Source: Alphaproteobacteria bacterium
GTDB lineage: Bacteria; Pseudomonadota; Alphaproteobacteria; Bin95
Assembly: GCA_965222315.1 (NCBI GenBank)
Contig: OZ244951.1
Coordinates: forward strand, 962,407 to 1,026,406
Length of the DNA: 64,000 bases
Direction: 5' to 3'
Both the position numbers and the translations under genes were made by a program. Below are positions 1-64,000 of this stretch, in pieces (position 1 is the stretch's first letter; each line of letters begins with the position of its first letter). The notes under the pieces are model-generated. The model was not told where the DNA came from and ran no database searches. It saw nothing but the letters and a program-made list of their open reading frames with translations.

Positions 1-23
1 GTTATAAGAGCACTTGATTAAGT

Positions 24-1355
24 ATGACTGTAGACGTTTTACTGTCACTAATTGCCAAGTTCCGGCCCCGGAAACCATACAGGATGTATAGAATCGCCCG
101 CGTATGCATTTGTCGAGCCTTGATGCTGGCGGCATTGCTAGTTCTAGCTGCATGCGCGACCTATTCGCCGCAATCTTATGACAAAGAAGCGCTAGAGGAT
201 CGCACGATTACCAAAGTGCAGGAAGGGCTGACGATCAGCGCCATCGCCCTCGGGCCTGACGAGGCGCGGGCGGTGTTTGGCGTACCCACATTCTCGAAAA
301 ATATCCAGCCGATCTGGCTACGCGTCGAGAACGAGGGCGACCGCAACGTCACGCTGCTGCCTCTGTTTTTCGACGCTCTCTACTACACGCCGGCAGAAGC
401 AGCGTTTATGCACCATGGTTGGCTGACAGGCGACGTCAACCGCATGATTGACCGCCAATTTGAGGACAATTCGTTACCCCTCACCGTTCCCGCCGGCGAG
501 TCGGTGGAAGGCTATCTCTATGGCACAACCGATATAGGTTGGAAGGCTCTCAATCTTATCTACATCGGCGACGGAGACAGCATCGAAGCATCAATGGTAG
601 TGCCAGTGCCGGGGCTAGCGCTTGAACAAGTCAAGCTTGAGGCACTTTATCAGCCTGACGAAATTCAGGAGATCACTTCGCCGAGCGACCTGCGCACCGC
701 GATAGAGGCGCTACCTTGTTGCGTCACCGACAAATCTGGTAAAACTGAGGCTGATCCACTTAACTTCGTTCTCATTGCTGATGTAGAGACCGCGCTTACG
801 GGGTTGGTCTCTGGTGGTTGGGACAGCGCGGAGGGGGTGACGGCGGCGTCGGCAATCGAGACCACCATGTCGTTTCTGTTCGGCACGTCATACCGCTATT
901 CCCCGGTCAGCGACCTTTATGCCTTTGGCCGCAAACAGGATGCAGCGTTCCAGATCGCCCGTGCTGACATTCACGAACGCAACCACCTAAGAATTTGGCT
1001 TGCGCCGATACGCTACCGGGGCACACCGGTGTGGATCGGCAGTATTAGCCGCGATATCGGCGTCATTCGTTCCGGCCTGGGTACGACACATAAGATTGAT
1101 CCAGATGTTGATGCGGAACGCTGGTATCTGGCCCAAAGCCTCGCACGCGCGCAAAATCTCGAGTGGTTTGCGTTTGCTGGCGGCGGGCCGTTATCCTCGC
1201 CTGAAAAGCCGCGCTCGTCGGTCGAGCCACAGAACATCTATTTTTCAGACGGTCTACGCATTGTACTGGAGCTGTCAGACACACCGATACCGCTGGACGA
1301 AATAGACTACGTTCCGTGGGTTGAAGCCGATGGACAACAGCCACCGGCCCTCTAA
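24..1355 (+). CDS. Lipoprotein with LssY-like C-terminal domain (443 aa). N-terminal signal/lipobox-like segment (LAACATYSP) and a conserved HERNHLRIW motif.
   Basis: Complete ORF. Hydrophobic N-terminus with a Cys after LAA. Motif recalled from LssY_C-type domains. No in-window homolog to confirm. Confidence 0.45.
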   Translation: MTVDVLLSLIAKFRPRKPYRMYRIARVCICRALMLAALLVLAACATYSPQSYDKEALEDRTITKVQEGLTISAIALGPDEARAVFGVPTFSKNIQPIWLRVENEGDRNVTLLPLFFDALYYTPAEAAFMHHGWLTGDVNRMIDRQFEDNSLPLTVPAGESVEGYLYGTTDIGWKALNLIYIGDGDSIEASMVVPVPGLALEQVKLEALYQPDEIQEITSPSDLRTAIEALPCCVTDKSGKTEADPLNFVLIADVETALTGLVSGGWDSAEGVTAASAIETTMSFLFGTSYRYSPVSDLYAFGRKQDAAFQIARADIHERNHLRIWLAPIRYRGTPVWIGSISRDIGVIRSGLGTTHKIDPDVDAERWYLAQSLARAQNLEWFAFAGGGPLSSPEKPRSSVEPQNIYFSDGLRIVLELSDTPIPLDEIDYVPWVEADGQQPPAL

Positions 1356-1379
1356 ACCCGCCCTGAATTTTGGGCTAGG

Positions 1380-1740
1380 CGTCCAAAATCACCCTTTGAC
1401 GTTTGCTGTCCGTCAGTCTCGGTCACCAACACGGCCCCGACAGGCTCTCCATGTTTGAACTCGCCCTTGACCAGCCATCCTTCCTTCGTTTTGACGACGC
1501 CTGAACCGGTTTTGATGCCGTCCGTCAACCGACCGATGAAACGTCCGCCGCTGTCTGTCTAAACGAAAGCGTCGCCTTCCGGCCGACCGTCTGCGAAGTG
1601 GCCTATGTACTCGTTGAAGCTACCGGCCTCGTTATCAAACAGATAAAGCCGGCCCGTACCGTGGAGCTTTTTTTCACGCATGCCGCCGACATAGAGAACC
1701 ACCAAGCCCTTGCCGTTTGCCTCCATGGTTCAGCACTGAG
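1380..1740 (-). pseudogene. Disrupted MORN-repeat-like protein fragment. The reverse-strand translation gives MEANGKGLVVLYVGG...GHFADGRPEGDAFV and TDSGGRFIGRLTDGIKTGSGVVKTKEGWLVKGEFKHGEPVG, interrupted by stops.
   Basis: Manual reverse-complement translation shows G-x-G/W-x-G periodic repeats typical of MORN, broken by stops and frame changes. No ORF of 60 aa or more in the track. Confidence 0.25.
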
Positions 1741-1768
1741 GAGCGTGCACCTCTGCTTTCTTTTTTAA

Positions 1769-1797
1769 TTGATGCTAACAATAATTGTTGTTATCAA
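1769..1797. promoter_or_regulatory. Near-perfect 29-bp palindrome TTGATGCTAACAATAATTGTTGTTATCAA, with a perfect core AACAATAATTGTT at 1777-1789. It lies immediately upstream of the MarR start and is a candidate MarR operator/promoter.
   Basis: Inverted repeat read directly from the sequence. AT-rich island in an otherwise GC-rich context. MarR proteins bind palindromic operators that overlap their own promoters. Confidence 0.4.
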
Positions 1798-1804
1798 GCA
1801 TACT

Positions 1805-2272
1805 ATGAAAAACGCATCTGACACATCTCGACCTCAGTCCATTCACGATAGTGTTGGGTATTGGGCATCGTTCCTTGCGAGAGCGATGGAGGCGGAGTTC
1901 AACGAGCGCCTGGCCGGCCACGGAATGACGCGGGTGGCCTATGCTGTTCTGGGGGCGATCCACTTCGACCGAAAGACGACCCCATCTGACTTGGCTGATT
2001 TTCTTGGGTTGGATCGGGGGGCTGTCACCAGGCTGCTCGATAAGCTTGAAGGTCAGAACCTGATTGCGCGAAGCCGGACGGACGCGGACCGGCGCGTGGT
2101 TTCCCTGTTGGTCACACCAAAGGGTGAAGTCCTGGCTGCTGAGCTTCGGCAGCAGTCGCAGGCTGTTAACGCGCAATTCACCACCGGACTGAAGCCACAA
2201 GAAATCTCGAAATATATCGAGATAGTCAAGAATATGGCTGAAAATGTAAGGGTCAATATTGAAACACTATAG
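1805..2272 (+). CDS. MarR-family transcriptional regulator. The start is probably at 1805 (MKNASD); the track ORF starts at 1769 inside an AT-rich palindromic promoter-like segment.
   Basis: Winged-helix MarR signature LGLDRGAVTRLLDKLEGQNLIARSRTDADRRVVSLLVTPKG. Size ~155 aa. Confidence 0.8.
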   Translation: MKNASDTSRPQSIHDSVGYWASFLARAMEAEFNERLAGHGMTRVAYAVLGAIHFDRKTTPSDLADFLGLDRGAVTRLLDKLEGQNLIARSRTDADRRVVSLLVTPKGEVLAAELRQQSQAVNAQFTTGLKPQEISKYIEIVKNMAENVRVNIETL

Positions 2273-2418
2273 TAGATGGTCTTGGGCAAGAAAATGAAAA
2301 ATCTAGAACGAGTATCGTCTACGCGGACCTTTTATTTTGGTCGTATTTTGGGAGGCTGCGATTCATTGGCTCTGGCGCCAGAGTGTCAAGTTAGTGCATG
2401 ACCAAGTGGGAGGTAATA

Positions 2419-3471
2419 ATGAAGTTTTCTGTCCTGGCCCTGTTCGTTGCAGCTTTGCTTGCTGTACCATTTTACATATCCTCCCACCAGGCTGACGCCG
2501 CTCCGGACGCCGCTGCTGATGCACGCAAGATCCCGGTGACCATCGACAATTTCGCGCGGGCTGCGAGCGATATTGAGTTCGACAAGTACGTCACGCTCGC
2601 CGGCGGCGTTAACCGCTTCTACCACTTCCGCGAGCCGACGCCGGTCGATAATCAGCCGACCATCCGGATGAACCGAGATACGCTCTACAGCACCGTGGTC
2701 GTCGACATCAGCGAAGGCGCGACGCTGACACTGCCGGACGTGGGCGAACGCTACATGTCAGCGATGGTGGTCAATCAGGATCACTACATCAACGAGGTGT
2801 TTCATGGTGGCGGCATCTACACGCTCGACATGGACACCTTCGATACGCCCTACGTGATTGTCTACATGCGTACGCTGGTCGATGCCGATGATCCTGAGGA
2901 CGTGGCGGCGGTGAATGCCATCCAGGACCAGATGACTATCGATGCGGCGGCGTCCAATCCCTTCATCTTGGCGGATTACGATCGGGAGTCCTACGAGGCG
3001 CTGATCGAACGCCTCAATGCGCTCCTGCCCTTCGCCGGCGGGATCAAGGGGACCTTCGGAAAACAGGAAAACGTTATTCCGGTTCGCCACCTCATCGGCA
3101 CTGCCGTCGGCTGGGGCGGCCTGCCCGAGACCGAGGCCATGTATCCCGCCAACGTCCCCAACCTGCCCGTTGGCGAATACAAGATAGAAGTGCCTGCCGA
3201 GGTGCCTGTGGGCGCGTTCTGGTCGGTCAGCCTCTACAACGCGGACGGGTTCTTCGAGAAGAACGAGCACGATGCTTACGTCGTCAACTCGGTCATGGGC
3301 GAGCGGAACGAGGATGGTTCGATCACCGTCCATTTTGGCGGCTGCGATGACGGCCGGGTGAACTGCCTGCCGATCATGGAGGGCTGGAACTACATCGTGC
3401 GGCTTTACCAGCCAGGACCGGAAATTCTCGACGGCAGCTGGACCTTTCCAGATGTCGAACTGGCAAACTGA
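2419..3471 (+). CDS. DUF1254/DUF1214-family secreted protein (paralog 1). Start taken at ATG 2419, which is preceded by GGGAGG.
   Basis: Signal peptide MKFSVLALFVAALLAVPF. Conserved motifs PVGAFWSVSLYN, DGS-ITVHFGGC and IVRLYQP, which are shared with the ORFs at 4580 and 8085. Confidence 0.7.
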   Translation: MKFSVLALFVAALLAVPFYISSHQADAAPDAAADARKIPVTIDNFARAASDIEFDKYVTLAGGVNRFYHFREPTPVDNQPTIRMNRDTLYSTVVVDISEGATLTLPDVGERYMSAMVVNQDHYINEVFHGGGIYTLDMDTFDTPYVIVYMRTLVDADDPEDVAAVNAIQDQMTIDAAASNPFILADYDRESYEALIERLNALLPFAGGIKGTFGKQENVIPVRHLIGTAVGWGGLPETEAMYPANVPNLPVGEYKIEVPAEVPVGAFWSVSLYNADGFFEKNEHDAYVVNSVMGERNEDGSITVHFGGCDDGRVNCLPIMEGWNYIVRLYQPGPEILDGSWTFPDVELAN

Positions 3472-3524
3472 GCCGCGAGGCCGAAGAAACTTCCCCTGTT
3501 CCGCCAGCCAAAGGAGCTGTTTCG

Positions 3525-4505
3525 ATGGGATCTCGCATAAATGGCATGGGCCAGAAGTTCCGCGCCGCCAGTGCCGCGGCGTTCCTTCTCATATCGTTAT
3601 CGATGGTGACCGCCATCGTTGATACGGCACGGGCCGCCGAAGGTGGAGGAAGCCATTATCTGCCCGGTGCACTGGGGGATATCTTTCTGGCATTGCCGCC
3701 CGAGCCCGGTTTCCAGGTCGCGAATGTGGTGTGGTACCAATCGGGAAGTGCCGGATCAGCGGTTCTGGAGGGTCAGGTCGGCCTCGGCCTCGATTTGGAC
3801 CTCGTCCTCAACATGACGTCCCTGACCTACACCTTCGAACAGCCGGTGCTCGGAGGCAGCTATACCATCGGCGCGGCAGTTCCCTTCGGCTATGCGGCGC
3901 TGGACGGCGCGCTGACTGGCCCGCTCGGTGGGCGGTTGCCCTTTTCGGATGACAGCTTCGCTCTGAGCGACATTGCTTTCACCCCGGTTCAACTGAACTG
4001 GAGCGCGGGGCCCTGGTCCTTCAGGCTTTCCGAGACAATCGTCGCGCCGACCGGAGCCTACAACACCTCGGACGGCAGCCTTGTCGATCTCGGTCGGAAC
4101 TATTGGAGTTTCGACACAATTGGGGGCGCGACCTGGTTCAATCCGGATTCCGGGACCGAGGTGTCGGCAGCGGCCGGCCTCATGATCAACACCGAGAACC
4201 AGGCCACCGACTACAGGACGGGGACGGAATTCCATTTGGACGCCGTTGCCAACCAGTTTCTGTCGCCAGGCTTCGCCATTGGCCTGCGCGGTTATTACTA
4301 CCAGCAGCTGACGGCGGACAGCGGGTCGGGTGCAACCCTCGGCAGCTTCAAATCTTCGTCCTTAGGGTTTGGCCCGGGCTTCGTCTGGATCCCAGAATTC
4401 GCCGGCGGACGGCTCTCCATCTTCGGAAAGTGGATGCACGACTTCGGTTCCGAGAACCGCTTCGACTCCGACTACGTCACGCTTACGGGCGCCTGGAAGT
4501 TCTGA
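3525..4505 (+). CDS. Outer-membrane beta-barrel channel of the MetA-pathway/phenol-degradation-like transporter type (326 aa).
   Basis: Signal peptide. Alternating amphipathic beta-strand pattern. Terminal aromatic residue (..GAWKF). Gly/aromatic-rich composition typical of PF13557-like OM proteins. Confidence 0.55.
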   Translation: MGSRINGMGQKFRAASAAAFLLISLSMVTAIVDTARAAEGGGSHYLPGALGDIFLALPPEPGFQVANVVWYQSGSAGSAVLEGQVGLGLDLDLVLNMTSLTYTFEQPVLGGSYTIGAAVPFGYAALDGALTGPLGGRLPFSDDSFALSDIAFTPVQLNWSAGPWSFRLSETIVAPTGAYNTSDGSLVDLGRNYWSFDTIGGATWFNPDSGTEVSAAAGLMINTENQATDYRTGTEFHLDAVANQFLSPGFAIGLRGYYYQQLTADSGSGATLGSFKSSSLGFGPGFVWIPEFAGGRLSIFGKWMHDFGSENRFDSDYVTLTGAWKF

Positions 4506-4579
4506 ATCGGGCCGACAGGCCCGACCCTAGCATTCTGGACCTTCCTCGCAATCGAACGAACCACCAAGGAGCAATGTTG

Positions 4580-6040
4580 ATGAAACGTCTTGCAAGGTCC
4601 CTCGCGCTTGCTGCGTGTCTTTCCATTCCAATGGGGGCGGCAGCGCAGCAAGGCCAACTGGTGGAACTCACCGACGCCCAGATGGAGGAACTGGTCCGCC
4701 GCTCCTACCAGTACGTCGCCATGTTCAACGTGAACCAAAAGGGCGCGCTCGACCCCGACAATCCCCAGAACACGGGTGGCTACAACCGGGTCAAGGCCAA
4801 CACCGAGCTGGCCGATCACACGTTGCGGGTCATTGCGCGGCCCAACAATGACACGCTCTACACCGTCGCGATGATCGATGTCACGGAAGAGCCGGTCGTG
4901 CTGAATATTCCGGCCTTCGATTCGACCTATGTCTCGCTGATGGTCACGGCCTATGATCACTATGTGAATATCCCGTTGTCGACCACAAAGGGCGATTTCG
5001 ACGAACCGGCCACCATGGTGTTCTACAGCGAACGCACGCCCAGCTACGACGGCGAACCGGTAGATGGTGTCGATATGATCGTGGAGACCACGGGTGACTT
5101 CGTCAGCGCCGTGTTTCGCGTGATGCCGCACGCTGCCGAACCGGAGCGGATGGAGCGCAATCTCGCCGCCATGCGAAGCGTCGATGTGGAGCCGCTGTCG
5201 GAATTCCTGGGCAAGGGCGATCGTGAAGCGCATGTCCGCTCCTGGGGCAGCCCAGACATGGTCGGCCGCAACCTCGATCTGCGCGAGGACACGGCCCGAT
5301 TTCCACCCTATGGCTCGGATTTCGAGATCTTCGAGGATCGCTTCATCGAGGTGATGCAGTTCGTAGTGAACCACACGACGTTCGATCCAAACGACGAACT
5401 GGACGCGGGTCTGCTGGCGGTTTTGGAACCGCTCGGCATCGCACCGGGCAACGCTTACGATCCCGACACGGCACCGGAAATCGACGGTGACGCCCTGCGC
5501 GCCGTGGCGCAGGAGGTTGCCGCAGGAGAACTGGCCAAGTTCGGCGATCAGGATTTTCTGGACAAGAACCTCACCGGCCTGTTCCAGCCCAAAGGGCAGA
5601 TATCTCTTGAACTTCAAACCTTCCAATCCGTGTCCGGGCCCATAGGACAACCCGCCGCGGAGGCGCTCTACCCCGCTATCCTCACCGAGGACGGAGCGCC
5701 AATGAACGATATGCACGACTACGAGATCGTAATGACTGCCGAGGAGCTGCCGCCGGTCAATGCCTTCTGGTCGGTGACGCTCTACGAGAACGAAACCGGC
5801 TTTTTCATTCCCAATGACCGCTACAAGTACAGCGTGGGCGAGAACGCAGGCTTCAAGCTCGACGAAGACGGCGGAATCCGCATCGTCGTCGCCGCTGAAC
5901 AGCCCGAAGGCGTGCCAGAGGAGAACTGGCTGCCCATCAACCGGACTGACATGGACCTCGACATCATCATGCGCCTCTACGCGCCCGACCTGGAGAGATA
6001 TGCAACCTGGACCGCCCCCGTCGCCCGGCGGCTGGATTAA
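4580..6040 (+). CDS. DUF1254/DUF1214-family secreted protein (paralog 2). The start is at 4574/4580 (MLMKRLARSLALAACLSIP), not the 4103 in the ORF track.
   Basis: AAGGAG RBS at 4566-4570. Signal peptide. Motifs VNAFWSVTLYE, DGGIRIVVAAEQP and IIMRLYAP. The upstream 158 codons are Arg-rich, with no homology. Confidence 0.7.
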   Translation: MKRLARSLALAACLSIPMGAAAQQGQLVELTDAQMEELVRRSYQYVAMFNVNQKGALDPDNPQNTGGYNRVKANTELADHTLRVIARPNNDTLYTVAMIDVTEEPVVLNIPAFDSTYVSLMVTAYDHYVNIPLSTTKGDFDEPATMVFYSERTPSYDGEPVDGVDMIVETTGDFVSAVFRVMPHAAEPERMERNLAAMRSVDVEPLSEFLGKGDREAHVRSWGSPDMVGRNLDLREDTARFPPYGSDFEIFEDRFIEVMQFVVNHTTFDPNDELDAGLLAVLEPLGIAPGNAYDPDTAPEIDGDALRAVAQEVAAGELAKFGDQDFLDKNLTGLFQPKGQISLELQTFQSVSGPIGQPAAEALYPAILTEDGAPMNDMHDYEIVMTAEELPPVNAFWSVTLYENETGFFIPNDRYKYSVGENAGFKLDEDGGIRIVVAAEQPEGVPEENWLPINRTDMDLDIIMRLYAPDLERYATWTAPVARRLD

Positions 6041-6177
6041 GGGGGCCGCGCATTTAAGAAAGCCAGGGACGCCGAATGATCGCCGCGGCGTCCCCACCCC
6101 GGGAACCCGTTTCCAAAATGTTCGACGGCAGAGGGGGCTTCCCCGCAATCGACCCACACCAAACAAAGGATCTAGCG

Positions 6178-8070
6178 ATGTCGTTCAAACTCAATCGACG
6201 TGAAATGCTGCTCTCCAGCGCGGCGCTTGCGGCAGTGCCTGCAACGGCCGGAGCCTTCATCACTGTTCCCGCCCGTGCGCAAAGGGCGAGCACCCGGGAC
6301 CTGTCTGCCTCGACCGCGCAGATCGACGCCTATATGGGCGCGCCGGTCGAACTGGCGAAGGCAAAGAACGGGGCGATCGCCAACAAGCGGCTTCTCGACG
6401 GGATCGACAAGGTCGCCTGGCCCGAACCCACGATCGAACAGCCGGCCGAGGGGATCTGGGTGTTCGGCGGCTATGGGCTGGCGCCCATGGCCGTGATCGA
6501 TACCGATGAGGGGCTGATCTGCTTTGATACCGGCGACACCAAGCACGACGGTGAGTTAATGTTCGAGGCGCTGCGCACGGTGAGCGACAAGCCTGTCAAA
6601 GCGATCATTTATGGGCACTCGCACACCTGCTTAGGCGCCGGCGTCCTCGCCGAAGGCAAGGACGATATCATGATCATCGGCCACCCCGACCTGAATGCCG
6701 TGGTGGAGCAGAATGCCGGCGGCGCGCCGGCCTATTTCCCCGAGATCGGGCCCTATCTGACGGCGCGATTGCTGATCCAGTTCAACACCTTCATGCCGGA
6801 CAAGGGCGATGACGCCTGGGTCGTGCCGACCAATCTCGAAGTGGACGAAGGAGCGTTCATCCCGGTGAATACGCCGGTCGATGATGAGCAGGAAATGACC
6901 GTGCTCGGCGTGCGGATGCAATTCTTCACCCGCTACGGGTCGGACGACAAGGTTCACACGACGGTTTGGCTGCCAGACCGCGAGATTCTCTTCACCACCA
7001 TGCTGTGGTCGAGCCCGCCGCAGCTTTACTCGGTGCGCGGCGACGTGTTCCGCGATCCCCGCGAGTGGATCGCCGGCCTCAAGCACAATCGCGATCTTCA
7101 ACCCGAGGTGTTGATCTCCGCCGCTTGCCGGCCGGTTGTTGGCAAGGAGAAGATCCAGAAGACACTGGAAGGCTATCTTGACGGCGCGAGCTTCGTCCTC
7201 GACCAAAGCCTGCGCGGCATTCTCGGCGGCAAAGGGCCTAACGATCTGAGGCACCTCGTAACCTTCCCTGATTATCTCAAGGAGACCCCCCACAACCTTC
7301 AGAACTATGGGGAAATCTCGTCCTACGCGCCGGCGGTCCACTACCAGTGTGTCGGCTGGTACGACAACGACGCCGCCAACCTCAAGCCTGTTTCTCCGTG
7401 GGACGAGGCCGAGCGGATTGTGCCGCTCATGGGCGGGCGCGAGGCGGTTCTGGCTGCCGCGGCTAAGGCGATGGAAAAGAAAGAGTATGCCTGGGCCGCG
7501 CAACTGGTGAACTATCTGTTCAAGCTGGACCCGCAGGACGCCGAAGTCCGGCAGGCCAAGGCCGATGCGTTGCGCCAGATGGCTTATGTCTCGACCGGGG
7601 CAAACGACCGGGCGCACCTGATGTCACAAGCCCTCGCGCTCGAAGGCAAGGTGACGCTCCCACGGGTCATCCCGCCCGCACCGGCCTTCATCGCTGCGTC
7701 GCCCACCACCTTTGTCGATTACTTCCGCGTCCGCATCGATCCGACGAAAAGCGGCGAAACGGACAAGGTTCTGCGCTGTGATTTCCCGGATGGGAGCAGC
7801 GCGGCCTTGCACATCCGCCGGGCCGTGGCCGAATTCGTCCCATCGCCGGACGATCACTACCGGAAGCCCGACGTCGCCTTGGCCATGTCAGGCGAAGCCT
7901 GGGCGAAGATTTATCTGAGCCAGGCAACACCGCAGGAGTTAATCGAAAGTGGGGAAATCACGATGAGGGGCGACGCGGGCGAAGCGGCCCGGCTGATCGA
8001 CATGTTCGACCGTTATGTGCCGGAGAACGCCGTTGTCGTACCCCCGGCCGCGCGCTCGCCGCAACGATAA
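6178..8070 (+). CDS. MBL-fold alkyl/aryl-sulfatase-like hydrolase (SdsA1/YjcS type) with a Tat-like signal. It has a C-terminal dimerisation domain and an SCP2-like domain.
   Basis: Start at ATG 6178 after AAAGGA. RREMLLSSAALAAVPATAGA is a twin-arginine-like signal. Metal-binding motif IYGHSHTCLGAGV (HxHxxxH-like). Length ~630 aa, typical of alkylsulfatases. Confidence 0.65.
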   Translation: MSFKLNRREMLLSSAALAAVPATAGAFITVPARAQRASTRDLSASTAQIDAYMGAPVELAKAKNGAIANKRLLDGIDKVAWPEPTIEQPAEGIWVFGGYGLAPMAVIDTDEGLICFDTGDTKHDGELMFEALRTVSDKPVKAIIYGHSHTCLGAGVLAEGKDDIMIIGHPDLNAVVEQNAGGAPAYFPEIGPYLTARLLIQFNTFMPDKGDDAWVVPTNLEVDEGAFIPVNTPVDDEQEMTVLGVRMQFFTRYGSDDKVHTTVWLPDREILFTTMLWSSPPQLYSVRGDVFRDPREWIAGLKHNRDLQPEVLISAACRPVVGKEKIQKTLEGYLDGASFVLDQSLRGILGGKGPNDLRHLVTFPDYLKETPHNLQNYGEISSYAPAVHYQCVGWYDNDAANLKPVSPWDEAERIVPLMGGREAVLAAAAKAMEKKEYAWAAQLVNYLFKLDPQDAEVRQAKADALRQMAYVSTGANDRAHLMSQALALEGKVTLPRVIPPAPAFIAASPTTFVDYFRVRIDPTKSGETDKVLRCDFPDGSSAALHIRRAVAEFVPSPDDHYRKPDVALAMSGEAWAKIYLSQATPQELIESGEITMRGDAGEAARLIDMFDRYVPENAVVVPPAARSPQR

Positions 8071-8084
8071 GGAAGGAGACTTTC

Positions 8085-9083
8085 ATGAGATTTGTTCTGA
8101 TCCTAGCGCTTTGCCTCCCGACGCTGACCTTTGCTGAGGAGGTCACCCTCGAGAACCTCGTGCGAGCAGAGACGGATCATATGATCCGCGCCAATATGGA
8201 AGCCTACGGCGTCAAGGTGGGCGATCTCGCCCACCAACGCGAAATGGTGGATCTCAAAAATCAGCCGGTGATCCGGATGAATGTGGATACGCTCTACTCC
8301 TCGCTCGTCCTCGACCTGTCGGAGCCGGCGGAGATTACGCTGCCCGAGATCGGCGGGCGTTATCAGTCGATGCACGTGATGAGCCAGGATCACTACATGT
8401 TCGTCGAAGCGACGCCCGGTACCTACAGGCTGACCGAGGATGAGGTCGGCACAAGGTTCGCGGCCGTCGCCTTCCGGACCTTCGCCGACCCGGCAGACCC
8501 CGAGGACATCGCCGCTGCGCACAAGGCGCAGGACGGAATCGCGGTGTCCGGTGGCGGCGACGGACCGTTCGAAGCGCCGGACTGGGACCTTTCGCAACTG
8601 TCCGCGGCGCGCCAGGCGATAAATGACCTCGTGGCGGATATCGGCTTCAACACCCGCTATGCCTTTGGGCGCAAAGACGAGGTTCGCCCGGTCGACTACG
8701 TGGTCGGCGCGCTGGCGGGCTGGGCCGGTTTGCCTGTCAGCGCCGCCATGTATGTGTTGGATAGCGTGGAGAAGAACGACGGCAAAACTCCCCATGCGGT
8801 CACGGTCAAGGACGTGCCCGTGGATGCGTTTTGGTCGGTCACCGTTTATAACGAAGACGGCTACATGGAGCCCAATGATCTCAACCGGAACAGCTATAAT
8901 GGCGTCACCGCCAAGCCGAACGACGACGGTTCCATCACGCTCCATTTCGGCGGCTGCGGTGACGCCCAGGTGAACTGCATCCCGATCACGCCGGGTTGGA
9001 ACTACGCCATCCGCCTCTACCAGCCGCAGGAAGAAATTTTAGATGGAAGCTGGACTTTCCCGGCAATCGAGCCGGGCAACTAA
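8085..9083 (+). CDS. DUF1214-family secreted protein (paralog 3).
   Basis: Signal peptide MRFVLILALCLPTLTFA. Motifs PVDAFWSVTVYNEDGY, DGSITLHFGGCGD and AIRLYQP, near-identical to the 2419 paralog. Confidence 0.7.
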   Translation: MRFVLILALCLPTLTFAEEVTLENLVRAETDHMIRANMEAYGVKVGDLAHQREMVDLKNQPVIRMNVDTLYSSLVLDLSEPAEITLPEIGGRYQSMHVMSQDHYMFVEATPGTYRLTEDEVGTRFAAVAFRTFADPADPEDIAAAHKAQDGIAVSGGGDGPFEAPDWDLSQLSAARQAINDLVADIGFNTRYAFGRKDEVRPVDYVVGALAGWAGLPVSAAMYVLDSVEKNDGKTPHAVTVKDVPVDAFWSVTVYNEDGYMEPNDLNRNSYNGVTAKPNDDGSITLHFGGCGDAQVNCIPITPGWNYAIRLYQPQEEILDGSWTFPAIEPGN

Positions 9084-9127
9084 CATGAGATAAGAGACCG
9101 ATGAAATTGTGTCGATGGCTCGCGATC

Positions 9128-9445
9128 TTATTTAATAGCCCGACATTCTCCACGGGCGGAAACGCTGGTGATGCGGCAATCGGCATCCATATAGACGACG
9201 ATGCGGCCGGATTTACAACTGCTCGGTCGCGCATAGAATTGGTAGCCCGCGACGCGTTTGTAACCGGAGCTAGCTTGTTGTTCGTCAACATCCCACTTGA
9301 CGTCATTTAGGCTGTCCCAAGACACCCCTTCTTCTGCGAGCTCAGCCTTAACTTCTGCCTCGCACTGATTATCGGCCGCCAGCGCCAGCGTACTGGTCAG
9401 AGCAAAAGCGCAAGCAACCCCTGCGTTGAGCAAAAACTTCGTCAT
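9128..9445 (-). CDS. Small secreted Cys-containing hypothetical protein (105 aa).
   Basis: GGAGGTGA RBS 8 nt upstream. Clear signal peptide MTKFLLNAGVACAFALTSTLALA. Four Cys residues. It is convergent with the 8085 gene. Confidence 0.45.
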   Translation of the reverse strand: MTKFLLNAGVACAFALTSTLALAADNQCEAEVKAELAEEGVSWDSLNDVKWDVDEQQASSGYKRVAGYQFYARPSSCKSGRIVVYMDADCRITSVSARGECRAIK

Positions 9446-9879
9446 TCTTTGTCACCTCCGCTTGACTAAAGATAAAACACTACTTGAAAAAGCGAGTGCC
9501 CAACAAACGAGCGTACTCTGAGCATCGACTATATACAGCAAAGGAAGCATCGGTGAAAAGTCGATTAATGTCATTAATGTCAGTTGCAGTAAGAAAATTT
9601 ACCGTCGCGGCGGCGCAAAAATGGATTATTCTGCGGGCTTCAACTGGGCACCCGCATTAACCATGTCTGGTAGCGACTTTGCCGGTAACATTCGCCGTTG
9701 AGGAATATGGGTAGGTCAGATCGGTCAGTTTGGAACGCTTCAAGCGTTTGTTTGGTGTTGTCAGGCTAACTGGTTGGTGCTCGGTGCGAGGTTGCGATAT
9801 CAATCGGCATGCGCCAGATCCCCTATAGCCGCCATCGCTTTCCCCCTGCCAGTATCCGGCATGTTGTCTGGCTCTACTT

Positions 9880-10670
9880 CCGCTTCGCACTCAGCGACCG
9901 GACGTAGAGGATCTGTTGGTCGAACGAGGGATTGATGTCTCTTGCGAAACCGTGCGCTGCTGGGTGCTCGAGTTCGGTCGTGCCTACGCAGGCCGGATCC
10001 GGCATAACCGCCCAAAACCATCGGATCGCTGACATCTGGATGAGGTGTTCATCCGTGTCGTGGGACGGACCCAGTATCTCTGGCGGGCGGTCGATGATGA
10101 GGGCGAGGTGCACGACATCATCGTCCAGCCGCGCCGGGACCGGAAAGCGGCTCTCTAGCTGTTGCGGAACTTATTGAAGCGTCAGGGATATGTGCCCGAT
10201 GCCATCGTCACTGATCGCCTTCGCTCCTATGGTGCCGCCCTGCGTATCCTCGGACTGACCGACCACCACGTCACGGTTGGGCGCTCGAACAATGGGGCCG
10301 GGGTTTCGCACCAGCCGACCCGACAAAGGGAGCGCCAGCGCCGGAACTTCCGACCGCTAGGCTCAGCCCAACAATTCCTTGCCGTCCATGCCGCTATCTA
10401 CAACCTGTTCAACATCCAACGCCATCTGATCTCACGCCGAACTTTGAAGACCTTCTGAGCCGCCGCCTTTGCCAGGTGCCAGGACACCGTTATGGCCTGA
10501 GTGGCCGCAAGAAACGTCCTTCGCTCGATCTGAAGGCGTTAACGTGTCAAAACCCGTGACGCTATCCGTCAGGCTGGATGCGACGCCGGGAACATGCTTA
10601 TAGCCTCGCCCAATACTATACGGTCCATCGCGTCGCGCGGCTGGGCTCATGTGGGTCGGTAACCAGTGCC
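9880..10670 (+). mobile_element. Degenerate IS6-family insertion sequence remnant (~0.8 kb). The transposase is N-terminally truncated and has two in-frame stops (TGA ~10027, TAG ~10156).
   Basis: A single reading frame gives ..YVEDLLVERGIDVSCETVRCWVLEF..HLDEVFIRVVGRTQYLWRAVDDEGEVHDIIVQPRRDRKAAL*LLRNLLKRQGYVPDAIVTDRLRSYGAA..HQPTRQRERQRRNFRPLGSAQQFLAVHAAIYNLFN. This matches the IS26/IS6100 transposase architecture. Possible terminal repeat GGCTCT at ~9880, and AACCAGTGCC (IS26 IRR-like) at ~10661-10670. Confidence 0.6.
9905..10458 (+). pseudogene. IS6-family transposase pseudogene. The track ORFs 9932-10177 and 10162-10458 are fragments of it.
   Basis: See the mobile_element call above. The DDE-region motifs are conserved but interrupted by stops. 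Confidence 0.6.
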
Positions 10671-10905
10671 ATTAGTATAACACGGATACATTAAATACGT
10701 AGTAGTCCAAAAATTGTTTCAGTCTATGCCTGCCTCAGGTGCGGATTGTCGTCATGTCTTTTCGGCATCGCGTTTTTCACATTGATTTGGCGTTTGAGTC
10801 GGGACTAGGCTGAATCTCAGAAGAACTACTCGGACCCGGCTTTCTAGCGGAAGGTTGAGAGGTGATTGGATAGCCTCATCGACGTCTGAAAGGCTGAATG
10901 CGTAG

Positions 10906-10921
10906 GGCTCTTCAGAGCCCG
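10906..10921. promoter_or_regulatory. Perfect small hairpin/palindrome GGGCTC-TTCA-GAGCCC, ~20 nt upstream of the sheath-gene GTG/ATG, inside the AT-richer 10.46-10.94 kb leader of the eCIS operon.
   Basis: Read directly from the sequence. The position suggests a 5'UTR structure or an operator. Confidence 0.2.
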
Positions 10922-10977
10922 TTAGAAGCGCTCATGTTTCGGTGGCATGCGCGCTGGAAGCCAAGGAGCGCTTTGCT

Positions 10978-13275
10978 ATGGCAGTCGCAGTTTCATATCC
11001 GGGCGTCTATATCCAAGAGGTACCCAGTGGCTCGCGGGCCATTGCCGGGGTTCCGACATCGGTCGCCGCCTTTGTCGGCTACACGGCGCGGGGCGCGGTT
11101 AACGATGCGACCCAGATATTCTCGTTTGCCGATTTCGAGCGGCGCTTTGGCGGCCTGAGCCTTGACAGCGACCTCAGCTATACCGTGAACCATTTCTTTC
11201 TGAATGGCGGCGCGACGGCCTATATCGTAAGGGTCGCCTCAGGCGCTTCGGCGGCATCCGTAGGGTTGCTGACTGCACCCGGGGGCACGCTCACCCTGAC
11301 GGCGTCAGCCAAGTCCGAAGGGCAGTGGGGCAATGCGCTGCTGCTGAGCGTTGACTATGCAACGTCAAACCCGGCGAGCTTGTTCAACCTGACCGTCCGC
11401 GAGTTGGTGGAACGCAGCGGCCGCTTGGTCGAAGCCCGGGTCGAGACCCACCGCAATCTCTCGATGAACGCCTTCTCCGGCAATTATGCGGTGGATGCCG
11501 TTAGCGCGGCCTCAGACCTGATCGAACTGACCAACGAGGGCGCGGCCATCAACGGGCGCGGCGAATCCCGTAGCGGTGATCTGCTGGCCCTGCCGGCCGC
11601 GCTCGGCGACGATGTCCGGCGGCTCGCGGTTTCTCTGGACGGCGGATCGTTCTACGAGTTCGACATTTTCGATGCAGGCGCGCTGCCAGCCGATCTGCCT
11701 ACGCTCGCCGGAGCTATCCAAACCCGTGTGCGGGGGCTTGAGCCCGGAAACGGCGCATTCGACAATTTCGACTGTGATATCGACAGCAACCAGATCCGCG
11801 CGCGCTCCGGCACCAGCAACGACCAGCGTTCGTCGGTCACTTTTGCGCCTGCCTCGATCCGCAGCGCGGCGGCGGCGCTGACGCTGGGCCTCGCCCACGG
11901 CGGACGGGAGACGTCTGCCGCGGCTTCTGTCCGGCCTGCCGTCACCGGCACGGCGAGTGACCGCATCCCAGATTTCGCGGCCCTGGTGTTCGCCGATCCG
12001 GAGCAAATGACGGTCAATCTGATCGATTCAGGCGGCACGACCCTCGCGAGCGAAACTGTAACGTTGCAGGACACGGGCGCGGCGACCCCGGTCAACGCGC
12101 CAACCACCTTGGATGAAGCCCGCTCCGCCATAGAGGCGGCGATGCGCGCCAGCAGCAACCCGTCCTTCTCGCAAGCGCGGGTGAGTGTCATCGACCGGAC
12201 GCTCTACATAGTACCAGGCGGCGATACAGCCTCGAACCGGTTCGAATTTACCGGCGCGGGTGCAGCGACTCTGACCCTTTCCAACGGCACTGGCGGCGTC
12301 CCCAATGTGGCGGCCTTTCAACTCGGCACCGGCCCGACGGTTCAGGCGCAGCAGGCAGGCACGCCCGGCAATGATGGCTCCCCGCCAAGTCCGGTTGAAA
12401 TTCAGGGCTCGCGGGCGGCCAAAACCGGCCTCTTTGCCCTCGAAGACGCGGATCTGTTCAATATGCTGAACATTCCCGGCCTTTCCGACGCCGGCGTCCT
12501 CGCAACCGCGATCAGCTACGCCGAAGAGCGCCGGTCGATGATCCTGATTGATATGCCGTCGACAGTTAACGATTTCGATGAGGCGCGGGACTGGATCAAC
12601 GATCCGGCGAATGCCGGGCTCCGCCACCGCAACGCCGTGAGCTATTTCCCACGGGTGCGGCTCGCCGATCCATTGCAGGGCAACCGCCTGCGCACCTTCG
12701 CCAATGCCGGGTTGATGGCAGGGCTCTATGCCCGCACGGATGCCGCGCGCGGCGTCTGGAAAGCACCGGCTGGGATCGAAGCACGGTTGCGCGGGGTGCA
12801 GGCGCTGGAATATGTGCTGAGCGATCCGGAAAACGGCGTTCTGAACCCGCTCGGCCTGAACTGCCTCCGCACCTTCCCCGTGACGGGCTCCGTCAGTTGG
12901 GGCGCGCGTACCATGGTCGGGGCGGACGCCCTGGCGAGTGAGTGGAAATATGTTCCGGTCCGCCGCATCGCGCTCTTCATCGAAGAAAGCCTCTACCGCG
13001 GCACCCAGTTCGTCGTGTTTGAGCCGAATGACGAGCCGTTGTGGGCGCAAATTCGGCTTTCGGTCGGCGCCTTCATGAACAACCTGTTCCGCCAGGGCGC
13101 GTTCCAGGGCTCTACCCCGCAGGAAGCCTATTTCGTGCGCTGCGACAGTTCGACGACGACCCAGGCCGACATTGACCTGGGCATCGTCAACATCGCCGTA
13201 GGCTTCGCGCCGCTGAAACCGGCTGAGTTTGTCGTCATTCAAATCCAACAACTTGCCGGGCAAAGCCAGGCTTAA
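10978..13275 (+). CDS. eCIS/phage contractile tail sheath protein (766 aa). ATG 10978 is preceded by AAGGAG; the track ORF starts at GTG 10942.
   Basis: Hallmark N-terminus VSYPGVYIQEVPSGSRAIAGVPTSVAAFVGYTARG of the contractile sheath (Afp2-4/Pvc2-4/T4 gp18 family). The C-terminal conserved sheath core is present. Confidence 0.85.
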   Translation: MAVAVSYPGVYIQEVPSGSRAIAGVPTSVAAFVGYTARGAVNDATQIFSFADFERRFGGLSLDSDLSYTVNHFFLNGGATAYIVRVASGASAASVGLLTAPGGTLTLTASAKSEGQWGNALLLSVDYATSNPASLFNLTVRELVERSGRLVEARVETHRNLSMNAFSGNYAVDAVSAASDLIELTNEGAAINGRGESRSGDLLALPAALGDDVRRLAVSLDGGSFYEFDIFDAGALPADLPTLAGAIQTRVRGLEPGNGAFDNFDCDIDSNQIRARSGTSNDQRSSVTFAPASIRSAAAALTLGLAHGGRETSAAASVRPAVTGTASDRIPDFAALVFADPEQMTVNLIDSGGTTLASETVTLQDTGAATPVNAPTTLDEARSAIEAAMRASSNPSFSQARVSVIDRTLYIVPGGDTASNRFEFTGAGAATLTLSNGTGGVPNVAAFQLGTGPTVQAQQAGTPGNDGSPPSPVEIQGSRAAKTGLFALEDADLFNMLNIPGLSDAGVLATAISYAEERRSMILIDMPSTVNDFDEARDWINDPANAGLRHRNAVSYFPRVRLADPLQGNRLRTFANAGLMAGLYARTDAARGVWKAPAGIEARLRGVQALEYVLSDPENGVLNPLGLNCLRTFPVTGSVSWGARTMVGADALASEWKYVPVRRIALFIEESLYRGTQFVVFEPNDEPLWAQIRLSVGAFMNNLFRQGAFQGSTPQEAYFVRCDSSTTTQADIDLGIVNIAVGFAPLKPAEFVVIQIQQLAGQSQA

Positions 13276-13297
13276 CCACGCGAAGGAGGGCACCGTC

Positions 13298-13813
13298 ATG
13301 GCCGAATTCAGCGTTAACCCGCAGCGCTTCGACCCCTACAAAAACTTTAAGTTCCGCGTGCGCTGGGATGGCCGGTTTGTCGCCGGAGTCTCCAAGGTCG
13401 GCGCACTGAAGCGCACGACGGAAGTCGTGGAGCATCGCGTCGGCGGTGACAGCTCGACCAGCCGCAAATCCCCCGGGCGCTCCAAGTTCGAACCGATTAT
13501 GCTGGAGCGCGGCGTCACCCACGACGCCGACTTTGAGGCCTGGGCCAACCTCGTTTGGAATGTCGAAGCGGGATTGGGGGCGGAAGTCTCGCTCGCGAAC
13601 TTCCGCAAAGACATCATCATCGAGATGTATAACGAGGCCGGCCAACTCGCGATTGCCTACAAGGTGTTCCGCTGCTGGGTCTCGGAATTCCAGGCTCTGC
13701 CGGAATTGGACGCTAATGCGAATGCCGTCGCCATTCAGTCAATCAAACTCGAAAATGAGGGCTGGATTCGCGATACCGAGGTGGCCGAGCCAACCGAGCC
13801 GACGCTTGGTTAG
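13298..13813 (+). CDS. eCIS inner tube protein (T4 gp19/Afp1-like, 172 aa). Start at ATG 13298 after GAAGGAGGG.
   Basis: MAEFSVNPQRFDPYKNFKFRVRWDGRFVAGVSKVGAL.. matches the conserved N-terminal strand pattern of the tube family. It sits immediately after the sheath. Confidence 0.75.
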   Translation: MAEFSVNPQRFDPYKNFKFRVRWDGRFVAGVSKVGALKRTTEVVEHRVGGDSSTSRKSPGRSKFEPIMLERGVTHDADFEAWANLVWNVEAGLGAEVSLANFRKDIIIEMYNEAGQLAIAYKVFRCWVSEFQALPELDANANAVAIQSIKLENEGWIRDTEVAEPTEPTLG

Positions 13814-13844
13814 GCCGGGCGCTGGAGCCGAATGGAGGTGAACC

Positions 13845-14537
13845 ATGACCTCTACCCTCTCGCCTGCCGCACTGCTCCAGGCTTGGGAAACCGCTGAAGG
13901 ACGAAGCACCATCGACCGGCCGCTGGTTCTGCTGTGGGCGGCGGGCGGCGGTGCTGATTTGGCCGATCGCCCCTTGGTGGAGCGCGACCGGGCGCTGCTG
14001 GCGCTCCGCCGGGCGACGTTCGGGGATGAGATGGTCTGCGTGACCGACTGCCCGGCCTGTGGTGAACGCCTGGAGATGGCTGTATCAGCCGCCGCCTTGG
14101 TCGATGCCCTGCCTGCGGCGGAGCCTGAAGTGCTGATGGCGGCGGGCCAAAGTGTGACGGTGCGACCGTTCTCCAGCCGCGACGTGGCCTTGGCCGCTTC
14201 AGATGCGGACGATTCGGAAACCGCCCTGGTGCGGCTTGCCTCCACGTGTGAGGGCGAGCCGTGGCAAGCGGCGCTCGCCTTGGCGGCAGAGCGCTTGCAG
14301 GAAATCCAGGCGGCCGCCGAATTGCGCTTCACGCTGACATGCGGGGCATGCGGCGAGGTTTGGACAGAGGTGCTGGACGTTGCTGCCTATGTCTGGGCGG
14401 AAGTGAGGACCGCCGCCTACCGCCTGTTGGGTGAGGTGGCGGAGATCGCAAGGGCGCTCGGCTGGTCAGAACGGGAGATTCTGGCTTTGAGCCCGGCCCG
14501 CCGCGCCGCCTATCTCCAGATTGCGAGAAGCGGATGA
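13845..14537 (+). CDS. eCIS-associated hypothetical protein (230 aa). It contains CxxC...CxxC pairs (CPACGERLE; CGACGEV), suggesting a zinc-ribbon.
   Basis: RBS GGAGGTG. Translationally coupled to downstream genes (ATGA overlap at 14534). Two CxxC motifs seen directly. Confidence 0.45.
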   Translation: MTSTLSPAALLQAWETAEGRSTIDRPLVLLWAAGGGADLADRPLVERDRALLALRRATFGDEMVCVTDCPACGERLEMAVSAAALVDALPAAEPEVLMAAGQSVTVRPFSSRDVALAASDADDSETALVRLASTCEGEPWQAALALAAERLQEIQAAAELRFTLTCGACGEVWTEVLDVAAYVWAEVRTAAYRLLGEVAEIARALGWSEREILALSPARRAAYLQIARSG

Positions 14538-15277
14538 CGAATCCTCTCGTCAATCTGATCGCCCGTGTCACCGGCCAGGCCGAGCCCCGCCTTCGCCCGC
14601 GCATCGCCTCGCGCTTTGAGGGCGGTGCGATGGCGGGCGAAGGCTTCCAGGAAGTGGCGGGCGAGCAGATTGTCCGCGCCCCGGAAACGCCAGCGCCTTC
14701 AATCGCTCCCCGGCCGCCCCAGCAACCGGCGCCAGCCGCCGAAACGATTGCTACCCAGCAGGGGAACACGGCAGCGCCTGTCGGGCAGCACGAACCCATC
14801 TTTCAGACATCAATCCGGGTAGAGCAGGAGGTTCCTGCTGCCCTGGTGCGCTCAACCGGAACCGCCACTCCGCCACCGCCCTTGATGCCGGAGGTTACGT
14901 CCTCCCCGGAAAACCATCACGAGACGGCACGGGAACCGGCTCTACCAGCGAGCCCGTTTGAGCCGGAGCAGGGGCCTCTATCGCAAGAGCCTCCCGAGCC
15001 CTTGCTCCCCCTGGAACCTCGGAAATTTGAACAAGGCCCGCCACAGCCTGCGCCGGATAGCGAGCCTTTCGCAGGGCTCTCCGCCCCCCAACCCAGCCGC
15101 CAACAGTCGGCAGCCTCCGGTGCCGTGCAGAACGAGCCACCGGAAATCGTCATCAATATTGGCCGTATTGACCTCCGTTCCCCGCCAGCCGCGCCGCCCG
15201 CGCCTCGCCCGCGCCCGCAGCGGCCCAAAACGACCGATCTCGGCGACTATCTGCGCGGCAAGGGGGGCAAGCGATGA
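14534..15277 (+). CDS. Pro/Ala/Gln-rich low-complexity protein (247 aa). Candidate tail-length tape-measure-like (Afp14 analog) or disordered scaffold.
   Basis: 4-nt start/stop overlaps on both sides. Extreme Pro/Glu/Gln content. Position upstream of the DUF4255 and ATPase genes, as for Afp14. Confidence 0.35.
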   Translation: MTNPLVNLIARVTGQAEPRLRPRIASRFEGGAMAGEGFQEVAGEQIVRAPETPAPSIAPRPPQQPAPAAETIATQQGNTAAPVGQHEPIFQTSIRVEQEVPAALVRSTGTATPPPPLMPEVTSSPENHHETAREPALPASPFEPEQGPLSQEPPEPLLPLEPRKFEQGPPQPAPDSEPFAGLSAPQPSRQQSAASGAVQNEPPEIVINIGRIDLRSPPAAPPAPRPRPQRPKTTDLGDYLRGKGGKR

Positions 15278-16611
15278 GCAACGTGCTTGCGATTGCGGCG
15301 GTGACCCAGTTGCTGAAGGACATGCTGAACGATGCCATGATCAATGGCGAGGTGAGTCAGGTGATGGGCGCGGATTTCGCCGTGACCGCGCTCCCGCCCG
15401 ACCGGGTGGTGAACGACCAGGCCGATCAGCAGCAGCCGACCCTGAACGTGTTTCTGCACCGCATCACGCCGAACGCGGCGCTCCAGCAGGATGACTTCCC
15501 GACCCGGGACAGCTCCGGCAGGCTAATCCGGCGGCCGCGGCTCGCGCTCAACCTGCATTATATGCTGACGGCCATCGGGGCTGACGAGCTTCAGGCGGAG
15601 ATCCTGCTCGGCTACGCCATGCAGATGTTTCACGAAACGCCGATCCTGGGCCGCGAGCAAATCCGAAGCGCGCTGCAACTCGCCGGCCCGCCCGATGACT
15701 TGCTGCCAGACAATCTGGGCTTGGTTCAGGCCGCCGCCCTCGCCGATCAGGCGGAACTCATCAAGATCACGCCGCATACGCTGTCCATGGACGATATGTC
15801 GAAGATGTGGACAGCGTTGCAGGCCCGCTACCGCACTACGGTCGCCTATGACGTGTCCCTGGTGCTGATCGAGCGTGAACTGCCGACCCGCCCGACCCTG
15901 CCGGTCCTCAGCCGCGGCGGCCTGCCGGACCCAGTAACGGGCCGCGACCCCGGCGTGCTGGTCCAGCCTAACCTGAATGCAACCGCGCCCTGCCTGCTTT
16001 CCATTGAGCCGCTGGACGGCCAGCCGGTGATGCGCCTCGGCGGGCAGGTGGCCCTGACCGGCGTCGGCTTCACCCGTGGCGATGCCCGCGTTCTTTTCAC
16101 CGAGCCCGGCACCGGCAGCGTGCTCGAACTCGCCCCGTTGGCCCCGGCAACCGACCGGCGGTTGGTCGTGCAACTGCCCGCGGGGCCGCCGCTCGCGGGC
16201 GCGCATCCGCTCGCCAACAGCGCCGCGGATCCGGGTGCATGGCGCATCGGGCCGTTTCACATAGAGGTGCGTCTGACTGAGCCCGATGGCCGCGAAACCC
16301 TGACCAACGCCCTGCCAGCCGCACTAGCGCCCGCAGCGGTACCCATGGCTGCGCCGGACCCCGGCGGCACCCTCATCACCATCGATACCGAGCCGCGCAT
16401 CCGCGCCGGTCAGCGCGTTGCCATCATCGTCGGGGGGGAGATGCAATTGCTGACTTCCCCCGGCGCACCGGCGGCGCAGGTGCAGGCGGTCTTTGCGGGC
16501 CTGCCATCCGGGGTTTCCCTGCCGATCCGCCTGCGGGTGGATGATGTCGATAGTCCGGTGATTGACCGCAGCACCGATCCGCCGAGCCTGATTACGGTGG
16601 CGATCCCATGA
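15274..16611 (+). CDS. DUF4255-type eCIS tail terminator/cap-like protein (Afp16/Pvc16 analog, 445 aa).
   Basis: N-terminus MSNVLAIAAVTQLLKDMLNDAM matches the conserved start of DUF4255 proteins found in eCIS loci. It is directly upstream of the AAA+ ATPase. Confidence 0.55.
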   Translation: MSNVLAIAAVTQLLKDMLNDAMINGEVSQVMGADFAVTALPPDRVVNDQADQQQPTLNVFLHRITPNAALQQDDFPTRDSSGRLIRRPRLALNLHYMLTAIGADELQAEILLGYAMQMFHETPILGREQIRSALQLAGPPDDLLPDNLGLVQAAALADQAELIKITPHTLSMDDMSKMWTALQARYRTTVAYDVSLVLIERELPTRPTLPVLSRGGLPDPVTGRDPGVLVQPNLNATAPCLLSIEPLDGQPVMRLGGQVALTGVGFTRGDARVLFTEPGTGSVLELAPLAPATDRRLVVQLPAGPPLAGAHPLANSAADPGAWRIGPFHIEVRLTEPDGRETLTNALPAALAPAAVPMAAPDPGGTLITIDTEPRIRAGQRVAIIVGGEMQLLTSPGAPAAQVQAVFAGLPSGVSLPIRLRVDDVDSPVIDRSTDPPSLITVAIP

Positions 16612-18533
16612 ACCAACCTGCCGCCTTCGAACCTCGACCATCTGCAACCGGGCGCATGCGCCAGGCGATGGCGGCGGCGGTTGCTGACCTTGGCGAGCGA
16701 TTGGCCGCCTTGTCGACTGGCGAGGAGCCGCAGCCCAAAGACGTGGCCCGCGATCTGGACTCACCGCTTTCCATGCTGGCGGACCTTTTCGGTCTGAATG
16801 GGGCGGAGCAGACCATGCTGCTGCTCGCCGCTGCGGCGGAACTGGAGCCACGCCTTTCCGACCAGATCCGTGCCATTTGCGGCAGCGAGCGCCCGGATGC
16901 CGGCCTCGCCCTGGCGCTAACGGCGGAGGAGGGGTGGGAGGCGCTCTGCCCGGAAGCGCCCCTGCGGCGCTGGCGGCTGGTCGAGCTTGTCGGCAACGGC
17001 CCGATGCTGCGGCGCTCGCTGGTGCTGGACGAGCGCATCACGCATTTTCTGATGGGCATTAACTATTGCGACGGGCGGCTGGAAGGAGTGGTCCGGCTGA
17101 TCGAACCCTCCCGACGCATCGGCGAACGGGAGCAGGCAGCCGCCGGCGCCATCACCGCCGCGTGGGATGAAACCGGCTGCCCGCTGACGGTCATCTTGCT
17201 GGCCAGTCCCGACCGCATCGCAAACCGCGAGGTAGCGGCTCACGGCGCCCGTGGTCTCCGCCTGCGTCTGCTGGCGATCGACGCCGCCGATATTCCGGGC
17301 GACCCGGCGGCGAGGCATGGCTTTGCGGTCCTTCTGGAGCGCGAACTGGTGCTCTCCGGCGCTGCGGCCTTCATTGAAGTTTCCGATGCGGCCGCCGCCC
17401 CGCAAGCCCAGCGTCTGGCCGACAGCCTGCAGGGGCCAACAATACTGGCAGGCGGCGATCCCCCGTTGCCCGCGCGTAGCCCCCGCCGCCGCATCGACCT
17501 TGCCGCGCCGGATCGGTTCGAGCGCCGGGCGTTTTGGCAGGATGCCCTCGGCATTCAGGCGCATGCGCTGGGGCCGGGTCTCGACCGGCTGGCGGAGCAG
17601 TTTGCGCTGGACAGGGGCGGGATCACGGCTACCGTCGAGAGTGCCGTCAATAGCGCGCCCGTCCCGCCGGAAAAGCTGCTGGGTAGCCTCTGGCAGGCGG
17701 CTCGGGTGCAGGGGCGCCGCCATCTGGACAGCCTTGCGAGCCGGATCGAAAGCCGTGCTACCTGGGATGACCTGGTGCTGCCCGCCGAGCCGATGGCGCA
17801 ACTGCGCGATTTGGCGGGGCATGTCCGTGAGTCCTGGCGTGTCCACCAGGAATGGGGCTGGGCCGCGAAGAGTGACCGCGGCCTGGGGGCGGCGGCGCTT
17901 TTCGCCGGGGCCTCCGGCACGGGCAAGACCCTGGCGGCAGAGGTGCTGGCCGGCGAATTGCAGCTCGATCTCTATCGCATCGACCTCAGCCAGGTGATCA
18001 GCAAATATATCGGCGAGACAGAAAAGAACCTTGCCCGCATTTTCGCGGCGGCGGAGGACGGCGGCGCAATCCTGCTGTTCGACGAAGCTGACGCCCTTTT
18101 CGGCAAGCGGAGCGAGGTGAAGGACAGCCACGACCGCTACGCCAACGTTGAAGTCTCCTACCTCCTCCAGCAGATGGAAGCCTACCGTGGCCTGGCGATC
18201 CTCACCACGAACCTGAAGAGCGCGGTCGATACCGCATTCCTTCGACGGCTGCGGTATGTGGTGAACTTTCCGTTCCCAGATGCTGCGGCGCGAGCCGCGA
18301 TCTGGGCGCGGATCTTCCCGCCTCAAACCCCTCTGGACCGTGTTGAGCCTGCACAGCTTGCCCGGCTGAGCATTACCGGTGGCGCAATCCGCTCCATCGC
18401 TTTGAATGCCGCATTCCTCGCCGCCGCCGATGCCAAAGCGGTAGCGTCCGCTCACATTCTGACCGCGGCAAGGCGCGAATACGCGAAGCTGGAGAAGCCC
18501 TTCACCCAGGCGGAGCAGGGGGCCTTCCGATGA
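16608..18533 (+). CDS. eCIS AAA+ ATPase (Afp15/Pvc15-like, 641 aa).
   Basis: Walker A GASGTGKTLAAEVLA. Walker B ILLFDEADALFGKR. Sensor/arginine finger region. Single C-terminal AAA module with a long N-terminal domain, typical of the eCIS ATPase. Confidence 0.85.
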   Translation: MNQPAAFEPRPSATGRMRQAMAAAVADLGERLAALSTGEEPQPKDVARDLDSPLSMLADLFGLNGAEQTMLLLAAAAELEPRLSDQIRAICGSERPDAGLALALTAEEGWEALCPEAPLRRWRLVELVGNGPMLRRSLVLDERITHFLMGINYCDGRLEGVVRLIEPSRRIGEREQAAAGAITAAWDETGCPLTVILLASPDRIANREVAAHGARGLRLRLLAIDAADIPGDPAARHGFAVLLERELVLSGAAAFIEVSDAAAAPQAQRLADSLQGPTILAGGDPPLPARSPRRRIDLAAPDRFERRAFWQDALGIQAHALGPGLDRLAEQFALDRGGITATVESAVNSAPVPPEKLLGSLWQAARVQGRRHLDSLASRIESRATWDDLVLPAEPMAQLRDLAGHVRESWRVHQEWGWAAKSDRGLGAAALFAGASGTGKTLAAEVLAGELQLDLYRIDLSQVISKYIGETEKNLARIFAAAEDGGAILLFDEADALFGKRSEVKDSHDRYANVEVSYLLQQMEAYRGLAILTTNLKSAVDTAFLRRLRYVVNFPFPDAAARAAIWARIFPPQTPLDRVEPAQLARLSITGGAIRSIALNAAFLAAADAKAVASAHILTAARREYAKLEKPFTQAEQGAFR

Positions 18534-18784
18534 GCCGTCAGCGCGTGACACTGCATATCGATCGCATCGTTATCGACGGGCCGCACATGTCCCGCGCCGC
18601 CCTGGCGGACGTAATTTTGGCGGAATTGCAGCGTGCGCTGTCAGCGCCCGGCGCGCTGGATGCCTTGAAGGGGGCCGGGTCCGTGCCGCGGGTTAACGCG
18701 GGCGAAGTGCGCCCCGCCAATTCGGGTCCCACGGGTCTCGGCACCGCCATCGCCCACGCAACCATGGGAGCGTTGAAGCGATGA
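18530..18784 (+). CDS. Small hypothetical protein (84 aa) translationally coupled between the ATPase and the first cargo candidate. Possible adaptor/chaperone.
   Basis: ATGA overlaps at both ends. No recognisable motif. Confidence 0.35.
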   Translation: MSRQRVTLHIDRIVIDGPHMSRAALADVILAELQRALSAPGALDALKGAGSVPRVNAGEVRPANSGPTGLGTAIAHATMGALKR

Positions 18785-20226
18785 AGACCCGCGCCAAACG
18801 CTCTCAAACAACCGCCAATCCTATTGCATTCGCCGGAAATGGCGGCCCGGCGGCCGCTGCGCCAGCGAGCGCGCCGCAACCCAAGCTGCAGGACCCGAAC
18901 CGCTTTCAGCAGGTTCACCAGAAGGTCCGGGTCTCCGGTCCTACCCGCCCGCCGCCCTCCGGCGGTGGCCCCGCGCAGAAGCGTAAGCCCTGGGTCGATC
19001 CCTCGGCGCCTGGCAAGATGGACGGTACTGATGGCGTCATCTTCAACCAGGCGTTCAATTTCCTCGATATGCGGAACTTCACGACCCCGTCGTCGAAAAA
19101 CACGACGGAGGCGAACCTGGACACCGATGCGGTCGATGCCCACAACCGGGTAAAGGGTCACTATCCGCAAATAACCTCTCCGCTCTCCGACAGCGCGATT
19201 GAGGGTGCGGTCAGCGTGTTCAAGCCATCGTCGATCAAAGGCGACATGGATTACCTGAATCAGTGGATGGACAATTTTATCGGCAAAATGTCGAAGGCCG
19301 ATGAATTTGACATTGATCCTTCGAACGCGGCCTACCGCGCGATGATCGAGAAACTGATCAAGGACAAGACCGTCGGCCCCAAAATCCTGATCCTCGCCTC
19401 CCGGCAATCGGCCTTCGCCCGTGGTGACGGCAGCAAGCGGGAGGTTTTCGTCCATTCGAAAGTGAAAGCCGCCGACCGGCGCACCACGCTGATCCACGAG
19501 CTGGTGCACTTCTACGCACACAAGACCTACCGGAAGTGGGTCGAAGCCTCGAAGGACGAGCGCCATTACAACGAGGGCCTGACCGAGTGGCTCGCGCGGA
19601 AAGTGATGACCGCCTCGGAATTGAGCGGCCGGAACAAATACCAGAACCGCGTCGATACGGTGAATAAGCAGATCGCGGCGCACATCCCGGAAGACGGAAT
19701 CGCCAGGGCCTTTTTCGGCGGGGAGGTCTGGCGCTTCGAAACCCGCAGCGACGAGGCGCGCGCGGCCTTCAAGACCGCGACGGGGATCGAGGAGGGAGCC
19801 AGCGCCGATGTGGAGCGGGAAGCGTCCCGTACCGGCGCGGGTCTGGTCCAGACCGTGGAACCGCGCAAGCACTACCGTTTCCTGAACCTGGGCTTTGCCG
19901 AGTCCCAGCCGAAAAGCGAGCATGAGGCGACCTTCAAGGGGGTAAAGGCTCAGACATTCGATAAGGATTCCTCGCTGAAATTCCGCTTTGTCGGCCATGC
20001 TTCCAGCCCCGGCAGTGAGGCCGCTAACAGGGAAGTCGCGCGCAAACGCTCGGTTGCCTTCTACCGGATGGCCCGGCGGGAAGGCGTTCCGTGGAACCGG
20101 CTGGCTGATGCCGCCCGCCCGCCGCATTTCGGCGAGAGCAAGCCCACCGTGACCGAAGAGGACGCCATCACCCGCGCCATGAACCGGCGGGTAGAGATGT
20201 TCCTGGTGAAGGGAACTGGGCCATGA
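18781..20226 (+). CDS. Putative eCIS cargo/effector. It has a disordered Pro/Gly-rich N-terminus, a central HExxH zinc-metallopeptidase-like motif (LIHELVHFYAH) and a C-terminal OmpA/MotB-like peptidoglycan-binding domain.
   Basis: HELVH motif seen directly. C-terminal ..FRFVGHASSPGSEAANREVARKRSVAFYRMARREGVPWNRLADAARPPHFGESKPTVTEEDAITRAMNRRVEMFLV matches the OmpA_C consensus (GHxD/S..G...N..LS..RA...L...G......GES.P.....NRRVE). Confidence 0.5.
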   Translation: MKTRAKRSQTTANPIAFAGNGGPAAAAPASAPQPKLQDPNRFQQVHQKVRVSGPTRPPPSGGGPAQKRKPWVDPSAPGKMDGTDGVIFNQAFNFLDMRNFTTPSSKNTTEANLDTDAVDAHNRVKGHYPQITSPLSDSAIEGAVSVFKPSSIKGDMDYLNQWMDNFIGKMSKADEFDIDPSNAAYRAMIEKLIKDKTVGPKILILASRQSAFARGDGSKREVFVHSKVKAADRRTTLIHELVHFYAHKTYRKWVEASKDERHYNEGLTEWLARKVMTASELSGRNKYQNRVDTVNKQIAAHIPEDGIARAFFGGEVWRFETRSDEARAAFKTATGIEEGASADVEREASRTGAGLVQTVEPRKHYRFLNLGFAESQPKSEHEATFKGVKAQTFDKDSSLKFRFVGHASSPGSEAANREVARKRSVAFYRMARREGVPWNRLADAARPPHFGESKPTVTEEDAITRAMNRRVEMFLVKGTGP

Positions 20227-22199
20227 GCGAGCGCGTCTTTACCGGTAACGATTTCGCCCCCGTTGCCGCCCGCAGACCGGAACCGGCGGAAAAGGTCCGC
20301 ATGGCCCTCGGCCTGCAAGCGAAGTTGCGGGTAAACGCCCCCGGCGACCACTGGGAACGGGAAGCCGACCGGATTGCCGATGCTGTCGTCGCAGAGCGAC
20401 CGGTCCCTCTCCAAAGCCCATTGCCGGTATCGCCGGCGCTCCAACGCCAGCCGGAGGAGGAAGAAGAGGAACTCCAGGCCAAGCCGGAGCCGCTACAGCG
20501 TCAGGCCGAGGAGGAGGAAGAAGAGGAATTGCTTCAGCCGAAGGCAGAGTCGCTACAGCGTCAGGCGGAGGAGGAGGAGGAAGAAGAAGAGATGCTCCAA
20601 CCCAAAGCCGGTGGCATCGCTCATGCTGAGTCCACGCCTGGCCCCGGTTTCGCAGCCGCGCTGGCCAGTGAAAGCCAAAGCGGCCAGGGCATCGACCATG
20701 CGACCCGCGCTGCCTTCGAGCCCCGCTTCGGCCGCGACCTCTCCTCGGTGCGATTGCACACGGGCGCGAGAGCCGAGCACCTCAGCCGTCAGATCAACGC
20801 GCGGGCCTTCACGCATCGCAACCACATCTATTTTGCCAACGGCCAGTTGGATACCCAAAGCCGTGAAGGCCGCCGTCTCCTCGCCCATGAGATCACCCAC
20901 ACCTTGCAACAGGGCGAGGACAGAGGCGATCTGGCGCGCGAGCCGCTACAGCGTCAAACCGGCCCGGGAACGCCTGCGGCTGCGCCCGCTCCCGGTGCCG
21001 CCCCTGGACCCGCCGCAGCACCGGCGGCTCCGACGCGACCGACTTCCGTCACGTTTAACTTTGATCCGACCATCGCCATTCCGCAAACACCGGGCGGGCT
21101 CACAGGCATGACCGCGAGCACGAACGGCACCAATGTCACTTGGTCGATCGCGGCTCATACCGCAGCCTCTGTAGCCGCGGGCACAACCATAAACGCTTCT
21201 ACGGGCGCTATCGCGCTCGATGCCGGACAGGTTGGGGGCCAGCTTCGGGTGACGGCAACCAATTCCGCAGGTTTTGCATTCAGCGATTTCCGGGTCGCCT
21301 CCACACCCACCGGCATCGATGCAACCTCGGTCTTGTCTGCTCTCAGCGGGACATCCAGCCCCTATGGCGCTGCCTTCCAGCACACCTTCACTAGCGCCAA
21401 TGGGTCTGCGACCGTGCTAGAGCAGCTGCGTATTGGCGAGCGGTTTCCGACAGCACCGACGCCGGCGGCTGCGACTCACCGTTTCGTCCCGCCGGCTTGG
21501 CCGTTTCACCCGCCGAGCTTCACCTTGAGCACTGGCACGCTTGCCAACAATGCTGCCGGCGCGTTCGTGCTCGACGCTAACGGGGAGTTCAATGCGCCGC
21601 CCGCAGGCTCGACCCTGATCCGGGGGGACAATGTCTCGGTTCCGCACGCCGCCATTGATGCAGGCGATCATGTGCAGAGCCATACGACGCCAGCGCCCAC
21701 GAACCGACTGCCGGTGACATTCTCGCTGGACCAGCAGTTCCACTTCTTCAATCCGCGCGCCGCTTCCGGCAGCCGCTGGACGCATTTCACTACGACGAAC
21801 CACAGCCGCACGCTCAGACGTAGCGGCACAGATCTGGAGGTGGTGACGACGGTCAACGGTGAGGAGCATGTGGACGATTACCAAGGCCCGCCCGCGTTCA
21901 CGAACCTCACTGCATCGCCCGTCAACACGCCGAAAAGCCGGCCGGCCCCGCCAGGCGGAGGAGCAGCCCCAGCTGCACGGACGGTTGCCCTCAGCGTCGA
22001 GCAAATCGGCGACCTGCCGGCTGGCCAAAGTGTGAGGTGGCGCTTCATCGGCAACCGGCGCGGCTGCACCCTCACACCCGATCCGAGCGACGCCACCCAG
22101 GCTGAGTTGACCGTCGGCACGACGGCTGGAACCGTTACAATCGAAGTATCGTTGAATACTGGCGGTAATGCCGACCGCGTTCAGGTGAGGATCGTTTGA
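20223..22199 (+). CDS. DUF4157-domain putative eCIS toxin/effector (658 aa) with an inserted Glu-rich tandem repeat and a C-terminal beta-rich domain of unknown function.
   Basis: DUF4157 hallmarks: GDHWEREADRIADAVV ... FEPRFGRDLSSVRLHTGARAEHLSRQINARAFTHRNHIYFANGQ...GRRLLAHEITHTLQQG (HExxH). DUF4157 is known to mark eCIS-associated toxin genes. Confidence 0.7.
   Translation: MSERVFTGNDFAPVAARRPEPAEKVRMALGLQAKLRVNAPGDHWEREADRIADAVVAERPVPLQSPLPVSPALQRQPEEEEEELQAKPEPLQRQAEEEEEEELLQPKAESLQRQAEEEEEEEEMLQPKAGGIAHAESTPGPGFAAALASESQSGQGIDHATRAAFEPRFGRDLSSVRLHTGARAEHLSRQINARAFTHRNHIYFANGQLDTQSREGRRLLAHEITHTLQQGEDRGDLAREPLQRQTGPGTPAAAPAPGAAPGPAAAPAAPTRPTSVTFNFDPTIAIPQTPGGLTGMTASTNGTNVTWSIAAHTAASVAAGTTINASTGAIALDAGQVGGQLRVTATNSAGFAFSDFRVASTPTGIDATSVLSALSGTSSPYGAAFQHTFTSANGSATVLEQLRIGERFPTAPTPAAATHRFVPPAWPFHPPSFTLSTGTLANNAAGAFVLDANGEFNAPPAGSTLIRGDNVSVPHAAIDAGDHVQSHTTPAPTNRLPVTFSLDQQFHFFNPRAASGSRWTHFTTTNHSRTLRRSGTDLEVVTTVNGEEHVDDYQGPPAFTNLTASPVNTPKSRPAPPGGGAAPAARTVALSVEQIGDLPAGQSVRWRFIGNRRGCTLTPDPSDATQAELTVGTTAGTVTIEVSLNTGGNADRVQVRIV
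20439..20604 (+). repeat. Three in-frame ~57-60 nt tandem repeats encoding LQRQ(P/A)EEEEEEE(L)LQ(A/P)K(P/A)E(P/S) inside the DUF4157 gene.
   Basis: Direct repeat visible in both the DNA and the protein (PEEEEEELQAKPEPLQRQAEEEEEEELLQPKAESLQRQAEEEEEEEEMLQPKA). Confidence 0.8.
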
Positions 22200-22855
22200 T
22201 GACCGGCTATCCCCGCTCCCCCCGTCTGACCCGCGCGGGCATCGTCCTGATCGGCCCGGAAAATGGCGCGGTCGAGCGGATCATCACGCTGCAATACACG
22301 CCCGACTCGCTCTCCCGCTCGCTGGAAGTGCAGGGCGTCGCCGATGAGCCGGACCGCTCCCAGCCGCTGCGTCTGACCGGACCTGCTGTTGAGACCATCA
22401 CGCTGGAGGCGGAACTGGACGCCACCGACCAGCTAGAATTCCCCGACCAGAACGCGGATGCGGCGGAGGTTGGGCTCTTCCCGATCCTCTCCGCGCTGGA
22501 AACAATGATCCATCCGACCGTGGCCCAGTTGGAACGCCAGAACCAACAAGCGGGCGCGGGTTCTTTCAGCATCACACCTGCGGAAACGTCGCTCGCTCTC
22601 TTCATCTGGAGCAAGAACCGGATAGCGCCGGTTCGCCTTACCAATCTTTCGATCACGGAGGAGTTTTTCGACCCCGCCCTGAACCCGATCCGGGCCAAGG
22701 TCAGCCTGACGTTGCGCGTGTTGAGCGTCGATGATCTGGGCTTCCGCCACCGCGGCGCGGGCCTCTATCTCTCCTACCTCCAAGCCAAAGAGCAGCTAGC
22801 TGCCCGCGCGCAAGGCGGCGAACTCTCCGCGTTTGGCATTGCCGGATTGCCCTGA
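22196..22855 (+). CDS. Second tube-family-like protein (219 aa; possible tube initiator, Afp5/Afp7 analog).
   Basis: ITLQYTPDSLSRSL.. and C-terminal KVSLTLRVLS strands resemble the gp19/Hcp-like tube fold. It sits just upstream of the LysM and spike genes. Weak, motif-level evidence only. Confidence 0.35.
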   Translation: MMTGYPRSPRLTRAGIVLIGPENGAVERIITLQYTPDSLSRSLEVQGVADEPDRSQPLRLTGPAVETITLEAELDATDQLEFPDQNADAAEVGLFPILSALETMIHPTVAQLERQNQQAGAGSFSITPAETSLALFIWSKNRIAPVRLTNLSITEEFFDPALNPIRAKVSLTLRVLSVDDLGFRHRGAGLYLSYLQAKEQLAARAQGGELSAFGIAGLP

Positions 22856-22886
22856 GCCATGAAGAACAAGCCTTGAGGGACGAGCC

Positions 22887-23246
22887 ATGAAGAACCCGAT
22901 CCAAGCCCTATTCGAAGCCGGCATCGTTGAGCGAACGGATTTCCCGGCCGACAGCCGCTACCACGGCATCCCCACTACCTCCATCGAGGGAAGCGCCGCC
23001 GGCGCCGTCACCTACCTGAAGCGCCGTTTCGCGCCCGCGCCGGAGGCGTTTGCCACGCTCCGCTATCGCCGCGTGACGCAGGGGGATCGCCTCGACCAGA
23101 TCGCCGCTGCCGAAGTCGGTAATCCGGAGGCTTTCTGGATGCTCGCGGATGCGAACGGCGTCATTTGGGCGGAAGAATTGGAGGAGCCTGGCAAGACGCT
23201 ACGCCTGACCCTCCCGGCCGGCGTTCCCGGGGCGGAAGAGGACTAG
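22887..23246 (+). CDS. LysM-like tail protein (P2 gpX-like, 119 aa).
   Basis: VTQGDRLDQIAAAEVGNPEAFWMLADANGV matches the LysM/tail-X pattern. Conserved position before the gpD-like hub. Confidence 0.55.
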   Translation: MKNPIQALFEAGIVERTDFPADSRYHGIPTTSIEGSAAGAVTYLKRRFAPAPEAFATLRYRRVTQGDRLDQIAAAEVGNPEAFWMLADANGVIWAEELEEPGKTLRLTLPAGVPGAEED

Positions 23247-23260
23247 AGACAGGCGTAACC

Positions 23261-24388
23261 ATGATCAAAACGATCGACCTCTCGCTGATGTTCGGGCCCG
23301 GCATTCCGGTTGCCGCCCCGCGCGAGGTTGTGGAAGCGTTGCAGTCAGTCTCAATCCAAGACAATGTGGGCGACACGCCCAGCGGCTTCGATCTGGTGTT
23401 CTCGCTGGAGAAGGACTCTCCACTCAATACCGTGTTCCTGTTGGCGGGCGGCGGCGCTCTGCCGATCCTGCGGGTCGCCCTGATCGCGACCATTAGCGGC
23501 CAGGCCACAACCTTAATCAACGGCGTCGTGACCCGTACCGAGATGACGCCCGGCAAAGGCAGTCAGCCCGCGACGCTGAAGGTGATGGGCCGCGACCTGA
23601 CGGCGACCATGGAAATCATCGATTTCTCCGGCATTCCTTATGTCGGCATGCCGCCCTTTGCCCGCGTCGCCTTGATCCTAGCGAAATACGCCTGGCTTGG
23701 CGTGATCCCGCAGGTGATTCCCTCTGCCGAAGGGCCGCCTTTGCCGACCGACCGCATTCCGCGGCATCAGGATTCCGACCTCGCCTATATCCGCCGCCTG
23801 GCTGACGAGGCCGGCTATACCTTCTTCATGAAGCCGGGACCGGCCCCGGCAACCAGCTTTGCCTATTGGGGGCCGGAAGTCCGGGTGGGGCAGGTGCAAC
23901 CGGCGCTGACGGTGGAGAGCGGCGTCACGACCAATGTCGAGGAACTGAGCTTCACCTTCGACAAGGACGGGACGGAGATACCCATCGTCTACATCCACAA
24001 TAAAGAGACCAAGGCGCCGATACCGATCCCCATCCCAAGCGCCATCCCGTTCCAGCCGCCCCTGGGCGCCGTCCCGCCCATTCCGCCGAAGATCACGCGG
24101 CTGACCAACACGGCCCAATTGAACCCGTTCGAGGCCATCGTCCGTGGGTTCGCTTATGCTGCGCGCCATTCCGATGCGGTGACCGGCACCGGGACGCTGG
24201 ATGTGCTTCGCTACGGGCGGCCGCTGAAGGCGCGCGGGCTCGTCGGCGTGCGCGGCGCGGGGCATGCCTTCGATGGCGTCCATTATGTCGAGTCCGTGCG
24301 GCACGAGTTGCAGCGCGGCTCCTACAAGCAGTCGTTCACGCTCAAGCGGTCCGGCCTTCTCCCCACGCAATCGGCGATACCGGCATGA
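23261..24388 (+). CDS. Phage late-control gpD-like baseplate hub protein (VgrG-N/gp27-like, 375 aa). Start at ATG 23261, not the track's 23165.
   Basis: MIKTIDLSLMFGPGIPVAAPREVVEALQSVSIQDNVGDTPSGFDLVFSLEK is characteristic of gpD/Afp8 N-termini. Confidence 0.7.
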   Translation: MIKTIDLSLMFGPGIPVAAPREVVEALQSVSIQDNVGDTPSGFDLVFSLEKDSPLNTVFLLAGGGALPILRVALIATISGQATTLINGVVTRTEMTPGKGSQPATLKVMGRDLTATMEIIDFSGIPYVGMPPFARVALILAKYAWLGVIPQVIPSAEGPPLPTDRIPRHQDSDLAYIRRLADEAGYTFFMKPGPAPATSFAYWGPEVRVGQVQPALTVESGVTTNVEELSFTFDKDGTEIPIVYIHNKETKAPIPIPIPSAIPFQPPLGAVPPIPPKITRLTNTAQLNPFEAIVRGFAYAARHSDAVTGTGTLDVLRYGRPLKARGLVGVRGAGHAFDGVHYVESVRHELQRGSYKQSFTLKRSGLLPTQSAIPA

Positions 24389-24894
24389 CACAGACCTACT
24401 ACGGCAAATATCGCGGCACGGTGGTGAACAATGTGGATCCGATGCTCATTGGCCGGGTGCAGGCGATTGTCCCGGCGGTTTCCTCCGTGGCGCTGACAAG
24501 CTGGGCCATGCCATGCTTCCCGATGAGCGGTATCCAGACCGGCTCGCTAGCCGTGCCGCCCATCGGGGCCGGTGTCTGGGTCGAGTTCGAAGGCGGCGAC
24601 CCGGACTATCCGATCTGGAGCGGCTGTTTCTACGGTAGCGCTGCGGAGGTCCCTGCGCTGCACCAGCTAACCCCGCCCGGCGTCTCCGCCGTCACCATGC
24701 AGACGATGCTGCAAAACGGCATCACGGTAACAGACCTGCCCGGCCCGACCGGCGGCATTGTCCTGAAGACGACGGCGGGCGCATCGCTGATCGTGAATGA
24801 CACCGGCATCTATATTTCCAATGGCCGCGGCGCGATGATCACGCTCGTCGGGCCGACCGTGACCGTGAACAACGGCGCGCTCACGGTGATTTAG
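24385..24894 (+). CDS. gpV/gp5-like baseplate spike (OB-fold + beta-helix tip, 169 aa).
   Basis: YRGTVVNNVDPMLIGRVQAIVP..GVWVEFEGGDPDYPIW is the conserved gpV/VgrG OB-domain signature. Confidence 0.75.
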   Translation: MTQTYYGKYRGTVVNNVDPMLIGRVQAIVPAVSSVALTSWAMPCFPMSGIQTGSLAVPPIGAGVWVEFEGGDPDYPIWSGCFYGSAAEVPALHQLTPPGVSAVTMQTMLQNGITVTDLPGPTGGIVLKTTAGASLIVNDTGIYISNGRGAMITLVGPTVTVNNGALTVI

Positions 24895-24914
24895 GAAGGG
24901 AGGCGCGAGACACC

Positions 24915-25235
24915 ATGCCCGGACCAATCCTGCATCTCGGCGCGACGCTTACCTGCAGCCATGGCGGCCAGGCACTGCCAGCCGCACCGTTCCCTCGGGT
25001 GACCGTTTCCGGCCAGCCGGTGGTGACCCAGACCTCGCCCTGGATGATAGCCGGGTGTCCGTTCGTGCCGACCGCTGGCAATGGGCCATGCGTGACCGGC
25101 ACGTTCGTGACGGCAGCGACCAGAGTGTTCGCAGGCGGCCAGCCGGTCGTTCTGATGGACAGCGTCAGCACCTGCATTCCTACCGGTACGCCAATGATCC
25201 CAGTGCAGGCGCAAACCCGCGTGATCGCGACCTGA
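24915..25235 (+). CDS. PAAR-repeat spike-tip protein (106 aa).
   Basis: Two PAAR-like motifs (GQPVVTQTSPWM.., GQPVVLMDSVSTCIPTG). Size and position after the spike gene. Confidence 0.7.
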   Translation: MPGPILHLGATLTCSHGGQALPAAPFPRVTVSGQPVVTQTSPWMIAGCPFVPTAGNGPCVTGTFVTAATRVFAGGQPVVLMDSVSTCIPTGTPMIPVQAQTRVIAT

Positions 25236-25254
25236 CGGGAGGCTCTGGACAGCC

Positions 25255-25617
25255 ATGCAGCTCGACTTCCCCTATCACTTCGACGGACGCAACCGGACCG
25301 CCGCGACCAGCGAGGCGGATCATATCCGGGACATGATCGAGCAAATCCTGTTCACCACGCCGGGTGAGCGGGTGAACCGGCCGGATTTCGGGGCGGGCGT
25401 GCTGCAATTGGTCTTTGGCCCGGCAAGCCCCGAAGCAGCCGCCACCGCTGAGTTGATGATTACCGGCGCGCTGCAACAATATCTCGGCCGCCGCATCACA
25501 CTCGCCGGGGTATCGACCGATGCGGACGACTCGACCCTGCGCATCCGCATCGCCTACCAGTTGAACAGCACCGGCGCGCAGGTGGTTGAAGAATTTGAGC
25601 GGGGGCTTGGCCCATGA
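25255..25617 (+). CDS. gp25/GPW-like baseplate wedge protein (120 aa).
   Basis: DHIRDMIEQILFTTPGERVNRPDFGAGV matches the conserved gp25 lysozyme-like core. Confidence 0.75.
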   Translation: MQLDFPYHFDGRNRTAATSEADHIRDMIEQILFTTPGERVNRPDFGAGVLQLVFGPASPEAAATAELMITGALQQYLGRRITLAGVSTDADDSTLRIRIAYQLNSTGAQVVEEFERGLGP

Positions 25618-28139
25618 TCTACCATTGCTGCGACCCGCGCCGCCGCGAACTCGTGCTTGCGCATCCGACGCTGAACGGCATCGATTTTATCGAAGTGCTG
25701 GACAATGAAGCCCCGCCACTGACGCCACGCCAGCGCACGCTGCTCGTGCGTTTCCTGAAGCCTGCGCCTGTACTGACCACCGATAATTTTGAGATCGAAG
25801 GCGGCGAGCGCATCGCTGACGTAGGGGTGGAGTGGGTCTCCCCGGCAGACGTGCCGGACCTTGCGGTGATCGATCCGATTGAGGCGGGACTGCCCGCCTA
25901 TCTGACCGGCCTGCCGCAACCGGACCATGTCGTCGCGGTCAGGACCAGTTCGAGCGGCGATTACTCCATCTACCGCCTGCGCCTGGTGGCGGCCCCCGGT
26001 TCGCTCAGCCCGCCGAATGGCATCGACCGGCTGCTGGCGGAGATCGCGTTCTCGTTCAAGGTCGAATGCCCGACCGACTTCGATTGCAAGCCCGCGCTCG
26101 ACTGTCCGCCGGAACTGGAAGAAACGCCGGCGCTTTCCTACCTCGCGAAGGACTATCAGAGCTTCCGCCGTTTGATGCTGGGCCGGATGGCGCAACTCAT
26201 GCCCGACTGGCGGGAGCGCAGTCCCGCAGACCTGGGCGTCACCATGGTCGAGGCGCTGGCCTATACCGCCGACCGCCTCAGCTATGCCCAGGATGCGGTC
26301 GCGACCGAGGCTTATCTCGCCACCGCCCGGCGGCGCTCCTCAGTCCGGCGGCATGCGCGGCTGGTCGACTACTACATGCACGATGGCGGCAACGCACGCG
26401 CCTGGGTGCAAGTGCGGACCTCCCTGAACGGCACAAGCATCCAGGCTGGGCGCGAGCGCTTCCTGACCCAGGTCACCGGTTTCGACGCCCAGATTCCCTT
26501 GGCGGAAGAAGACGACGCCCTGAACCGCTCGCCCGTGGTGTTCGAGCCGCTCTACGACACGGTCCTCTGGGTCGCGCACAATCAGATCTTTTTCTACGAC
26601 TGGGGTGATGAGGAATGCTGCCTGCCCGCAGTGGCAACGCGGGCGACCTTGGCGGGCAACCTCTCGAACCTGGCCATTGGCGACACCCTGATCTTCGAGG
26701 AGCGGATAGCCCCCCATACCGGTCTCGCCGCCGATGCCGATCCGAACCACCGCCACGCCGTGCAGCTTTGCGCGGTCGAAAGTGGCCTGACCGATGAACT
26801 GACCGGCGCGGCCATCACCGAAATCCGCTGGGCGGAGGAAGACGCGCTTCCGTTCCCGCTCTGCATTTCCGCCCGTGCTGACGAGACCGCGGGCGGCGGC
26901 CTGATCGAGAATGTTTCGCACGCCCTCGGCAATATCGTGCTGGTGGACCATGGCCGCAGCATCGCGGACGAGGACCTGGGGGCGGTGCCGCAGCCGCACT
27001 TGTACCTAGTGCCTCAGCCTGCCAATGTGGCCTGTGACCGGCAGGAGCCGCAGGCTGTGCCGCCGCGTTTCCGCCCGCTCCTGGCGGAAGGGCCGGTTAC
27101 CCAGGCAGAGCCATGGCCCACGCTGAATTCGCCTGCCTCCGCCTTCGCCGCGATCCGCCAGACGATGGACGCACGCCGCCCGGCAGTGACGCTTGCCGGT
27201 ACGACGGCCATCGGCACCGATCCGTGGGATGCGCGGCGCGACCTGCTGGGCACCGCAGCCGACGACCGCTACTTCGTGGTTGAGACGGAGCGCGACGGCA
27301 GCGCCCGCCTGCGCTTCGGCGATGACCGTAACGGCCTCCGCCCCAATTCCGGCACGGCGTTCCTCGCAAGCTACCGGGTTGGCAATGGCGTCGAAGGCAA
27401 TGTCGGCGCGGACGCGATCCGCCATGCCATCTCCGACCAGGGCGGCATCCTCGCAGTGCGCAATCCGCTGCCGGGCCTGGGCGGCATAGAACCGGAAAGC
27501 ATGCAGGCGGTGCGGGAGGCCGCGCCCTATGCCTACCGGACCCAGGAACGCGCCGTAACGCCTGCTGACTATGAGGAAGTGGCGAAGCGCTTCCCGGATG
27601 TGCAGCGCGCTGCCTGCACCTTCCGCTTTAACGGCCATGGCCACACGGTGTTCCTGACGGTGGACCGCTTTGGCGGCCGCCCGATCACGGCGGAGTTCGA
27701 AGCCGATCTGATCGTGTTCCTCGACCGGTTCCGCATGGCCGGTTATGACCTGGAAATCGATGCGCCGCGCTACGTCGCGCTGGAACTCGACCTGTTCGTC
27801 TGCGTTTGTCCGGACCACTTCCGCGCGCAAGTGCGCGAGGAGGTGTTGCGCGTGCTCGGGACGGGGCGCACTGCGGACGGCTCAACGGGCTTCTTCCATC
27901 CGGATAGTTTCAGCTTCGGCGATCCGGTTTACCTGAGCGCCATCTACGCCGCCGTCATGGATGTTGAGGGCGTCACCTCGGTCGAGGCAACGCTGTTCCG
28001 CCGCCGCGGGCGGCCCGATCCGGTTCCCTTGGAGGACGGCGTGATCGAGATGGGGCGGCTCGAAATCGCCCAGCTCGAGAACAACCCGAACTTCCCAGAG
28101 CGCGGCGCGCTCCGGCTGGAGATGGGAGGCGGCAAATGA
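25614..28139 (+). CDS. Baseplate J-like protein (gp6/Afp11 analog, 841 aa).
   Basis: VTPADYEEVAKRFPDVQRAAC is the typical baseplate-J C-terminal signature. Size and position are consistent. Confidence 0.7.
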   Translation: MIYHCCDPRRRELVLAHPTLNGIDFIEVLDNEAPPLTPRQRTLLVRFLKPAPVLTTDNFEIEGGERIADVGVEWVSPADVPDLAVIDPIEAGLPAYLTGLPQPDHVVAVRTSSSGDYSIYRLRLVAAPGSLSPPNGIDRLLAEIAFSFKVECPTDFDCKPALDCPPELEETPALSYLAKDYQSFRRLMLGRMAQLMPDWRERSPADLGVTMVEALAYTADRLSYAQDAVATEAYLATARRRSSVRRHARLVDYYMHDGGNARAWVQVRTSLNGTSIQAGRERFLTQVTGFDAQIPLAEEDDALNRSPVVFEPLYDTVLWVAHNQIFFYDWGDEECCLPAVATRATLAGNLSNLAIGDTLIFEERIAPHTGLAADADPNHRHAVQLCAVESGLTDELTGAAITEIRWAEEDALPFPLCISARADETAGGGLIENVSHALGNIVLVDHGRSIADEDLGAVPQPHLYLVPQPANVACDRQEPQAVPPRFRPLLAEGPVTQAEPWPTLNSPASAFAAIRQTMDARRPAVTLAGTTAIGTDPWDARRDLLGTAADDRYFVVETERDGSARLRFGDDRNGLRPNSGTAFLASYRVGNGVEGNVGADAIRHAISDQGGILAVRNPLPGLGGIEPESMQAVREAAPYAYRTQERAVTPADYEEVAKRFPDVQRAACTFRFNGHGHTVFLTVDRFGGRPITAEFEADLIVFLDRFRMAGYDLEIDAPRYVALELDLFVCVCPDHFRAQVREEVLRVLGTGRTADGSTGFFHPDSFSFGDPVYLSAIYAAVMDVEGVTSVEATLFRRRGRPDPVPLEDGVIEMGRLEIAQLENNPNFPERGALRLEMGGGK

Positions 28140-30928
28140 GTGACGCACCGATCCGCATTGGCCTTCCCGACACGGCGCAAGCGCTGGACATTTGCGGGTG
28201 CTGCGATGGCATCGCCGTCAGTACGCTGCAACCGATCTGGAACCGCCCGAACCTCTCCGCCATCGCGTATCGCGCCGGCACGCATGCCCAGTTCAAGGCG
28301 TCGATCCTGACGGCGCTGGCCTCCGCCGAACATGCGCCGCTCGCAGACCTCAAAACCCGCGACAACGATGATTTCACCATCGCCCTTATCGACGCCTGGG
28401 CCAGCGCCTGCGAAGTGCTGAGCTTCTACCAGGAACGCTATGCCAATGAGGCCTTTATCGGCACGGCGCTGGAACGGCTGTCGATTGGCGAGATTGCACG
28501 TCTGATCGGCTACCGCCTGCATCCGGGCGCGGCGGCGGAGACGGATCTGGTCTTCCTGATGGACGATCCGCCGGGGGCCGAGCCGGATGTCGCCGACCTG
28601 ACCATTCCGCTCGGCACGCGCGTGCAAAGTCAGCCGGGGCCGGAAGAAACGCCGCAAGTGTTTGAGACACTGGCGCCCCTCCAAGCCCGCGTTGCCTGGA
28701 ACCGCTTCCAGCCGCGCCAGAACCGGCAGATCGCCCCGAACACGGGCGATCTGGGCGCATGGTTGCAGGGGCAGGCGACCGGCCTGCAAATGGGCGACGC
28801 CATCCTGATTGTCGGGGATGACCGGGGCAGCAATGCCGGGTCCGAACTGTGGGATTTCCGCCGGGTCACCAGGGTGGAGGCTTTCCCCGATCTCGACCGG
28901 ACCTTTGTTACCTGGGACCGGCCGCTCGGCTCCATCAATCCGCCGGGCGAGGCGGCGCAGGCAGGGCATCGTTTCTACCACCTCCGCACCCGCGCTTCTC
29001 TGTTTGGCTATAACGCGCCGCATCCGGGCGTTTTGACCGCAGAGCAGCGGGATAATCTCGGCTATCCCGATATCATCATCGTTGCGGCCGTAAGCGGTCC
29101 GGGCGGCCTGACCTCTTCGAAACTGCCGATACCGGACTGGGATTTCGATTTTCCCGCATCCAACAAGATCGCCCTCGATGCGGTCTATAAGGGCTTTGTC
29201 CTGGGCGGCTGGGTCGTCCTCACCCTGCCGGGTGGCTTGGTGGAGCTGTACAGCATCACCAACGCCGCAGAGGACGCGGAAGCCCGTTGGGGCGTCAGCG
29301 GCAAGACAACCTTGCTGACTGTAGCAGGCGAGCATCTTTCCTCGTTCGAGAATGGCTACCGTACCGTTGGTGTCTATGGCGAAAGCGTGGAACTCGCGCT
29401 GGCCGAAACGCCGCTTTACGGCTGGATCGCCGGATCAACCGTCGAGCTGGACCGCCGCGCCGCCGACCTGCCGGAAGAGCGGCTGCTCATGTTCGCGGGG
29501 CGCCGCGCCCAGGTCCAAGTGGTCGCGGACACGCTCACACTGACCGCCGACGACGGCATTTCCATGAGAACGCTCTTTACCGAAGACCGCCTGACCCTGA
29601 TGGCCGACCCGGAGGCAATCCCGGCCAGCACCGATCTGCTTTGGCGCTTGCGCGATGCGGACGGCTTCGAAGGGACGCTCGAGGCTCCGGAAACCGCGTT
29701 GCAGGCGGTGGAGGCCGCCGATGACACGGAAACGGTCGCGGAAACCGCGATATTGGCGGAAGTTCAGGCCATCGACGCCACCCAATCCCGGCTTGTCCTG
29801 GTCGAAGCGCTGACCCATGCCTATGACCGGCGCAATCTCTCGATCCACGCCAATGTCGCCCGCGCCTCGCACGGAGAGAGCGCAACGGAAATCCTGGGCG
29901 GTGGTGATCCCTCCCGGCCACATCAGAGCTTCCAGCTGAAGCAGAACCCGGTGACCCAATTGCTCGCGCCGGCGGAGTCGGGGATCGCTTCAACGCTGGA
30001 GTTGCGGGCCGATGGCGTGAAGTGGCGTGAAGTACCCTTCCTTTATGGCCAGGGGCCGCGTAACCGGGTATTCGCGACGGCCCTTGACGACGAGGGCAAA
30101 ACCACGATCCGCTTCGGGGATGGCGTCGAAGGCGCACGGCCGCCAGCTGGCCGGGATAATCTGGTTGCGGAGTACCGGGTTGGCCTCGGCCTCGCCGGGA
30201 ACGTCAGGGCAGGGCAGTTGAGCCTCGCCGTTGACCAGCCCCTCGGCCTGCGTTCGGTGCGGAATCCGCTGGCAGCGCTCGGCGGCGATGACCCGGAAAC
30301 CTCCGCCGATGCCCGCCGCAGCGCGCCAATCTATACGCTGACGCTCGGGCGTCTGGTCTCTATCACCGACTACCGAGACTTCGCGCTCGGCTATCCCGGT
30401 ATTGAGAAGGCGGATGCCCGCTGGGTCTGGACCGGTGAGACCCGGCGCATCATCGTCACGGTAGCGGGCACCAACGGCGCGATGATAACCGAGGACGGAC
30501 CGACCTATCCGGCCCTGTTGCAGGCTTACCGGGACCTGGGCGACCCGTTCGTGCAGTTCCAACTGCTCTCCTATGTGCCCGCCCATTTCCGGCTGGGCGT
30601 CCGCGTTGCCATCGACCCGGATTATGAAAACGACGCGGTTCTGAGTGCGGTTGAGGCAGCCCTTCGCGCGGCGTTCAGCTTCGATGCGCGCGACTTCGTC
30701 CAGCCAGTCGCCCTCTCCGCGGTAGCCGCGAAGGCGCATGAGGTGGCTGGTGTGCTTGCGGTTGATATCGAAAAGCTCTACCGCACCGCACCGCCGCAGG
30801 CTGACGCCATCGCCCATCCGTTGCTGTCGGCGCAGCCGGGCCGCCTGTCCGCGGCCGGCAAATTGCTGCCTGCCGAGATCCTGACCCTGTCGCCCGATCC
30901 GCTGGATCAGTTGGAGGCGATGTCATGA
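28136..30928 (+). CDS. Large baseplate wedge protein (Afp12/gp7-like second J-family protein, 930 aa).
   Basis: Translational coupling. It repeats a J-like C-terminal pattern (ITDYRDFALGYPGIEKADAR). The assignment is by context. Confidence 0.5.
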   Translation: MSDAPIRIGLPDTAQALDICGCCDGIAVSTLQPIWNRPNLSAIAYRAGTHAQFKASILTALASAEHAPLADLKTRDNDDFTIALIDAWASACEVLSFYQERYANEAFIGTALERLSIGEIARLIGYRLHPGAAAETDLVFLMDDPPGAEPDVADLTIPLGTRVQSQPGPEETPQVFETLAPLQARVAWNRFQPRQNRQIAPNTGDLGAWLQGQATGLQMGDAILIVGDDRGSNAGSELWDFRRVTRVEAFPDLDRTFVTWDRPLGSINPPGEAAQAGHRFYHLRTRASLFGYNAPHPGVLTAEQRDNLGYPDIIIVAAVSGPGGLTSSKLPIPDWDFDFPASNKIALDAVYKGFVLGGWVVLTLPGGLVELYSITNAAEDAEARWGVSGKTTLLTVAGEHLSSFENGYRTVGVYGESVELALAETPLYGWIAGSTVELDRRAADLPEERLLMFAGRRAQVQVVADTLTLTADDGISMRTLFTEDRLTLMADPEAIPASTDLLWRLRDADGFEGTLEAPETALQAVEAADDTETVAETAILAEVQAIDATQSRLVLVEALTHAYDRRNLSIHANVARASHGESATEILGGGDPSRPHQSFQLKQNPVTQLLAPAESGIASTLELRADGVKWREVPFLYGQGPRNRVFATALDDEGKTTIRFGDGVEGARPPAGRDNLVAEYRVGLGLAGNVRAGQLSLAVDQPLGLRSVRNPLAALGGDDPETSADARRSAPIYTLTLGRLVSITDYRDFALGYPGIEKADARWVWTGETRRIIVTVAGTNGAMITEDGPTYPALLQAYRDLGDPFVQFQLLSYVPAHFRLGVRVAIDPDYENDAVLSAVEAALRAAFSFDARDFVQPVALSAVAAKAHEVAGVLAVDIEKLYRTAPPQADAIAHPLLSAQPGRLSAAGKLLPAEILTLSPDPLDQLEAMS

Positions 30929-33075
30929 ACCGTATAACGCCACAAGCGCTCTACGAGTTGCTGCCCGCCATCATCCGAATGCGGGACGCTGACGAGGGCG
31001 AGCCGCTCCGGGCGCTTTTCGCCGTGCTCGCCCGCGAAGGCAGTGTCATTGAGGAAAATATAGAGCAACTGCTCGACGATCTTTTCATCGAAACCGCCGC
31101 CGACTGGGCTACGCCCTATATCGGCGGCGTGATCGGCTACCGCGCGCTGCATGAGATCGAAGGCACCGTTGTCAGCCCGCGGACAGAGGTCGCGAACACG
31201 ATCGGCTACCGCCGCCGCAAGGGCACGGCGGCTGTCCTTGAGCAGCTTGCCCACGATGTCACCGGCTGGCCCGCCCGTGTGGTGGAGTATTTCCAGCTCG
31301 TCGCCACCTGCCAGTACATGAACCACATCCGGCCAGGCCATCATTGGGCGCCCGATCTGGCCGATCCGCTGACCCTGGAGCCGGTGGGCCGCGCGTTCGA
31401 TCCGGTTGCCCGTACGGTGGATGTCCGCTCGATCAACCGCGCGGGCAGCCGTAAAAGTACCGGCGGCAAGCACAATCTGCCCAATATTGGTCTCTATCTC
31501 TGGCGGCTGGGGGCGATGCGGCAGAGCAATACGCCCGCTTCGATGGTGGATGCGCGGCGCTACCGGTTCGACCCGCTGGGCGCTGACCGGCCCCTGATTA
31601 ACCGGCCACTCGCCGAAGACCACATCACCCATCTGGCCAGGCCGGAAAACGTGCCGGGCTTCCTCACCCGGCGGCAATTGCATGATGAGCCCGCGCTCTG
31701 GTATCCGCGCGCGTTCGAGATATTTGTCGATGGCGTGGCCGTCCCGGTAGAGCAAATTCAGACCTGCGATTTGGCTGATGACGGTCCGGGGTGGAACCAC
31801 TCCCCGCATACCGCTGCCGGAGTCAATTTCCCGGTACGCGTCGATCCGGAGCGGGGCCGCTTCGCCTTCCCGGATGAAGAGGAGAGGGAGGTCCGCACAA
31901 CGTTCCACCTCGGCTTCCCCGGCCAGATTGGCGGCGGCGAGTACAACCGGGCGGCTGGACTGGCGCAACCCACGACCGAGCGCCCGCTTGTCGTCTTCCC
32001 CCATCCGGTCCACGCGACTATCCAGGACGCGCTGAACGCGCTGCCCGCGGCGGGCGGGATCGTGGAAATCCGCGCGAACGATATTTTTGCAGCGCCGGTA
32101 TTGCTCGACCTTGCCGCCGGGGCGGAGGTGGAGCTTCGCGCAGGCGATGGCCTGCGCCCGATCTTGAATGCAGCCGCGCCGTTCGTGCTTTCCGGCGGCT
32201 CAGATGCCTGCGTCAGCCTCAATGGGCTGGTGCTCATGGGCAGCCGGATCAGCATTGAGGCCAATGGCGGCGGCGAGTCGCTGGGCGAGGTCACGTTGCG
32301 CCATATGACCTTGGTCCCGGGCCTTGGCCTGACTGAGGTGGGCGGGCCGGCTTCGCCTGAAGCGGTGAGCCTCCAGGTCTCCGCCGTCGGCGTTGAACTG
32401 ACGCTGGACCGTTCGATTTCCGGGCCACTTCGCATGGTGGACACCACCAACGTCGAAATCCGCGATTCCCTGATCGATGCCGCTGCGCTCGACACACTCA
32501 ACAGTGCGGAAGCGCTGGCGATCAGCGGCATAGGCGCCGCGGCGGAACCGGCAGGCGCGCTCACCATTATCGCCTCGACGGTCATTGGCCGGATCACGGC
32601 GAGAGCATTCCCGCTGGTCTCGAACAGCATCCTGCATGCCCGCGCGTCCCAGCCGGGCGAGGTGCCGGTGCGGGCCTTCCAGCGCCAGGACGGCTGTATG
32701 CGCTTCAGCTTCGTGCCGCAGGGCTCGATCACGCCGCGGCGCTACCGCTGCCAGCCACAACTAGCCATCGACCAGGCAGTAAAGGCGCGGGAGGCCGAAA
32801 CCGGCGTCCAAATCACCCAGGCCCAGCGGGCGCTCATCACTAGCCGCATCGCCCGCTGGCTTATTCCGAGTTTCACCGCCCATTCCTACGCCCATCCGGC
32901 CTATGCGCAGTTGCGGGAGGCCGCGCCTGCGGAAATCCGCACCGGCGCCGACGATGAAAGCGAAATGGGCGTCTGGCACCACCTGTTCCAACCGCAGCGC
33001 GAGGCGAACTTGCGCATCCGGCTCGACGAATACCTGCGCTTCGGTCTGGAAGCCGGTGTCTTTTTCGAGACGTAA
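30925..33075 (+). CDS. P2 gpI-like baseplate protein (716 aa).
   Basis: N-terminus LLPAIIRMRDADEGEPLRALFAVLAREGSVIEENIEQLLDDLFIETAADWATPYIGGVIGY matches the tail-protein-I N-terminal pattern. Confidence 0.55.
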   Translation: MNRITPQALYELLPAIIRMRDADEGEPLRALFAVLAREGSVIEENIEQLLDDLFIETAADWATPYIGGVIGYRALHEIEGTVVSPRTEVANTIGYRRRKGTAAVLEQLAHDVTGWPARVVEYFQLVATCQYMNHIRPGHHWAPDLADPLTLEPVGRAFDPVARTVDVRSINRAGSRKSTGGKHNLPNIGLYLWRLGAMRQSNTPASMVDARRYRFDPLGADRPLINRPLAEDHITHLARPENVPGFLTRRQLHDEPALWYPRAFEIFVDGVAVPVEQIQTCDLADDGPGWNHSPHTAAGVNFPVRVDPERGRFAFPDEEEREVRTTFHLGFPGQIGGGEYNRAAGLAQPTTERPLVVFPHPVHATIQDALNALPAAGGIVEIRANDIFAAPVLLDLAAGAEVELRAGDGLRPILNAAAPFVLSGGSDACVSLNGLVLMGSRISIEANGGGESLGEVTLRHMTLVPGLGLTEVGGPASPEAVSLQVSAVGVELTLDRSISGPLRMVDTTNVEIRDSLIDAAALDTLNSAEALAISGIGAAAEPAGALTIIASTVIGRITARAFPLVSNSILHARASQPGEVPVRAFQRQDGCMRFSFVPQGSITPRRYRCQPQLAIDQAVKAREAETGVQITQAQRALITSRIARWLIPSFTAHSYAHPAYAQLREAAPAEIRTGADDESEMGVWHHLFQPQREANLRIRLDEYLRFGLEAGVFFET

Positions 33076-33093
33076 AGGAGGCACGCGAAAACC

Positions 33094-36000
33094 ATGAGTG
33101 GCGACTACAGCAGAGACACCTTCGACGCCCTCCGCGACTATGCCGGCGTCTTCCTGCAACAGGGCCGGGCCGCGCTCGATGCCGACTGGAACGAGATGGT
33201 CGCCATCTTCGAACGCCGCATCCGCGCCGCGACGGTCGATACCATCGGCCGGGCCGTGGTGCCGCTGGAAACGCCTCTTGGCTTCCAGATCCAGCTTGCG
33301 GCAGGCCCCTCCGTTTCCATCGGCCGCGGCCGCAAATACCTGCACGGCCTGTTGCTCGAGTGCCACGGCCAGTTTGATGCAAGCACCGCAGTATTCGACC
33401 GCGGGCGCGACGGCGCCAACGGGCCGGAGGGCGTGCTGGACGAACTGATTTCCCCGGCAGGTGGTGACTTCGTGCCCTACACCAGTCAGCCCTATTGGCC
33501 AACACCGGAACCCTTGCCACAGTCGAGTGGTCCGCATCTGGCCTATGTGGTCGCCTGGCAACGCGAGGTGACTGCGCTCGAAAACCTCGCCTTGCTGGAG
33601 CCCGCCCTGGGCGGGCTCGACACCGCAACGCGCTGGCAGACAGTCTGGCAGGTGCGGTTCCTGAGCAATGTCGGTGCGAATACGACGTGCGCCACGCCGG
33701 ACGATCAACTGGCCGGATGGGAGGCGGAAATCGCGCCCTCCACCGCCCGGCTCACCACGCGCACCATCGAAATCGAGGATCCGGAAGATCCCTGCCTGGT
33801 ACCGCCGACCGGTGGCTTTACCGGGATCGAGAACCAGCTTTACAGGGTCGAATTGCACACGGTCGGTGCGGCGCAGACCGACGCGCGCTTCAAGTTCAGC
33901 CGCGAAAACGCCTCGGTTGCCGCCAGTATCGAGAGCTTCGGCAACCCCGCCGACCGCATCACGGTGCAGCGCATCGGCCGTGACGAGGTTCTGCGCTTCC
34001 GCGCGGGCGACTGGGTGGAAGTCACCGACGACCACCGGGAGTTCAATCACCAGTCGGGCCAGATGCTGCGGGTCGCCGTCGCTAACGAGGAAACCCGCGA
34101 GATCGAACTGGAAGGCACCATCGCTGCTGATCTGGTGCCGAGCGGCATCGGCACGGACACGCCCGCCAACCGGCGCAGCCGCCTGATCCGGTGGGACCAG
34201 CGTGGCATCATCCGCGACACCGATGGCAATCAGTGGGTGGACCTGGATGCTCCCGCCTCTGACGGTCTGATCCCCGTGCCGCCAACCGGCACTGTGCTAG
34301 TGCTGGAATCGGGGATTACGGTGGAGTTTTCCGCTGCCGCCCAGCCCACAGGCGGTTTTCGTGCAATGGACTATTGGCGCTTCGCCGCCCGCACCGCCGG
34401 TACGCAGATCGAAGAGCTTACCAGCGCGCCACCGGATGGAATCCAGCGGCATTACAGCCGCCTCGCCATCGTGACATTCCCAAATTCGGTTCAGGATTGC
34501 CGCGTCTTCTGGCCGCCCAATTTCGGCAGCGAGGCAGAGAGTTGCTGCTGCACTGTCTGCGTTACGCCGGAAACCCACAATGCCGGCGCGCTGACCATCC
34601 AGGCCGCCATCGATCAGATCGGGTCGGAGGGCGGTACGGTCTGCCTTTCCGGCGGCACCTATGTCTTACAGGCGCCCGTTACCATCGACGGCGGCGTTGC
34701 GGTGACGGTGGAAGGGCAGGGGGCGCTGACCCTGCTGGTCTATCAGGGCACCGGTCCCGCGATCCGTGTCCGCCGCTCCGCCGATATTCAGTTGCAGCGC
34801 TTCAGCATCGTGGCGCGCCTCCAAGGGACCGACGATGTCGGTGTTCCGGCAACGCCGGTCGCGGGCATCGCCTTGGAGAACACCGCGCTTGCAGCACTCC
34901 GCCGTATTGCGGTGCTGGTTGTCGCCAGCGGCGATGTCCGCAGAGATCCGGCCATCGCGCTGGATGGTGTCGCCATCGGCACCAAGATCGAAGAATGCCT
35001 GGCGCTGGCGCCGGTCGCGCTCGGGTCACTTGGCACCAGCGATGCGTTCGGCGTGCAGCAGAGCCCGGATTTTCTGGCCCTTGCCGAGCTTCGGGTGCTC
35101 GACAATATCCTGTTCGGGTCGGAAGCCGGTGTGCAGTTCGGCGGCCTTGCCATCAATATCGCCAACGCGATTTTCGACCGGAACATGGTTCTGGGCGGCA
35201 CGTCGGGCATGGACGTCAATTGGTTTGAGGCCAACCTCGGCGCGACCGCCATCGACGGCAACGCGGTCACCTCGAACGGCACCGGTCTGCGCCTCGGCGT
35301 CAATCACCTGCGATTGCAGGACAATCAGATCAGCGGAGGAAGCCAGACTGGCGACGGTGTCGATCTGGTTCCGAACTTCGTACCAGCGACAGAGATAGAC
35401 GCCCAGGTGATAGGCAACAGCATCGGCGATCTGGCTGGCAGCGGCATCCGTCTGCAAGGCCAGTTCGGCACGCTGCTTATCAAGCGCAACATCATCCGCC
35501 GCTGCCGGGAAGCCGGTATCGCCGCCACCGGCAAGCAGATCATTCGCTACACGGCTATCGACAATAATATCATTGAGGATATCGCCGACAGCGTCGATCA
35601 GCTTGGCGCGGGCGCCATCGTGCTCTCCCGGATCGAGGAGGGGCTCGTTTCCGGAAACCGTATCCGGGGCGTTGGCCAGGGCGGCGACCAGAGCCAGACT
35701 TATGTTGGTGTCGCTGTCTATGGGGTCGGCATCGTCTCGGTTGAGAGCAACACCGTATCGGAGATTGGGCCGGGCAATGCCGCCAGTCCCGCTGCCGGTA
35801 TTTGGGGACGCTTGCCCTATTTCGAGCTTTCGGCCCGTGGCAATCGTGTGAGCGGCGCGCTGACCAACACGCAGAACGACCGCTCGCTCGCCTGGATCGG
35901 CCTGTTGATCGGGGAGGCCAACACAAGGCCGAATTCCCCGGCTGCTGGTGCATTTACAGCCAGCGTCCCAGGCCTGGCCGCCGACCAGATCGTCTTCGCA

Positions 36001-36408
36001 ACCGTCGGCAATCAATGGTTCGCCGTGACCAACGAAAGCCTGCGTGCCGTTGGTCCGGTCCGCGAGCGGCAAATTCTGATCAACGCCAACCAGATCTACC
36101 ATGCGGGCGAGACCAATCAGCCGCTAGTTTCCGCGATGGATACCGGCGATGCCACGACGACCTTCACCGACAACCAGGTCCGGCTGGAAGCCATCGGCGC
36201 GGTTCCAGCCATCGTTTCGATCACCGCGCCACGGGTGATCGCCGGAAACAACGCCGTCCGCCGCCGCTCCGACCAGGACGCCATGCACATCAATGTCGGC
36301 GAGGCCGGCGCTGCGACCGTCATCGGCAATATTACGTTCGGGAACATCCGCGTCTTCCCGAATGGGCTGAACCCGCCGTTCGACGCCCTCAACTTACTCG
36401 CCAGCTAA
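33094..36408 (+). CDS. Giant tail-fibre / receptor-binding protein with right-handed parallel beta-helix repeats (1104 aa; Afp13 analog).
   Basis: Long runs of ~22-25 aa repeats with NxxxG / IxGN periodicity (e.g. VIGNSIGDLAGSGIRLQG, IDNNIIEDIADSV, VSGNRIRGVGQGG). These are typical of pectate-lyase-like beta-helix fibres. Last large gene of the operon. Confidence 0.6.
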   Translation: MSGDYSRDTFDALRDYAGVFLQQGRAALDADWNEMVAIFERRIRAATVDTIGRAVVPLETPLGFQIQLAAGPSVSIGRGRKYLHGLLLECHGQFDASTAVFDRGRDGANGPEGVLDELISPAGGDFVPYTSQPYWPTPEPLPQSSGPHLAYVVAWQREVTALENLALLEPALGGLDTATRWQTVWQVRFLSNVGANTTCATPDDQLAGWEAEIAPSTARLTTRTIEIEDPEDPCLVPPTGGFTGIENQLYRVELHTVGAAQTDARFKFSRENASVAASIESFGNPADRITVQRIGRDEVLRFRAGDWVEVTDDHREFNHQSGQMLRVAVANEETREIELEGTIAADLVPSGIGTDTPANRRSRLIRWDQRGIIRDTDGNQWVDLDAPASDGLIPVPPTGTVLVLESGITVEFSAAAQPTGGFRAMDYWRFAARTAGTQIEELTSAPPDGIQRHYSRLAIVTFPNSVQDCRVFWPPNFGSEAESCCCTVCVTPETHNAGALTIQAAIDQIGSEGGTVCLSGGTYVLQAPVTIDGGVAVTVEGQGALTLLVYQGTGPAIRVRRSADIQLQRFSIVARLQGTDDVGVPATPVAGIALENTALAALRRIAVLVVASGDVRRDPAIALDGVAIGTKIEECLALAPVALGSLGTSDAFGVQQSPDFLALAELRVLDNILFGSEAGVQFGGLAINIANAIFDRNMVLGGTSGMDVNWFEANLGATAIDGNAVTSNGTGLRLGVNHLRLQDNQISGGSQTGDGVDLVPNFVPATEIDAQVIGNSIGDLAGSGIRLQGQFGTLLIKRNIIRRCREAGIAATGKQIIRYTAIDNNIIEDIADSVDQLGAGAIVLSRIEEGLVSGNRIRGVGQGGDQSQTYVGVAVYGVGIVSVESNTVSEIGPGNAASPAAGIWGRLPYFELSARGNRVSGALTNTQNDRSLAWIGLLIGEANTRPNSPAAGAFTASVPGLAADQIVFATVGNQWFAVTNESLRAVGPVRERQILINANQIYHAGETNQPLVSAMDTGDATTTFTDNQVRLEAIGAVPAIVSITAPRVIAGNNAVRRRSDQDAMHINVGEAGAATVIGNITFGNIRVFPNGLNPPFDALNLLAS

Positions 36409-36438
36409 CGCAGGCTTGCAGAAAGGAGCCCTTGCGCC

Positions 36439-36972
36439 ATGGCCCGAGGCATCACCCGCATCAGGAACGAAACGTCGCTCCGTTCGCTTGCCGAGCGCGT
36501 TTACGATATCAGCGGACCCAGCCGTGCGGAAAATCTGCGCAAGGCGGAATCCGCGCTTCTCAAAGCCAACCCCCAATTGCGCCGGGCCAACGGATTTGCG
36601 GCAGGCACCGTCATTATCGTTCCGGAGGTCGGCCTGGACCGGACCGGCAGCGTCGAACTGCCGTCGGCAGACCTGGACGGCGCGTTGAACGAGGCTGCTG
36701 CCCGCATCCAACAAGTCGCCGGGGAGGCGAAGAACGGCTTTTCGATTAGTCAGGATCAACGGAAAACCGCCCTCGCCAATCTGTCGGACGAGCGGTTCAT
36801 GGCTGAACTGGTCAAGTCTGACAGGAACGCCGTGAAGTTGGCGAAGCAAGCCCAGGACACGCTCCAAAAACAGGATGCGGTAGAGGAAGAGGCGATGGCG
36901 CGCTTGAGGCGTAGCCTCAGCGAGGCATCCAAAGAAATCGACCGGCTTCAACGCCTGACGAAGGGGCGGTAG
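36439..36972 (+). CDS. Hypothetical coiled-coil protein (177 aa), the last gene of the eCIS operon. Candidate fibre assembly factor.
   Basis: Complete ORF. The C-terminal half is predicted helical (EAKNGFSISQDQRKTALANLSDERFMAELVKSD...). Confidence 0.35.
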   Translation: MARGITRIRNETSLRSLAERVYDISGPSRAENLRKAESALLKANPQLRRANGFAAGTVIIVPEVGLDRTGSVELPSADLDGALNEAAARIQQVAGEAKNGFSISQDQRKTALANLSDERFMAELVKSDRNAVKLAKQAQDTLQKQDAVEEEAMARLRRSLSEASKEIDRLQRLTKGR

Positions 36973-37424
36973 GAGGTTGGATGCCCCTTCTATTCCGGAT
37001 CGGCTGTGTTGATTGATGGTCCAGCCGCGGCCTTTCAGGTCGTTTAGAAACCCGGTGATCGGGAAGGGCATTCCCATCCCATTTGCGCTTATCCGTCGGT
37101 AGCCGAACCCCGCCGCCGACTTTGACACTTTAACGCTTCCAGATAGAGCAAATCGCGTTTCCCTCGATCGCTAAGGCCATAACGGCGTCTTGCCAGCCGG
37201 CAAAGGCTGCAGCTCAGAAGGTCTTCATAGTTTGGCGTGAGATCAGATGGCGATGGACGTTGCACAGATTGTCGGGGTCTGTTGCATTGCCGCTTTTGGA
37301 CTGAAACGCCTTACCTTTCAGAAGGATCAGGCATTCGGGGCGAAAAGGTTTTCGATGAATGTAATCTTGCCACGGACTCCGGGCGTACGGTTGTAGGCGC
37401 TTCCCTTGACGATCATCCGGATCG

Positions 37425-37674
37425 TCTCGATGCCTACGACAATGCCATGTGCGAGAGCTTCTTCGCGACCTTGGAGTGCGAGTTGCTGGATCGCCGGCAG
37501 TTCCAGTCGCATGCAGAAGCCAGAATGGCGGTCTTCCACTTCATCGAAGGCTTCTACAATCCGACCCGCCGACACTCGGCGCTTGGATATCTATCGCCCA
37601 GCGAATACGAACGGAGGCAAGATGACCCGACACAAACTGAGTGACCCAAAAAAACTGTCCACGAAAGTGGGGCA
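37425..37674 (+). mobile_element. Truncated IS3-family element: the 3' end of orfB plus the right inverted repeat CCACGAAAGTGGGGCAACTCCA. It is ~95% identical to the complete copy at 57,541-58,868 but in opposite orientation.
   Basis: Its translation ..DAYDNAMCESFFATLECELLDRRQFQSHAEARMAVFHFIEGFYNPTRRHSALGYLSPSEYERRQDD is nearly identical to the C-terminus of the 57575-58465 product. The terminal 22 bp match the IS end. Confidence 0.75.
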
Positions 37675-37873
37675 ACTCCACCCTCCTCCTCCCGCAACGG
37701 GAAGCATAAGTGGAAAATTCCAGCTCAGAACGGTCCGATTTTTGGGAAGCAGGTCATAGGAAGTGAAGCACATCCTTCCGCCGATCAAGAAAGCCGCCTG
37801 ATTATGTCCGATCCAAGGGGCGTACTCTAGAGCTGAGTAAGTTTTGCATCGGCGCTAATAAGGTTACAGAATC

Positions 37874-38710
37874 CTATGACCTAAGGTGGGAGGACAAGGC
37901 CAATACCGCGATCTTGGTCCGGTTATCGACTTGCAACTTCCGCATTAAGTGGCGCACATGCAGCTTCACCGTCGATTCCGACAGGTTAAGCTCCCGCCCA
38001 ATGGCTTTGTTGGACAGGCCGCGTTCCAGTCCGTCCATCACATCAATCTGGCGCGGAGTCAGGTGGACCGTTTGCTTACCAACCTGCACCCCGATGCTCG
38101 GTTCGTCATCGCTCGCGGTCTCGTTAGGGGACAGGCAGGTACAGGATTCCGGCACGTGTTGTTCGGTCGGGGAGGGGATATGCGAACAGGGAGTCCCGTT
38201 CGCCAAGGGCCGGCTGTCCGCACCATTCTGCGCTACCGCCGTTTGCGTTGCGTGCTCGATACCGTGCGGGATTGACTTCGAATTCGGGTAGTAGTGTCCG
38301 CCTGCCTGTATGAAGTGAATGGCGGCGACTGCGAACTCGGACGGCATCCAGGTCGGAATTACGCCACGCACCTCGTGGGCGATCGCTATCTCAATGCCCT
38401 CAGCATCAATCTCGTCGACCAGAACAACGAGAGGCCGCCCCGTGAGCGCCAGCAAGCAGCGTCTCAGGGTCAGTTCTACTTCGGGCTCAACGAGCGACCG
38501 GCCGCCGATCACATATACGCAAGCTGCCGTGCCCTCCGCAAAGACGGCCTTGCCGGTACTATCCTCAGGAACCTTATCGGTCCAGGTCACACTGAGGGCA
38601 AATTCCTTGGCATGCTCCGCCAAAAGCGCCGAGATTGCGGTGCCGCGCAGAACGTGTCCGTCAAGTACGATAATTTCTCTTGGTCCATCGAACACCGTAA
38701 CCTCCCCCAC
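37874..38710 (-). CDS. LuxR-family transcriptional regulator with an atypical receiver-like N-domain (278 aa).
   Basis: C-terminal HTH LTPRQIDVMDGLERGLSNKAIGRELNLSESTVKLHVRHLMRKLQVDNRTKIAVLA. No obvious phospho-acceptor Asp context at the N-terminus. Confidence 0.65.
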   Translation of the reverse strand: MGEVTVFDGPREIIVLDGHVLRGTAISALLAEHAKEFALSVTWTDKVPEDSTGKAVFAEGTAACVYVIGGRSLVEPEVELTLRRCLLALTGRPLVVLVDEIDAEGIEIAIAHEVRGVIPTWMPSEFAVAAIHFIQAGGHYYPNSKSIPHGIEHATQTAVAQNGADSRPLANGTPCSHIPSPTEQHVPESCTCLSPNETASDDEPSIGVQVGKQTVHLTPRQIDVMDGLERGLSNKAIGRELNLSESTVKLHVRHLMRKLQVDNRTKIAVLALSSHLRS

Positions 38711-39195
38711 TCTGGATAGACAAAACCGTAATATCGCCGGTTTACCTCTTTATAGCATAAGTTGTACGCCTTCAGTGTTAACCAAACCTTACGAGTATAT
38801 GAGTTCACTGGTCAATATAATAATATCGTATACTGTTATAACTTAGGGTTGTATTTAGCACTCCTTTCACGAAATGTTGCTATGGCACCGTAACGGAAGG
38901 AAATTTTTGTCCGCAGGCTCCCATTGCCCGCGAGTTCGGCGCAGCCTGTATACCGTTTGGTTGTGGGGGAGGGCGGTACTTTTTTACCTACGCATTAAGC
39001 AGGTGTGGCCAGTGCGGACGGTGCCGCTATTATTATCGGGCGCAGTTTGAACCTGGTGCCAGGGATCGCCAGCTTAACAATCGCAGCATCCAAAAAGACC
39101 GGAAGCTGTAGGGCCTAAGAATGCCAACCAAAAGATTGTGTCAGTCACTTCCTCAAGAAGCTCTCTGCCGCCTCGGATAGGCCCAGCGCGGTCGT

Positions 39196-40629
39196 TCATT
39201 TTTTGTAAAGAGCATCGTTTTCTCCAAGGAACGCTAGGTAGTCGAACTTCATAAGCGCTCGAAAAGCGACAAAGAACGCCACGACAGCCATGATGAGAGC
39301 GCTGGAGAAAAGCCCATAAGCTGACATGCCGATTTGAAGATAAAAGCCGAGACTCACCGCAAAGTTGAGGAGGAGAAAGAGGGCTTGCAGAATGAGGAAG
39401 AGACGCGCCCGGTTGCAAACAAGGATCACGGCGCAACAGAGGTAAAAGACGGCATGGAGGAATACCGCGATCAACCCAACCCTAAGCGTCAATAGCTGGC
39501 CAAAGCTAAAATCGAGTGATTTTGCCAGCGCGGGCGCCATCAGGACCATAGCGGTGGTCAAAGCCGCCTGCAGAAAGACGATAGAAAACAACCCCGACCA
39601 AACCGTCTGCCCAAGCGCCTCGACGGAGTTGCGGATATTTTCATAGGTGGACCTGTCGGTTAGGCTAACGCGGAAAGCTCCGACCCCACTCATAAGCTTC
39701 GAGTCATGGAACAGGAATACCGCCGCAAAGGTTGGGATTGTTGAGATGTGGGCTACGAACATGACGCTGTCGTAAGGACTGTAGTGTAGGAAACCCGCAG
39801 CTGAACGCATAGCTTCTGGCGATAACCAATATACCCACTTGTCCGCCCACACCCCCATTACGGCAAGCAAAATACCGAGCCCGAGGACCCACAACCGGCG
39901 CACCGCATGCAGCATATCACGGACCGCCTGCATTAGGTCCGCATCGGATCCTGAAGCTGTCCGGCGCACTCGGATCACCGTCAGGGACACGCAGATAGCA
40001 ATGCCGACCGTAAACGACCAGATCAAGAGTTCGGTGTCGGTCTCCCCGCGCGTTCCCAGCATGATGCAGGCGACGGCAACGGTCATTCCGCCGGAGAAGG
40101 ACCAGATCAAATGGCGATAGGCCTTTAGTGCTGTCAGTGCCGCGAAGCTAGTCCACAATAGCGCCGCAGCGCCTGTCAGAAAGACGAACGCGGCTGCTAA
40201 CTCAAAAGGCGCTATACCAAGAAGTGGTACTAGGCCGAGCGCAAACCCTTCGGCCAATAGCGCGGAGCCGATGGCGGCAACCAGGAACAGCGCCGGCGCT
40301 TGGCGTACCTCGCCGCTATCCACCTCGGCCGCAATCAACCTTGCTGCGATGGCGCCTGATGGCCCTGCAACCAAGGGAGCAAGGCAGAACGCATAGACGA
40401 CGGTCAAGCGCAGATCCTCGACTGCCTCGAAGCCCAGCACCGGCGTCATTGTCACCGATACGATTGCCAGCGCGAAGATTGAGACCAGCCAAGGACCGGC
40501 CACGATGACAACTGCTCCCAGGAAAGTGATCACCGGACGCAGCAGACTGCCACCAAGTAACCATGTCAGCGCAGCGCCAGGCCCGCGGGCCGTCTCCGCT
40601 CCGTTGGCGCGATCCGTGTGAACGCTCAT
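39196..40629 (-). CDS. pelG: PelG-like 12-TM polysaccharide transporter (477 aa).
   Basis: Polytopic membrane protein of PelG size, encoded immediately downstream of, and overlapping, a PelF-like GT4. N-terminal GPWLVSIFALAIV resembles the PelG start. Confidence 0.5.
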   Translation of the reverse strand: MSVHTDRANGAETARGPGAALTWLLGGSLLRPVITFLGAVVIVAGPWLVSIFALAIVSVTMTPVLGFEAVEDLRLTVVYAFCLAPLVAGPSGAIAARLIAAEVDSGEVRQAPALFLVAAIGSALLAEGFALGLVPLLGIAPFELAAAFVFLTGAAALLWTSFAALTALKAYRHLIWSFSGGMTVAVACIMLGTRGETDTELLIWSFTVGIAICVSLTVIRVRRTASGSDADLMQAVRDMLHAVRRLWVLGLGILLAVMGVWADKWVYWLSPEAMRSAAGFLHYSPYDSVMFVAHISTIPTFAAVFLFHDSKLMSGVGAFRVSLTDRSTYENIRNSVEALGQTVWSGLFSIVFLQAALTTAMVLMAPALAKSLDFSFGQLLTLRVGLIAVFLHAVFYLCCAVILVCNRARLFLILQALFLLLNFAVSLGFYLQIGMSAYGLFSSALIMAVVAFFVAFRALMKFDYLAFLGENDALYKK

Positions 40630-42131
40630 GCCAACATTAGTTCCTCATAGAGAGCAGCATAGCGCTGCGCCGAGAGCTCTGAGGTGAAGTACGTTTCAAC
40701 TCGCTTGCGCAGTGTTTCGCCGCACCGCCGGCGCAGGTCGGCGTCACCCAGCAACTCTGCAATGGCCTCCCCGATTGCCTTGGCGTCCATTACCGGTGCG
40801 ACGCGGCCGGCAATACCAAGGTTTGGCACCTCGTCTGGCGCTCCTTCGATGATCTCCCGGCAGGACCCGACGTCGGTGGTAACGCAGGGCACCCGCGCCG
40901 CGCCAGCCTCAAGCAGTACCAGTGGTTGCGCCTCGCTGATTGAAGTAAGCACCAGGACGTCGATGCGGCCTAGATAGTCAACGATGTTGACTTTGCCCGT
41001 GAAAACAATGGTCTCCCCGAGGTCGAGTTCGTCAATCCGCCGCTTACAAAGTGCGAAATAGTCCTCGTCTTCATCGGTTGGCCCAATCAATAAAAACTCT
41101 ACGTCGGGGATCACGTTTCGCACAACTGCGGCGGCAGCGATGAAGGCCTCGATGTCCTTGATTGGCACTACGCGGCCGATCAGTGCCGCTGTTGGCCGCT
41201 TTGCCTGGCCAGACTCGATACTGTCGAAACGCTCGAGCTCAATGCCATTAGGGATAACCTGTAGCGATTTCTCACGCGCGCCGAGGGTTCGCTGGAACGA
41301 CTGGTTGGCGCCGTAGAGGGTGGTCACCTTGTCGGCGCCGGAATAGACAGCGCGAGCATAAGACTCAAAGGTCTCGATCCAGAAGGCCCTAACGTCAGTT
41401 CGTCCCTCGCTGCCAAGGCCTGTTCTGACGGTGTCGGCAATCCAGTCTGCCATCACCAGATCAATGCGGCGCTCGTTTGTGTAGATACCGTGCTCAGTGA
41501 TAGCTGACCGGGCTCCGTTCCGACCCGCAGCGCGGACCGCGAAAACCCCGGCATAGCCGGTCGAGATCGCATGATATACCCGCGCCGGTGGCGTTGGTGC
41601 CATGACTACGGAAAGCATGCCTCCAACGAGGTTCTGCCAAGCCCAAAAGAAGTCCGAAAAGGATGCATGCGGGGCGATCCGTTGGTAGCAGGTCACCATA
41701 GCAGCCCAGGCGGGCTCCGAGCACAATAGGTCCGAGTAACTGGGGGGCGTTCGCCGCAATAGCCGGCCGAGACCGGAGCGCCGCACAGGCTTTACCGCCA
41801 TCTCGGCCAATGCGTGAACCGCCTCAACGTCCCCCTCGCGGACAACCCGATAGAGCAGGTCGGCGAACGCCTCCACATCAATCAGCGGCCGCGACAGACC
41901 AGGTCGCTCAAGTTGGTGGGCGAGTGGCACCGTTTGGAAGTACGCCACATTATCCGGCAACTGGTACTTTAATTCGCGCGGCCGGTCGTCGGCGACCAGC
42001 GCGACGACTCCAAAGGCGGTGTTGGGTTGGTTTCGTATCAGCCAGTCCAACCACGACGACACGCCGCCCGCAATATACGGATAGCAGCCTTCGACAACGA
42101 TGCAGACATCCAATGTATTTGATGCACTCAC
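40626..42131 (-). CDS. pelF: PelF-like GT4 glycosyltransferase (501 aa).
   Basis: N-terminus LDVCIVVEGCYPYIAGGVSSWLDWLI matches the remembered PelF start (DVCLLLEGTYPYV.GGVSSWV). GT4 C-terminal E-x7-E region. 4-nt overlap with the pelG-like gene. Confidence 0.6.
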   Translation of the reverse strand: MSASNTLDVCIVVEGCYPYIAGGVSSWLDWLIRNQPNTAFGVVALVADDRPRELKYQLPDNVAYFQTVPLAHQLERPGLSRPLIDVEAFADLLYRVVREGDVEAVHALAEMAVKPVRRSGLGRLLRRTPPSYSDLLCSEPAWAAMVTCYQRIAPHASFSDFFWAWQNLVGGMLSVVMAPTPPARVYHAISTGYAGVFAVRAAGRNGARSAITEHGIYTNERRIDLVMADWIADTVRTGLGSEGRTDVRAFWIETFESYARAVYSGADKVTTLYGANQSFQRTLGAREKSLQVIPNGIELERFDSIESGQAKRPTAALIGRVVPIKDIEAFIAAAAVVRNVIPDVEFLLIGPTDEDEDYFALCKRRIDELDLGETIVFTGKVNIVDYLGRIDVLVLTSISEAQPLVLLEAGAARVPCVTTDVGSCREIIEGAPDEVPNLGIAGRVAPVMDAKAIGEAIAELLGDADLRRRCGETLRKRVETYFTSELSAQRYAALYEELMLA

Positions 42132-42931
42132 GCGATGCCTCCGCAGGCGTAGCGTTTCAGCGGAGGCGGCCGCACCAGCGCGCCTTTTCTCGGTAGGGGT
42201 GGTGCAGAACGCGTTGTCAGAGTGACGCGCCTTGCCAACGCCCTGAGTTCATTCGCAGAGTCCTTGTCGATAAAGCCCGACGCGGCAACCGCCTCGGCCT
42301 CCTCGGCGACGCTTCGGGTGAGTGGGCCCTGGACAGCGGCTGCGCGCACTGCCTTTGCACGATCATCAAAACTCCCTCGCAGCTTGGCATAGACCGCCGC
42401 GGCTTGCACCCGGATGGCCGGCACATCAGAAGCAAGGGCCAGTCTAAGCGCCGGCAGCATCTCCGGGCGGTAGCTCAGTGAGATCGCGGCAATTGCCTTT
42501 TGTTGCCGTTGCAGCGTGCCTGAAGCAAAAACCTCAGCAAAGGGAATCAGCGCCTCCCTACCCGCACGGTGACGGCGACCCTGCAGGATCTCCGCGTGCA
42601 AAAGCTCTGCTGTGCTGGACGGCGCTGTTGCCCTTTTTGCAGGGTTGATTTTTGATGCTAGCGCATCGCCATGGTCGAGGTCCAAGATTAGGAGAAAAAG
42701 TCCGCCGACTGGACCAAGTACAAAACCAAGCAGCAGCGAATTCGCTGTCTGCATCCGTTGGTGCGGCCAGAACACCAGCGCGACGCTGCCGATAATACCG
42801 AGAATGACGAAGTGATATCCCAATGTCAGCAACGTGGAATGGTCACCCGCAATCCAGAGCCACGTCAGCACGAGGTCAGCCGTAGCTAGGGTGGCAGACA
42901 CGGTCTGCACGTAGAGAATTGATCCAATCAT
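42128..42931 (-). CDS. PelE-like inner-membrane protein (N-terminal TM helices plus C-terminal helical/TPR-like domain, 267 aa).
   Basis: Topology and position in a coupled pelDEFG-like array. The assignment is context-based. Confidence 0.4.
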   Translation of the reverse strand: MIGSILYVQTVSATLATADLVLTWLWIAGDHSTLLTLGYHFVILGIIGSVALVFWPHQRMQTANSLLLGFVLGPVGGLFLLILDLDHGDALASKINPAKRATAPSSTAELLHAEILQGRRHRAGREALIPFAEVFASGTLQRQQKAIAAISLSYRPEMLPALRLALASDVPAIRVQAAAVYAKLRGSFDDRAKAVRAAAVQGPLTRSVAEEAEAVAASGFIDKDSANELRALARRVTLTTRSAPPLPRKGALVRPPPLKRYACGGIA

Positions 42932-43902
42932 TGCGATATCTGCTGATGATCTGAACAGGAGACCGGTCTGAGATGGATTGCCGGCCGGGAGTTATAGAAT
43001 GCCAATGCAGCTGCCAGTGCGACGGTGCACGTGACTGGCTCAGGCGACAGGATGGTTGAAGCGCTTTGATCCTCGACAATCGCGGCGCCGCCGCTATCTG
43101 TTATGGAGGCCGGGCGCCCGCGTGGCATTATCGTTACTAGGAAACCGCTGTTTCCTACGCCGACGGCAACCTCAGTGCCATCGGCAACGGCCCTCTCATT
43201 GGTTCGTCCGGCTGATGTCAGCCGACGTAGTTCCTCTGCTTCACATGCTGTCAATTTGAGCCGTACACCAACACCCAATGGCTCGTCGTCCCCGGCGTAG
43301 AATACTGCCCCCGCGAAACCAAGCGCCTCTGTAGCCTCCGTAAACTTGGCCTCGAACGACTCAGTGTCGGCCATTGCCAGCACCGACAGCGCTGGCAAGC
43401 TTCGCTCTACGCCGCCCGCGTGCGTAGTAGTAGCGATCTGCAACTCAAGCGCCGCGACGTCGCTATCCATACGATTTACTTCGGTGGCCAGATCCTCACT
43501 CATTCGCCTAAGCCGCGCGTTCTCGGTCCTAAGCTCCGCCTCCAGCCGGATCTGTGCTTGGCGGATTGAGCCAACAATGATCGCCATGAGAAGCCATTGC
43601 ACCGGAAGGATGGCGAGTTCAACGTAGTGGGCAGTGATGTCGATGCCAGCAGGCCGTGGCGGCCAATCCATGAGCAGTGCTGCCATTGCCGCAGTCGACA
43701 CGCCCACATAGAGGCCGCCCTGCACGGCGGCGAGGATCACGAAGAGCCAGTATGGATGAATTGTTAGGGCTGCGTAGAACCCTTCCCCGAAAAACAGCGG
43801 CTCAGCCGCCCGAGCCACGAGCAGCAAGACCACAGCGCCGAGCAGGCTGCGAAGGAACGGTTCATGTTCATTCGGTAAGTAAGGCTCTGATCCGGCGGTC
43901 AT
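42928..43902 (-). CDS. PelD-like membrane protein (4 TM plus cytoplasmic domain, 324 aa). It is shorter than canonical PelD, so the degenerate GGDEF module is possibly absent.
   Basis: Four N-terminal hydrophobic helices followed by a soluble domain. Operon position upstream of the pelE-like gene. Confidence 0.35.
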   Translation of the reverse strand: MTAGSEPYLPNEHEPFLRSLLGAVVLLLVARAAEPLFFGEGFYAALTIHPYWLFVILAAVQGGLYVGVSTAAMAALLMDWPPRPAGIDITAHYVELAILPVQWLLMAIIVGSIRQAQIRLEAELRTENARLRRMSEDLATEVNRMDSDVAALELQIATTTHAGGVERSLPALSVLAMADTESFEAKFTEATEALGFAGAVFYAGDDEPLGVGVRLKLTACEAEELRRLTSAGRTNERAVADGTEVAVGVGNSGFLVTIMPRGRPASITDSGGAAIVEDQSASTILSPEPVTCTVALAAALAFYNSRPAIHLRPVSCSDHQQISQ

Positions 43903-45578
43903 TTTGCGTCGTTTGCCGCTATACGCGATGACACTGGAATAACCAGATCACGCGAAGGGTTGAGATCGACCTCAGAGGCCGCCGGAACCTCGACCGGCCT
44001 GCTGTCGTCGCGGGTCATTGCAACCGTGACCAGATCTCCCGGCCGCACCGGCGTCTCTGGCGCTGCGATGAAGCGCTCAATGCCACCGGGCTCCGTACGC
44101 AGGATTGTTACGGTGAAGGTCTGTTCATCACTATGGTCTCTCGCCTCAAGTTGGGCTTGCACTGTGTTCAACTGCTCACGCACCGACGATCGTTCCATGG
44201 CGGTCGCCCGCGCAGCCATCGCCAACCTTTTGCGGCGCTCCGCCCGACGTACCGCCGCCTCTTGCCGAACAAGATTTAGTTCGGCTGTGAGGTTCAGGAG
44301 CACGTCCCGGCGCTCGAGTACCGTGCGCTCCATTGCCATCATCCGATCCTTGGCCACCTTGACCTTGTTCTCGGTGGTAATGCCCTGACTGCGTCGCTTT
44401 GCAACCGCCTCGTAGTGTTCGGCGAGGTAGGCTAGCTGCGATTTAATAACCTCGAGATGCTCTTGCGCTGCCGAGATCCGGACATCTAGGACGTCGATCC
44501 GATCCGAACTAAGATCATTTCGTACCTTCTCCTCGGCGAGCTCCGCGAGGAGGACGCCACGCTCGGTCTTGACCCTGTCAGCACCGATTGTTTTGGCAAG
44601 GGTTTCCCAAGCCTGGGTGTTGGTCGCAAGCTCAATGTCGTCGGCAAGTGCGGCGTCGATCCGGACCCGTTCGAGCATCAGACCTGCAGCAAGCGCGTCC
44701 AACTCCTGCTGGCGGGCGCGCAGGGCGGCCATCTGTAACGGCGAGAGAAGTTCAGCCCTCTCGATCGCACCCGCCTGAGCAAGCACGCGCTCCACCGTGA
44801 GACCCGGCGAGTAGGCATGCGTCCCCGGCGCTCGAACCATGCCGCGCACCAGTATTGGAGGGCGCGACGCGAACGCGGCGCTGACGCTTCCGTTCAGCCG
44901 CAGACGCTCGCTTGCGGCACGTGTTACCAGCAGCTCAATACAGGGAAGGCTGCGATTGATGACATCGACATGCCCAATGGCCGGTAAAGATACAGCGCCG
45001 TTCGCCCCGACTTCATAGGAACCCGACAGGTCGAGCCGCTCAAAGACAATGTTCTCGCTTCTCGATGCGCCGTTTGTAGAGGGTGCCGCTGCCAGCGTAC
45101 TTTGCTCAAAGAAGCGCAAGGCAAGGCGGTCGCCAAGAACTGCGACATCGATACCGCCCCCTACCTGGTCACACATCCCAATGTTTTGGGAGTTGGACGC
45201 CCCCGCTTGCGGCAGGGCCAAAGCGCTGACGCCACCTAGTTTCTCCGCTTCCTTTTCGCGGTCCTTTGTGCTGCGATCAAGCTGATAATTTCCGGCGGGC
45301 ACGTGAGTGGCGATGACTTTGTCTGTCGCATTCGCAATGCCCACGTCGTTCTCCGCGTTCAGCCAGTGCTCAATGAAAGCTGAAAGTCTGTTTCCGCCAT
45401 CGGAAGCGAAAGACTCCAAGTGGCTGATTGCGGTCGACACGGGTTTGATAATGACCCCCGTACCATATTCCGAAACGATTTTATCAGTTGCGATGGCGGC
45501 CATGCCGACGCCCACTAGAGTTATTGAGCCAAAGATCCGACTGAAACCTCGCCAGTTCATTCCGAACTCCTCCAACAA
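43899..45578 (-). CDS. Polysaccharide export protein (Wza/ExoF-like, with SLBB domains and a long central coiled coil, 559 aa).
   Basis: ..LDLSGSYEVGANGAVSLPAIGHVDVINRSLPCIELLV.. polysaccharide-export motif. C-terminal SLBB-like PGDLVTV. First gene of the minus-strand polysaccharide operon. Confidence 0.5.
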   Translation of the reverse strand: MLEEFGMNWRGFSRIFGSITLVGVGMAAIATDKIVSEYGTGVIIKPVSTAISHLESFASDGGNRLSAFIEHWLNAENDVGIANATDKVIATHVPAGNYQLDRSTKDREKEAEKLGGVSALALPQAGASNSQNIGMCDQVGGGIDVAVLGDRLALRFFEQSTLAAAPSTNGASRSENIVFERLDLSGSYEVGANGAVSLPAIGHVDVINRSLPCIELLVTRAASERLRLNGSVSAAFASRPPILVRGMVRAPGTHAYSPGLTVERVLAQAGAIERAELLSPLQMAALRARQQELDALAAGLMLERVRIDAALADDIELATNTQAWETLAKTIGADRVKTERGVLLAELAEEKVRNDLSSDRIDVLDVRISAAQEHLEVIKSQLAYLAEHYEAVAKRRSQGITTENKVKVAKDRMMAMERTVLERRDVLLNLTAELNLVRQEAAVRRAERRKRLAMAARATAMERSSVREQLNTVQAQLEARDHSDEQTFTVTILRTEPGGIERFIAAPETPVRPGDLVTVAMTRDDSRPVEVPAASEVDLNPSRDLVIPVSSRIAANDAK

Positions 45579-45630
45579 CTTAGAAACACGCTATCAATTT
45601 TATCTTGGAAGTTTTTGGTTGAACACGAGC

Positions 45631-48030
45631 ATGAAGCAAAATAATAAGACCATCAACTCTGCACATGGATTAAGGGGGGTCGCTTTAGTATTGGATACTA
45701 ACCACCTAAAAGAAGTATATCCGTTAGTATTGCGCTCCATTTGGTTTAGGTTCCGGCTACCCCTTTTGGGATTTAACCTGGCTAGCGCCCTGTCTCTTGC
45801 GGCAGTCACTCTCCTGTCTGTGCCGGGAGTTGCCGCCGCAGCTTGCCGCGATGTCGCAGAGATCCCGCGCACGATCCTTGCGCTCTATGACGGTGCGCGC
45901 AGTGCTGAGCCACGTTACACACCCATTCACCGCTACGCCGAGATGCCGCTCAACCATCTCGGTTACCGCCTCGTCTACCACGATATTTCGACTGGCACGC
46001 CGCCGCCGCCTGACGCTCCACTGGCCGCCACCATCTCATGGTTCAACGGGGCAGTCGGCGATCCAGTCGGCTTTGCCACATGGCGCGCCGGATTCAAGGA
46101 CAGATGCGGCCGGGCACCGGCAACGATCGTGTTTGGGCATACCGGACTCACCAGTGCCGCAGCCGCGACAGAATCAGGTGCCGTCTACCTGAAAAGTTTC
46201 GGCGCAAAGCAAGCCGATGGAGACCTATCGGTCGGCCCGCTCACTTCGATCGCATTACTCGATCCTGGGACTATCGGATTCGAGACGGCGTTCGAGATCG
46301 CGAGAGGACCATACTCTCGTATCACCACTACGGACGAGGCCGAAAGTCGCCTCCGCCTATTGAGCGGCGATGCTGCGATCGATCTAGTGGTTCTGGCCCC
46401 GCAGGCGGTATATGCACACGATAGCGCTCTGGTCAGACACGACCCACGCGGCGGCCCGCTCTGGACCGTTGATCCGTTCGTCCTCTTTGCACACGCGCTC
46501 AACGGATCTCCGTGGCCCATTCCTGATACCACTACACTTAGCGGCCGGCGGATGTTCTTCGCTACTTTGACGCCGGAGGGCTGGTTGACGCAACTGCCGG
46601 CGTTGCAGTTCGGCGACCGCCCTCCGCTGGCATCCCAGGTCTTAGAATCCGCCTTGATTTCACAGTATCCCAGTCTTCCGTTTAGCGTCGCTCTGCTCGC
46701 GGGCGACCTTGATCCTAGCATTGCAGGGCCGGCTGCTTCGCGCGGCCGCGAAGCTGCTGTCCGTCTGTTGCAACTTCCCCACGTACAGCCGGCGACCATG
46801 GGTTTGACCATGATCCTGAATTGGGGATTTTTCGCAGAGTATGATGCAGAGGCGGAGTCTGCCGCGCTCGCGACCGGCGCAGCGCACCAGGCCGGTAGGG
46901 GCGTCCTGGTTACTGCCGTACAGAACCTCGGCACCGCGTTTTCCGAGCCTGCTGTCTCAGCACTGGACATTACACCGAACGCACCGCGCAAGTACAGCAG
47001 CGTGTCCTTTGACCTTGCCTCCGAAACCCGTGGCGCCCTCGACCGCATCGCTGCGCTGGCGCCCCCTAATCGCGCACCGCAGCTCTTCGTTTGGGGCGGG
47101 AATTCACTGCCATTTCCTGGTGCCATCGCCGCGACACGCGAAGCCGGTGCTTGGAACATGGGCGGCGGTGGCGGGCGGGCGTCGAACACAATGCCTTCAC
47201 TCTCGAACTTATGGCCGCTCGGTCTCGAAACCTCCGGCGGCCTCCAAGTCTACAACGCGCTGAGCGGCGACGCCGTTTACACTGATTTCTGGACCGGCAA
47301 CCTAATTGGCTTCCAGGCTCTAGCGCAAACCCTTGAGAGCACTGAGTTCCCGCGTCGGCTCAAGCCCTTCCAAGTATCGTTCGCTGCCCAATCGGCGCTC
47401 GCTTTCTCCAGCCTTCAAAGCGTTCGCAGCAACCTCGATTTGGCGCTCACGGCAAAGATCGCCCCGGTCCATGCGCTCCGCTATGCTGAGACTGTTGCTG
47501 GTTTCCAGGGTTTCCGCGTTATTGCCGGTGACGGTGGCCGCACTTGGCGTATCAAGGACCGTGGCGGACTGCACACGGCCCGCTTCGATGCCGCTAAAGG
47601 GCTTGCGCTCGACCTAGCCGAAAGTGACGGTGTGATCGGTGCGTCCCGCCATAATGGCTCTCTCTATGTGGGACTCGACCCGGGCAACGACTCACCGCAA
47701 ATCGTACTCGCCGATACCGACACGCCAGCCGCCATGGTTGGGGTGGGTTCGGCGCCGGCGCTGATACAGGCACGCGCGGAAATTCTCGACTTCAAGCGCG
47801 AAGGCTGCGCTGTCCGAGCCACTTTGCTTGGCTTTGACGTTGCAGATACAGAGTGGCTCGCTTCGTCCGGCCTAAGCTACGAAGTTACGCTCTACGAGGC
47901 TGACGGCGTAACACGGCGGCACTGGCAGCAGGTCACAGCCGGTCCCGATGGCCATATGGCGGTGGACCTCCCGTTGCCATCGGGTTTCCCTACCCAAATG
48001 TCCATCACTACGCCCTGTCCGCAAGGTTAG
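45631..48030 (+). CDS. Large secreted/periplasmic hypothetical protein of the polysaccharide locus (~800 aa). The start is uncertain (ATG 45631 or TTG 45730); the track ORF start of 45307 overlaps the convergent gene and is rejected.
   Basis: Signal-peptide-like RSIWFRFRLPLLGFNLASALSLAAVTLLSVPGVAAAA. No confident domain assignment. Confidence 0.4.
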   Translation: MKQNNKTINSAHGLRGVALVLDTNHLKEVYPLVLRSIWFRFRLPLLGFNLASALSLAAVTLLSVPGVAAAACRDVAEIPRTILALYDGARSAEPRYTPIHRYAEMPLNHLGYRLVYHDISTGTPPPPDAPLAATISWFNGAVGDPVGFATWRAGFKDRCGRAPATIVFGHTGLTSAAAATESGAVYLKSFGAKQADGDLSVGPLTSIALLDPGTIGFETAFEIARGPYSRITTTDEAESRLRLLSGDAAIDLVVLAPQAVYAHDSALVRHDPRGGPLWTVDPFVLFAHALNGSPWPIPDTTTLSGRRMFFATLTPEGWLTQLPALQFGDRPPLASQVLESALISQYPSLPFSVALLAGDLDPSIAGPAASRGREAAVRLLQLPHVQPATMGLTMILNWGFFAEYDAEAESAALATGAAHQAGRGVLVTAVQNLGTAFSEPAVSALDITPNAPRKYSSVSFDLASETRGALDRIAALAPPNRAPQLFVWGGNSLPFPGAIAATREAGAWNMGGGGGRASNTMPSLSNLWPLGLETSGGLQVYNALSGDAVYTDFWTGNLIGFQALAQTLESTEFPRRLKPFQVSFAAQSALAFSSLQSVRSNLDLALTAKIAPVHALRYAETVAGFQGFRVIAGDGGRTWRIKDRGGLHTARFDAAKGLALDLAESDGVIGASRHNGSLYVGLDPGNDSPQIVLADTDTPAAMVGVGSAPALIQARAEILDFKREGCAVRATLLGFDVADTEWLASSGLSYEVTLYEADGVTRRHWQQVTAGPDGHMAVDLPLPSGFPTQMSITTPCPQG

Positions 48031-48037
48031 CACAACA

Positions 48038-49390
48038 ATGCAGCGCTATACTTTCGCTCTCGTTGTCGTTTGCGTCTTCGCCATCTTTGCGGTTTTCCTG
48101 TTAAAACCTGACCCGGCCACCAAACTTGAAGCCGAGCTCGCTCGTATGGCGCCAGATGAAGCCCTTGCGCAGCTTGATGCGCTGAAGGGCGACATCGCCT
48201 TTACCGAAAACCTGCAGTTGATGCACGCTCGGTTGGCAGCTTCGGCAGGTAATTTTGAGACCGCTCAGACCGCCTACGGTCAAGTCATCGACATGGGTGG
48301 CCCGACTTCCCAGATGCTTGATGAGCTTGCGGAAGTCGCTGTGCTGGCTGGCGATCTTGGCAGGGCGGTCAATTATAAGGCGCAAGCTCAGGCGCTTAGC
48401 CCCAATGCCGAACGGCGGCAGACCTTGGGCTACTGGTACCGCTTGCTTGGCGATGATGTCAGAGAGACCGAGCTTCTTTCGGCAACCGTGCCGCGCCGCC
48501 TGACTACGTTTGAGCGAGAGCGTCTGGGCGAGCTTTATCTCGATGCTGGCAATGTTGATGCCTACCGCAAATTGCTTACGGCAATATCGGAGTCCAATGA
48601 TAATGACGCGCCTTTGGCGCGCCGGCAACTTCTCGAACTTAACATTGAGGCCGGTGAGCCGGATGTGGCGCTCCAGCAAGCGCTCGACTGGCTTACTGCC
48701 GCACCACACGATGGCGATGGACTTGAGGTAAGCTTGAAGACGTTCGTCGGACGTGGCGCACTCGATGCGGCGGTTGAGCTGGCAATACGCGCTAACGAGA
48801 TCAATGCGGAGTTGGGCGCCGTCACGGCAACGGTTTTCATTGGCACTGGCCATGGTGGCGTCGGCCGCCGCATGTTGGCGCTGTGGCTCGCCAGCGATCC
48901 CGCCCTCGATAACAAAGACTGGCAAGTACTCATTCGGATCATTGGCCAAACCGGCGACCTGAGCGCCCTCCGGCGGGCGCTTGCCCGCGGCGGAAGCAGG
49001 GGAGGGTCGAATGACGTGCGGGCACCGGCTGCTGCCTTTCTACAAATCTTGCGCTACCAAGGTGCTCGTGCTTTGTCACCCTATCAAAGTATGATGACGA
49101 GCAAAACATTCGAAGACGTGCCGCTGGTCGGAGCGGCGTGGTATGGGTGGCGCCGGCAACCGCAAGAGACTTACGCCTACCTGCTGTCCGCTGCAGCGGG
49201 GCCTCTAACTGACTGGGACCGCGCTATTTGGATGTTAGTTGCCAGTGACCTGCGCGGCACGCCGTTTTATCGGGAATTGTTGGCTGGTGCGCCGGACGAT
49301 GCTGGGTTGCGCGAACTCCTTCACCGCGGTATCCGCCCGCCCGTGCCTATTCCTTCCCGTGCAGGGCAATCGGCGCCCACAAGCGATTGA
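48038..49390 (+). CDS. TPR-repeat protein with an N-terminal membrane anchor (450 aa).
   Basis: Start at ATG 48038 (MQRYTFALVVVCVFAIFAVFLL). Helical repeat composition. Polysaccharide loci commonly include TPR scaffolds (PelB/PelE-like). Confidence 0.45.
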   Translation: MQRYTFALVVVCVFAIFAVFLLKPDPATKLEAELARMAPDEALAQLDALKGDIAFTENLQLMHARLAASAGNFETAQTAYGQVIDMGGPTSQMLDELAEVAVLAGDLGRAVNYKAQAQALSPNAERRQTLGYWYRLLGDDVRETELLSATVPRRLTTFERERLGELYLDAGNVDAYRKLLTAISESNDNDAPLARRQLLELNIEAGEPDVALQQALDWLTAAPHDGDGLEVSLKTFVGRGALDAAVELAIRANEINAELGAVTATVFIGTGHGGVGRRMLALWLASDPALDNKDWQVLIRIIGQTGDLSALRRALARGGSRGGSNDVRAPAAAFLQILRYQGARALSPYQSMMTSKTFEDVPLVGAAWYGWRRQPQETYAYLLSAAAGPLTDWDRAIWMLVASDLRGTPFYRELLAGAPDDAGLRELLHRGIRPPVPIPSRAGQSAPTSD

Positions 49391-50531
49391 AGCTGTGATC
49401 CTCGACAAGATAAGGATAGAAACCGGTGATTTGCGCCTCTTTCGCCAGAGTCTGACGCAGGTCGGTGAAATCCTCGGTGCCAGCGCGCGACACCACGTCC
49501 AGGGTCAAGACTTTTAGGCCGTAGTCGAGAAAATCACTCTTCACTACAACGCGGGTACTGGGGTTTGCCATTGGTGACAGGACGTTCTCGACCGTAACTG
49601 CGTCGATAGCATCGCGGTAACTGTCGAACACAGACTTAGTGCTATTATCCGTCAATGCCTCAGCCGCGTCGCGGCCGATAAAGACGCCATTGTTGGCAAA
49701 GACTAAGGCGTTACAGTTCCATTCCCGCACACGCTCGGCGATCGCGACCACCAGTTCCATCATCGCCCGGGCGAGGCCAGGCGCGTCCCGCGGCCCCTCT
49801 GGCCACCCTGAACGGGGCCAGCGCAAATTGGTGCCTTTTGCGTATGAGTAGTAGTGCAGCACGTCATCCAGAAACAGACCGTCAATACCCGACTCCATCA
49901 ACCGGTCGACCCGCGCCAATATCACGTCGCGCCAGGCTGGCATCCAATAGGCGGCCAGGTGGTCGCCGTGACCAGCGTGTGGTCCGTACCACTGAGGCAG
50001 CTCCACACTATCGTCCGGCACGCTCTGCATCACGAAGTCGATCCAGTAATCGCGATAGTTCTCAATCTCGCTGACGTTCAAATAGCCCAACACCGGACGC
50101 TCACCATCGCGCGAGATTATGGCGATTTCGTCGGAAGTGAAGAACACTTCTCTCCCCGATTCGCTATGCAGCGCACCTACCTTCGCTACCTCGATGATAA
50201 GGAGCCCATGTGGCTGCTCGGTCAGTCCCTCAGCGGTGTAGTCTTCGCCCCAGTATTGCACGCCGAAACCACCTGCCAGGGCTCGGGTAAGATGCATAAA
50301 GCGCCTGCGGCTGGCGCTTGGCTTGCATGGTATTCCTGAGGGCTCCAATTTGTTTGCAACTGCTACTCCGTCAACCGCTGCAACCTCGGGAGCAGGGGCT
50401 TCAGCCAGAACTCCTTGTGTCGCGGGTGCCTCCTGCGCACCGGCATCCTGAAGCAGCACCAGCGCGCCGGCACACATCGCAAGCATCCAAACCAACAGCC
50501 CCATCATTGTAGCCTGCGTCTCGATCGTCAT
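49347..50531 (-). CDS. GH114-family (TM1410/COG3868-like) polysaccharide hydrolase with a signal peptide (~395 aa).
   Basis: Start at the internal M (MTIETQATMMGLLVWMLAMCAGALVLL). A TIM-barrel GH114-like motif GIDGLFLDDV is seen. The family call is recall-based. Confidence 0.4.
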   Translation of the reverse strand: MTIETQATMMGLLVWMLAMCAGALVLLQDAGAQEAPATQGVLAEAPAPEVAAVDGVAVANKLEPSGIPCKPSASRRRFMHLTRALAGGFGVQYWGEDYTAEGLTEQPHGLLIIEVAKVGALHSESGREVFFTSDEIAIISRDGERPVLGYLNVSEIENYRDYWIDFVMQSVPDDSVELPQWYGPHAGHGDHLAAYWMPAWRDVILARVDRLMESGIDGLFLDDVLHYYSYAKGTNLRWPRSGWPEGPRDAPGLARAMMELVVAIAERVREWNCNALVFANNGVFIGRDAAEALTDNSTKSVFDSYRDAIDAVTVENVLSPMANPSTRVVVKSDFLDYGLKVLTLDVVSRAGTEDFTDLRQTLAKEAQITGFYPYLVEDHSFNRLWAPIALHGKE

Positions 50532-50761
50532 CTTACTCTCCTTTAGAAGACCGCTGCTGGTCCCAATCTGCAATTCCCGGCGAAACGGCATCCAAGGCCG
50601 CCGCTGGATGATAGAGCGTGGTGGGCTCGGGCACCGCGGCACCTATGAGGGTACCGCAACGTCCAACTGCGTTGCGAGGTTCACGACGGCGGTGAAAAGA
50701 ATGCAGGCGCGTCCGCGTCTTGCATATTGGCCTCTGTTTGCGTGGTTCGGTTGCTCGGTGG

Positions 50762-52588
50762 TCACTCGACGGTCACCGATTTTGCGAGGTTTCGGGGCTG
50801 GTCCACGTCGGTCCCGCGCGTAATGGCAGCGTGATAGGCAAGGAACTGGATCGCTACGGCGTAAGAGAAGGGCTCAATCAGCGCATCGGCATCGGGGAGC
50901 GCGACGCAGCGCCAGGCGGCATCCCCGAAATCACGGCAGGCGGTGGCGCTGCCGATGACCGCAACTCTGCCCTTGCGCGCGACCACCTCGCGCAGGTTCG
51001 ACAGTGTCTTGTCCATCAACTCGCCAGCCGGCACGAGGGCGATTACCGGCGTCGCCTCATCAACGAGCGCGATGGGTCCGTGCTTAATCTCGCCTGCTGC
51101 GTAGCCTTCGGCGTGAATGTAGGTGATCTCCTTCAGTTTGAGAGCACCTTCGAGCGCCAGCGGGAACATCATTCCCCGGCCGAGGAAGAGCACGCTGCTC
51201 GCGACCGAAATCTCCGCCGCGAGGTCAGCGAAGTGAGGTTCAAGCGCAATTGTTTCGGCCATCACCCGTGGCACGCTTGAAAGCGTCTTGATTGCCGCTT
51301 CTTCATCGTCTGCGTCTAGCATCCCGCGTCGGCGGGCCACCATCAATGTGAATGCCGCAAGACATATCATCTGGGCCGTGAAGGCCTTGGTCGAGGCGAC
51401 GCCGATCTCGGGTCCGGCATGGGTCGCCAGGACCACATCAGCCTCCCGGGCGATTGTTGACGTGGTGACGTTGACAAGCGCGAGTATCTTTTGGCCCGCA
51501 GCCTTGGCATAGCGCAGCGCCGCCAACGTATCAGCGGTTTCGCCGGATTGACTGATCACCATGGTCAAGTCGCCCGCAGAAAGTGGCGGCTCGCGGTAGC
51601 GGAACTCCGATGCGACCTCAATTTCGACCGGAAGCCGCGCTAGTTTCTCTATCCAAATTTTGGCCACGTGACCGGCCAGATAGGCCGTGCCGCAGGCGAC
51701 AATGGTGAGGCGGCTTACTGTAGACCAGTCAATCGCTTCGGCCGCCGATCTGACCTGGCTGCGATCGGCCGAGGTCCACGCGCCAAGCGCCCGCGCCGCG
51801 ACAGTCGGCTGTTCACTGATCTCCTTTGCCATGAAGTGGCGGTGTTCGCCCTTGTCAGCAAGGAGGCTTTCCAGCGGCACCGTCTGAACTGGCCGCTCGA
51901 CCAGGGACCCCGAGGCATCGTGGATACCCACCCCGCTCCGCGTCACGACTGCCCAGTCTCCGTCCTCCAGGTAGCATATCCGGTTGGTCATCGGCGCCAA
52001 TGCAATGGCATCCGAGCCGACGAAAACCTCGCTTTCTCCGAAGCCGATGACCAATGGCGAACCGCGCCGCGCGCAGATCAGCATGTCAGGTGCGTTCTCA
52101 AACAGGAAGCAGAGCGCATACGCGCCTTTAAGCCTTGCCAAGGTTTCCTTCGCTGCTTCTTCGTGGCCAAGACCGAGCCGGAGCAGTGCAGCGCAGAGCG
52201 TCGCGATGACCTCGCTATCAGTCTCGGACTCGAACGTAGCGCCTGCCGCAGCCAACTCCGATCTCAGTGTTTGGTAGTTCTCAATGATCCCATTGTGTAC
52301 CACGCACACCGGTCCTGAGCGGTGCGGATGGGCGTTCGACTCGGTCGGGCTGCCGTGGGTTGCCCATCGTGTATGACCGATGCCGCTGCTGCCAGGGAGT
52401 GGATTCTGGTCGAGTAGGTCAATCAAGGCTGCAAGTTTGCCCTGAGCACGCCGCCGATTAAGGTGGCCGCAATCGACAGCTCCCACACCGGCGCTATCAT
52501 AGCCGCGGTACTCAAGCCGCCGTAACGCATCAACCACGATCGGGATTGCCGGTCTTTCGTTGGCCAGGACGCCGATGATACCGCACAT
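50762..52588 (-). CDS. glmS: Glutamine--fructose-6-phosphate aminotransferase.
   Basis: N-terminal MCGIIGV (Cys2 nucleophile). Two SIS domains. C-terminal ..KSVTVE. Length 608 aa. Confidence 0.9.
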   Translation of the reverse strand: MCGIIGVLANERPAIPIVVDALRRLEYRGYDSAGVGAVDCGHLNRRRAQGKLAALIDLLDQNPLPGSSGIGHTRWATHGSPTESNAHPHRSGPVCVVHNGIIENYQTLRSELAAAGATFESETDSEVIATLCAALLRLGLGHEEAAKETLARLKGAYALCFLFENAPDMLICARRGSPLVIGFGESEVFVGSDAIALAPMTNRICYLEDGDWAVVTRSGVGIHDASGSLVERPVQTVPLESLLADKGEHRHFMAKEISEQPTVAARALGAWTSADRSQVRSAAEAIDWSTVSRLTIVACGTAYLAGHVAKIWIEKLARLPVEIEVASEFRYREPPLSAGDLTMVISQSGETADTLAALRYAKAAGQKILALVNVTTSTIAREADVVLATHAGPEIGVASTKAFTAQMICLAAFTLMVARRRGMLDADDEEAAIKTLSSVPRVMAETIALEPHFADLAAEISVASSVLFLGRGMMFPLALEGALKLKEITYIHAEGYAAGEIKHGPIALVDEATPVIALVPAGELMDKTLSNLREVVARKGRVAVIGSATACRDFGDAAWRCVALPDADALIEPFSYAVAIQFLAYHAAITRGTDVDQPRNLAKSVTVE

Positions 52589-52712
52589 GATCGCTGCTTC
52601 CCCTCCAGTATAGCTATCCCGGAAACCGCATCTGCGGGCTGCGGGCACCGAATATCTTGAAGGCCATTCCGGATTTCCCTTTCCTGCGACGCCTGATTAA
52701 ATCGGCAAGTGG

Positions 52713-55700
52713 CTAGGCAATCAGAAGCGGATCGACAACGAAGATGTAATTGACGTCAAGCTGAGCAGCGCTGATGCCGGAGAGCTGAACGCTTCCGCCC
52801 TGGTAGGTCAGAGTGGCTCCACCGGAACTGTCGAAAAAACCGTCCAAAACATCGGCGGCTAGGGCATAGCCTACGTCCTCGAACTCCAGGATGTCGGCGC
52901 CGACGACGAAATCGTCGATCGTATCGTCACCGTCGCCGCCTCGGAAGACAAAGGTATTCTGTCCGCCTTGACCGCTAAGAATGTCATTACCGCTGCCGCC
53001 CTCCAGCCGGTCATCTCCGAGACCGCCTTCCAGGGTGTCGTCGCCCAGCCCGCCAAGCAGCAGGTCGTTGCCCTCCTGGCCGCGAACCGTGTCGGCGTTG
53101 CTGCCGCCGATCAAGATGTCGTCCGTAGCGCCACCGTTCAGGGCGGTGGTAGCCGCCTCCATGTCGAGCGCAACGCTGTGTTGCCCGCCAGCGTTAAAGC
53201 TGAGCACCAGATCGCCATCGACCGCAAAGCGGGCGAAGTCAGCGCCGGTGACAGCGACCGTCTGGCTGCCTTGGGTTTGAAGTCCGATGTGTACGTCGCT
53301 CTGGCCGTCGAAGTCGAAATTCAGATCGGTGCCGTCGCCCGACAGCAAGATCAAATCGTTGCGCTGCCCCAGATCGTTAACATGAGTGACGTCGGCAGGC
53401 GTCGTGCCGAGCACGATCTCAAAGGTTCCGCCGGTCTGCGGCAGGAAAACGCTGGTATCATCGTAAGCGTACCATCCCGTGACGCTGTCGATTGTGCCCT
53501 CGCTGCTAACGTCCAGCGCAAAGCGCCCGGCGTCGGAAGACGTGACAGAGGCGGTGAGAATGTTCCCCGACCGCGACGTGGTAAGGCTCGATGTCCCAAA
53601 GCTCGCGATACGATCCGCCAGATCGGCTCCGGTGACAAATTCTGCGCCGTCTGTCGCGGCCTGCCCAATCAGTGCCTCGAACATCTGAAGCGTGTAGTTG
53701 GTGGGGTCGCCGATATCCCAATTCGTCGGGCCGTAATCGTGCCAGGGAAACGCAATGATCGGCGCGGTCGCATTGCTGGTGATCTCAGCGTACTCGTCCA
53801 GCCAAACCGCGGCCGCCTCCGCCGGTGTCAATCCCTGGAACCCGATCAGCGAAAAGTCGAAGCTCATGTTGGGGGCTAGGTATACCGCCCCTGTCTCACT
53901 CGGCGTCACAAAGCCGAAGGCGCCTGGATAGCCCGCGCCGGTGCCGGAGAAACCTCCCGAGAGATAGTCGTAAAAGCGGATTATCTCGCGTGTCGTGTCG
54001 ATATTCTCTGGCGCGCCAGGCACTGCTGCGCCTGCCACATTGATGCCGAGTTCATGCTCGATTATCAGTTTGGAGGTCTCGAACTGAAAGCGGTACGAGG
54101 AGAAGAGAAGATCCTGCTCCGCCTGTGTCAGCGTGGAGGGATCGACCGCGTTCGGATTGCGCGGGTCCACCAGGGCGACCAGCGCTAGAATTTCCGGCGT
54201 GTCGGGCAGGAGCTCGTTGGTATCATGTGGATGAGTGTAGGAGTGCGAGCCGATCTCGCTCTCCAATGCGAGGATCGCGTCGTAGTATGGCTTCGAGACA
54301 GTCCAGTCAGTGTACTGATCGGGCGGGTTCGCGCCGATGTCGATGTAGTATGAGCCGACAAAGCCCCAGGTGTCGTACCAGTTCTGGATGATTGGCAGCA
54401 TCGCGTCGTAAATGCTTGGGTCCTGCTCAATGACGTCCCACGACTCCTGCGCCTGATCCATATCGTTGCGCGAGTAGAACAGCGACGAACCGCGGGTTAT
54501 CAGCAGCGACACGTCCGGCGCGTTGTCTGTCGATACCCAGTCAATTGCCTCGCCAAGGATGTTGTTGTTGCCGATGATCGCGTCCGTGGCGAAGTGGACG
54601 TTGCGCGCCACGTTCTGGGTCGCAATCACCGCGTCAAGGGTCGCTGTCCCGCCGGTAGGGGTGGTTACAACTTGGTCGAACAGTACCTGACCAGCCCCGG
54701 TCGTGTCAGTGAAGTTTAAGTAGGAGAGGTTGTCGTAGGCGCCCACAAGCTGGCCGTTGGTATAGCCGTTGAGGATAGGGTGCCCCGCCCCCGTGGCGAC
54801 CAAGTCTACCCCATCGGTCTGCCCGAAACCCTCTAGCGTGACACCGAGAAGCGACGACATCCGCGCATACGAGTTTCCAGGAAGCGCCGCGCCGGTCTCG
54901 TCATTGGTCAGGAAATTGCCCGCAGCGATCAGGCCGACCCCGTAATTGCTCTGAGCGTCGGCAAGACTGGTTGCGATGGCGTCGACTTCAGCACTCTTGA
55001 CATGGCTGAACCCGGGAAAGACCAAAGCATCGTACTGGGCCAGGTTCGCCGGGTCGATGAGGTCTCCCTCGGTCAGCAGATCGAACGGGATGCCGGCCTG
55101 CATCGCCTGGTTCTGCATCGACATGAACAACTGGCCGTAGTTCGTTATGTTGTAATAGTTTGCCGCGGTGGTGTCGGAATAAACAATGCCGATCCTGAGT
55201 TGCGGGTCGTCGACCGGTCCGCCGGTCGGTGCCGGGTGGATCACCAGGTTTGCCCCGGCATACGAGTCGGGCATGAAGATGTGCTCGTTAACATCGGCCA
55301 GAACTCGAACTGAGGTGGGGGTGCCGGCCATCAGCCCTTGCGGCAGCGCCACCTCCAAGCCTGACCCATCCGCTGCGAGGCTGAAGTCGAGATCGGCGAC
55401 AAAGGTCGCACCGGCGCCGCCGGAATAAAGCTTGGCGACACCGTCCACACCGATGTTGATGTTGTACTCTGCGCCGCCGGCCCAGCCCCAGATCTGGTGG
55501 CCGGTAGCAGTGTCGCGGTCGGTGTCGATCCAAATCGTGGTGTTGGCGCCGATCGCCGCAAGCTCGCTCTCGATCGCCAAAACGAACACGTCGCCCAGTG
55601 TGGCGTCCTGCTCGATCGCGCCGTAGAGCCGATAACCCCCAGGTTGCTGCCCGGCGCCGGTCTCGAACAGAAGCTCTGAGCCGAGCCACTCTCCGGGATC

Positions 55701-56744
55701 AATCACCCCGTCGAGCGTCTTTCCGCCGGCTACGACTATTGGCACGGACCCTATGATAAAGTTGGCAAGCGCGTAATCGTTCGGCAGGTACACACTGTCG
55801 TTGACGTCGCTATAGATGCGAACCGCATTGGGCGATCCCATCAGCGAGCCGTCGATGGCGAGCTCGAGCGTGGCGCCGTCTGTGGACAGGGCGTAGTCGA
55901 TGTCGCCAATCAGCGTCTGGCCCGCCGCCCCGGAATAGAGCCGCGCTACGCCATCAGCCCCGAAGTTGACGTTGTACTCCGCGCCGCCGGACCATCCCCA
56001 AATCAGATGACCGCTCGCCCGGTCGAGATCGGAGTCGATCCAGATTGTGGTATTCGCGCCAATGGACAGGCCGTCGGTGGTGATCGCGACCGTGTAGACG
56101 CCGCCTTGCAGATCGCCGTAGATGGCATAGCCCGGCATGCCGGTTCCAGGCCCGTCGAGCCGCGCCGACGCTGCCCATTCGCCAATATCGCCGTCGAGCG
56201 TCTTCCCGCCGGCGACCACCGGCGGCACGTCGTCTATGATAAAGTTGGCAAGCGCGTAGTCATTCGGCAGGTAGACACTATCGTTGACATCGCTATAGAC
56301 GCGGATCGCGTTGGGCGATCCCATGAGCGAGGCGTCGATGGCTAGTTCGAGCGTGGCGCCGTCTGCGGAGAGCGCATAGTCGATATCTCCGACCAGAGTC
56401 TGGCCTGCCGCGCCGGAATAGAGCCGGGCCACGCCATCAGCTCCGAAATTGACGTTGTACTCCGCGCCGTTGGACAGGCCCCAGATCTGATAGCCGGTCG
56501 TTCGGTCTAAATCGGCATCGACCCAGATCGTGGTATTCGGGCCAATGGACAGGCCGTCGGTGGTGATCGCGACCGTGTAGACGCCGCCTTGCAGATCGCC
56601 GTAGATGGCATAGCCCGGCATGCCGGTTCCAGGCCCGTCGAGCCGCGTTGAGGCTGCCCATTCGCCAATATCGCCGTCGAGCGTCTTTCCACCGATGATG
56701 ATACTCATCTGACCGAACCTGTTCGGCATGAAGTGATCAGGCAA
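52713..56744 (-). CDS. Giant secreted multi-domain protein (1343 aa). It has three N-terminal ~161-aa tandem repeats, a central carbohydrate-active-like domain (HS-x-x-HP motif) and C-terminal RTX GGxGxD calcium-binding repeats; a probable T1SS substrate.
   Basis: Repeats GGKTLDGDIGEWAAS(T/A)RLDGPGTGMPGYAIYGDLQGGVYTVAITTDGLSIG.NTTIW.D.DLDR..G..IWG.S.GAEYNVNFGADGVARLYSGAAGQTL.GDIDYAL.(A/T)DGATLELAID.SLMGSPNA.R.YSDVNDSVYLPNDYALANFII occur three times. C-terminal LLGGLGDDTLEGGLGDDRLEGGSGNDILSGQGG. Confidence 0.65.
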   Translation of the reverse strand: MPDHFMPNRFGQMSIIIGGKTLDGDIGEWAASTRLDGPGTGMPGYAIYGDLQGGVYTVAITTDGLSIGPNTTIWVDADLDRTTGYQIWGLSNGAEYNVNFGADGVARLYSGAAGQTLVGDIDYALSADGATLELAIDASLMGSPNAIRVYSDVNDSVYLPNDYALANFIIDDVPPVVAGGKTLDGDIGEWAASARLDGPGTGMPGYAIYGDLQGGVYTVAITTDGLSIGANTTIWIDSDLDRASGHLIWGWSGGAEYNVNFGADGVARLYSGAAGQTLIGDIDYALSTDGATLELAIDGSLMGSPNAVRIYSDVNDSVYLPNDYALANFIIGSVPIVVAGGKTLDGVIDPGEWLGSELLFETGAGQQPGGYRLYGAIEQDATLGDVFVLAIESELAAIGANTTIWIDTDRDTATGHQIWGWAGGAEYNINIGVDGVAKLYSGGAGATFVADLDFSLAADGSGLEVALPQGLMAGTPTSVRVLADVNEHIFMPDSYAGANLVIHPAPTGGPVDDPQLRIGIVYSDTTAANYYNITNYGQLFMSMQNQAMQAGIPFDLLTEGDLIDPANLAQYDALVFPGFSHVKSAEVDAIATSLADAQSNYGVGLIAAGNFLTNDETGAALPGNSYARMSSLLGVTLEGFGQTDGVDLVATGAGHPILNGYTNGQLVGAYDNLSYLNFTDTTGAGQVLFDQVVTTPTGGTATLDAVIATQNVARNVHFATDAIIGNNNILGEAIDWVSTDNAPDVSLLITRGSSLFYSRNDMDQAQESWDVIEQDPSIYDAMLPIIQNWYDTWGFVGSYYIDIGANPPDQYTDWTVSKPYYDAILALESEIGSHSYTHPHDTNELLPDTPEILALVALVDPRNPNAVDPSTLTQAEQDLLFSSYRFQFETSKLIIEHELGINVAGAAVPGAPENIDTTREIIRFYDYLSGGFSGTGAGYPGAFGFVTPSETGAVYLAPNMSFDFSLIGFQGLTPAEAAAVWLDEYAEITSNATAPIIAFPWHDYGPTNWDIGDPTNYTLQMFEALIGQAATDGAEFVTGADLADRIASFGTSSLTTSRSGNILTASVTSSDAGRFALDVSSEGTIDSVTGWYAYDDTSVFLPQTGGTFEIVLGTTPADVTHVNDLGQRNDLILLSGDGTDLNFDFDGQSDVHIGLQTQGSQTVAVTGADFARFAVDGDLVLSFNAGGQHSVALDMEAATTALNGGATDDILIGGSNADTVRGQEGNDLLLGGLGDDTLEGGLGDDRLEGGSGNDILSGQGGQNTFVFRGGDGDDTIDDFVVGADILEFEDVGYALAADVLDGFFDSSGGATLTYQGGSVQLSGISAAQLDVNYIFVVDPLLIA
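55130..56680 (-). repeat. Three tandem ~483-nt coding repeats; the first two are nearly identical at the DNA level.
   Basis: The off-frame ORFs 55954-56178 and 56437-56661 encode near-identical peptides 483 nt apart. This matches the in-frame protein repeats. Confidence 0.75.
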
Positions 56745-57574
56745 CCCACTGATCTGTCGTTAAGCCGTCCGGCAGATATGCGCATGTTGGTTGACTTTCG
56801 CTTAAGCAGTGAGCGTCGCAGAGAGTCCCACTTATGCAGACAATTTCTCCCACCTCAGCTTGCCGCGCCAACTAACCTTGCGGCCAGCTAGCCCAAATAG
56901 CTGCCTGGCAATGCTAGCCGGCCTCTTCCTGGCACGCCGGAGTGAGCGAGGTTGATGTCATTGCAACGAAATGATCGGGCGGATGCCCCTTCACGTTGGC
57001 CATCTCGCGGCGCTGCGGTGGCGTTATTAACGGAGGAACCCACGTCAGACGTTCATGTCTCGAAGATTCATTTCCCCAGACGAAACTTCCCGGCTTGCGG
57101 AGAGGTTGCCCTGGTCGTTTGGACAAGTGGTCAACTTTAGCATGGGGGTTCAGGGTCGCATAAAACTTGTCCTCTGCATAATCCGGCGTGCGAACCGCAC
57201 CGGGTTTACCGGAGGCTGATTGACGTTAGTTGCGCGGCCATGGCTTCAGTTTCCAGAGTTGCGTAGTAGTTGGCTTCGGCTTCCGCGGGCGGGATGTTCC
57301 CGATGGGTTCAAGCAGACGACGGTTGTTGAACCAGTCGACCCATTCCAATGTGGCGTATTCGACGGCCTTAAAGCTGCCGCCAGATCTTCCGGACGCCGT
57401 AGATTGGCCCTTTATCTTCGAACACGCGACGGATCTCGGGGCGCAAAGCCTCATCCCGGCGGGCATGATCTGACAGCCGGCCCGGATCGGCCCGCTTGGC
57501 CAGATGATCAAAATAGGTAGACGGGTAGGAGTGTCATAGCTGGAATTGCCCCACTTTCGTGGACAGTTTTTGGG

Positions 57575-58465
57575 TCACTCAGTTTGTGTCAGGTCATCTT
57601 GCCTTCGTTCGTATTCGCTGGGCGATAGGTATCCAAGCGCCGAGTGGCGGCGGGTCGGATTGTAGAAGCCCTCGATGAAGTGGAAGACCGCCATCCTGGC
57701 TTCTGCATGCGACCGGAACCGCCGGCTATCCAGCAACTCGCACTCCAAGGTCGCGAAGAAGCTCTCGCACATGGCATTGTCATAGGCATCGCCGACCGAT
57801 CCGGTTGAAGGACGAACCCCAGCCTCCTTGCAACGGTTGCCAAAAGCCAACGACGTATATTGCGAGCCATTATCGGAGTGATGGATGACATCGCCGGGCT
57901 TGCGTACCGCGACCGCCATATCAAGGGCAGCCAGCACCAGCCGTGTCTTCAGGTTTGTTGAAAAGGCCCAGCCGACGATCCGGGGGACCAAGCATCTAAC
58001 ACGACAGCCAGATAGATGAAGCCCACCACGGTTGGGACGTAGGTGGTGTCGGCTACCTGTTAGCCGGTAGGCGATGCTAGCATCGCCGTAAGGCCGGAGT
58101 GCATTGGCACTTTTGGCAGCAAAGTTCCGGCGCACCAGGTCGTTTGCAGACTGGTGATCCGGATGCGGCCACGTCGTTGCCGGCGCATTCCGGCGGCGGC
58201 TGACGCCTGTCAGAGAGGCCTTCCGCATCAACCGGGCCACGCGCTTCTGGCCAACGGCCACACCTTCGGCATGCAGTTCTGCGCGGATGCGGGGCGCGCC
58301 ATAGGTGCCATGGGATCGCGCATGGATCGTGCGGATCTGCCGGGTCAGATTGGCATCCGCCGCAGCCCGAGCCGATGCTAGCCGTTTGCGCCACGCATAA
58401 TAGCCGGATCCAGAGACCTTCAGGACGCGTGCCATCGTGCGGATGGGATAAATGGCCTGGTGCAC
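57575..58465 (-). CDS. IS3-family transposase OrfB (integrase-core DDE). It is possibly inactivated; see the frame anomaly under findings.
   Basis: ..YPIRTMARVLKVSGSGYYAWRKR.. and DDE core motifs. Confidence 0.75.
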   Translation of the reverse strand: MHQAIYPIRTMARVLKVSGSGYYAWRKRLASARAAADANLTRQIRTIHARSHGTYGAPRIRAELHAEGVAVGQKRVARLMRKASLTGVSRRRNAPATTWPHPDHQSANDLVRRNFAAKSANALRPYGDASIAYRLTGSRHHLRPNRGGLHLSGCRVRCLVPRIVGWAFSTNLKTRLVLAALDMAVAVRKPGDVIHHSDNGSQYTSLAFGNRCKEAGVRPSTGSVGDAYDNAMCESFFATLECELLDSRRFRSHAEARMAVFHFIEGFYNPTRRHSALGYLSPSEYERRQDDLTQTE

Positions 58466-58466
58466 G

Positions 58467-58841
58467 CTAATGAACTGCCAGACCCGTTCGGGTTGGCCTT
58501 GCTCTCCCGCGCGAACCAGGCTGCCGCCCCCGGATCAGGTCCGGGACATGCTTTGCCAAGATATCGCGCTCCTGCCACAGGCGGCGGTTTTCACTACGTA
58601 GTTTGGATAATTCCTCGCGCTCGGCACTGGTCGTGCCATCCACACGCTTGCCGGCGTCGCGGTCCGCTTGCCGAACCCACTTCGCGATTGACTGTGCGGT
58701 TGGCTCGAATTCTTCGGAGAGCTCTTCCGGCGTTCGGCCCGAGTGGACCAAATCCACCATTTGACGGCGAAATTCCGGCGGATAAGCCGGTCGGTACCTT
58801 TGCATAGCGTACACCTCCGCTGATAGCTTCAAGGTGTCCAC
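58467..58841 (-). CDS. IS3-family transposase OrfA (HTH/leucine-zipper).
   Basis: See the mobile_element call above. RBS GGAGGTGT. Confidence 0.8.
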   Translation of the reverse strand: MDTLKLSAEVYAMQRYRPAYPPEFRRQMVDLVHSGRTPEELSEEFEPTAQSIAKWVRQADRDAGKRVDGTTSAEREELSKLRSENRRLWQERDILAKHVPDLIRGRQPGSRGRARPTRTGLAVH

Positions 58842-58898
58842 TGAAACGGGTCAACTCCAGGCGTCACCATCTCCCTGGCTATCACCACATTCGTAAAC

Positions 58899-59312
58899 AT
58901 GCTGGGCTGCAAAAGTAACGGCGTGGTTAACGACCAAACGCATGAACTCTCCGTGCCGGCGCGTCTGCAGCGGGCGGGGATGGAGATGCGGCTCATTGAC
59001 GAGAGAGCGTCGGGAGCTGGACCCGATGCCGCATTGGTTCGCCTGCTGACAAAGGCTTGGCGCATCCGCACCGCCGCGCTCAGGGGCACCGGCCGGTCCC
59101 TGACCGAGATCGCCGCTGGCCACAGCATCGGTGACAGCTATTCCGGCTGTCTGCTGCGCATCGCATTCCTTGCACCGGAGATTGTCGAGGCCACCCTCGC
59201 CGGCAAGCAGCCGGTCGACCTGACCCCCAACCGACTGGCGGCTATTCCGGAAATCCCGGTCGACTGGGGCGAGCAGCACATGTTGATACTTGGTGCCGAA
59301 GCGCAGGCTTAA
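58899..59312 (+). CDS. Hypothetical protein / possible fragment of a recombinase-associated gene (137 aa) between the IS3 and the tRNA.
   Basis: Complete ORF without a convincing RBS. The motif ..LAPEIVEATLAGKQPVDLTPNRLAAIPEIPVDWGEQ.. resembles C-terminal segments seen in integrative-element recombinase partners. Weak. Confidence 0.25.
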   Translation: MLGCKSNGVVNDQTHELSVPARLQRAGMEMRLIDERASGAGPDAALVRLLTKAWRIRTAALRGTGRSLTEIAAGHSIGDSYSGCLLRIAFLAPEIVEATLAGKQPVDLTPNRLAAIPEIPVDWGEQHMLILGAEAQA

Positions 59313-59582
59313 GCGCTCAATGCCCGGTATTGCAGAGAGGCCATTTCTGCCGAATCGGCGGGAAGACAGTGCCGGTTCTCAAAATCCTGGCAAAGATGCA
59401 GCGCTAACCGTACCGCCGAATTCCCAACCTGAGATAGCATCGCTATCAGCATCGTCTGCCAATGAATTGCCGCGTCTCAGCCAGCCAAAGGTAGGGAGAT
59501 GTCCCGCTAAGCCTGGGGAAAACACAGTTGAATATTGCTCAACTAAAGGAATTTAACTATTTAATATCAAAATGTTAAGTCG

Positions 59583-59673
59583 TGGCGGAGAGAGAGGGAT
59601 TCGAACCCTCGATACGCTGTTAACGTATACACACTTTCCAGGCGTGCGCCTTCAACCACTCGGCCACCTCTCC
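59583..59673 (-). tRNA. tRNA-Ser (anticodon GGA), 91 nt, with a long variable arm and encoded CCA.
   Basis: Reverse complement GGAGAGGTGGCCGAGTGGTTGAAGGCGCACGCCTGGAAAGTGTGTATACGTTAACAGCGTATCGAGGGTTCGAATCCCTCTCTCTCCGCCA. 7-bp acceptor stem. GTGGTTGAA D-loop. Anticodon loop CTGGAAA. TTCGAATCC T-loop. Confidence 0.85.
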
Positions 59674-59704
59674 AGATTGGAACGGCGGAACTTAGTCAAA
59701 TCAG

Positions 59705-60088
59705 ATGCGTTGCGCAACGTCTCGCGCCATGGTTCGGTGCTCCGCAACGCCGCATGGCATGATAGGCCTGACCGGCATGGGTGAGACAGGGATGGGTATG
59801 ATGGTGGTTGGACGGATCTTCGGCGCGGTGCTGTTGCTCGCCGGTATTGCTAGCGGCGTTGGCGACCTGCTGAGCTGGCAGGAAACAGGCGCCTTCCGCT
59901 TGTCGGCAGCCGGCGAGCGCTGGTTCCAGTTCTCGCCGGACACGCTGAACCTTGCCCAGGCATTGACCCAACGTTACTTGGCCCCGGAGGTTTGGGACCC
60001 TTACATGCAAACCGTTTTGCTGTGGCCGGCGGTTTTGGTGCTGGGCGTTCCCGGTCTGGTTCTGTTGTGGCTGTTCCGGCGGCGCTGA
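59705..60088 (+). CDS. Small integral membrane hypothetical protein (127 aa).
   Basis: Two to three hydrophobic helices. Complete ORF. No motif. Confidence 0.3.
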   Translation: MRCATSRAMVRCSATPHGMIGLTGMGETGMGMMVVGRIFGAVLLLAGIASGVGDLLSWQETGAFRLSAAGERWFQFSPDTLNLAQALTQRYLAPEVWDPYMQTVLLWPAVLVLGVPGLVLLWLFRRR

Positions 60089-60119
60089 TCGTCAGCACCG
60101 CCGGACAACGGGCGGAAAA

Positions 60120-60908
60120 TCAGGCGCCCTTCCAGACGGGCGGGCGTTTTTCCATGAAGGCGGTGCGGCCTTCCTTGTAGTCGGCGCTGTCGAAGCACAT
60201 CTTGGCGACTTCGTCGATTTTGCTCATGTCCGGTTGCTTCTTGGAGAGTTCGCCCAGAATTACCTTGTGCGCCTTGATCGAGAGCGGCGCGTTGTTCGCC
60301 AGCGTCTCGCAATAGGCGCGGGTCTCGTCCTCCAGGGCTTCCGGTGAGAAGACCCGGTTGATCAGGCCGATGGAGAGCGCTTCCTGCTCGTCCAGGCGGC
60401 GCGCGCTGTAGAGGATATCCTTGGCGCGGGACGGACCGACCAGATTGTAGAGGTTGACGATGTTCTCGCCCGTATAGGCGATGGACAGGCGCGCTGCCGG
60501 GATACCGAAGGTGGAGCCTTCCGCGGCGAAGCGCATGTCCGCGGACATGGCGATGCCGAGCCCACCGCCCATGCAGAAGCCGCGGATCATGGCGATGATG
60601 GGGCGGTCGAAATCGCGGATGGCGGAGCGGCCGGCGTCGGCGCGCTGGTTGTAAAGCTCTGTCATGGCGGCGTCGGCGCGCATTTTTTCGAACTGGCTGA
60701 TGTCAGCGCCGGAGACGAAGGCCTTGTCGCCTGCGCCATGCATGACGACGACGCGGATGTCCGGGTCGGCCTTGAAATTGGCCATGATCTCGCCAGCAGC
60801 TTCCCACATCTCCAGCGACATGGCGTTGCGGCGTTCGGGGTTGTTGAAGGTCATCCAGCCAATGTGGCCGTCCTTCTTGCCAATCATTTTGTCGGTGGAA
60901 AGTTGCAT
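60120..60908 (-). CDS. Enoyl-CoA hydratase/isomerase (crotonase-fold) protein.
   Basis: ..GHIGWMTFNNPERRNAMSLEMWEAAGEIMANF..VVVMHGAGDKAFVSGADISQF.. is the typical crotonase oxyanion-hole region. 262 aa. Confidence 0.85.
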   Translation of the reverse strand: MQLSTDKMIGKKDGHIGWMTFNNPERRNAMSLEMWEAAGEIMANFKADPDIRVVVMHGAGDKAFVSGADISQFEKMRADAAMTELYNQRADAGRSAIRDFDRPIIAMIRGFCMGGGLGIAMSADMRFAAEGSTFGIPAARLSIAYTGENIVNLYNLVGPSRAKDILYSARRLDEQEALSIGLINRVFSPEALEDETRAYCETLANNAPLSIKAHKVILGELSKKQPDMSKIDEVAKMCFDSADYKEGRTAFMEKRPPVWKGA

Positions 60909-60994
60909 TTGGGCAAGCCTCGTATCGGAGATTAGAGATGGTGTGTTTTACGGCCTAGCGCCGGCTTGCGCCAGAGAAAGCCGTAATGTCCGCT

Positions 60995-62026
60995 CTAATG
61001 CGGGCCAAAGGGGGCGAGGTGGCGGCGGAACAGGGCGGCGCAGGCGGTCCAGGAGAAACCTTCCGCATAGGCACGACAATTGCTGCGGGCGGCGGGCAAG
61101 GCGCGGTCGATGGCAGTGCCGAGATCATCGTTGAGGCAGCCGATGGAGGCCGGACCGCCGACTGCGGGGCCGATCACGTCCACCGGGCCCATGACGGGAT
61201 ATGCCGCGACGGGCACGCCGCTTGCGAGTGCCTCCAGCATGACCAGGCCGAACGTGTCGGTGCGGCTGGGGAAGACGAAAACGTCGGCGGCGCGATAGAC
61301 CTCCGCCAACTGTTCGCCGAATTTTGCGCCCATGAAATGAACTTCGGGGTGCGCACGCACCAAGTCGGCGCGGGCAGGACCGTCGCCGACTACCAGCTTC
61401 ATGCCAGGCCGGTCGAGGCTCAGGAAATCGGGCAGACCCTTTTCGACTGCCAGCCTACCGACATAGAGCATCACTGGCTCTGGCAATGCGGCGGCCCAGG
61501 TGGGTTTCGGGCCGGGCCGGAACAGGGCTGTGTCCACGCCGCGGGTCCATTGCGCCAGGTTGCGGAAGCCGCGGGCTTCCAAGTCGCGCAGCACGCTGGG
61601 CGTCGGTGGCATGACCCGGGCAGCCGGGCCGTGGAACCAGCGGATCATCGCGTAGGACCAGCGCACCGGCAGGCGGACGCGGGCATGGATATATTCGGGA
61701 AACCGGGTGTGGAAGGATGTTGTGAAGGGCAGATTGCGTTTGCGCATATAGCGCCGCGCCAGGAATCCGAGCGGCCCCTCCGTCGCGATGTGCACGGCGT
61801 CGGGCTGGAATGCCTCTATCCGCCGGGCGATGGCGCGCGGTCCTGCAATGGCGAGCCGGATTTCCGGGTAGGTGGGGCAGGGAATGTTGCGGAATTCGGC
61901 GGGGGTCACGAATTCCACCACGTCGCCGCCGCGGCGCAATTCCTCTCCGACCAAGGAAAGGGTCCGCACCACGCCGTTGACCTGCGGGTGCCAAGCGTCG
62001 GTAACGATCAGGATGCGCAGGCTCAA
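60995..62026 (-). CDS. GT4 (group 1) glycosyltransferase, 343 aa.
   Basis: N-terminal RILIVTDAWHPQVNGVVRT. C-terminal GT4 fold (..FVFPSRTDTFGLVMLEALASGVPV..). Confidence 0.8.
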   Translation of the reverse strand: MSLRILIVTDAWHPQVNGVVRTLSLVGEELRRGGDVVEFVTPAEFRNIPCPTYPEIRLAIAGPRAIARRIEAFQPDAVHIATEGPLGFLARRYMRKRNLPFTTSFHTRFPEYIHARVRLPVRWSYAMIRWFHGPAARVMPPTPSVLRDLEARGFRNLAQWTRGVDTALFRPGPKPTWAAALPEPVMLYVGRLAVEKGLPDFLSLDRPGMKLVVGDGPARADLVRAHPEVHFMGAKFGEQLAEVYRAADVFVFPSRTDTFGLVMLEALASGVPVAAYPVMGPVDVIGPAVGGPASIGCLNDDLGTAIDRALPAARSNCRAYAEGFSWTACAALFRRHLAPFGPH

Positions 62027-62029
62027 TTG

Positions 62030-62851
62030 CTAAGCCCGCGCGGTGACGCCAGTGGCAAACGGAATGCTTTCGATGCCTTGCCCGGCGGCCTGGCGGTCGG
62101 TCAGGGGCACGGTCCAGCGTAGCAGTTCGAGGCGGCCATCCTCGTGCTCCACCAGGGCGGTGCAGCTTTCCACCCAGTCGCCGTCATTGGCATAGAGGAT
62201 GCCGCCGATCTCCCGCACCTCCGGGTGGTGGATGTGACCGCAGACGACGCCGTCCGCACCGCGCTGTCTGGCCATGTCCGCCACGCTTTTCTCGAACTTG
62301 CCGATATGGGCGACAGCGTTTTTGACCCTGTATTTCAGGTAGGCCGAGAGCGACCAGTAGCGGTAGCCGAGCTTTTTCCGGGCAAGATTGAAGAACACAT
62401 TAATGACCATGGCTGCCCGGTAGGCCCAGTCGCCGATATGGGCGAGCCACTTGGCCGACTGCACCACCGCGTCCAACTCGTCGCCATGTATAATCAGCAG
62501 GCGGCGGCCATCGGCGGTCTCATGAATCAGGTCCCGGTGAACCTCAATCCCGCCGAATTGGTGATCGACGAAGGGACGGGCGAACTCGTCGTGATTGCCG
62601 GGCACGAAGAGAACGCGGGTGCCTTTCCGCGCCTTGCGCAGCAGCTTCTGCACCACGTCATTGTGCGCCTGCGGCCAGTACCATGCACTTTTCAGCCGCC
62701 AGCCATCGACAATGTCGCCGACGAGATACAGGGTATCGCTCTCGGTATGCTTCAGGAAATCGAGCAGCAGTTCGGCCTGGCAGCCTTTGGAGCCCAGATG
62801 CACGTCTGATATCCAGATGGTGCGGTAGCGGTAGGTCTGCGTCATCAGCAT
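62030..62851 (-). CDS. Calcineurin-like metallophosphoesterase (LpxH/UDP-2,3-diacylglucosamine hydrolase-like), 273 aa.
   Basis: IWISDVHLGSKGCQAELLLDFL..LYLVGDIVDGW..VPGNHDE metallophosphoesterase motifs (DxH..GD..GNHD/E). Confidence 0.7.
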   Translation of the reverse strand: MLMTQTYRYRTIWISDVHLGSKGCQAELLLDFLKHTESDTLYLVGDIVDGWRLKSAWYWPQAHNDVVQKLLRKARKGTRVLFVPGNHDEFARPFVDHQFGGIEVHRDLIHETADGRRLLIIHGDELDAVVQSAKWLAHIGDWAYRAAMVINVFFNLARKKLGYRYWSLSAYLKYRVKNAVAHIGKFEKSVADMARQRGADGVVCGHIHHPEVREIGGILYANDGDWVESCTALVEHEDGRLELLRWTVPLTDRQAAGQGIESIPFATGVTARA

Positions 62852-62967
62852 CGGCTAGCTCCGGGCCGCGTGGGGAGGCAGTCGGTCGCGGGGTAGTGAA
62901 AGGTCTAAAACGCCAACGCCTCGTAATCAACTAAGGTTACGATTCGACGACGATCCGGGAGTGATCG

Positions 62968-64000
62968 ATGCCTGCGCCAACCATTGTTCTTTTCCGCCGC
63001 GATTTGCGTGCCGCCGACAACCCGGCGTTGACCGCTGCCATGCAGGCCGGACCTGCCGTTGCGCTCTATGTTCTGGACGATGCGGCGGATGGCAGACCCT
63101 TGGGCGGTGCAGGGCGGTGGTGGCTGTACCATGCCCTGTCGCGTTTGCGCGAGCAATTGGCCGCGCTTGGCGTGCCACTGATTCTCCGCCGCGGTGGCCA
63201 GAAGGAACACGCGGTGGCGGTGGTGGAGACCATCGGGGCAGGGGGGGTGTATTGGAACCGCCGCTACACGCCCTGGGGTGTTGCGATCGATCGCCAGTTG
63301 AAGACGGAAGCCAGGGATAAAGGGCTTGCCGCCGAAAGCTTTGCGTCGAACTACCTGCGTGAGCCCTGGGAGGCGAAGACCAAGCAGGGCGGCTGGTTCA
63401 AGGTATTCACCCCATTCTATAAGGCCTGCATGGCTTTGGGGGAGCCGTCCGCGCCGCTGCCCGCGCCAGAAGCGCAGGCAAGCCCGCAGCTCGCCGTTCC
63501 GTCTGATGCGTTGGACGATTGGGGCCTTCTGCCAACGAAGCCGGACTGGGCAGGGGGGCTGCGGGAGACCTGGCCATCTGGATCTGGCGCAGGTGAGGCG
63601 CGGTTGGCACATTTTCTGGACGAGGCCGTGCAGGACTACGGAACGGCGCGTAACCGGCCTGACCTGGATGGCACGTCGGCCTTGTCGCCGTATCTGGCCT
63701 TTGGGGAACTGTCGCCCCGGCAGATTTGGCATGCGGCACGCTATGCCCAGGACGCCGAGCCGGCCAAGAGCGCGGGCGCAGAATCCTTCCTGCGGGAACT
63801 GGTCTGGCGGGATTTCTCCTCGAACTTGCTCTACCATTTCCCGGAACTGGGCGAGCGGCCTTTTCAGGCGAAATTCGAAGATTTTCCCTGGGCTAACGAT
63901 CCTGCTGCCTTGAAAGCCTGGCAGAAAGGTGAAACCGGCTATCCTTGGATTGATGCAGGAATGCGCCAGCTTTGGCACTCGGGCTGGGTGCATAACCGCG
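62968..64000 (+). CDS. phrB: Deoxyribodipyrimidine photolyase (class I CPD photolyase/cryptochrome family). It is 3'-truncated by the window end.
   Basis: Open frame from ATG 62968 to the window end. Motifs IVLFRRDLRAADNPAL, GWFKVFTPFYKA, LSPYLAFGELSPRQIW and LVWRDFSSNLLYHFPE. Confidence 0.85.
   Translation, partial: MPAPTIVLFRRDLRAADNPALTAAMQAGPAVALYVLDDAADGRPLGGAGRWWLYHALSRLREQLAALGVPLILRRGGQKEHAVAVVETIGAGGVYWNRRYTPWGVAIDRQLKTEARDKGLAAESFASNYLREPWEAKTKQGGWFKVFTPFYKACMALGEPSAPLPAPEAQASPQLAVPSDALDDWGLLPTKPDWAGGLRETWPSGSGAGEARLAHFLDEAVQDYGTARNRPDLDGTSALSPYLAFGELSPRQIWHAARYAQDAEPAKSAGAESFLRELVWRDFSSNLLYHFPELGERPFQAKFEDFPWANDPAALKAWQKGETGYPWIDAGMRQLWHSGWVHNR

Follow-up and report, generated by a model that had tools for sequence, protein, structure and literature searches.

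Architecture of the locus

The window, meaning the whole 64,000-nucleotide stretch of DNA that was analysed, holds on its minus strand a gene for an RTX protein, referred to below as the RTX deacetylase, which heads a Pel-like exopolysaccharide cluster with glmS, a GH114 galactosaminidase, pelF and pelG, its genes lying mostly on one strand (Table 1). The original prediction of a 1343-aa protein at 52713-56744 holds as a mechanical open reading frame of 1343 codons with a TTG start, but it missed the strand, and the exact product in the public protein collection is one of 1331 aa that starts at the ATG at 56708 (MSIIIGGKTLDG...); the TTG-start and first-ATG versions are absent from that collection. 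The start at 56708 agrees with the N-termini of the family, as 109 of 120 homologues have the N-terminal module, mostly from residue 1-4, a placement that leaves no signal peptide, and none was found when an N-terminal or Sec signal was looked for in the RTX deacetylase. The family is annotated, yet uncharacterised; literature searches returned no measured activity, secretion or polymer chemistry for any member.

Table 1. Features of the RTX deacetylase and its gene cluster (window positions)
Feature	Position	Strand	Evidence or remark
RTX deacetylase CDS	52713..56708	-	1331 aa; stop codon 52713-52715; mechanical ORF reaches TTG 56744
Beta-sandwich module copy 1	56211..56708	-	repeat analysis
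Module copy 2	55728..56210	-	89% aa, 87% nt identity to copy 1
Module copy 3	55230..55727	-	~52% aa identity to copies 1 and 2
GATase1-like alpha/beta/alpha domain	54522..55205	-	AF2; Foldseek: GH42 GATase1-like domain, GMP synthase
NodB-fold deacetylase barrel	53583..54521	-	invariant residues; Foldseek CE4 E 1e-8 to 1e-5
Barrel motif MT1 SRNDMD	54456-54473	-	motif position
Barrel motif MT2 HSYTH	54231-54245	-	motif position
Barrel motif APNMSFD	53856-53876	-	motif position
Barrel motif PWHDYG	53730-53747	-	motif position
C-terminal beta-sandwich of catalytic core	53175..53582	-	AF2 secondary structure
RTX GGxGxDxUx nonapeptide block (6-7 tandem + one)	52914..53135	-	PF00353, PDB matches, regex register
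C-terminal ~66 aa beyond repeats, end ...VVDPLLIA	52716..52913	-	sequence
glmS (glutamine--fructose-6-phosphate transaminase), immediately downstream of deacetylase	50762..52588	-	NCBIfam 782 bits; 608-aa call in L001
Standalone GH114/TM1410-type endo-alpha-1,4-polygalactosaminidase-like hydrolase	49347..50531	-	Pfam GH114 E 9e-4, TIGR01370 76 bits (both sub-cut-off)
TPR protein (~450 aa)	47948..49390	+	Pfam TPR_16 E 3e-4 (sub-cut-off)
PelA homologue (pseudo-deacetylase)	45691..48030	+	BLASTP to B. thailandensis PelA residues 255-822, E 1e-30
Poly_export-like (Wza-type) protein	43899..45578	-	Pfam E 1.3e-4 (sub-cut-off)
Two membrane proteins, 324 aa and 267 aa, in pelD/pelE position	42128..43902	-	ORF/Pfam reading
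pelF (GT4 glycosyltransferase)	40626..42131	-	NCBIfam PelF 398 bits (cut-off 100); Pfam DUF3492 + Glycos_transf_1
pelG	39196..40629	-	Pfam PelG 192 bits
LuxR/GerE-type regulator, cluster end	37874..38710	-	Pfam GerE

This gene context had been overlooked, and with it a catalytically dead PelA homologue. The latter lacks a hydrolase domain, has a hydrophobic, signal-like N-terminus and is substituted at all key catalytic residues (H481T, D483T, D485E, H555M, H559M and H718A), a loss that recurs in 14 of 15 orthologues; outside this dead-PelA clade, no PelA-like gene was found within 10 kb of an RTX enzyme accompanied by pelF/pelG. The TPR protein, conserved in 20 of 78 related loci, is possibly a PelB-TPR analogue. 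Homologues of the GH114-like hydrolase, whose N-terminus is likewise signal-like, are named endo alpha-1,4 polygalactosaminidase, the Cereibacter counterpart of the Poly_export-like protein is annotated as polysaccharide export family, and a response regulator occupies the position of the LuxR/GerE-type gene in Cereibacter. By BLAST, neither membrane protein resembled PelD or PelE of B. thailandensis, and PelB, PelC, PelD and PelE were unrecognisable in the cluster. As galE is missing here too, the polymer may differ from Pseudomonas Pel, a point against the reading favoured below.

RTX block and secretion

The C-terminal RTX repeats were recovered by Pfam HemolysinCabind (PF00353; E 1.5e-11, 44 bits vs a cut-off of 23), with nonapeptides in 9-residue register at aa 1204, 1213, 1222, 1231, 1240 and 1249, a degenerate one at aa 1258 and another at aa 1269, and the block matched CyaA, lipase, serralysin and the AlgE R-modules in the PDB. 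Together with a computed pI of 4.05, zero Cys and the missing Sec signal, these are hallmarks of a type I secretion system (T1SS) substrate, as had been predicted, and the C-terminal ~66 aa may constitute a putative uncleaved secretion signal like that of PrtD-type substrates. Pfam and a tblastn search with a PrtD-type ABC protein agree with the earlier statement that the window has no T1SS ABC, adaptor or TolC genes, none being found among the large ORFs of its 64 kb; this absence counts against the reading favoured below. A T1SS-type ABC exporter gene is present in 7 of 78 related loci, and in the one of these seven that was tested, on a Pelagibacterium chromosome, genes for a PrtD-type ABC protein (TIGR01842, 647 bits vs a cut-off of 510) and an HlyD adaptor (TIGR01843, 348 vs 209) directly adjoin the orthologue.

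N-terminal repeat modules

The predicted 483-nt period was recovered by TRF (2.0 copies, 55708-56694, 87% matches, score 1540). Three tandem modules are indeed present, although only modules 1 (aa 18-178) and 2 (aa 179-339) measure the proposed 161 aa, module 3 (aa 340-508) carrying small insertions and sharing ~52% protein identity with the others. Modules 1 and 2, identical at 143/161 aa and 421/483 nt (87%), are similar in DNA rather than nearly identical, as had been stated. Their codons differ by 35 synonymous and 18 non-synonymous changes, with third positions accounting for 39 of the 62 changed bases, a mostly synonymous pattern which implies that both modules are under purifying selection. 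It is very improbable that the triplication arose in assembly, from an expanded or collapsed repeat, and that the gene model is therefore unreliable. A short-read metagenome scaffold of 97% identity does break into a 100-N gap that exactly covers modules 1-2, and the warning that the repeats are prone to assembly errors is apt for such data. However, it does not apply to this window, in which 13% of bases differ between the copies and the reading frame is unbroken; the same 1331-aa product is also on record within a 5.16-Mb contig, and many Rhodobacterales orthologues have the usual 3-4 modules, including one on a complete Cereibacter plasmid with four. The three-module count is thus typical of the clade and no artefact. 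The suggestion that the module is a carbohydrate-binding module was not borne out: copy 2 is modelled by AF2 as a confident, all-beta sandwich (pLDDT 93.4), for which Pfam returned no family and a PDB fold search nothing significant (best E 9e-3, glucodextranase).

Catalytic core

The confident AF2 model of the central 700 aa (pLDDT 92.1) comprises three domains, of which the first is GATase1-like, the second a deacetylase barrel of NodB fold and the third a beta-sandwich; in this model the core is the same as that of Agd3 and PelA. The GATase1-like domain corresponds in position to CBM87 in Agd3 and to the "reductase-like" domain in PelA (hhalign probability 63% to PelA), and the core beta-sandwich aligned with the PelA beta domain at E 4e-5 and E 8e-4. 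Pairwise similarity to PelA is nevertheless weak and patchy (hhalign E 1e-5 to 1e-3, probability 24-78%), which counts against the favoured reading, and PtPelA (9cgy) is missing from the top 50 Foldseek matches of the core. The best solved-structure matches are instead canonical CE4/NodB deacetylases and the NDST1 N-deacetylase (E 1e-10), so that the model shows a NodB fold and not an unrelated one. The proposed CE4 motif 2, SHSYTHPHD (aa 833-841), is a real metal-binding motif 2, at which the CE4 profile matches also fall. Across an alignment of 44 homologues at 44-71% identity, R759, D761, D763, H834, H838, D963, H1002 and D1003 (TTG numbering) are invariant, leaving the Asp-x-Asp / His-x3-His / His catalytic set intact. 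From motif alignment, D761 would be the base, D763, H834 and H838 the metal ligands and H1002 the acid, with R759 standing where PelA has its base-activating His. The data thus support a metal-dependent deacetylase of the CE4 superfamily, as had been suggested, but not a canonical CE4 enzyme, as motif 1 reads R-N-D-M-D rather than TFDD and PF01522 gave no match at E<=0.01; many homologues bear PF01522 and are annotated as polysaccharide deacetylase.

It could be argued that the protein serves mainly in a structural capacity, as an RTX adhesin or matrix component, whose modules and deacetylase-like groove bind polymer or surface with catalysis absent or secondary. Consistent with this are the tandem beta-sandwich repeats, with a copy number that varies from 0 to 7 across the family, the additional cadherin or Big domains of some relatives, as in RTX adhesins, and a neighbouring gene product in the closest MAG that is made solely of seven modules. 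However, every member of the catalytic constellation is invariant, in contrast to the adjacent true pseudoenzyme, which displays the effect of relaxed catalytic constraint, and the protein starts directly with the module, with no evident N-terminal retention module of the LapA type; a mainly structural role is accordingly quite improbable.

Linkage to pel-type genes

Within 10 kb, pelF, pelG or GH114 occurs in 54 of 78 related loci and in 39 of the 49 with full flanks (80%), across Rhodobacterales, Hyphomicrobiales and Sphingomonadales, and the same cluster is borne by the Cereibacter azotoformans plasmid pORIO1. The 78 loci also include a GalE/PelX-like epimerase (40), glmS (26) and a GlmM-like mutase (15). 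Elsewhere, Agd3-like deacetylases are found with GH114 in bacterial pel-like operons. The ten full-flank loci that show none of the three pel-type neighbours count against a dedicated role, and would fit a deacetylase secreted for an unrelated substrate (environmental chitin or chito-oligomers, competitors' peptidoglycan, or another capsule) beside incidental pel-like neighbours. At motif 2, the PDB entries closest in sequence are CE4 enzymes that act on chitin, xylan or peptidoglycan, which, like the cyanobacterial loci with their PelF-like GT4 matches of only 24-29%, points the same way. Such a role is nonetheless unlikely, given the linkage across three orders, with UDP-GalNAc supply genes also linked, a three-domain core common to the GalNAc-polymer deacetylases Agd3 and PelA, and the vacancy for a deacetylase that the cluster's dead PelA leaves.

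Proposed model

Taken together, these observations favour, at a probability of roughly 60%, a type I-secreted, calcium-dependent extracellular de-N-acetylase for the Pel-like (GalNAc-type) biofilm exopolysaccharide of its own cluster, most likely standing in for the neighbouring dead PelA-like protein. A PrtD/HlyD/TolC-type T1SS encoded elsewhere would export the unfolded protein in one step, whereupon the RTX beta-roll would fold on extracellular Ca2+, followed by the remainder of the protein. The enzyme could then partially deacetylate the exported alpha-1,4-GalNAc polymer, rendering it cationic and adhesive; in fungi, Agd3 performs the equivalent step outside the cell, and in Pseudomonas, PelA performs it in the periplasm. 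Together with the TPR protein beside it, the dead PelA homologue may be retained to scaffold export in the periplasm. In the weakest step of the model, the three N-terminal modules might tether or space the enzyme on the polymer or cell surface.

Comparison with known systems

Canonical CE4/NodB deacetylases (HpPgdA 3qbu, PdaC 6h8l, ArnD 8t0j) and NDST1 (9f6z) agree with the RTX deacetylase in fold and in the H-S-x-x-H metal motif, but lack the divergent motif 1 and the large additional domains of this protein, which PF01522 does not reach. Agd3 of Aspergillus fumigatus (CE18 + CBM87) is likewise secreted and acts outside the cell as a metal-dependent deacetylase, on a polymer rich in alpha-1,4-GalNAc. 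It combines in compact form a GATase1-like domain with a CE barrel and a beta-sandwich at the C-terminus, and it and its bacterial homologues co-occur with GH114, plus Pel genes in Gram-negative bacteria. However, Agd3 has an adjacent DD and motifs 1-2 more than 120 residues apart, against DxD and 73 residues here, and uses the eukaryotic secretory pathway without RTX; CE18 fragments gave a profile match (E 0.009) confined to the GATase1-like domain, and the Agd3 homologue tables are without Rhodobacter, Paracoccus, Methylobacterium and Sphingomonas, the four genera of the RTX deacetylase family checked. Bacillus cereus PelA_DA (CE26 + CBM114), compared by description only, also deacetylates Pel as a stand-alone enzyme that lacks a hydrolase domain, but has a single-pass transmembrane anchor and is encoded in a Gram-positive pelDEA_DAFG operon.

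Pseudomonas PelA, with its CE21 deacetylase domain, is similarly encoded with pelF/pelG, and its C-terminal two-thirds present the GATase1-like, (beta/alpha)7 deacetylase and beta-rich domains in the same order. Shared as well are x-D-x-D in place of DD at motif 1, the EIGSH(S/T)Y(S/T)HP and APN motifs, three weak collinear profile matches and a near-equal motif spacing (D-to-H 73, H-to-H 168 and acid-to-H 39, against 72, 163 and 38 in B. thailandensis PelA). Unlike PelA, which is exported by Sec to the periplasm, the RTX deacetylase would leave the cell by RTX/T1SS export, has no fused hydrolase domain, has Arg rather than His two residues ahead of the catalytic Asp, and adds the N-terminal modules; the similarity is below detection by hmmsearch against PDB sequences as well as in the Foldseek top 50, and the cluster already has a separate, clearer, dead PelA homologue.

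RTX-tailed, T1SS-exported enzymes that tailor the producer's own exopolysaccharide include the Azotobacter mannuronan C5-epimerases AlgE1-7 and the rhizobial glycanases ExsH/EglC and PlyA/PlyB, which work outside the cell, either in addition to a periplasmic counterpart or in its place. Their catalytic domains and polymers (alginate, succinoglycan, acidic EPS) are different and none is a deacetylase, but the AlgE R-modules and EglC are matched by the RTX block, and their export logic is the one proposed here for the RTX deacetylase.

RTX gene and secretion features

The open reading frame named in the original prediction proved to be real, with the extent claimed for it, and lies on the minus strand. 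Three start codons are possible (TTG 56744, ATG 56729 and ATG 56708); residue numbers given here follow the 1343-codon version from the TTG. An exact match among public proteins, from a 5,157,465-bp contig, exists only for the 1331-aa product of ATG 56708, and with this start the protein begins MSIIIGGKTLDG, directly in its first N-terminal module, in agreement with the homologues, in which the first module runs from residue 1-4. The closest relatives are encoded by an alphaproteobacterial MAG (85%) and by Rubellimicrobium roseum (72%). The predicted RTX repeats were recovered by Pfam (HemolysinCabind, PF00353; E 1.5e-11, 44 bits against a cut-off of 23), with GGxGxDxUx nonapeptides near the C-terminus in a strict nine-residue register and one more at 1269, followed by a C-terminal tail of 66 aa that ends in VVDPLLIA. 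The protein has a pI of 4.05, contains no Cys and is without an N-terminal Sec/Tat signal, and it carries the sequence features of a T1SS substrate.

As had been noticed from the sequence, the window holds no T1SS genes: no ABC exporter, HlyD adaptor or TolC was found by Pfam among the large ORFs, nor any ABC gene by tblastn with a PrtD-type protein. The downstream ORFs of 628 and 431 aa were considered as the T1SS ABC protein and adaptor and rejected, as they are glmS and a GH114-type hydrolase. A promoter and terminator scan around the RTX gene gave nothing above shuffled expectation. An IS3-family element lies directly upstream of the RTX gene, together with a further fragment reading ...EYATLEWVDWFNNRRLLEPIGNIPPAEAEANYY, which resembles the C-terminus of IS3 OrfB; the metagenome scaffold L001 shares this IS fragment with the window, and some of the rve ORF as well. 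Elsewhere in the window are a seemingly complete locus for an extracellular contractile injection system (eCIS/PVC-like), comprising sheath (Phage_sheath_1C), gp19-type tube, Pvc16_N, AAA ATPase, eCIS_core, Phage_base_V spike and Baseplate_J genes and a gene for a 1104-aa DUF6519 and beta-helix protein, a possible tail fibre or effector, and three paralogous DUF1254/DUF1214 proteins, interleaved with a MetA-pathway outer-membrane protein and an alkyl-sulfatase-like protein, which come after a MarR regulator and an LssY_C protein.

Coordinates of the features discussed, in the window unless another locus or the protein is named
Feature	Location	Strand
RTX deacetylase ORF	52713-56744	minus
483-nt tandem repeat	55708-56694	
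Modules 1, 2 and 3	aa 18-178, 179-339 and 340-508	
SHSYTHPHD	aa 833-841	
Nonapeptides in strict register	aa 1204-1258	
Pel-like cluster	~56.7 kb down to 37.9 kb	mostly minus
Stretch between glmS and GH114 gene, without galE/pelX	50643-50761	
Pseudo-PelA	45691-48030	plus
IS3-family element	57206-58841	minus
HTH_Tnp_1 ORF of IS3 element	58467-58841	minus
rve integrase ORF of IS3 element	57575-58465	minus
IS3 OrfB-like fragment	~57240-57420	
Alignment with scaffold L001	57906 down to 56640	
eCIS/PVC-like locus	10942-36408	plus
DUF1254/DUF1214 group	2398-9083	plus
Seven-module protein P0327	L004, 14702-19144	
Canonical pel operon with GH114, glmS and galE	L003, 15055-19592	
Receiver-HlyD fusion (example)	L041, 538-2355	

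The catalytic core

Pfam, NCBIfam and PDB sequence searches with the RTX protein matched its RTX part only, and in the HMM scan for Polysacc_deac that had been proposed as a check PF01522 did not reach E<=0.01. With aa 480-1190 as the query, more than 500 homologues were recovered, many of them named "polysaccharide deacetylase family protein" and bearing precomputed PF01522 hits, with RTX, cadherin or "M10 C-terminal" domains as tails. Across an alignment of 44 homologues (A1), the invariant residues are R759, D761 and D763 (in SRNDMD), H834, S835 and H838 (HSYTH), D963 (APNMSFD), and H1002 and D1003 (PWHDYG). AlphaFold2 on this alignment (pLDDT 92.1, pTM 0.91) gave a model in which an alpha/beta domain is followed by a (beta/alpha) barrel and then by a beta-sandwich, and Foldseek against the PDB matched this model to the human NDST1 N-deacetylase (~590 columns, E 1e-10), to GH42 enzymes and GMP synthase in their GATase1-like domain, and to the CE4 deacetylases HpPgdA 3qbu, ArnD 8t0j and PdaC 6h8l (E 1e-8 to 1e-5). 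The A1 profile, run against PDB chains, reached CE4 only, around motif 2 (E 0.003-0.1). Because of the model and of the Foldseek and profile matches to CE4, the central region is predicted to be a NodB-fold metal-dependent deacetylase. The SHSYTHPHD stretch is present where it had been reported, and the guess of a CE4-like domain built upon it is borne out by the modelled barrel fold with its predicted His-His-Asp metal triad, the Foldseek matches and the invariant HSYTH of motif 2; the enzyme is nevertheless not a canonical CE4 member, as its motif 1 reads SRNDMD and not TFDD and as PF01522 is not reached.

Relationship to GalNAc-polymer deacetylases

In the published structures, Agd3 (CE18) joins its CE barrel to a preceding GATase1-like domain (CBM87) and a following beta-sandwich; in PelA (CE21), the hydrolase domain is followed by a "reductase-like" domain of the GATase1/GIFT type, then by the CE domain and a beta-rich one; and the three domains of B. 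cereus PelA_DA (CE26/CBM114) are arranged similarly. The core of the RTX deacetylase agrees with Agd3 and PelA in these three domains and in their order. A PelA alignment was built from the PelA of the canonical pelABCDEFG operon of a B. thailandensis plasmid (L003), and pairwise profile comparison by hhalign yielded three collinear weak matches with the RTX core (E 1.8e-5 to 8e-4, probability 24-78%): the GATase1-like domain at 63% probability; motifs 1 and 2, where FYSRNDMDQ faces FMSHVDGDG and EIGSHSYTHP faces EIGSHTYSHP (E 3e-4 and E 1.8e-5 in two comparisons); and motif 5 with the beta domain (E 4e-5, and E 8e-4 over 177 columns). Global-mode hhalign was uninformative. Motif spacing in the two proteins agrees within 1-5 residues, at 73 residues in the RTX protein and 72 in B. 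thailandensis PelA from the base Asp to the first His, 168 and 163 from there to the catalytic His, and 39 and 38 from the acid to the catalytic His. Motif 1 of PelA is H526-x-D528-x-D530, in which the His activates the base, followed by H600/H604, E723 and H761; the RTX protein keeps the D-x-D but carries an invariant Arg in place of the His. It also lacks the N-terminal GH166 hydrolase domain of PelA, and whereas PelA is periplasmic, the export signals of the RTX deacetylase are of the T1SS type.

The likeness to Agd3 is one of architecture only, the RTX core having the layout of GATase1-like domain (CBM87 in Agd3), CE domain and beta-sandwich. Motif 1 (CM1) of Agd3 is an adjacent DD, in contrast to the DxD of the RTX protein, and its CM1 and CM2 are more than 120 residues apart through a beta2 insertion, with an Asp-to-His distance of 133 as opposed to 73. 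CE18 fragments from the supplement of the Agd3 paper matched the RTX profile in the GATase1-like domain only (E 0.009), and membership of Agd3/CE18 was rejected on motif 1, motif spacing and this weak profile score. In the geometry of its sequence motifs the RTX deacetylase appears nearest to PelA. However, PtPelA 9cgy, although present in the PDB set, was absent from the Foldseek top 50 of the core model and from the A1 profile search at E<=10; because of this absence, and of the weak CE18 match, the enzyme is filed under neither CE21 nor CE18 and is described as an unclassified lineage of Agd3/PelA-type three-domain deacetylases.

The N-terminal modules

The N-terminal region holds three units, as predicted, but the description of two of them as nearly identical at the DNA level was overstated. 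Tandem Repeats Finder reports a 483-nt period with 2.0 copies (87% matches, score 1540), and modules 1 and 2, of 161 aa each, share 143/161 residues and 421/483 bases; 35 of their codon differences are synonymous and 18 non-synonymous, and 39 of the 62 differing bases occupy third codon positions. Module 3 has about 52% protein identity to the other units. The expectation that such repeats would be a site of assembly errors held for short reads, as in L001 (97% identical) a gap of 100 N coincides exactly with modules 1-2 and the gene call there is cut down to 1041 aa; it did not hold for the window itself. The module stands at the extreme N-terminus in 109/120 homologues and is an integral part of the family. 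Among 76 genome-encoded ORFs of the family cluster in which copies were counted, 37 have one module, 9 have two, 17 have three and 8 have four, while three ORFs have none and single ORFs have five and seven. Rhodobacterales orthologues mostly have 3 or 4, including a 1441-aa orthologue with four on a complete Cereibacter azotoformans plasmid. In L004, the closest MAG, the deacetylase orthologue has ~640 extra N-terminal residues, and the gene just downstream encodes P0327, a protein of 1480 aa made of seven tandem modules and without a catalytic domain.

Structure prediction, suggested earlier as a way to recognize the module as a CBM, gave an all-beta sandwich (pLDDT 93.4) without a match to any described CBM family. 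No Pfam family was matched by the 26 module members searched, and no PDB fold significantly, the best being glucodextranase 1ug9 (E 9e-3, TM 0.42) and the other matches being Ig V-domains; the assignment to a known CBM is thus unsupported. When 1.84 billion proteins were searched with a profile of the module, no more than 594 cluster representatives were found, nearly all belonging to the RTX deacetylase family; one module outside it occurs in a T9SS-sorted protein with DUF4874/DUF4832 and fn3 domains. A D-x-D-x-N-x-x-T-G loop is conserved in the module, which may serve in polymer binding, surface binding or spacing.

A Pel-like cluster with a putative pseudoenzyme PelA

The RTX deacetylase gene belongs to a Pel-like exopolysaccharide cluster, the minus-strand genes of which encode, besides the deacetylase, glmS, a GH114/TM1410-type hydrolase, a Poly_export-like protein, two membrane proteins, PelF (NCBIfam, 398 bits against a cut-off of 100), PelG (Pfam, 192 bits against 29) and a LuxR-type regulator. 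The hydrolase is a standalone protein, with homologues named endo-alpha-1,4-polygalactosaminidase. BLAST of PelB, PelC, PelD and PelE of B. thailandensis against the window gave no matches, and their positions are held by a TPR protein, the Poly_export-like protein and the two membrane proteins. The same gene order is repeated on the Cereibacter plasmid pORIO1 and on L001. A galE/pelX-type UDP-GlcNAc 4-epimerase gene, which most relatives have (the comparison locus L002 and 37-40 of the 78 related loci), is missing between glmS and the GH114 gene of the window, so that either this enzyme has its gene elsewhere or a different polymer is made. On the B. thailandensis plasmid, the canonical operon, in which PelA is annotated "sugar ABC transporter", is followed by GH114, glmS and galE genes, the accessory set of the alphaproteobacterial cluster.

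Between the GH114 and exporter genes lie two plus-strand genes, encoding the TPR protein and a PelA homologue, here called pseudo-PelA, which matches residues 255-822 of B. thailandensis PelA (BLASTP E 1e-30). It begins with a hydrophobic, signal-like N-terminus, has no hydrolase domain, and has every key catalytic position replaced (H481 to T, D483 to T, D485 to E, H555 to M, H559 to M and H718 to A), the substitutions agreeing between pairwise BLAST and a 22-sequence MAFFT alignment. Judged by its sequence, it is a truncated and catalytically dead PelA. Catalytic loss extends to 14/15 PelA orthologues adjoining RTX-deacetylase genes, the sole intact one being that of a Rhodocyclaceae MAG, and the putative pseudoenzyme is conserved next to the TPR protein across Rhodobacterales (orthologues at loci L005-L035). 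A "split PelA", in which the RTX protein would be the deacetylase half, was an earlier reading, revised when tblastn gave this far clearer PelA homologue on the opposite strand, at 45.7-48.0 kb.

Gene neighbourhoods in related genomes

Scanning GTDB species genomes with a pattern yielded at least 305 stretches encoding relatives, from which 78 loci were taken, representing Rhodobacterales, Devosia/Pelagibacterium, Methylobacterium, Mesorhizobium, Sphingomonadales, Acetobacteraceae, Rhodocyclaceae and several cyanobacteria. PelF, PelG or GH114 is encoded within 10 kb of the deacetylase homologue at 54/78 loci, and at 39/49 with complete flanks. Within the same distance lie a GalE/PelX-type epimerase gene (40/78), glmS (26/78) and a GlmM-like mutase gene (15/78). 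PelA-like genes occur within 10 kb at only 14/78 loci; at the others, no deacetylase candidate besides the RTX-type enzyme is encoded next to pelF/pelG. A T1SS-type ABC exporter gene is found within 10 kb at 7/78 loci; at the one such locus run against NCBIfam, in Pelagibacterium (L070), the ABC protein is PrtD-type (TIGR01842, 647 bits) and the HlyD adaptor matches TIGR01843 (348 bits), both above cut-off, and the two genes adjoin the deacetylase gene. Cyanobacterial loci (n=7) have, instead of the ABC gene, an unusual 605-aa fusion of a response-regulator receiver to an HlyD adaptor, which adjoins the deacetylase homologue (L033, L034, L039-L041, L052 and others).

A model of deacetylation after export

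The T1SS-substrate features, the intact deacetylase core, the place in a pel-like cluster and the dead PelA neighbour, each established for the RTX protein, permit a model of its action. This model proposes that the RTX deacetylase would be exported in one step by a PrtD/HlyD/TolC system encoded elsewhere, that Ca2+ would then drive its folding outside the cell, and that the folded enzyme would partially de-N-acetylate an exported GalNAc-type polymer, while pseudo-PelA and the TPR protein may as a pair retain the scaffold role of PelA-PelB. In Rhodobacterales and other Alphaproteobacteria, Pel-type deacetylation would by this reading have moved from the periplasm to the exterior, the ancestral PelA, now without hydrolase domain and catalytic residues, persisting as an export scaffold only and an RTX-tailed paralogous or analogous enzyme, delivered by type I secretion, acting after export; a probability of roughly 0.4 is given to this reading. 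A literature search found neither an RTX-type Pel deacetylase nor experimental work on any member of the family.

The family itself is already annotated "polysaccharide deacetylase", is widespread and is built from known parts, and the protein is more interesting in the context of its cluster than as an isolated RTX protein. A core of the Agd3/PelA type with proposed RTX/T1SS delivery, joined to novel modules of variable number and accompanied in its cluster by a conserved dead PelA, appears to be an undescribed combination. In Pseudomonas, Pel must lose acetyl groups to periplasmic PelA before reaching the cell exterior, and this enzyme is being pursued as a target against biofilms; if the model is true, Gram-negative bacteria would not in every case require periplasmic deacetylation for Pel export. 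The present clade keeps pelF and pelG and pairs a dead PelA with a predicted type I-secreted deacetylase, and because of this pairing it offers a natural experiment on whether periplasmic deacetylation is needed and on what the non-catalytic role of PelA may be. The analysis further proposes a function and a testable substrate for a widespread family, with relatives in at least 305 species genomes that are at present annotated "hypothetical", "cadherin", "serralysin" or "M10 C-terminal domain", and it defines a rare, uncharacterised beta-sandwich module present in 0 to 7 copies.

Acting outside the cell, the RTX deacetylase would parallel Agd3 and PelA_DA. Delivery by T1SS is known for RTX-tailed enzymes that tailor the cell's own exopolysaccharide, namely the alginate epimerases AlgE1-7 and rhizobial glycanases. 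The RTX block matches AlgE R-modules and EglC, and in the T1SS delivery of an exopolysaccharide-tailoring enzyme the proposed system would have its counterpart in these epimerases and glycanases.
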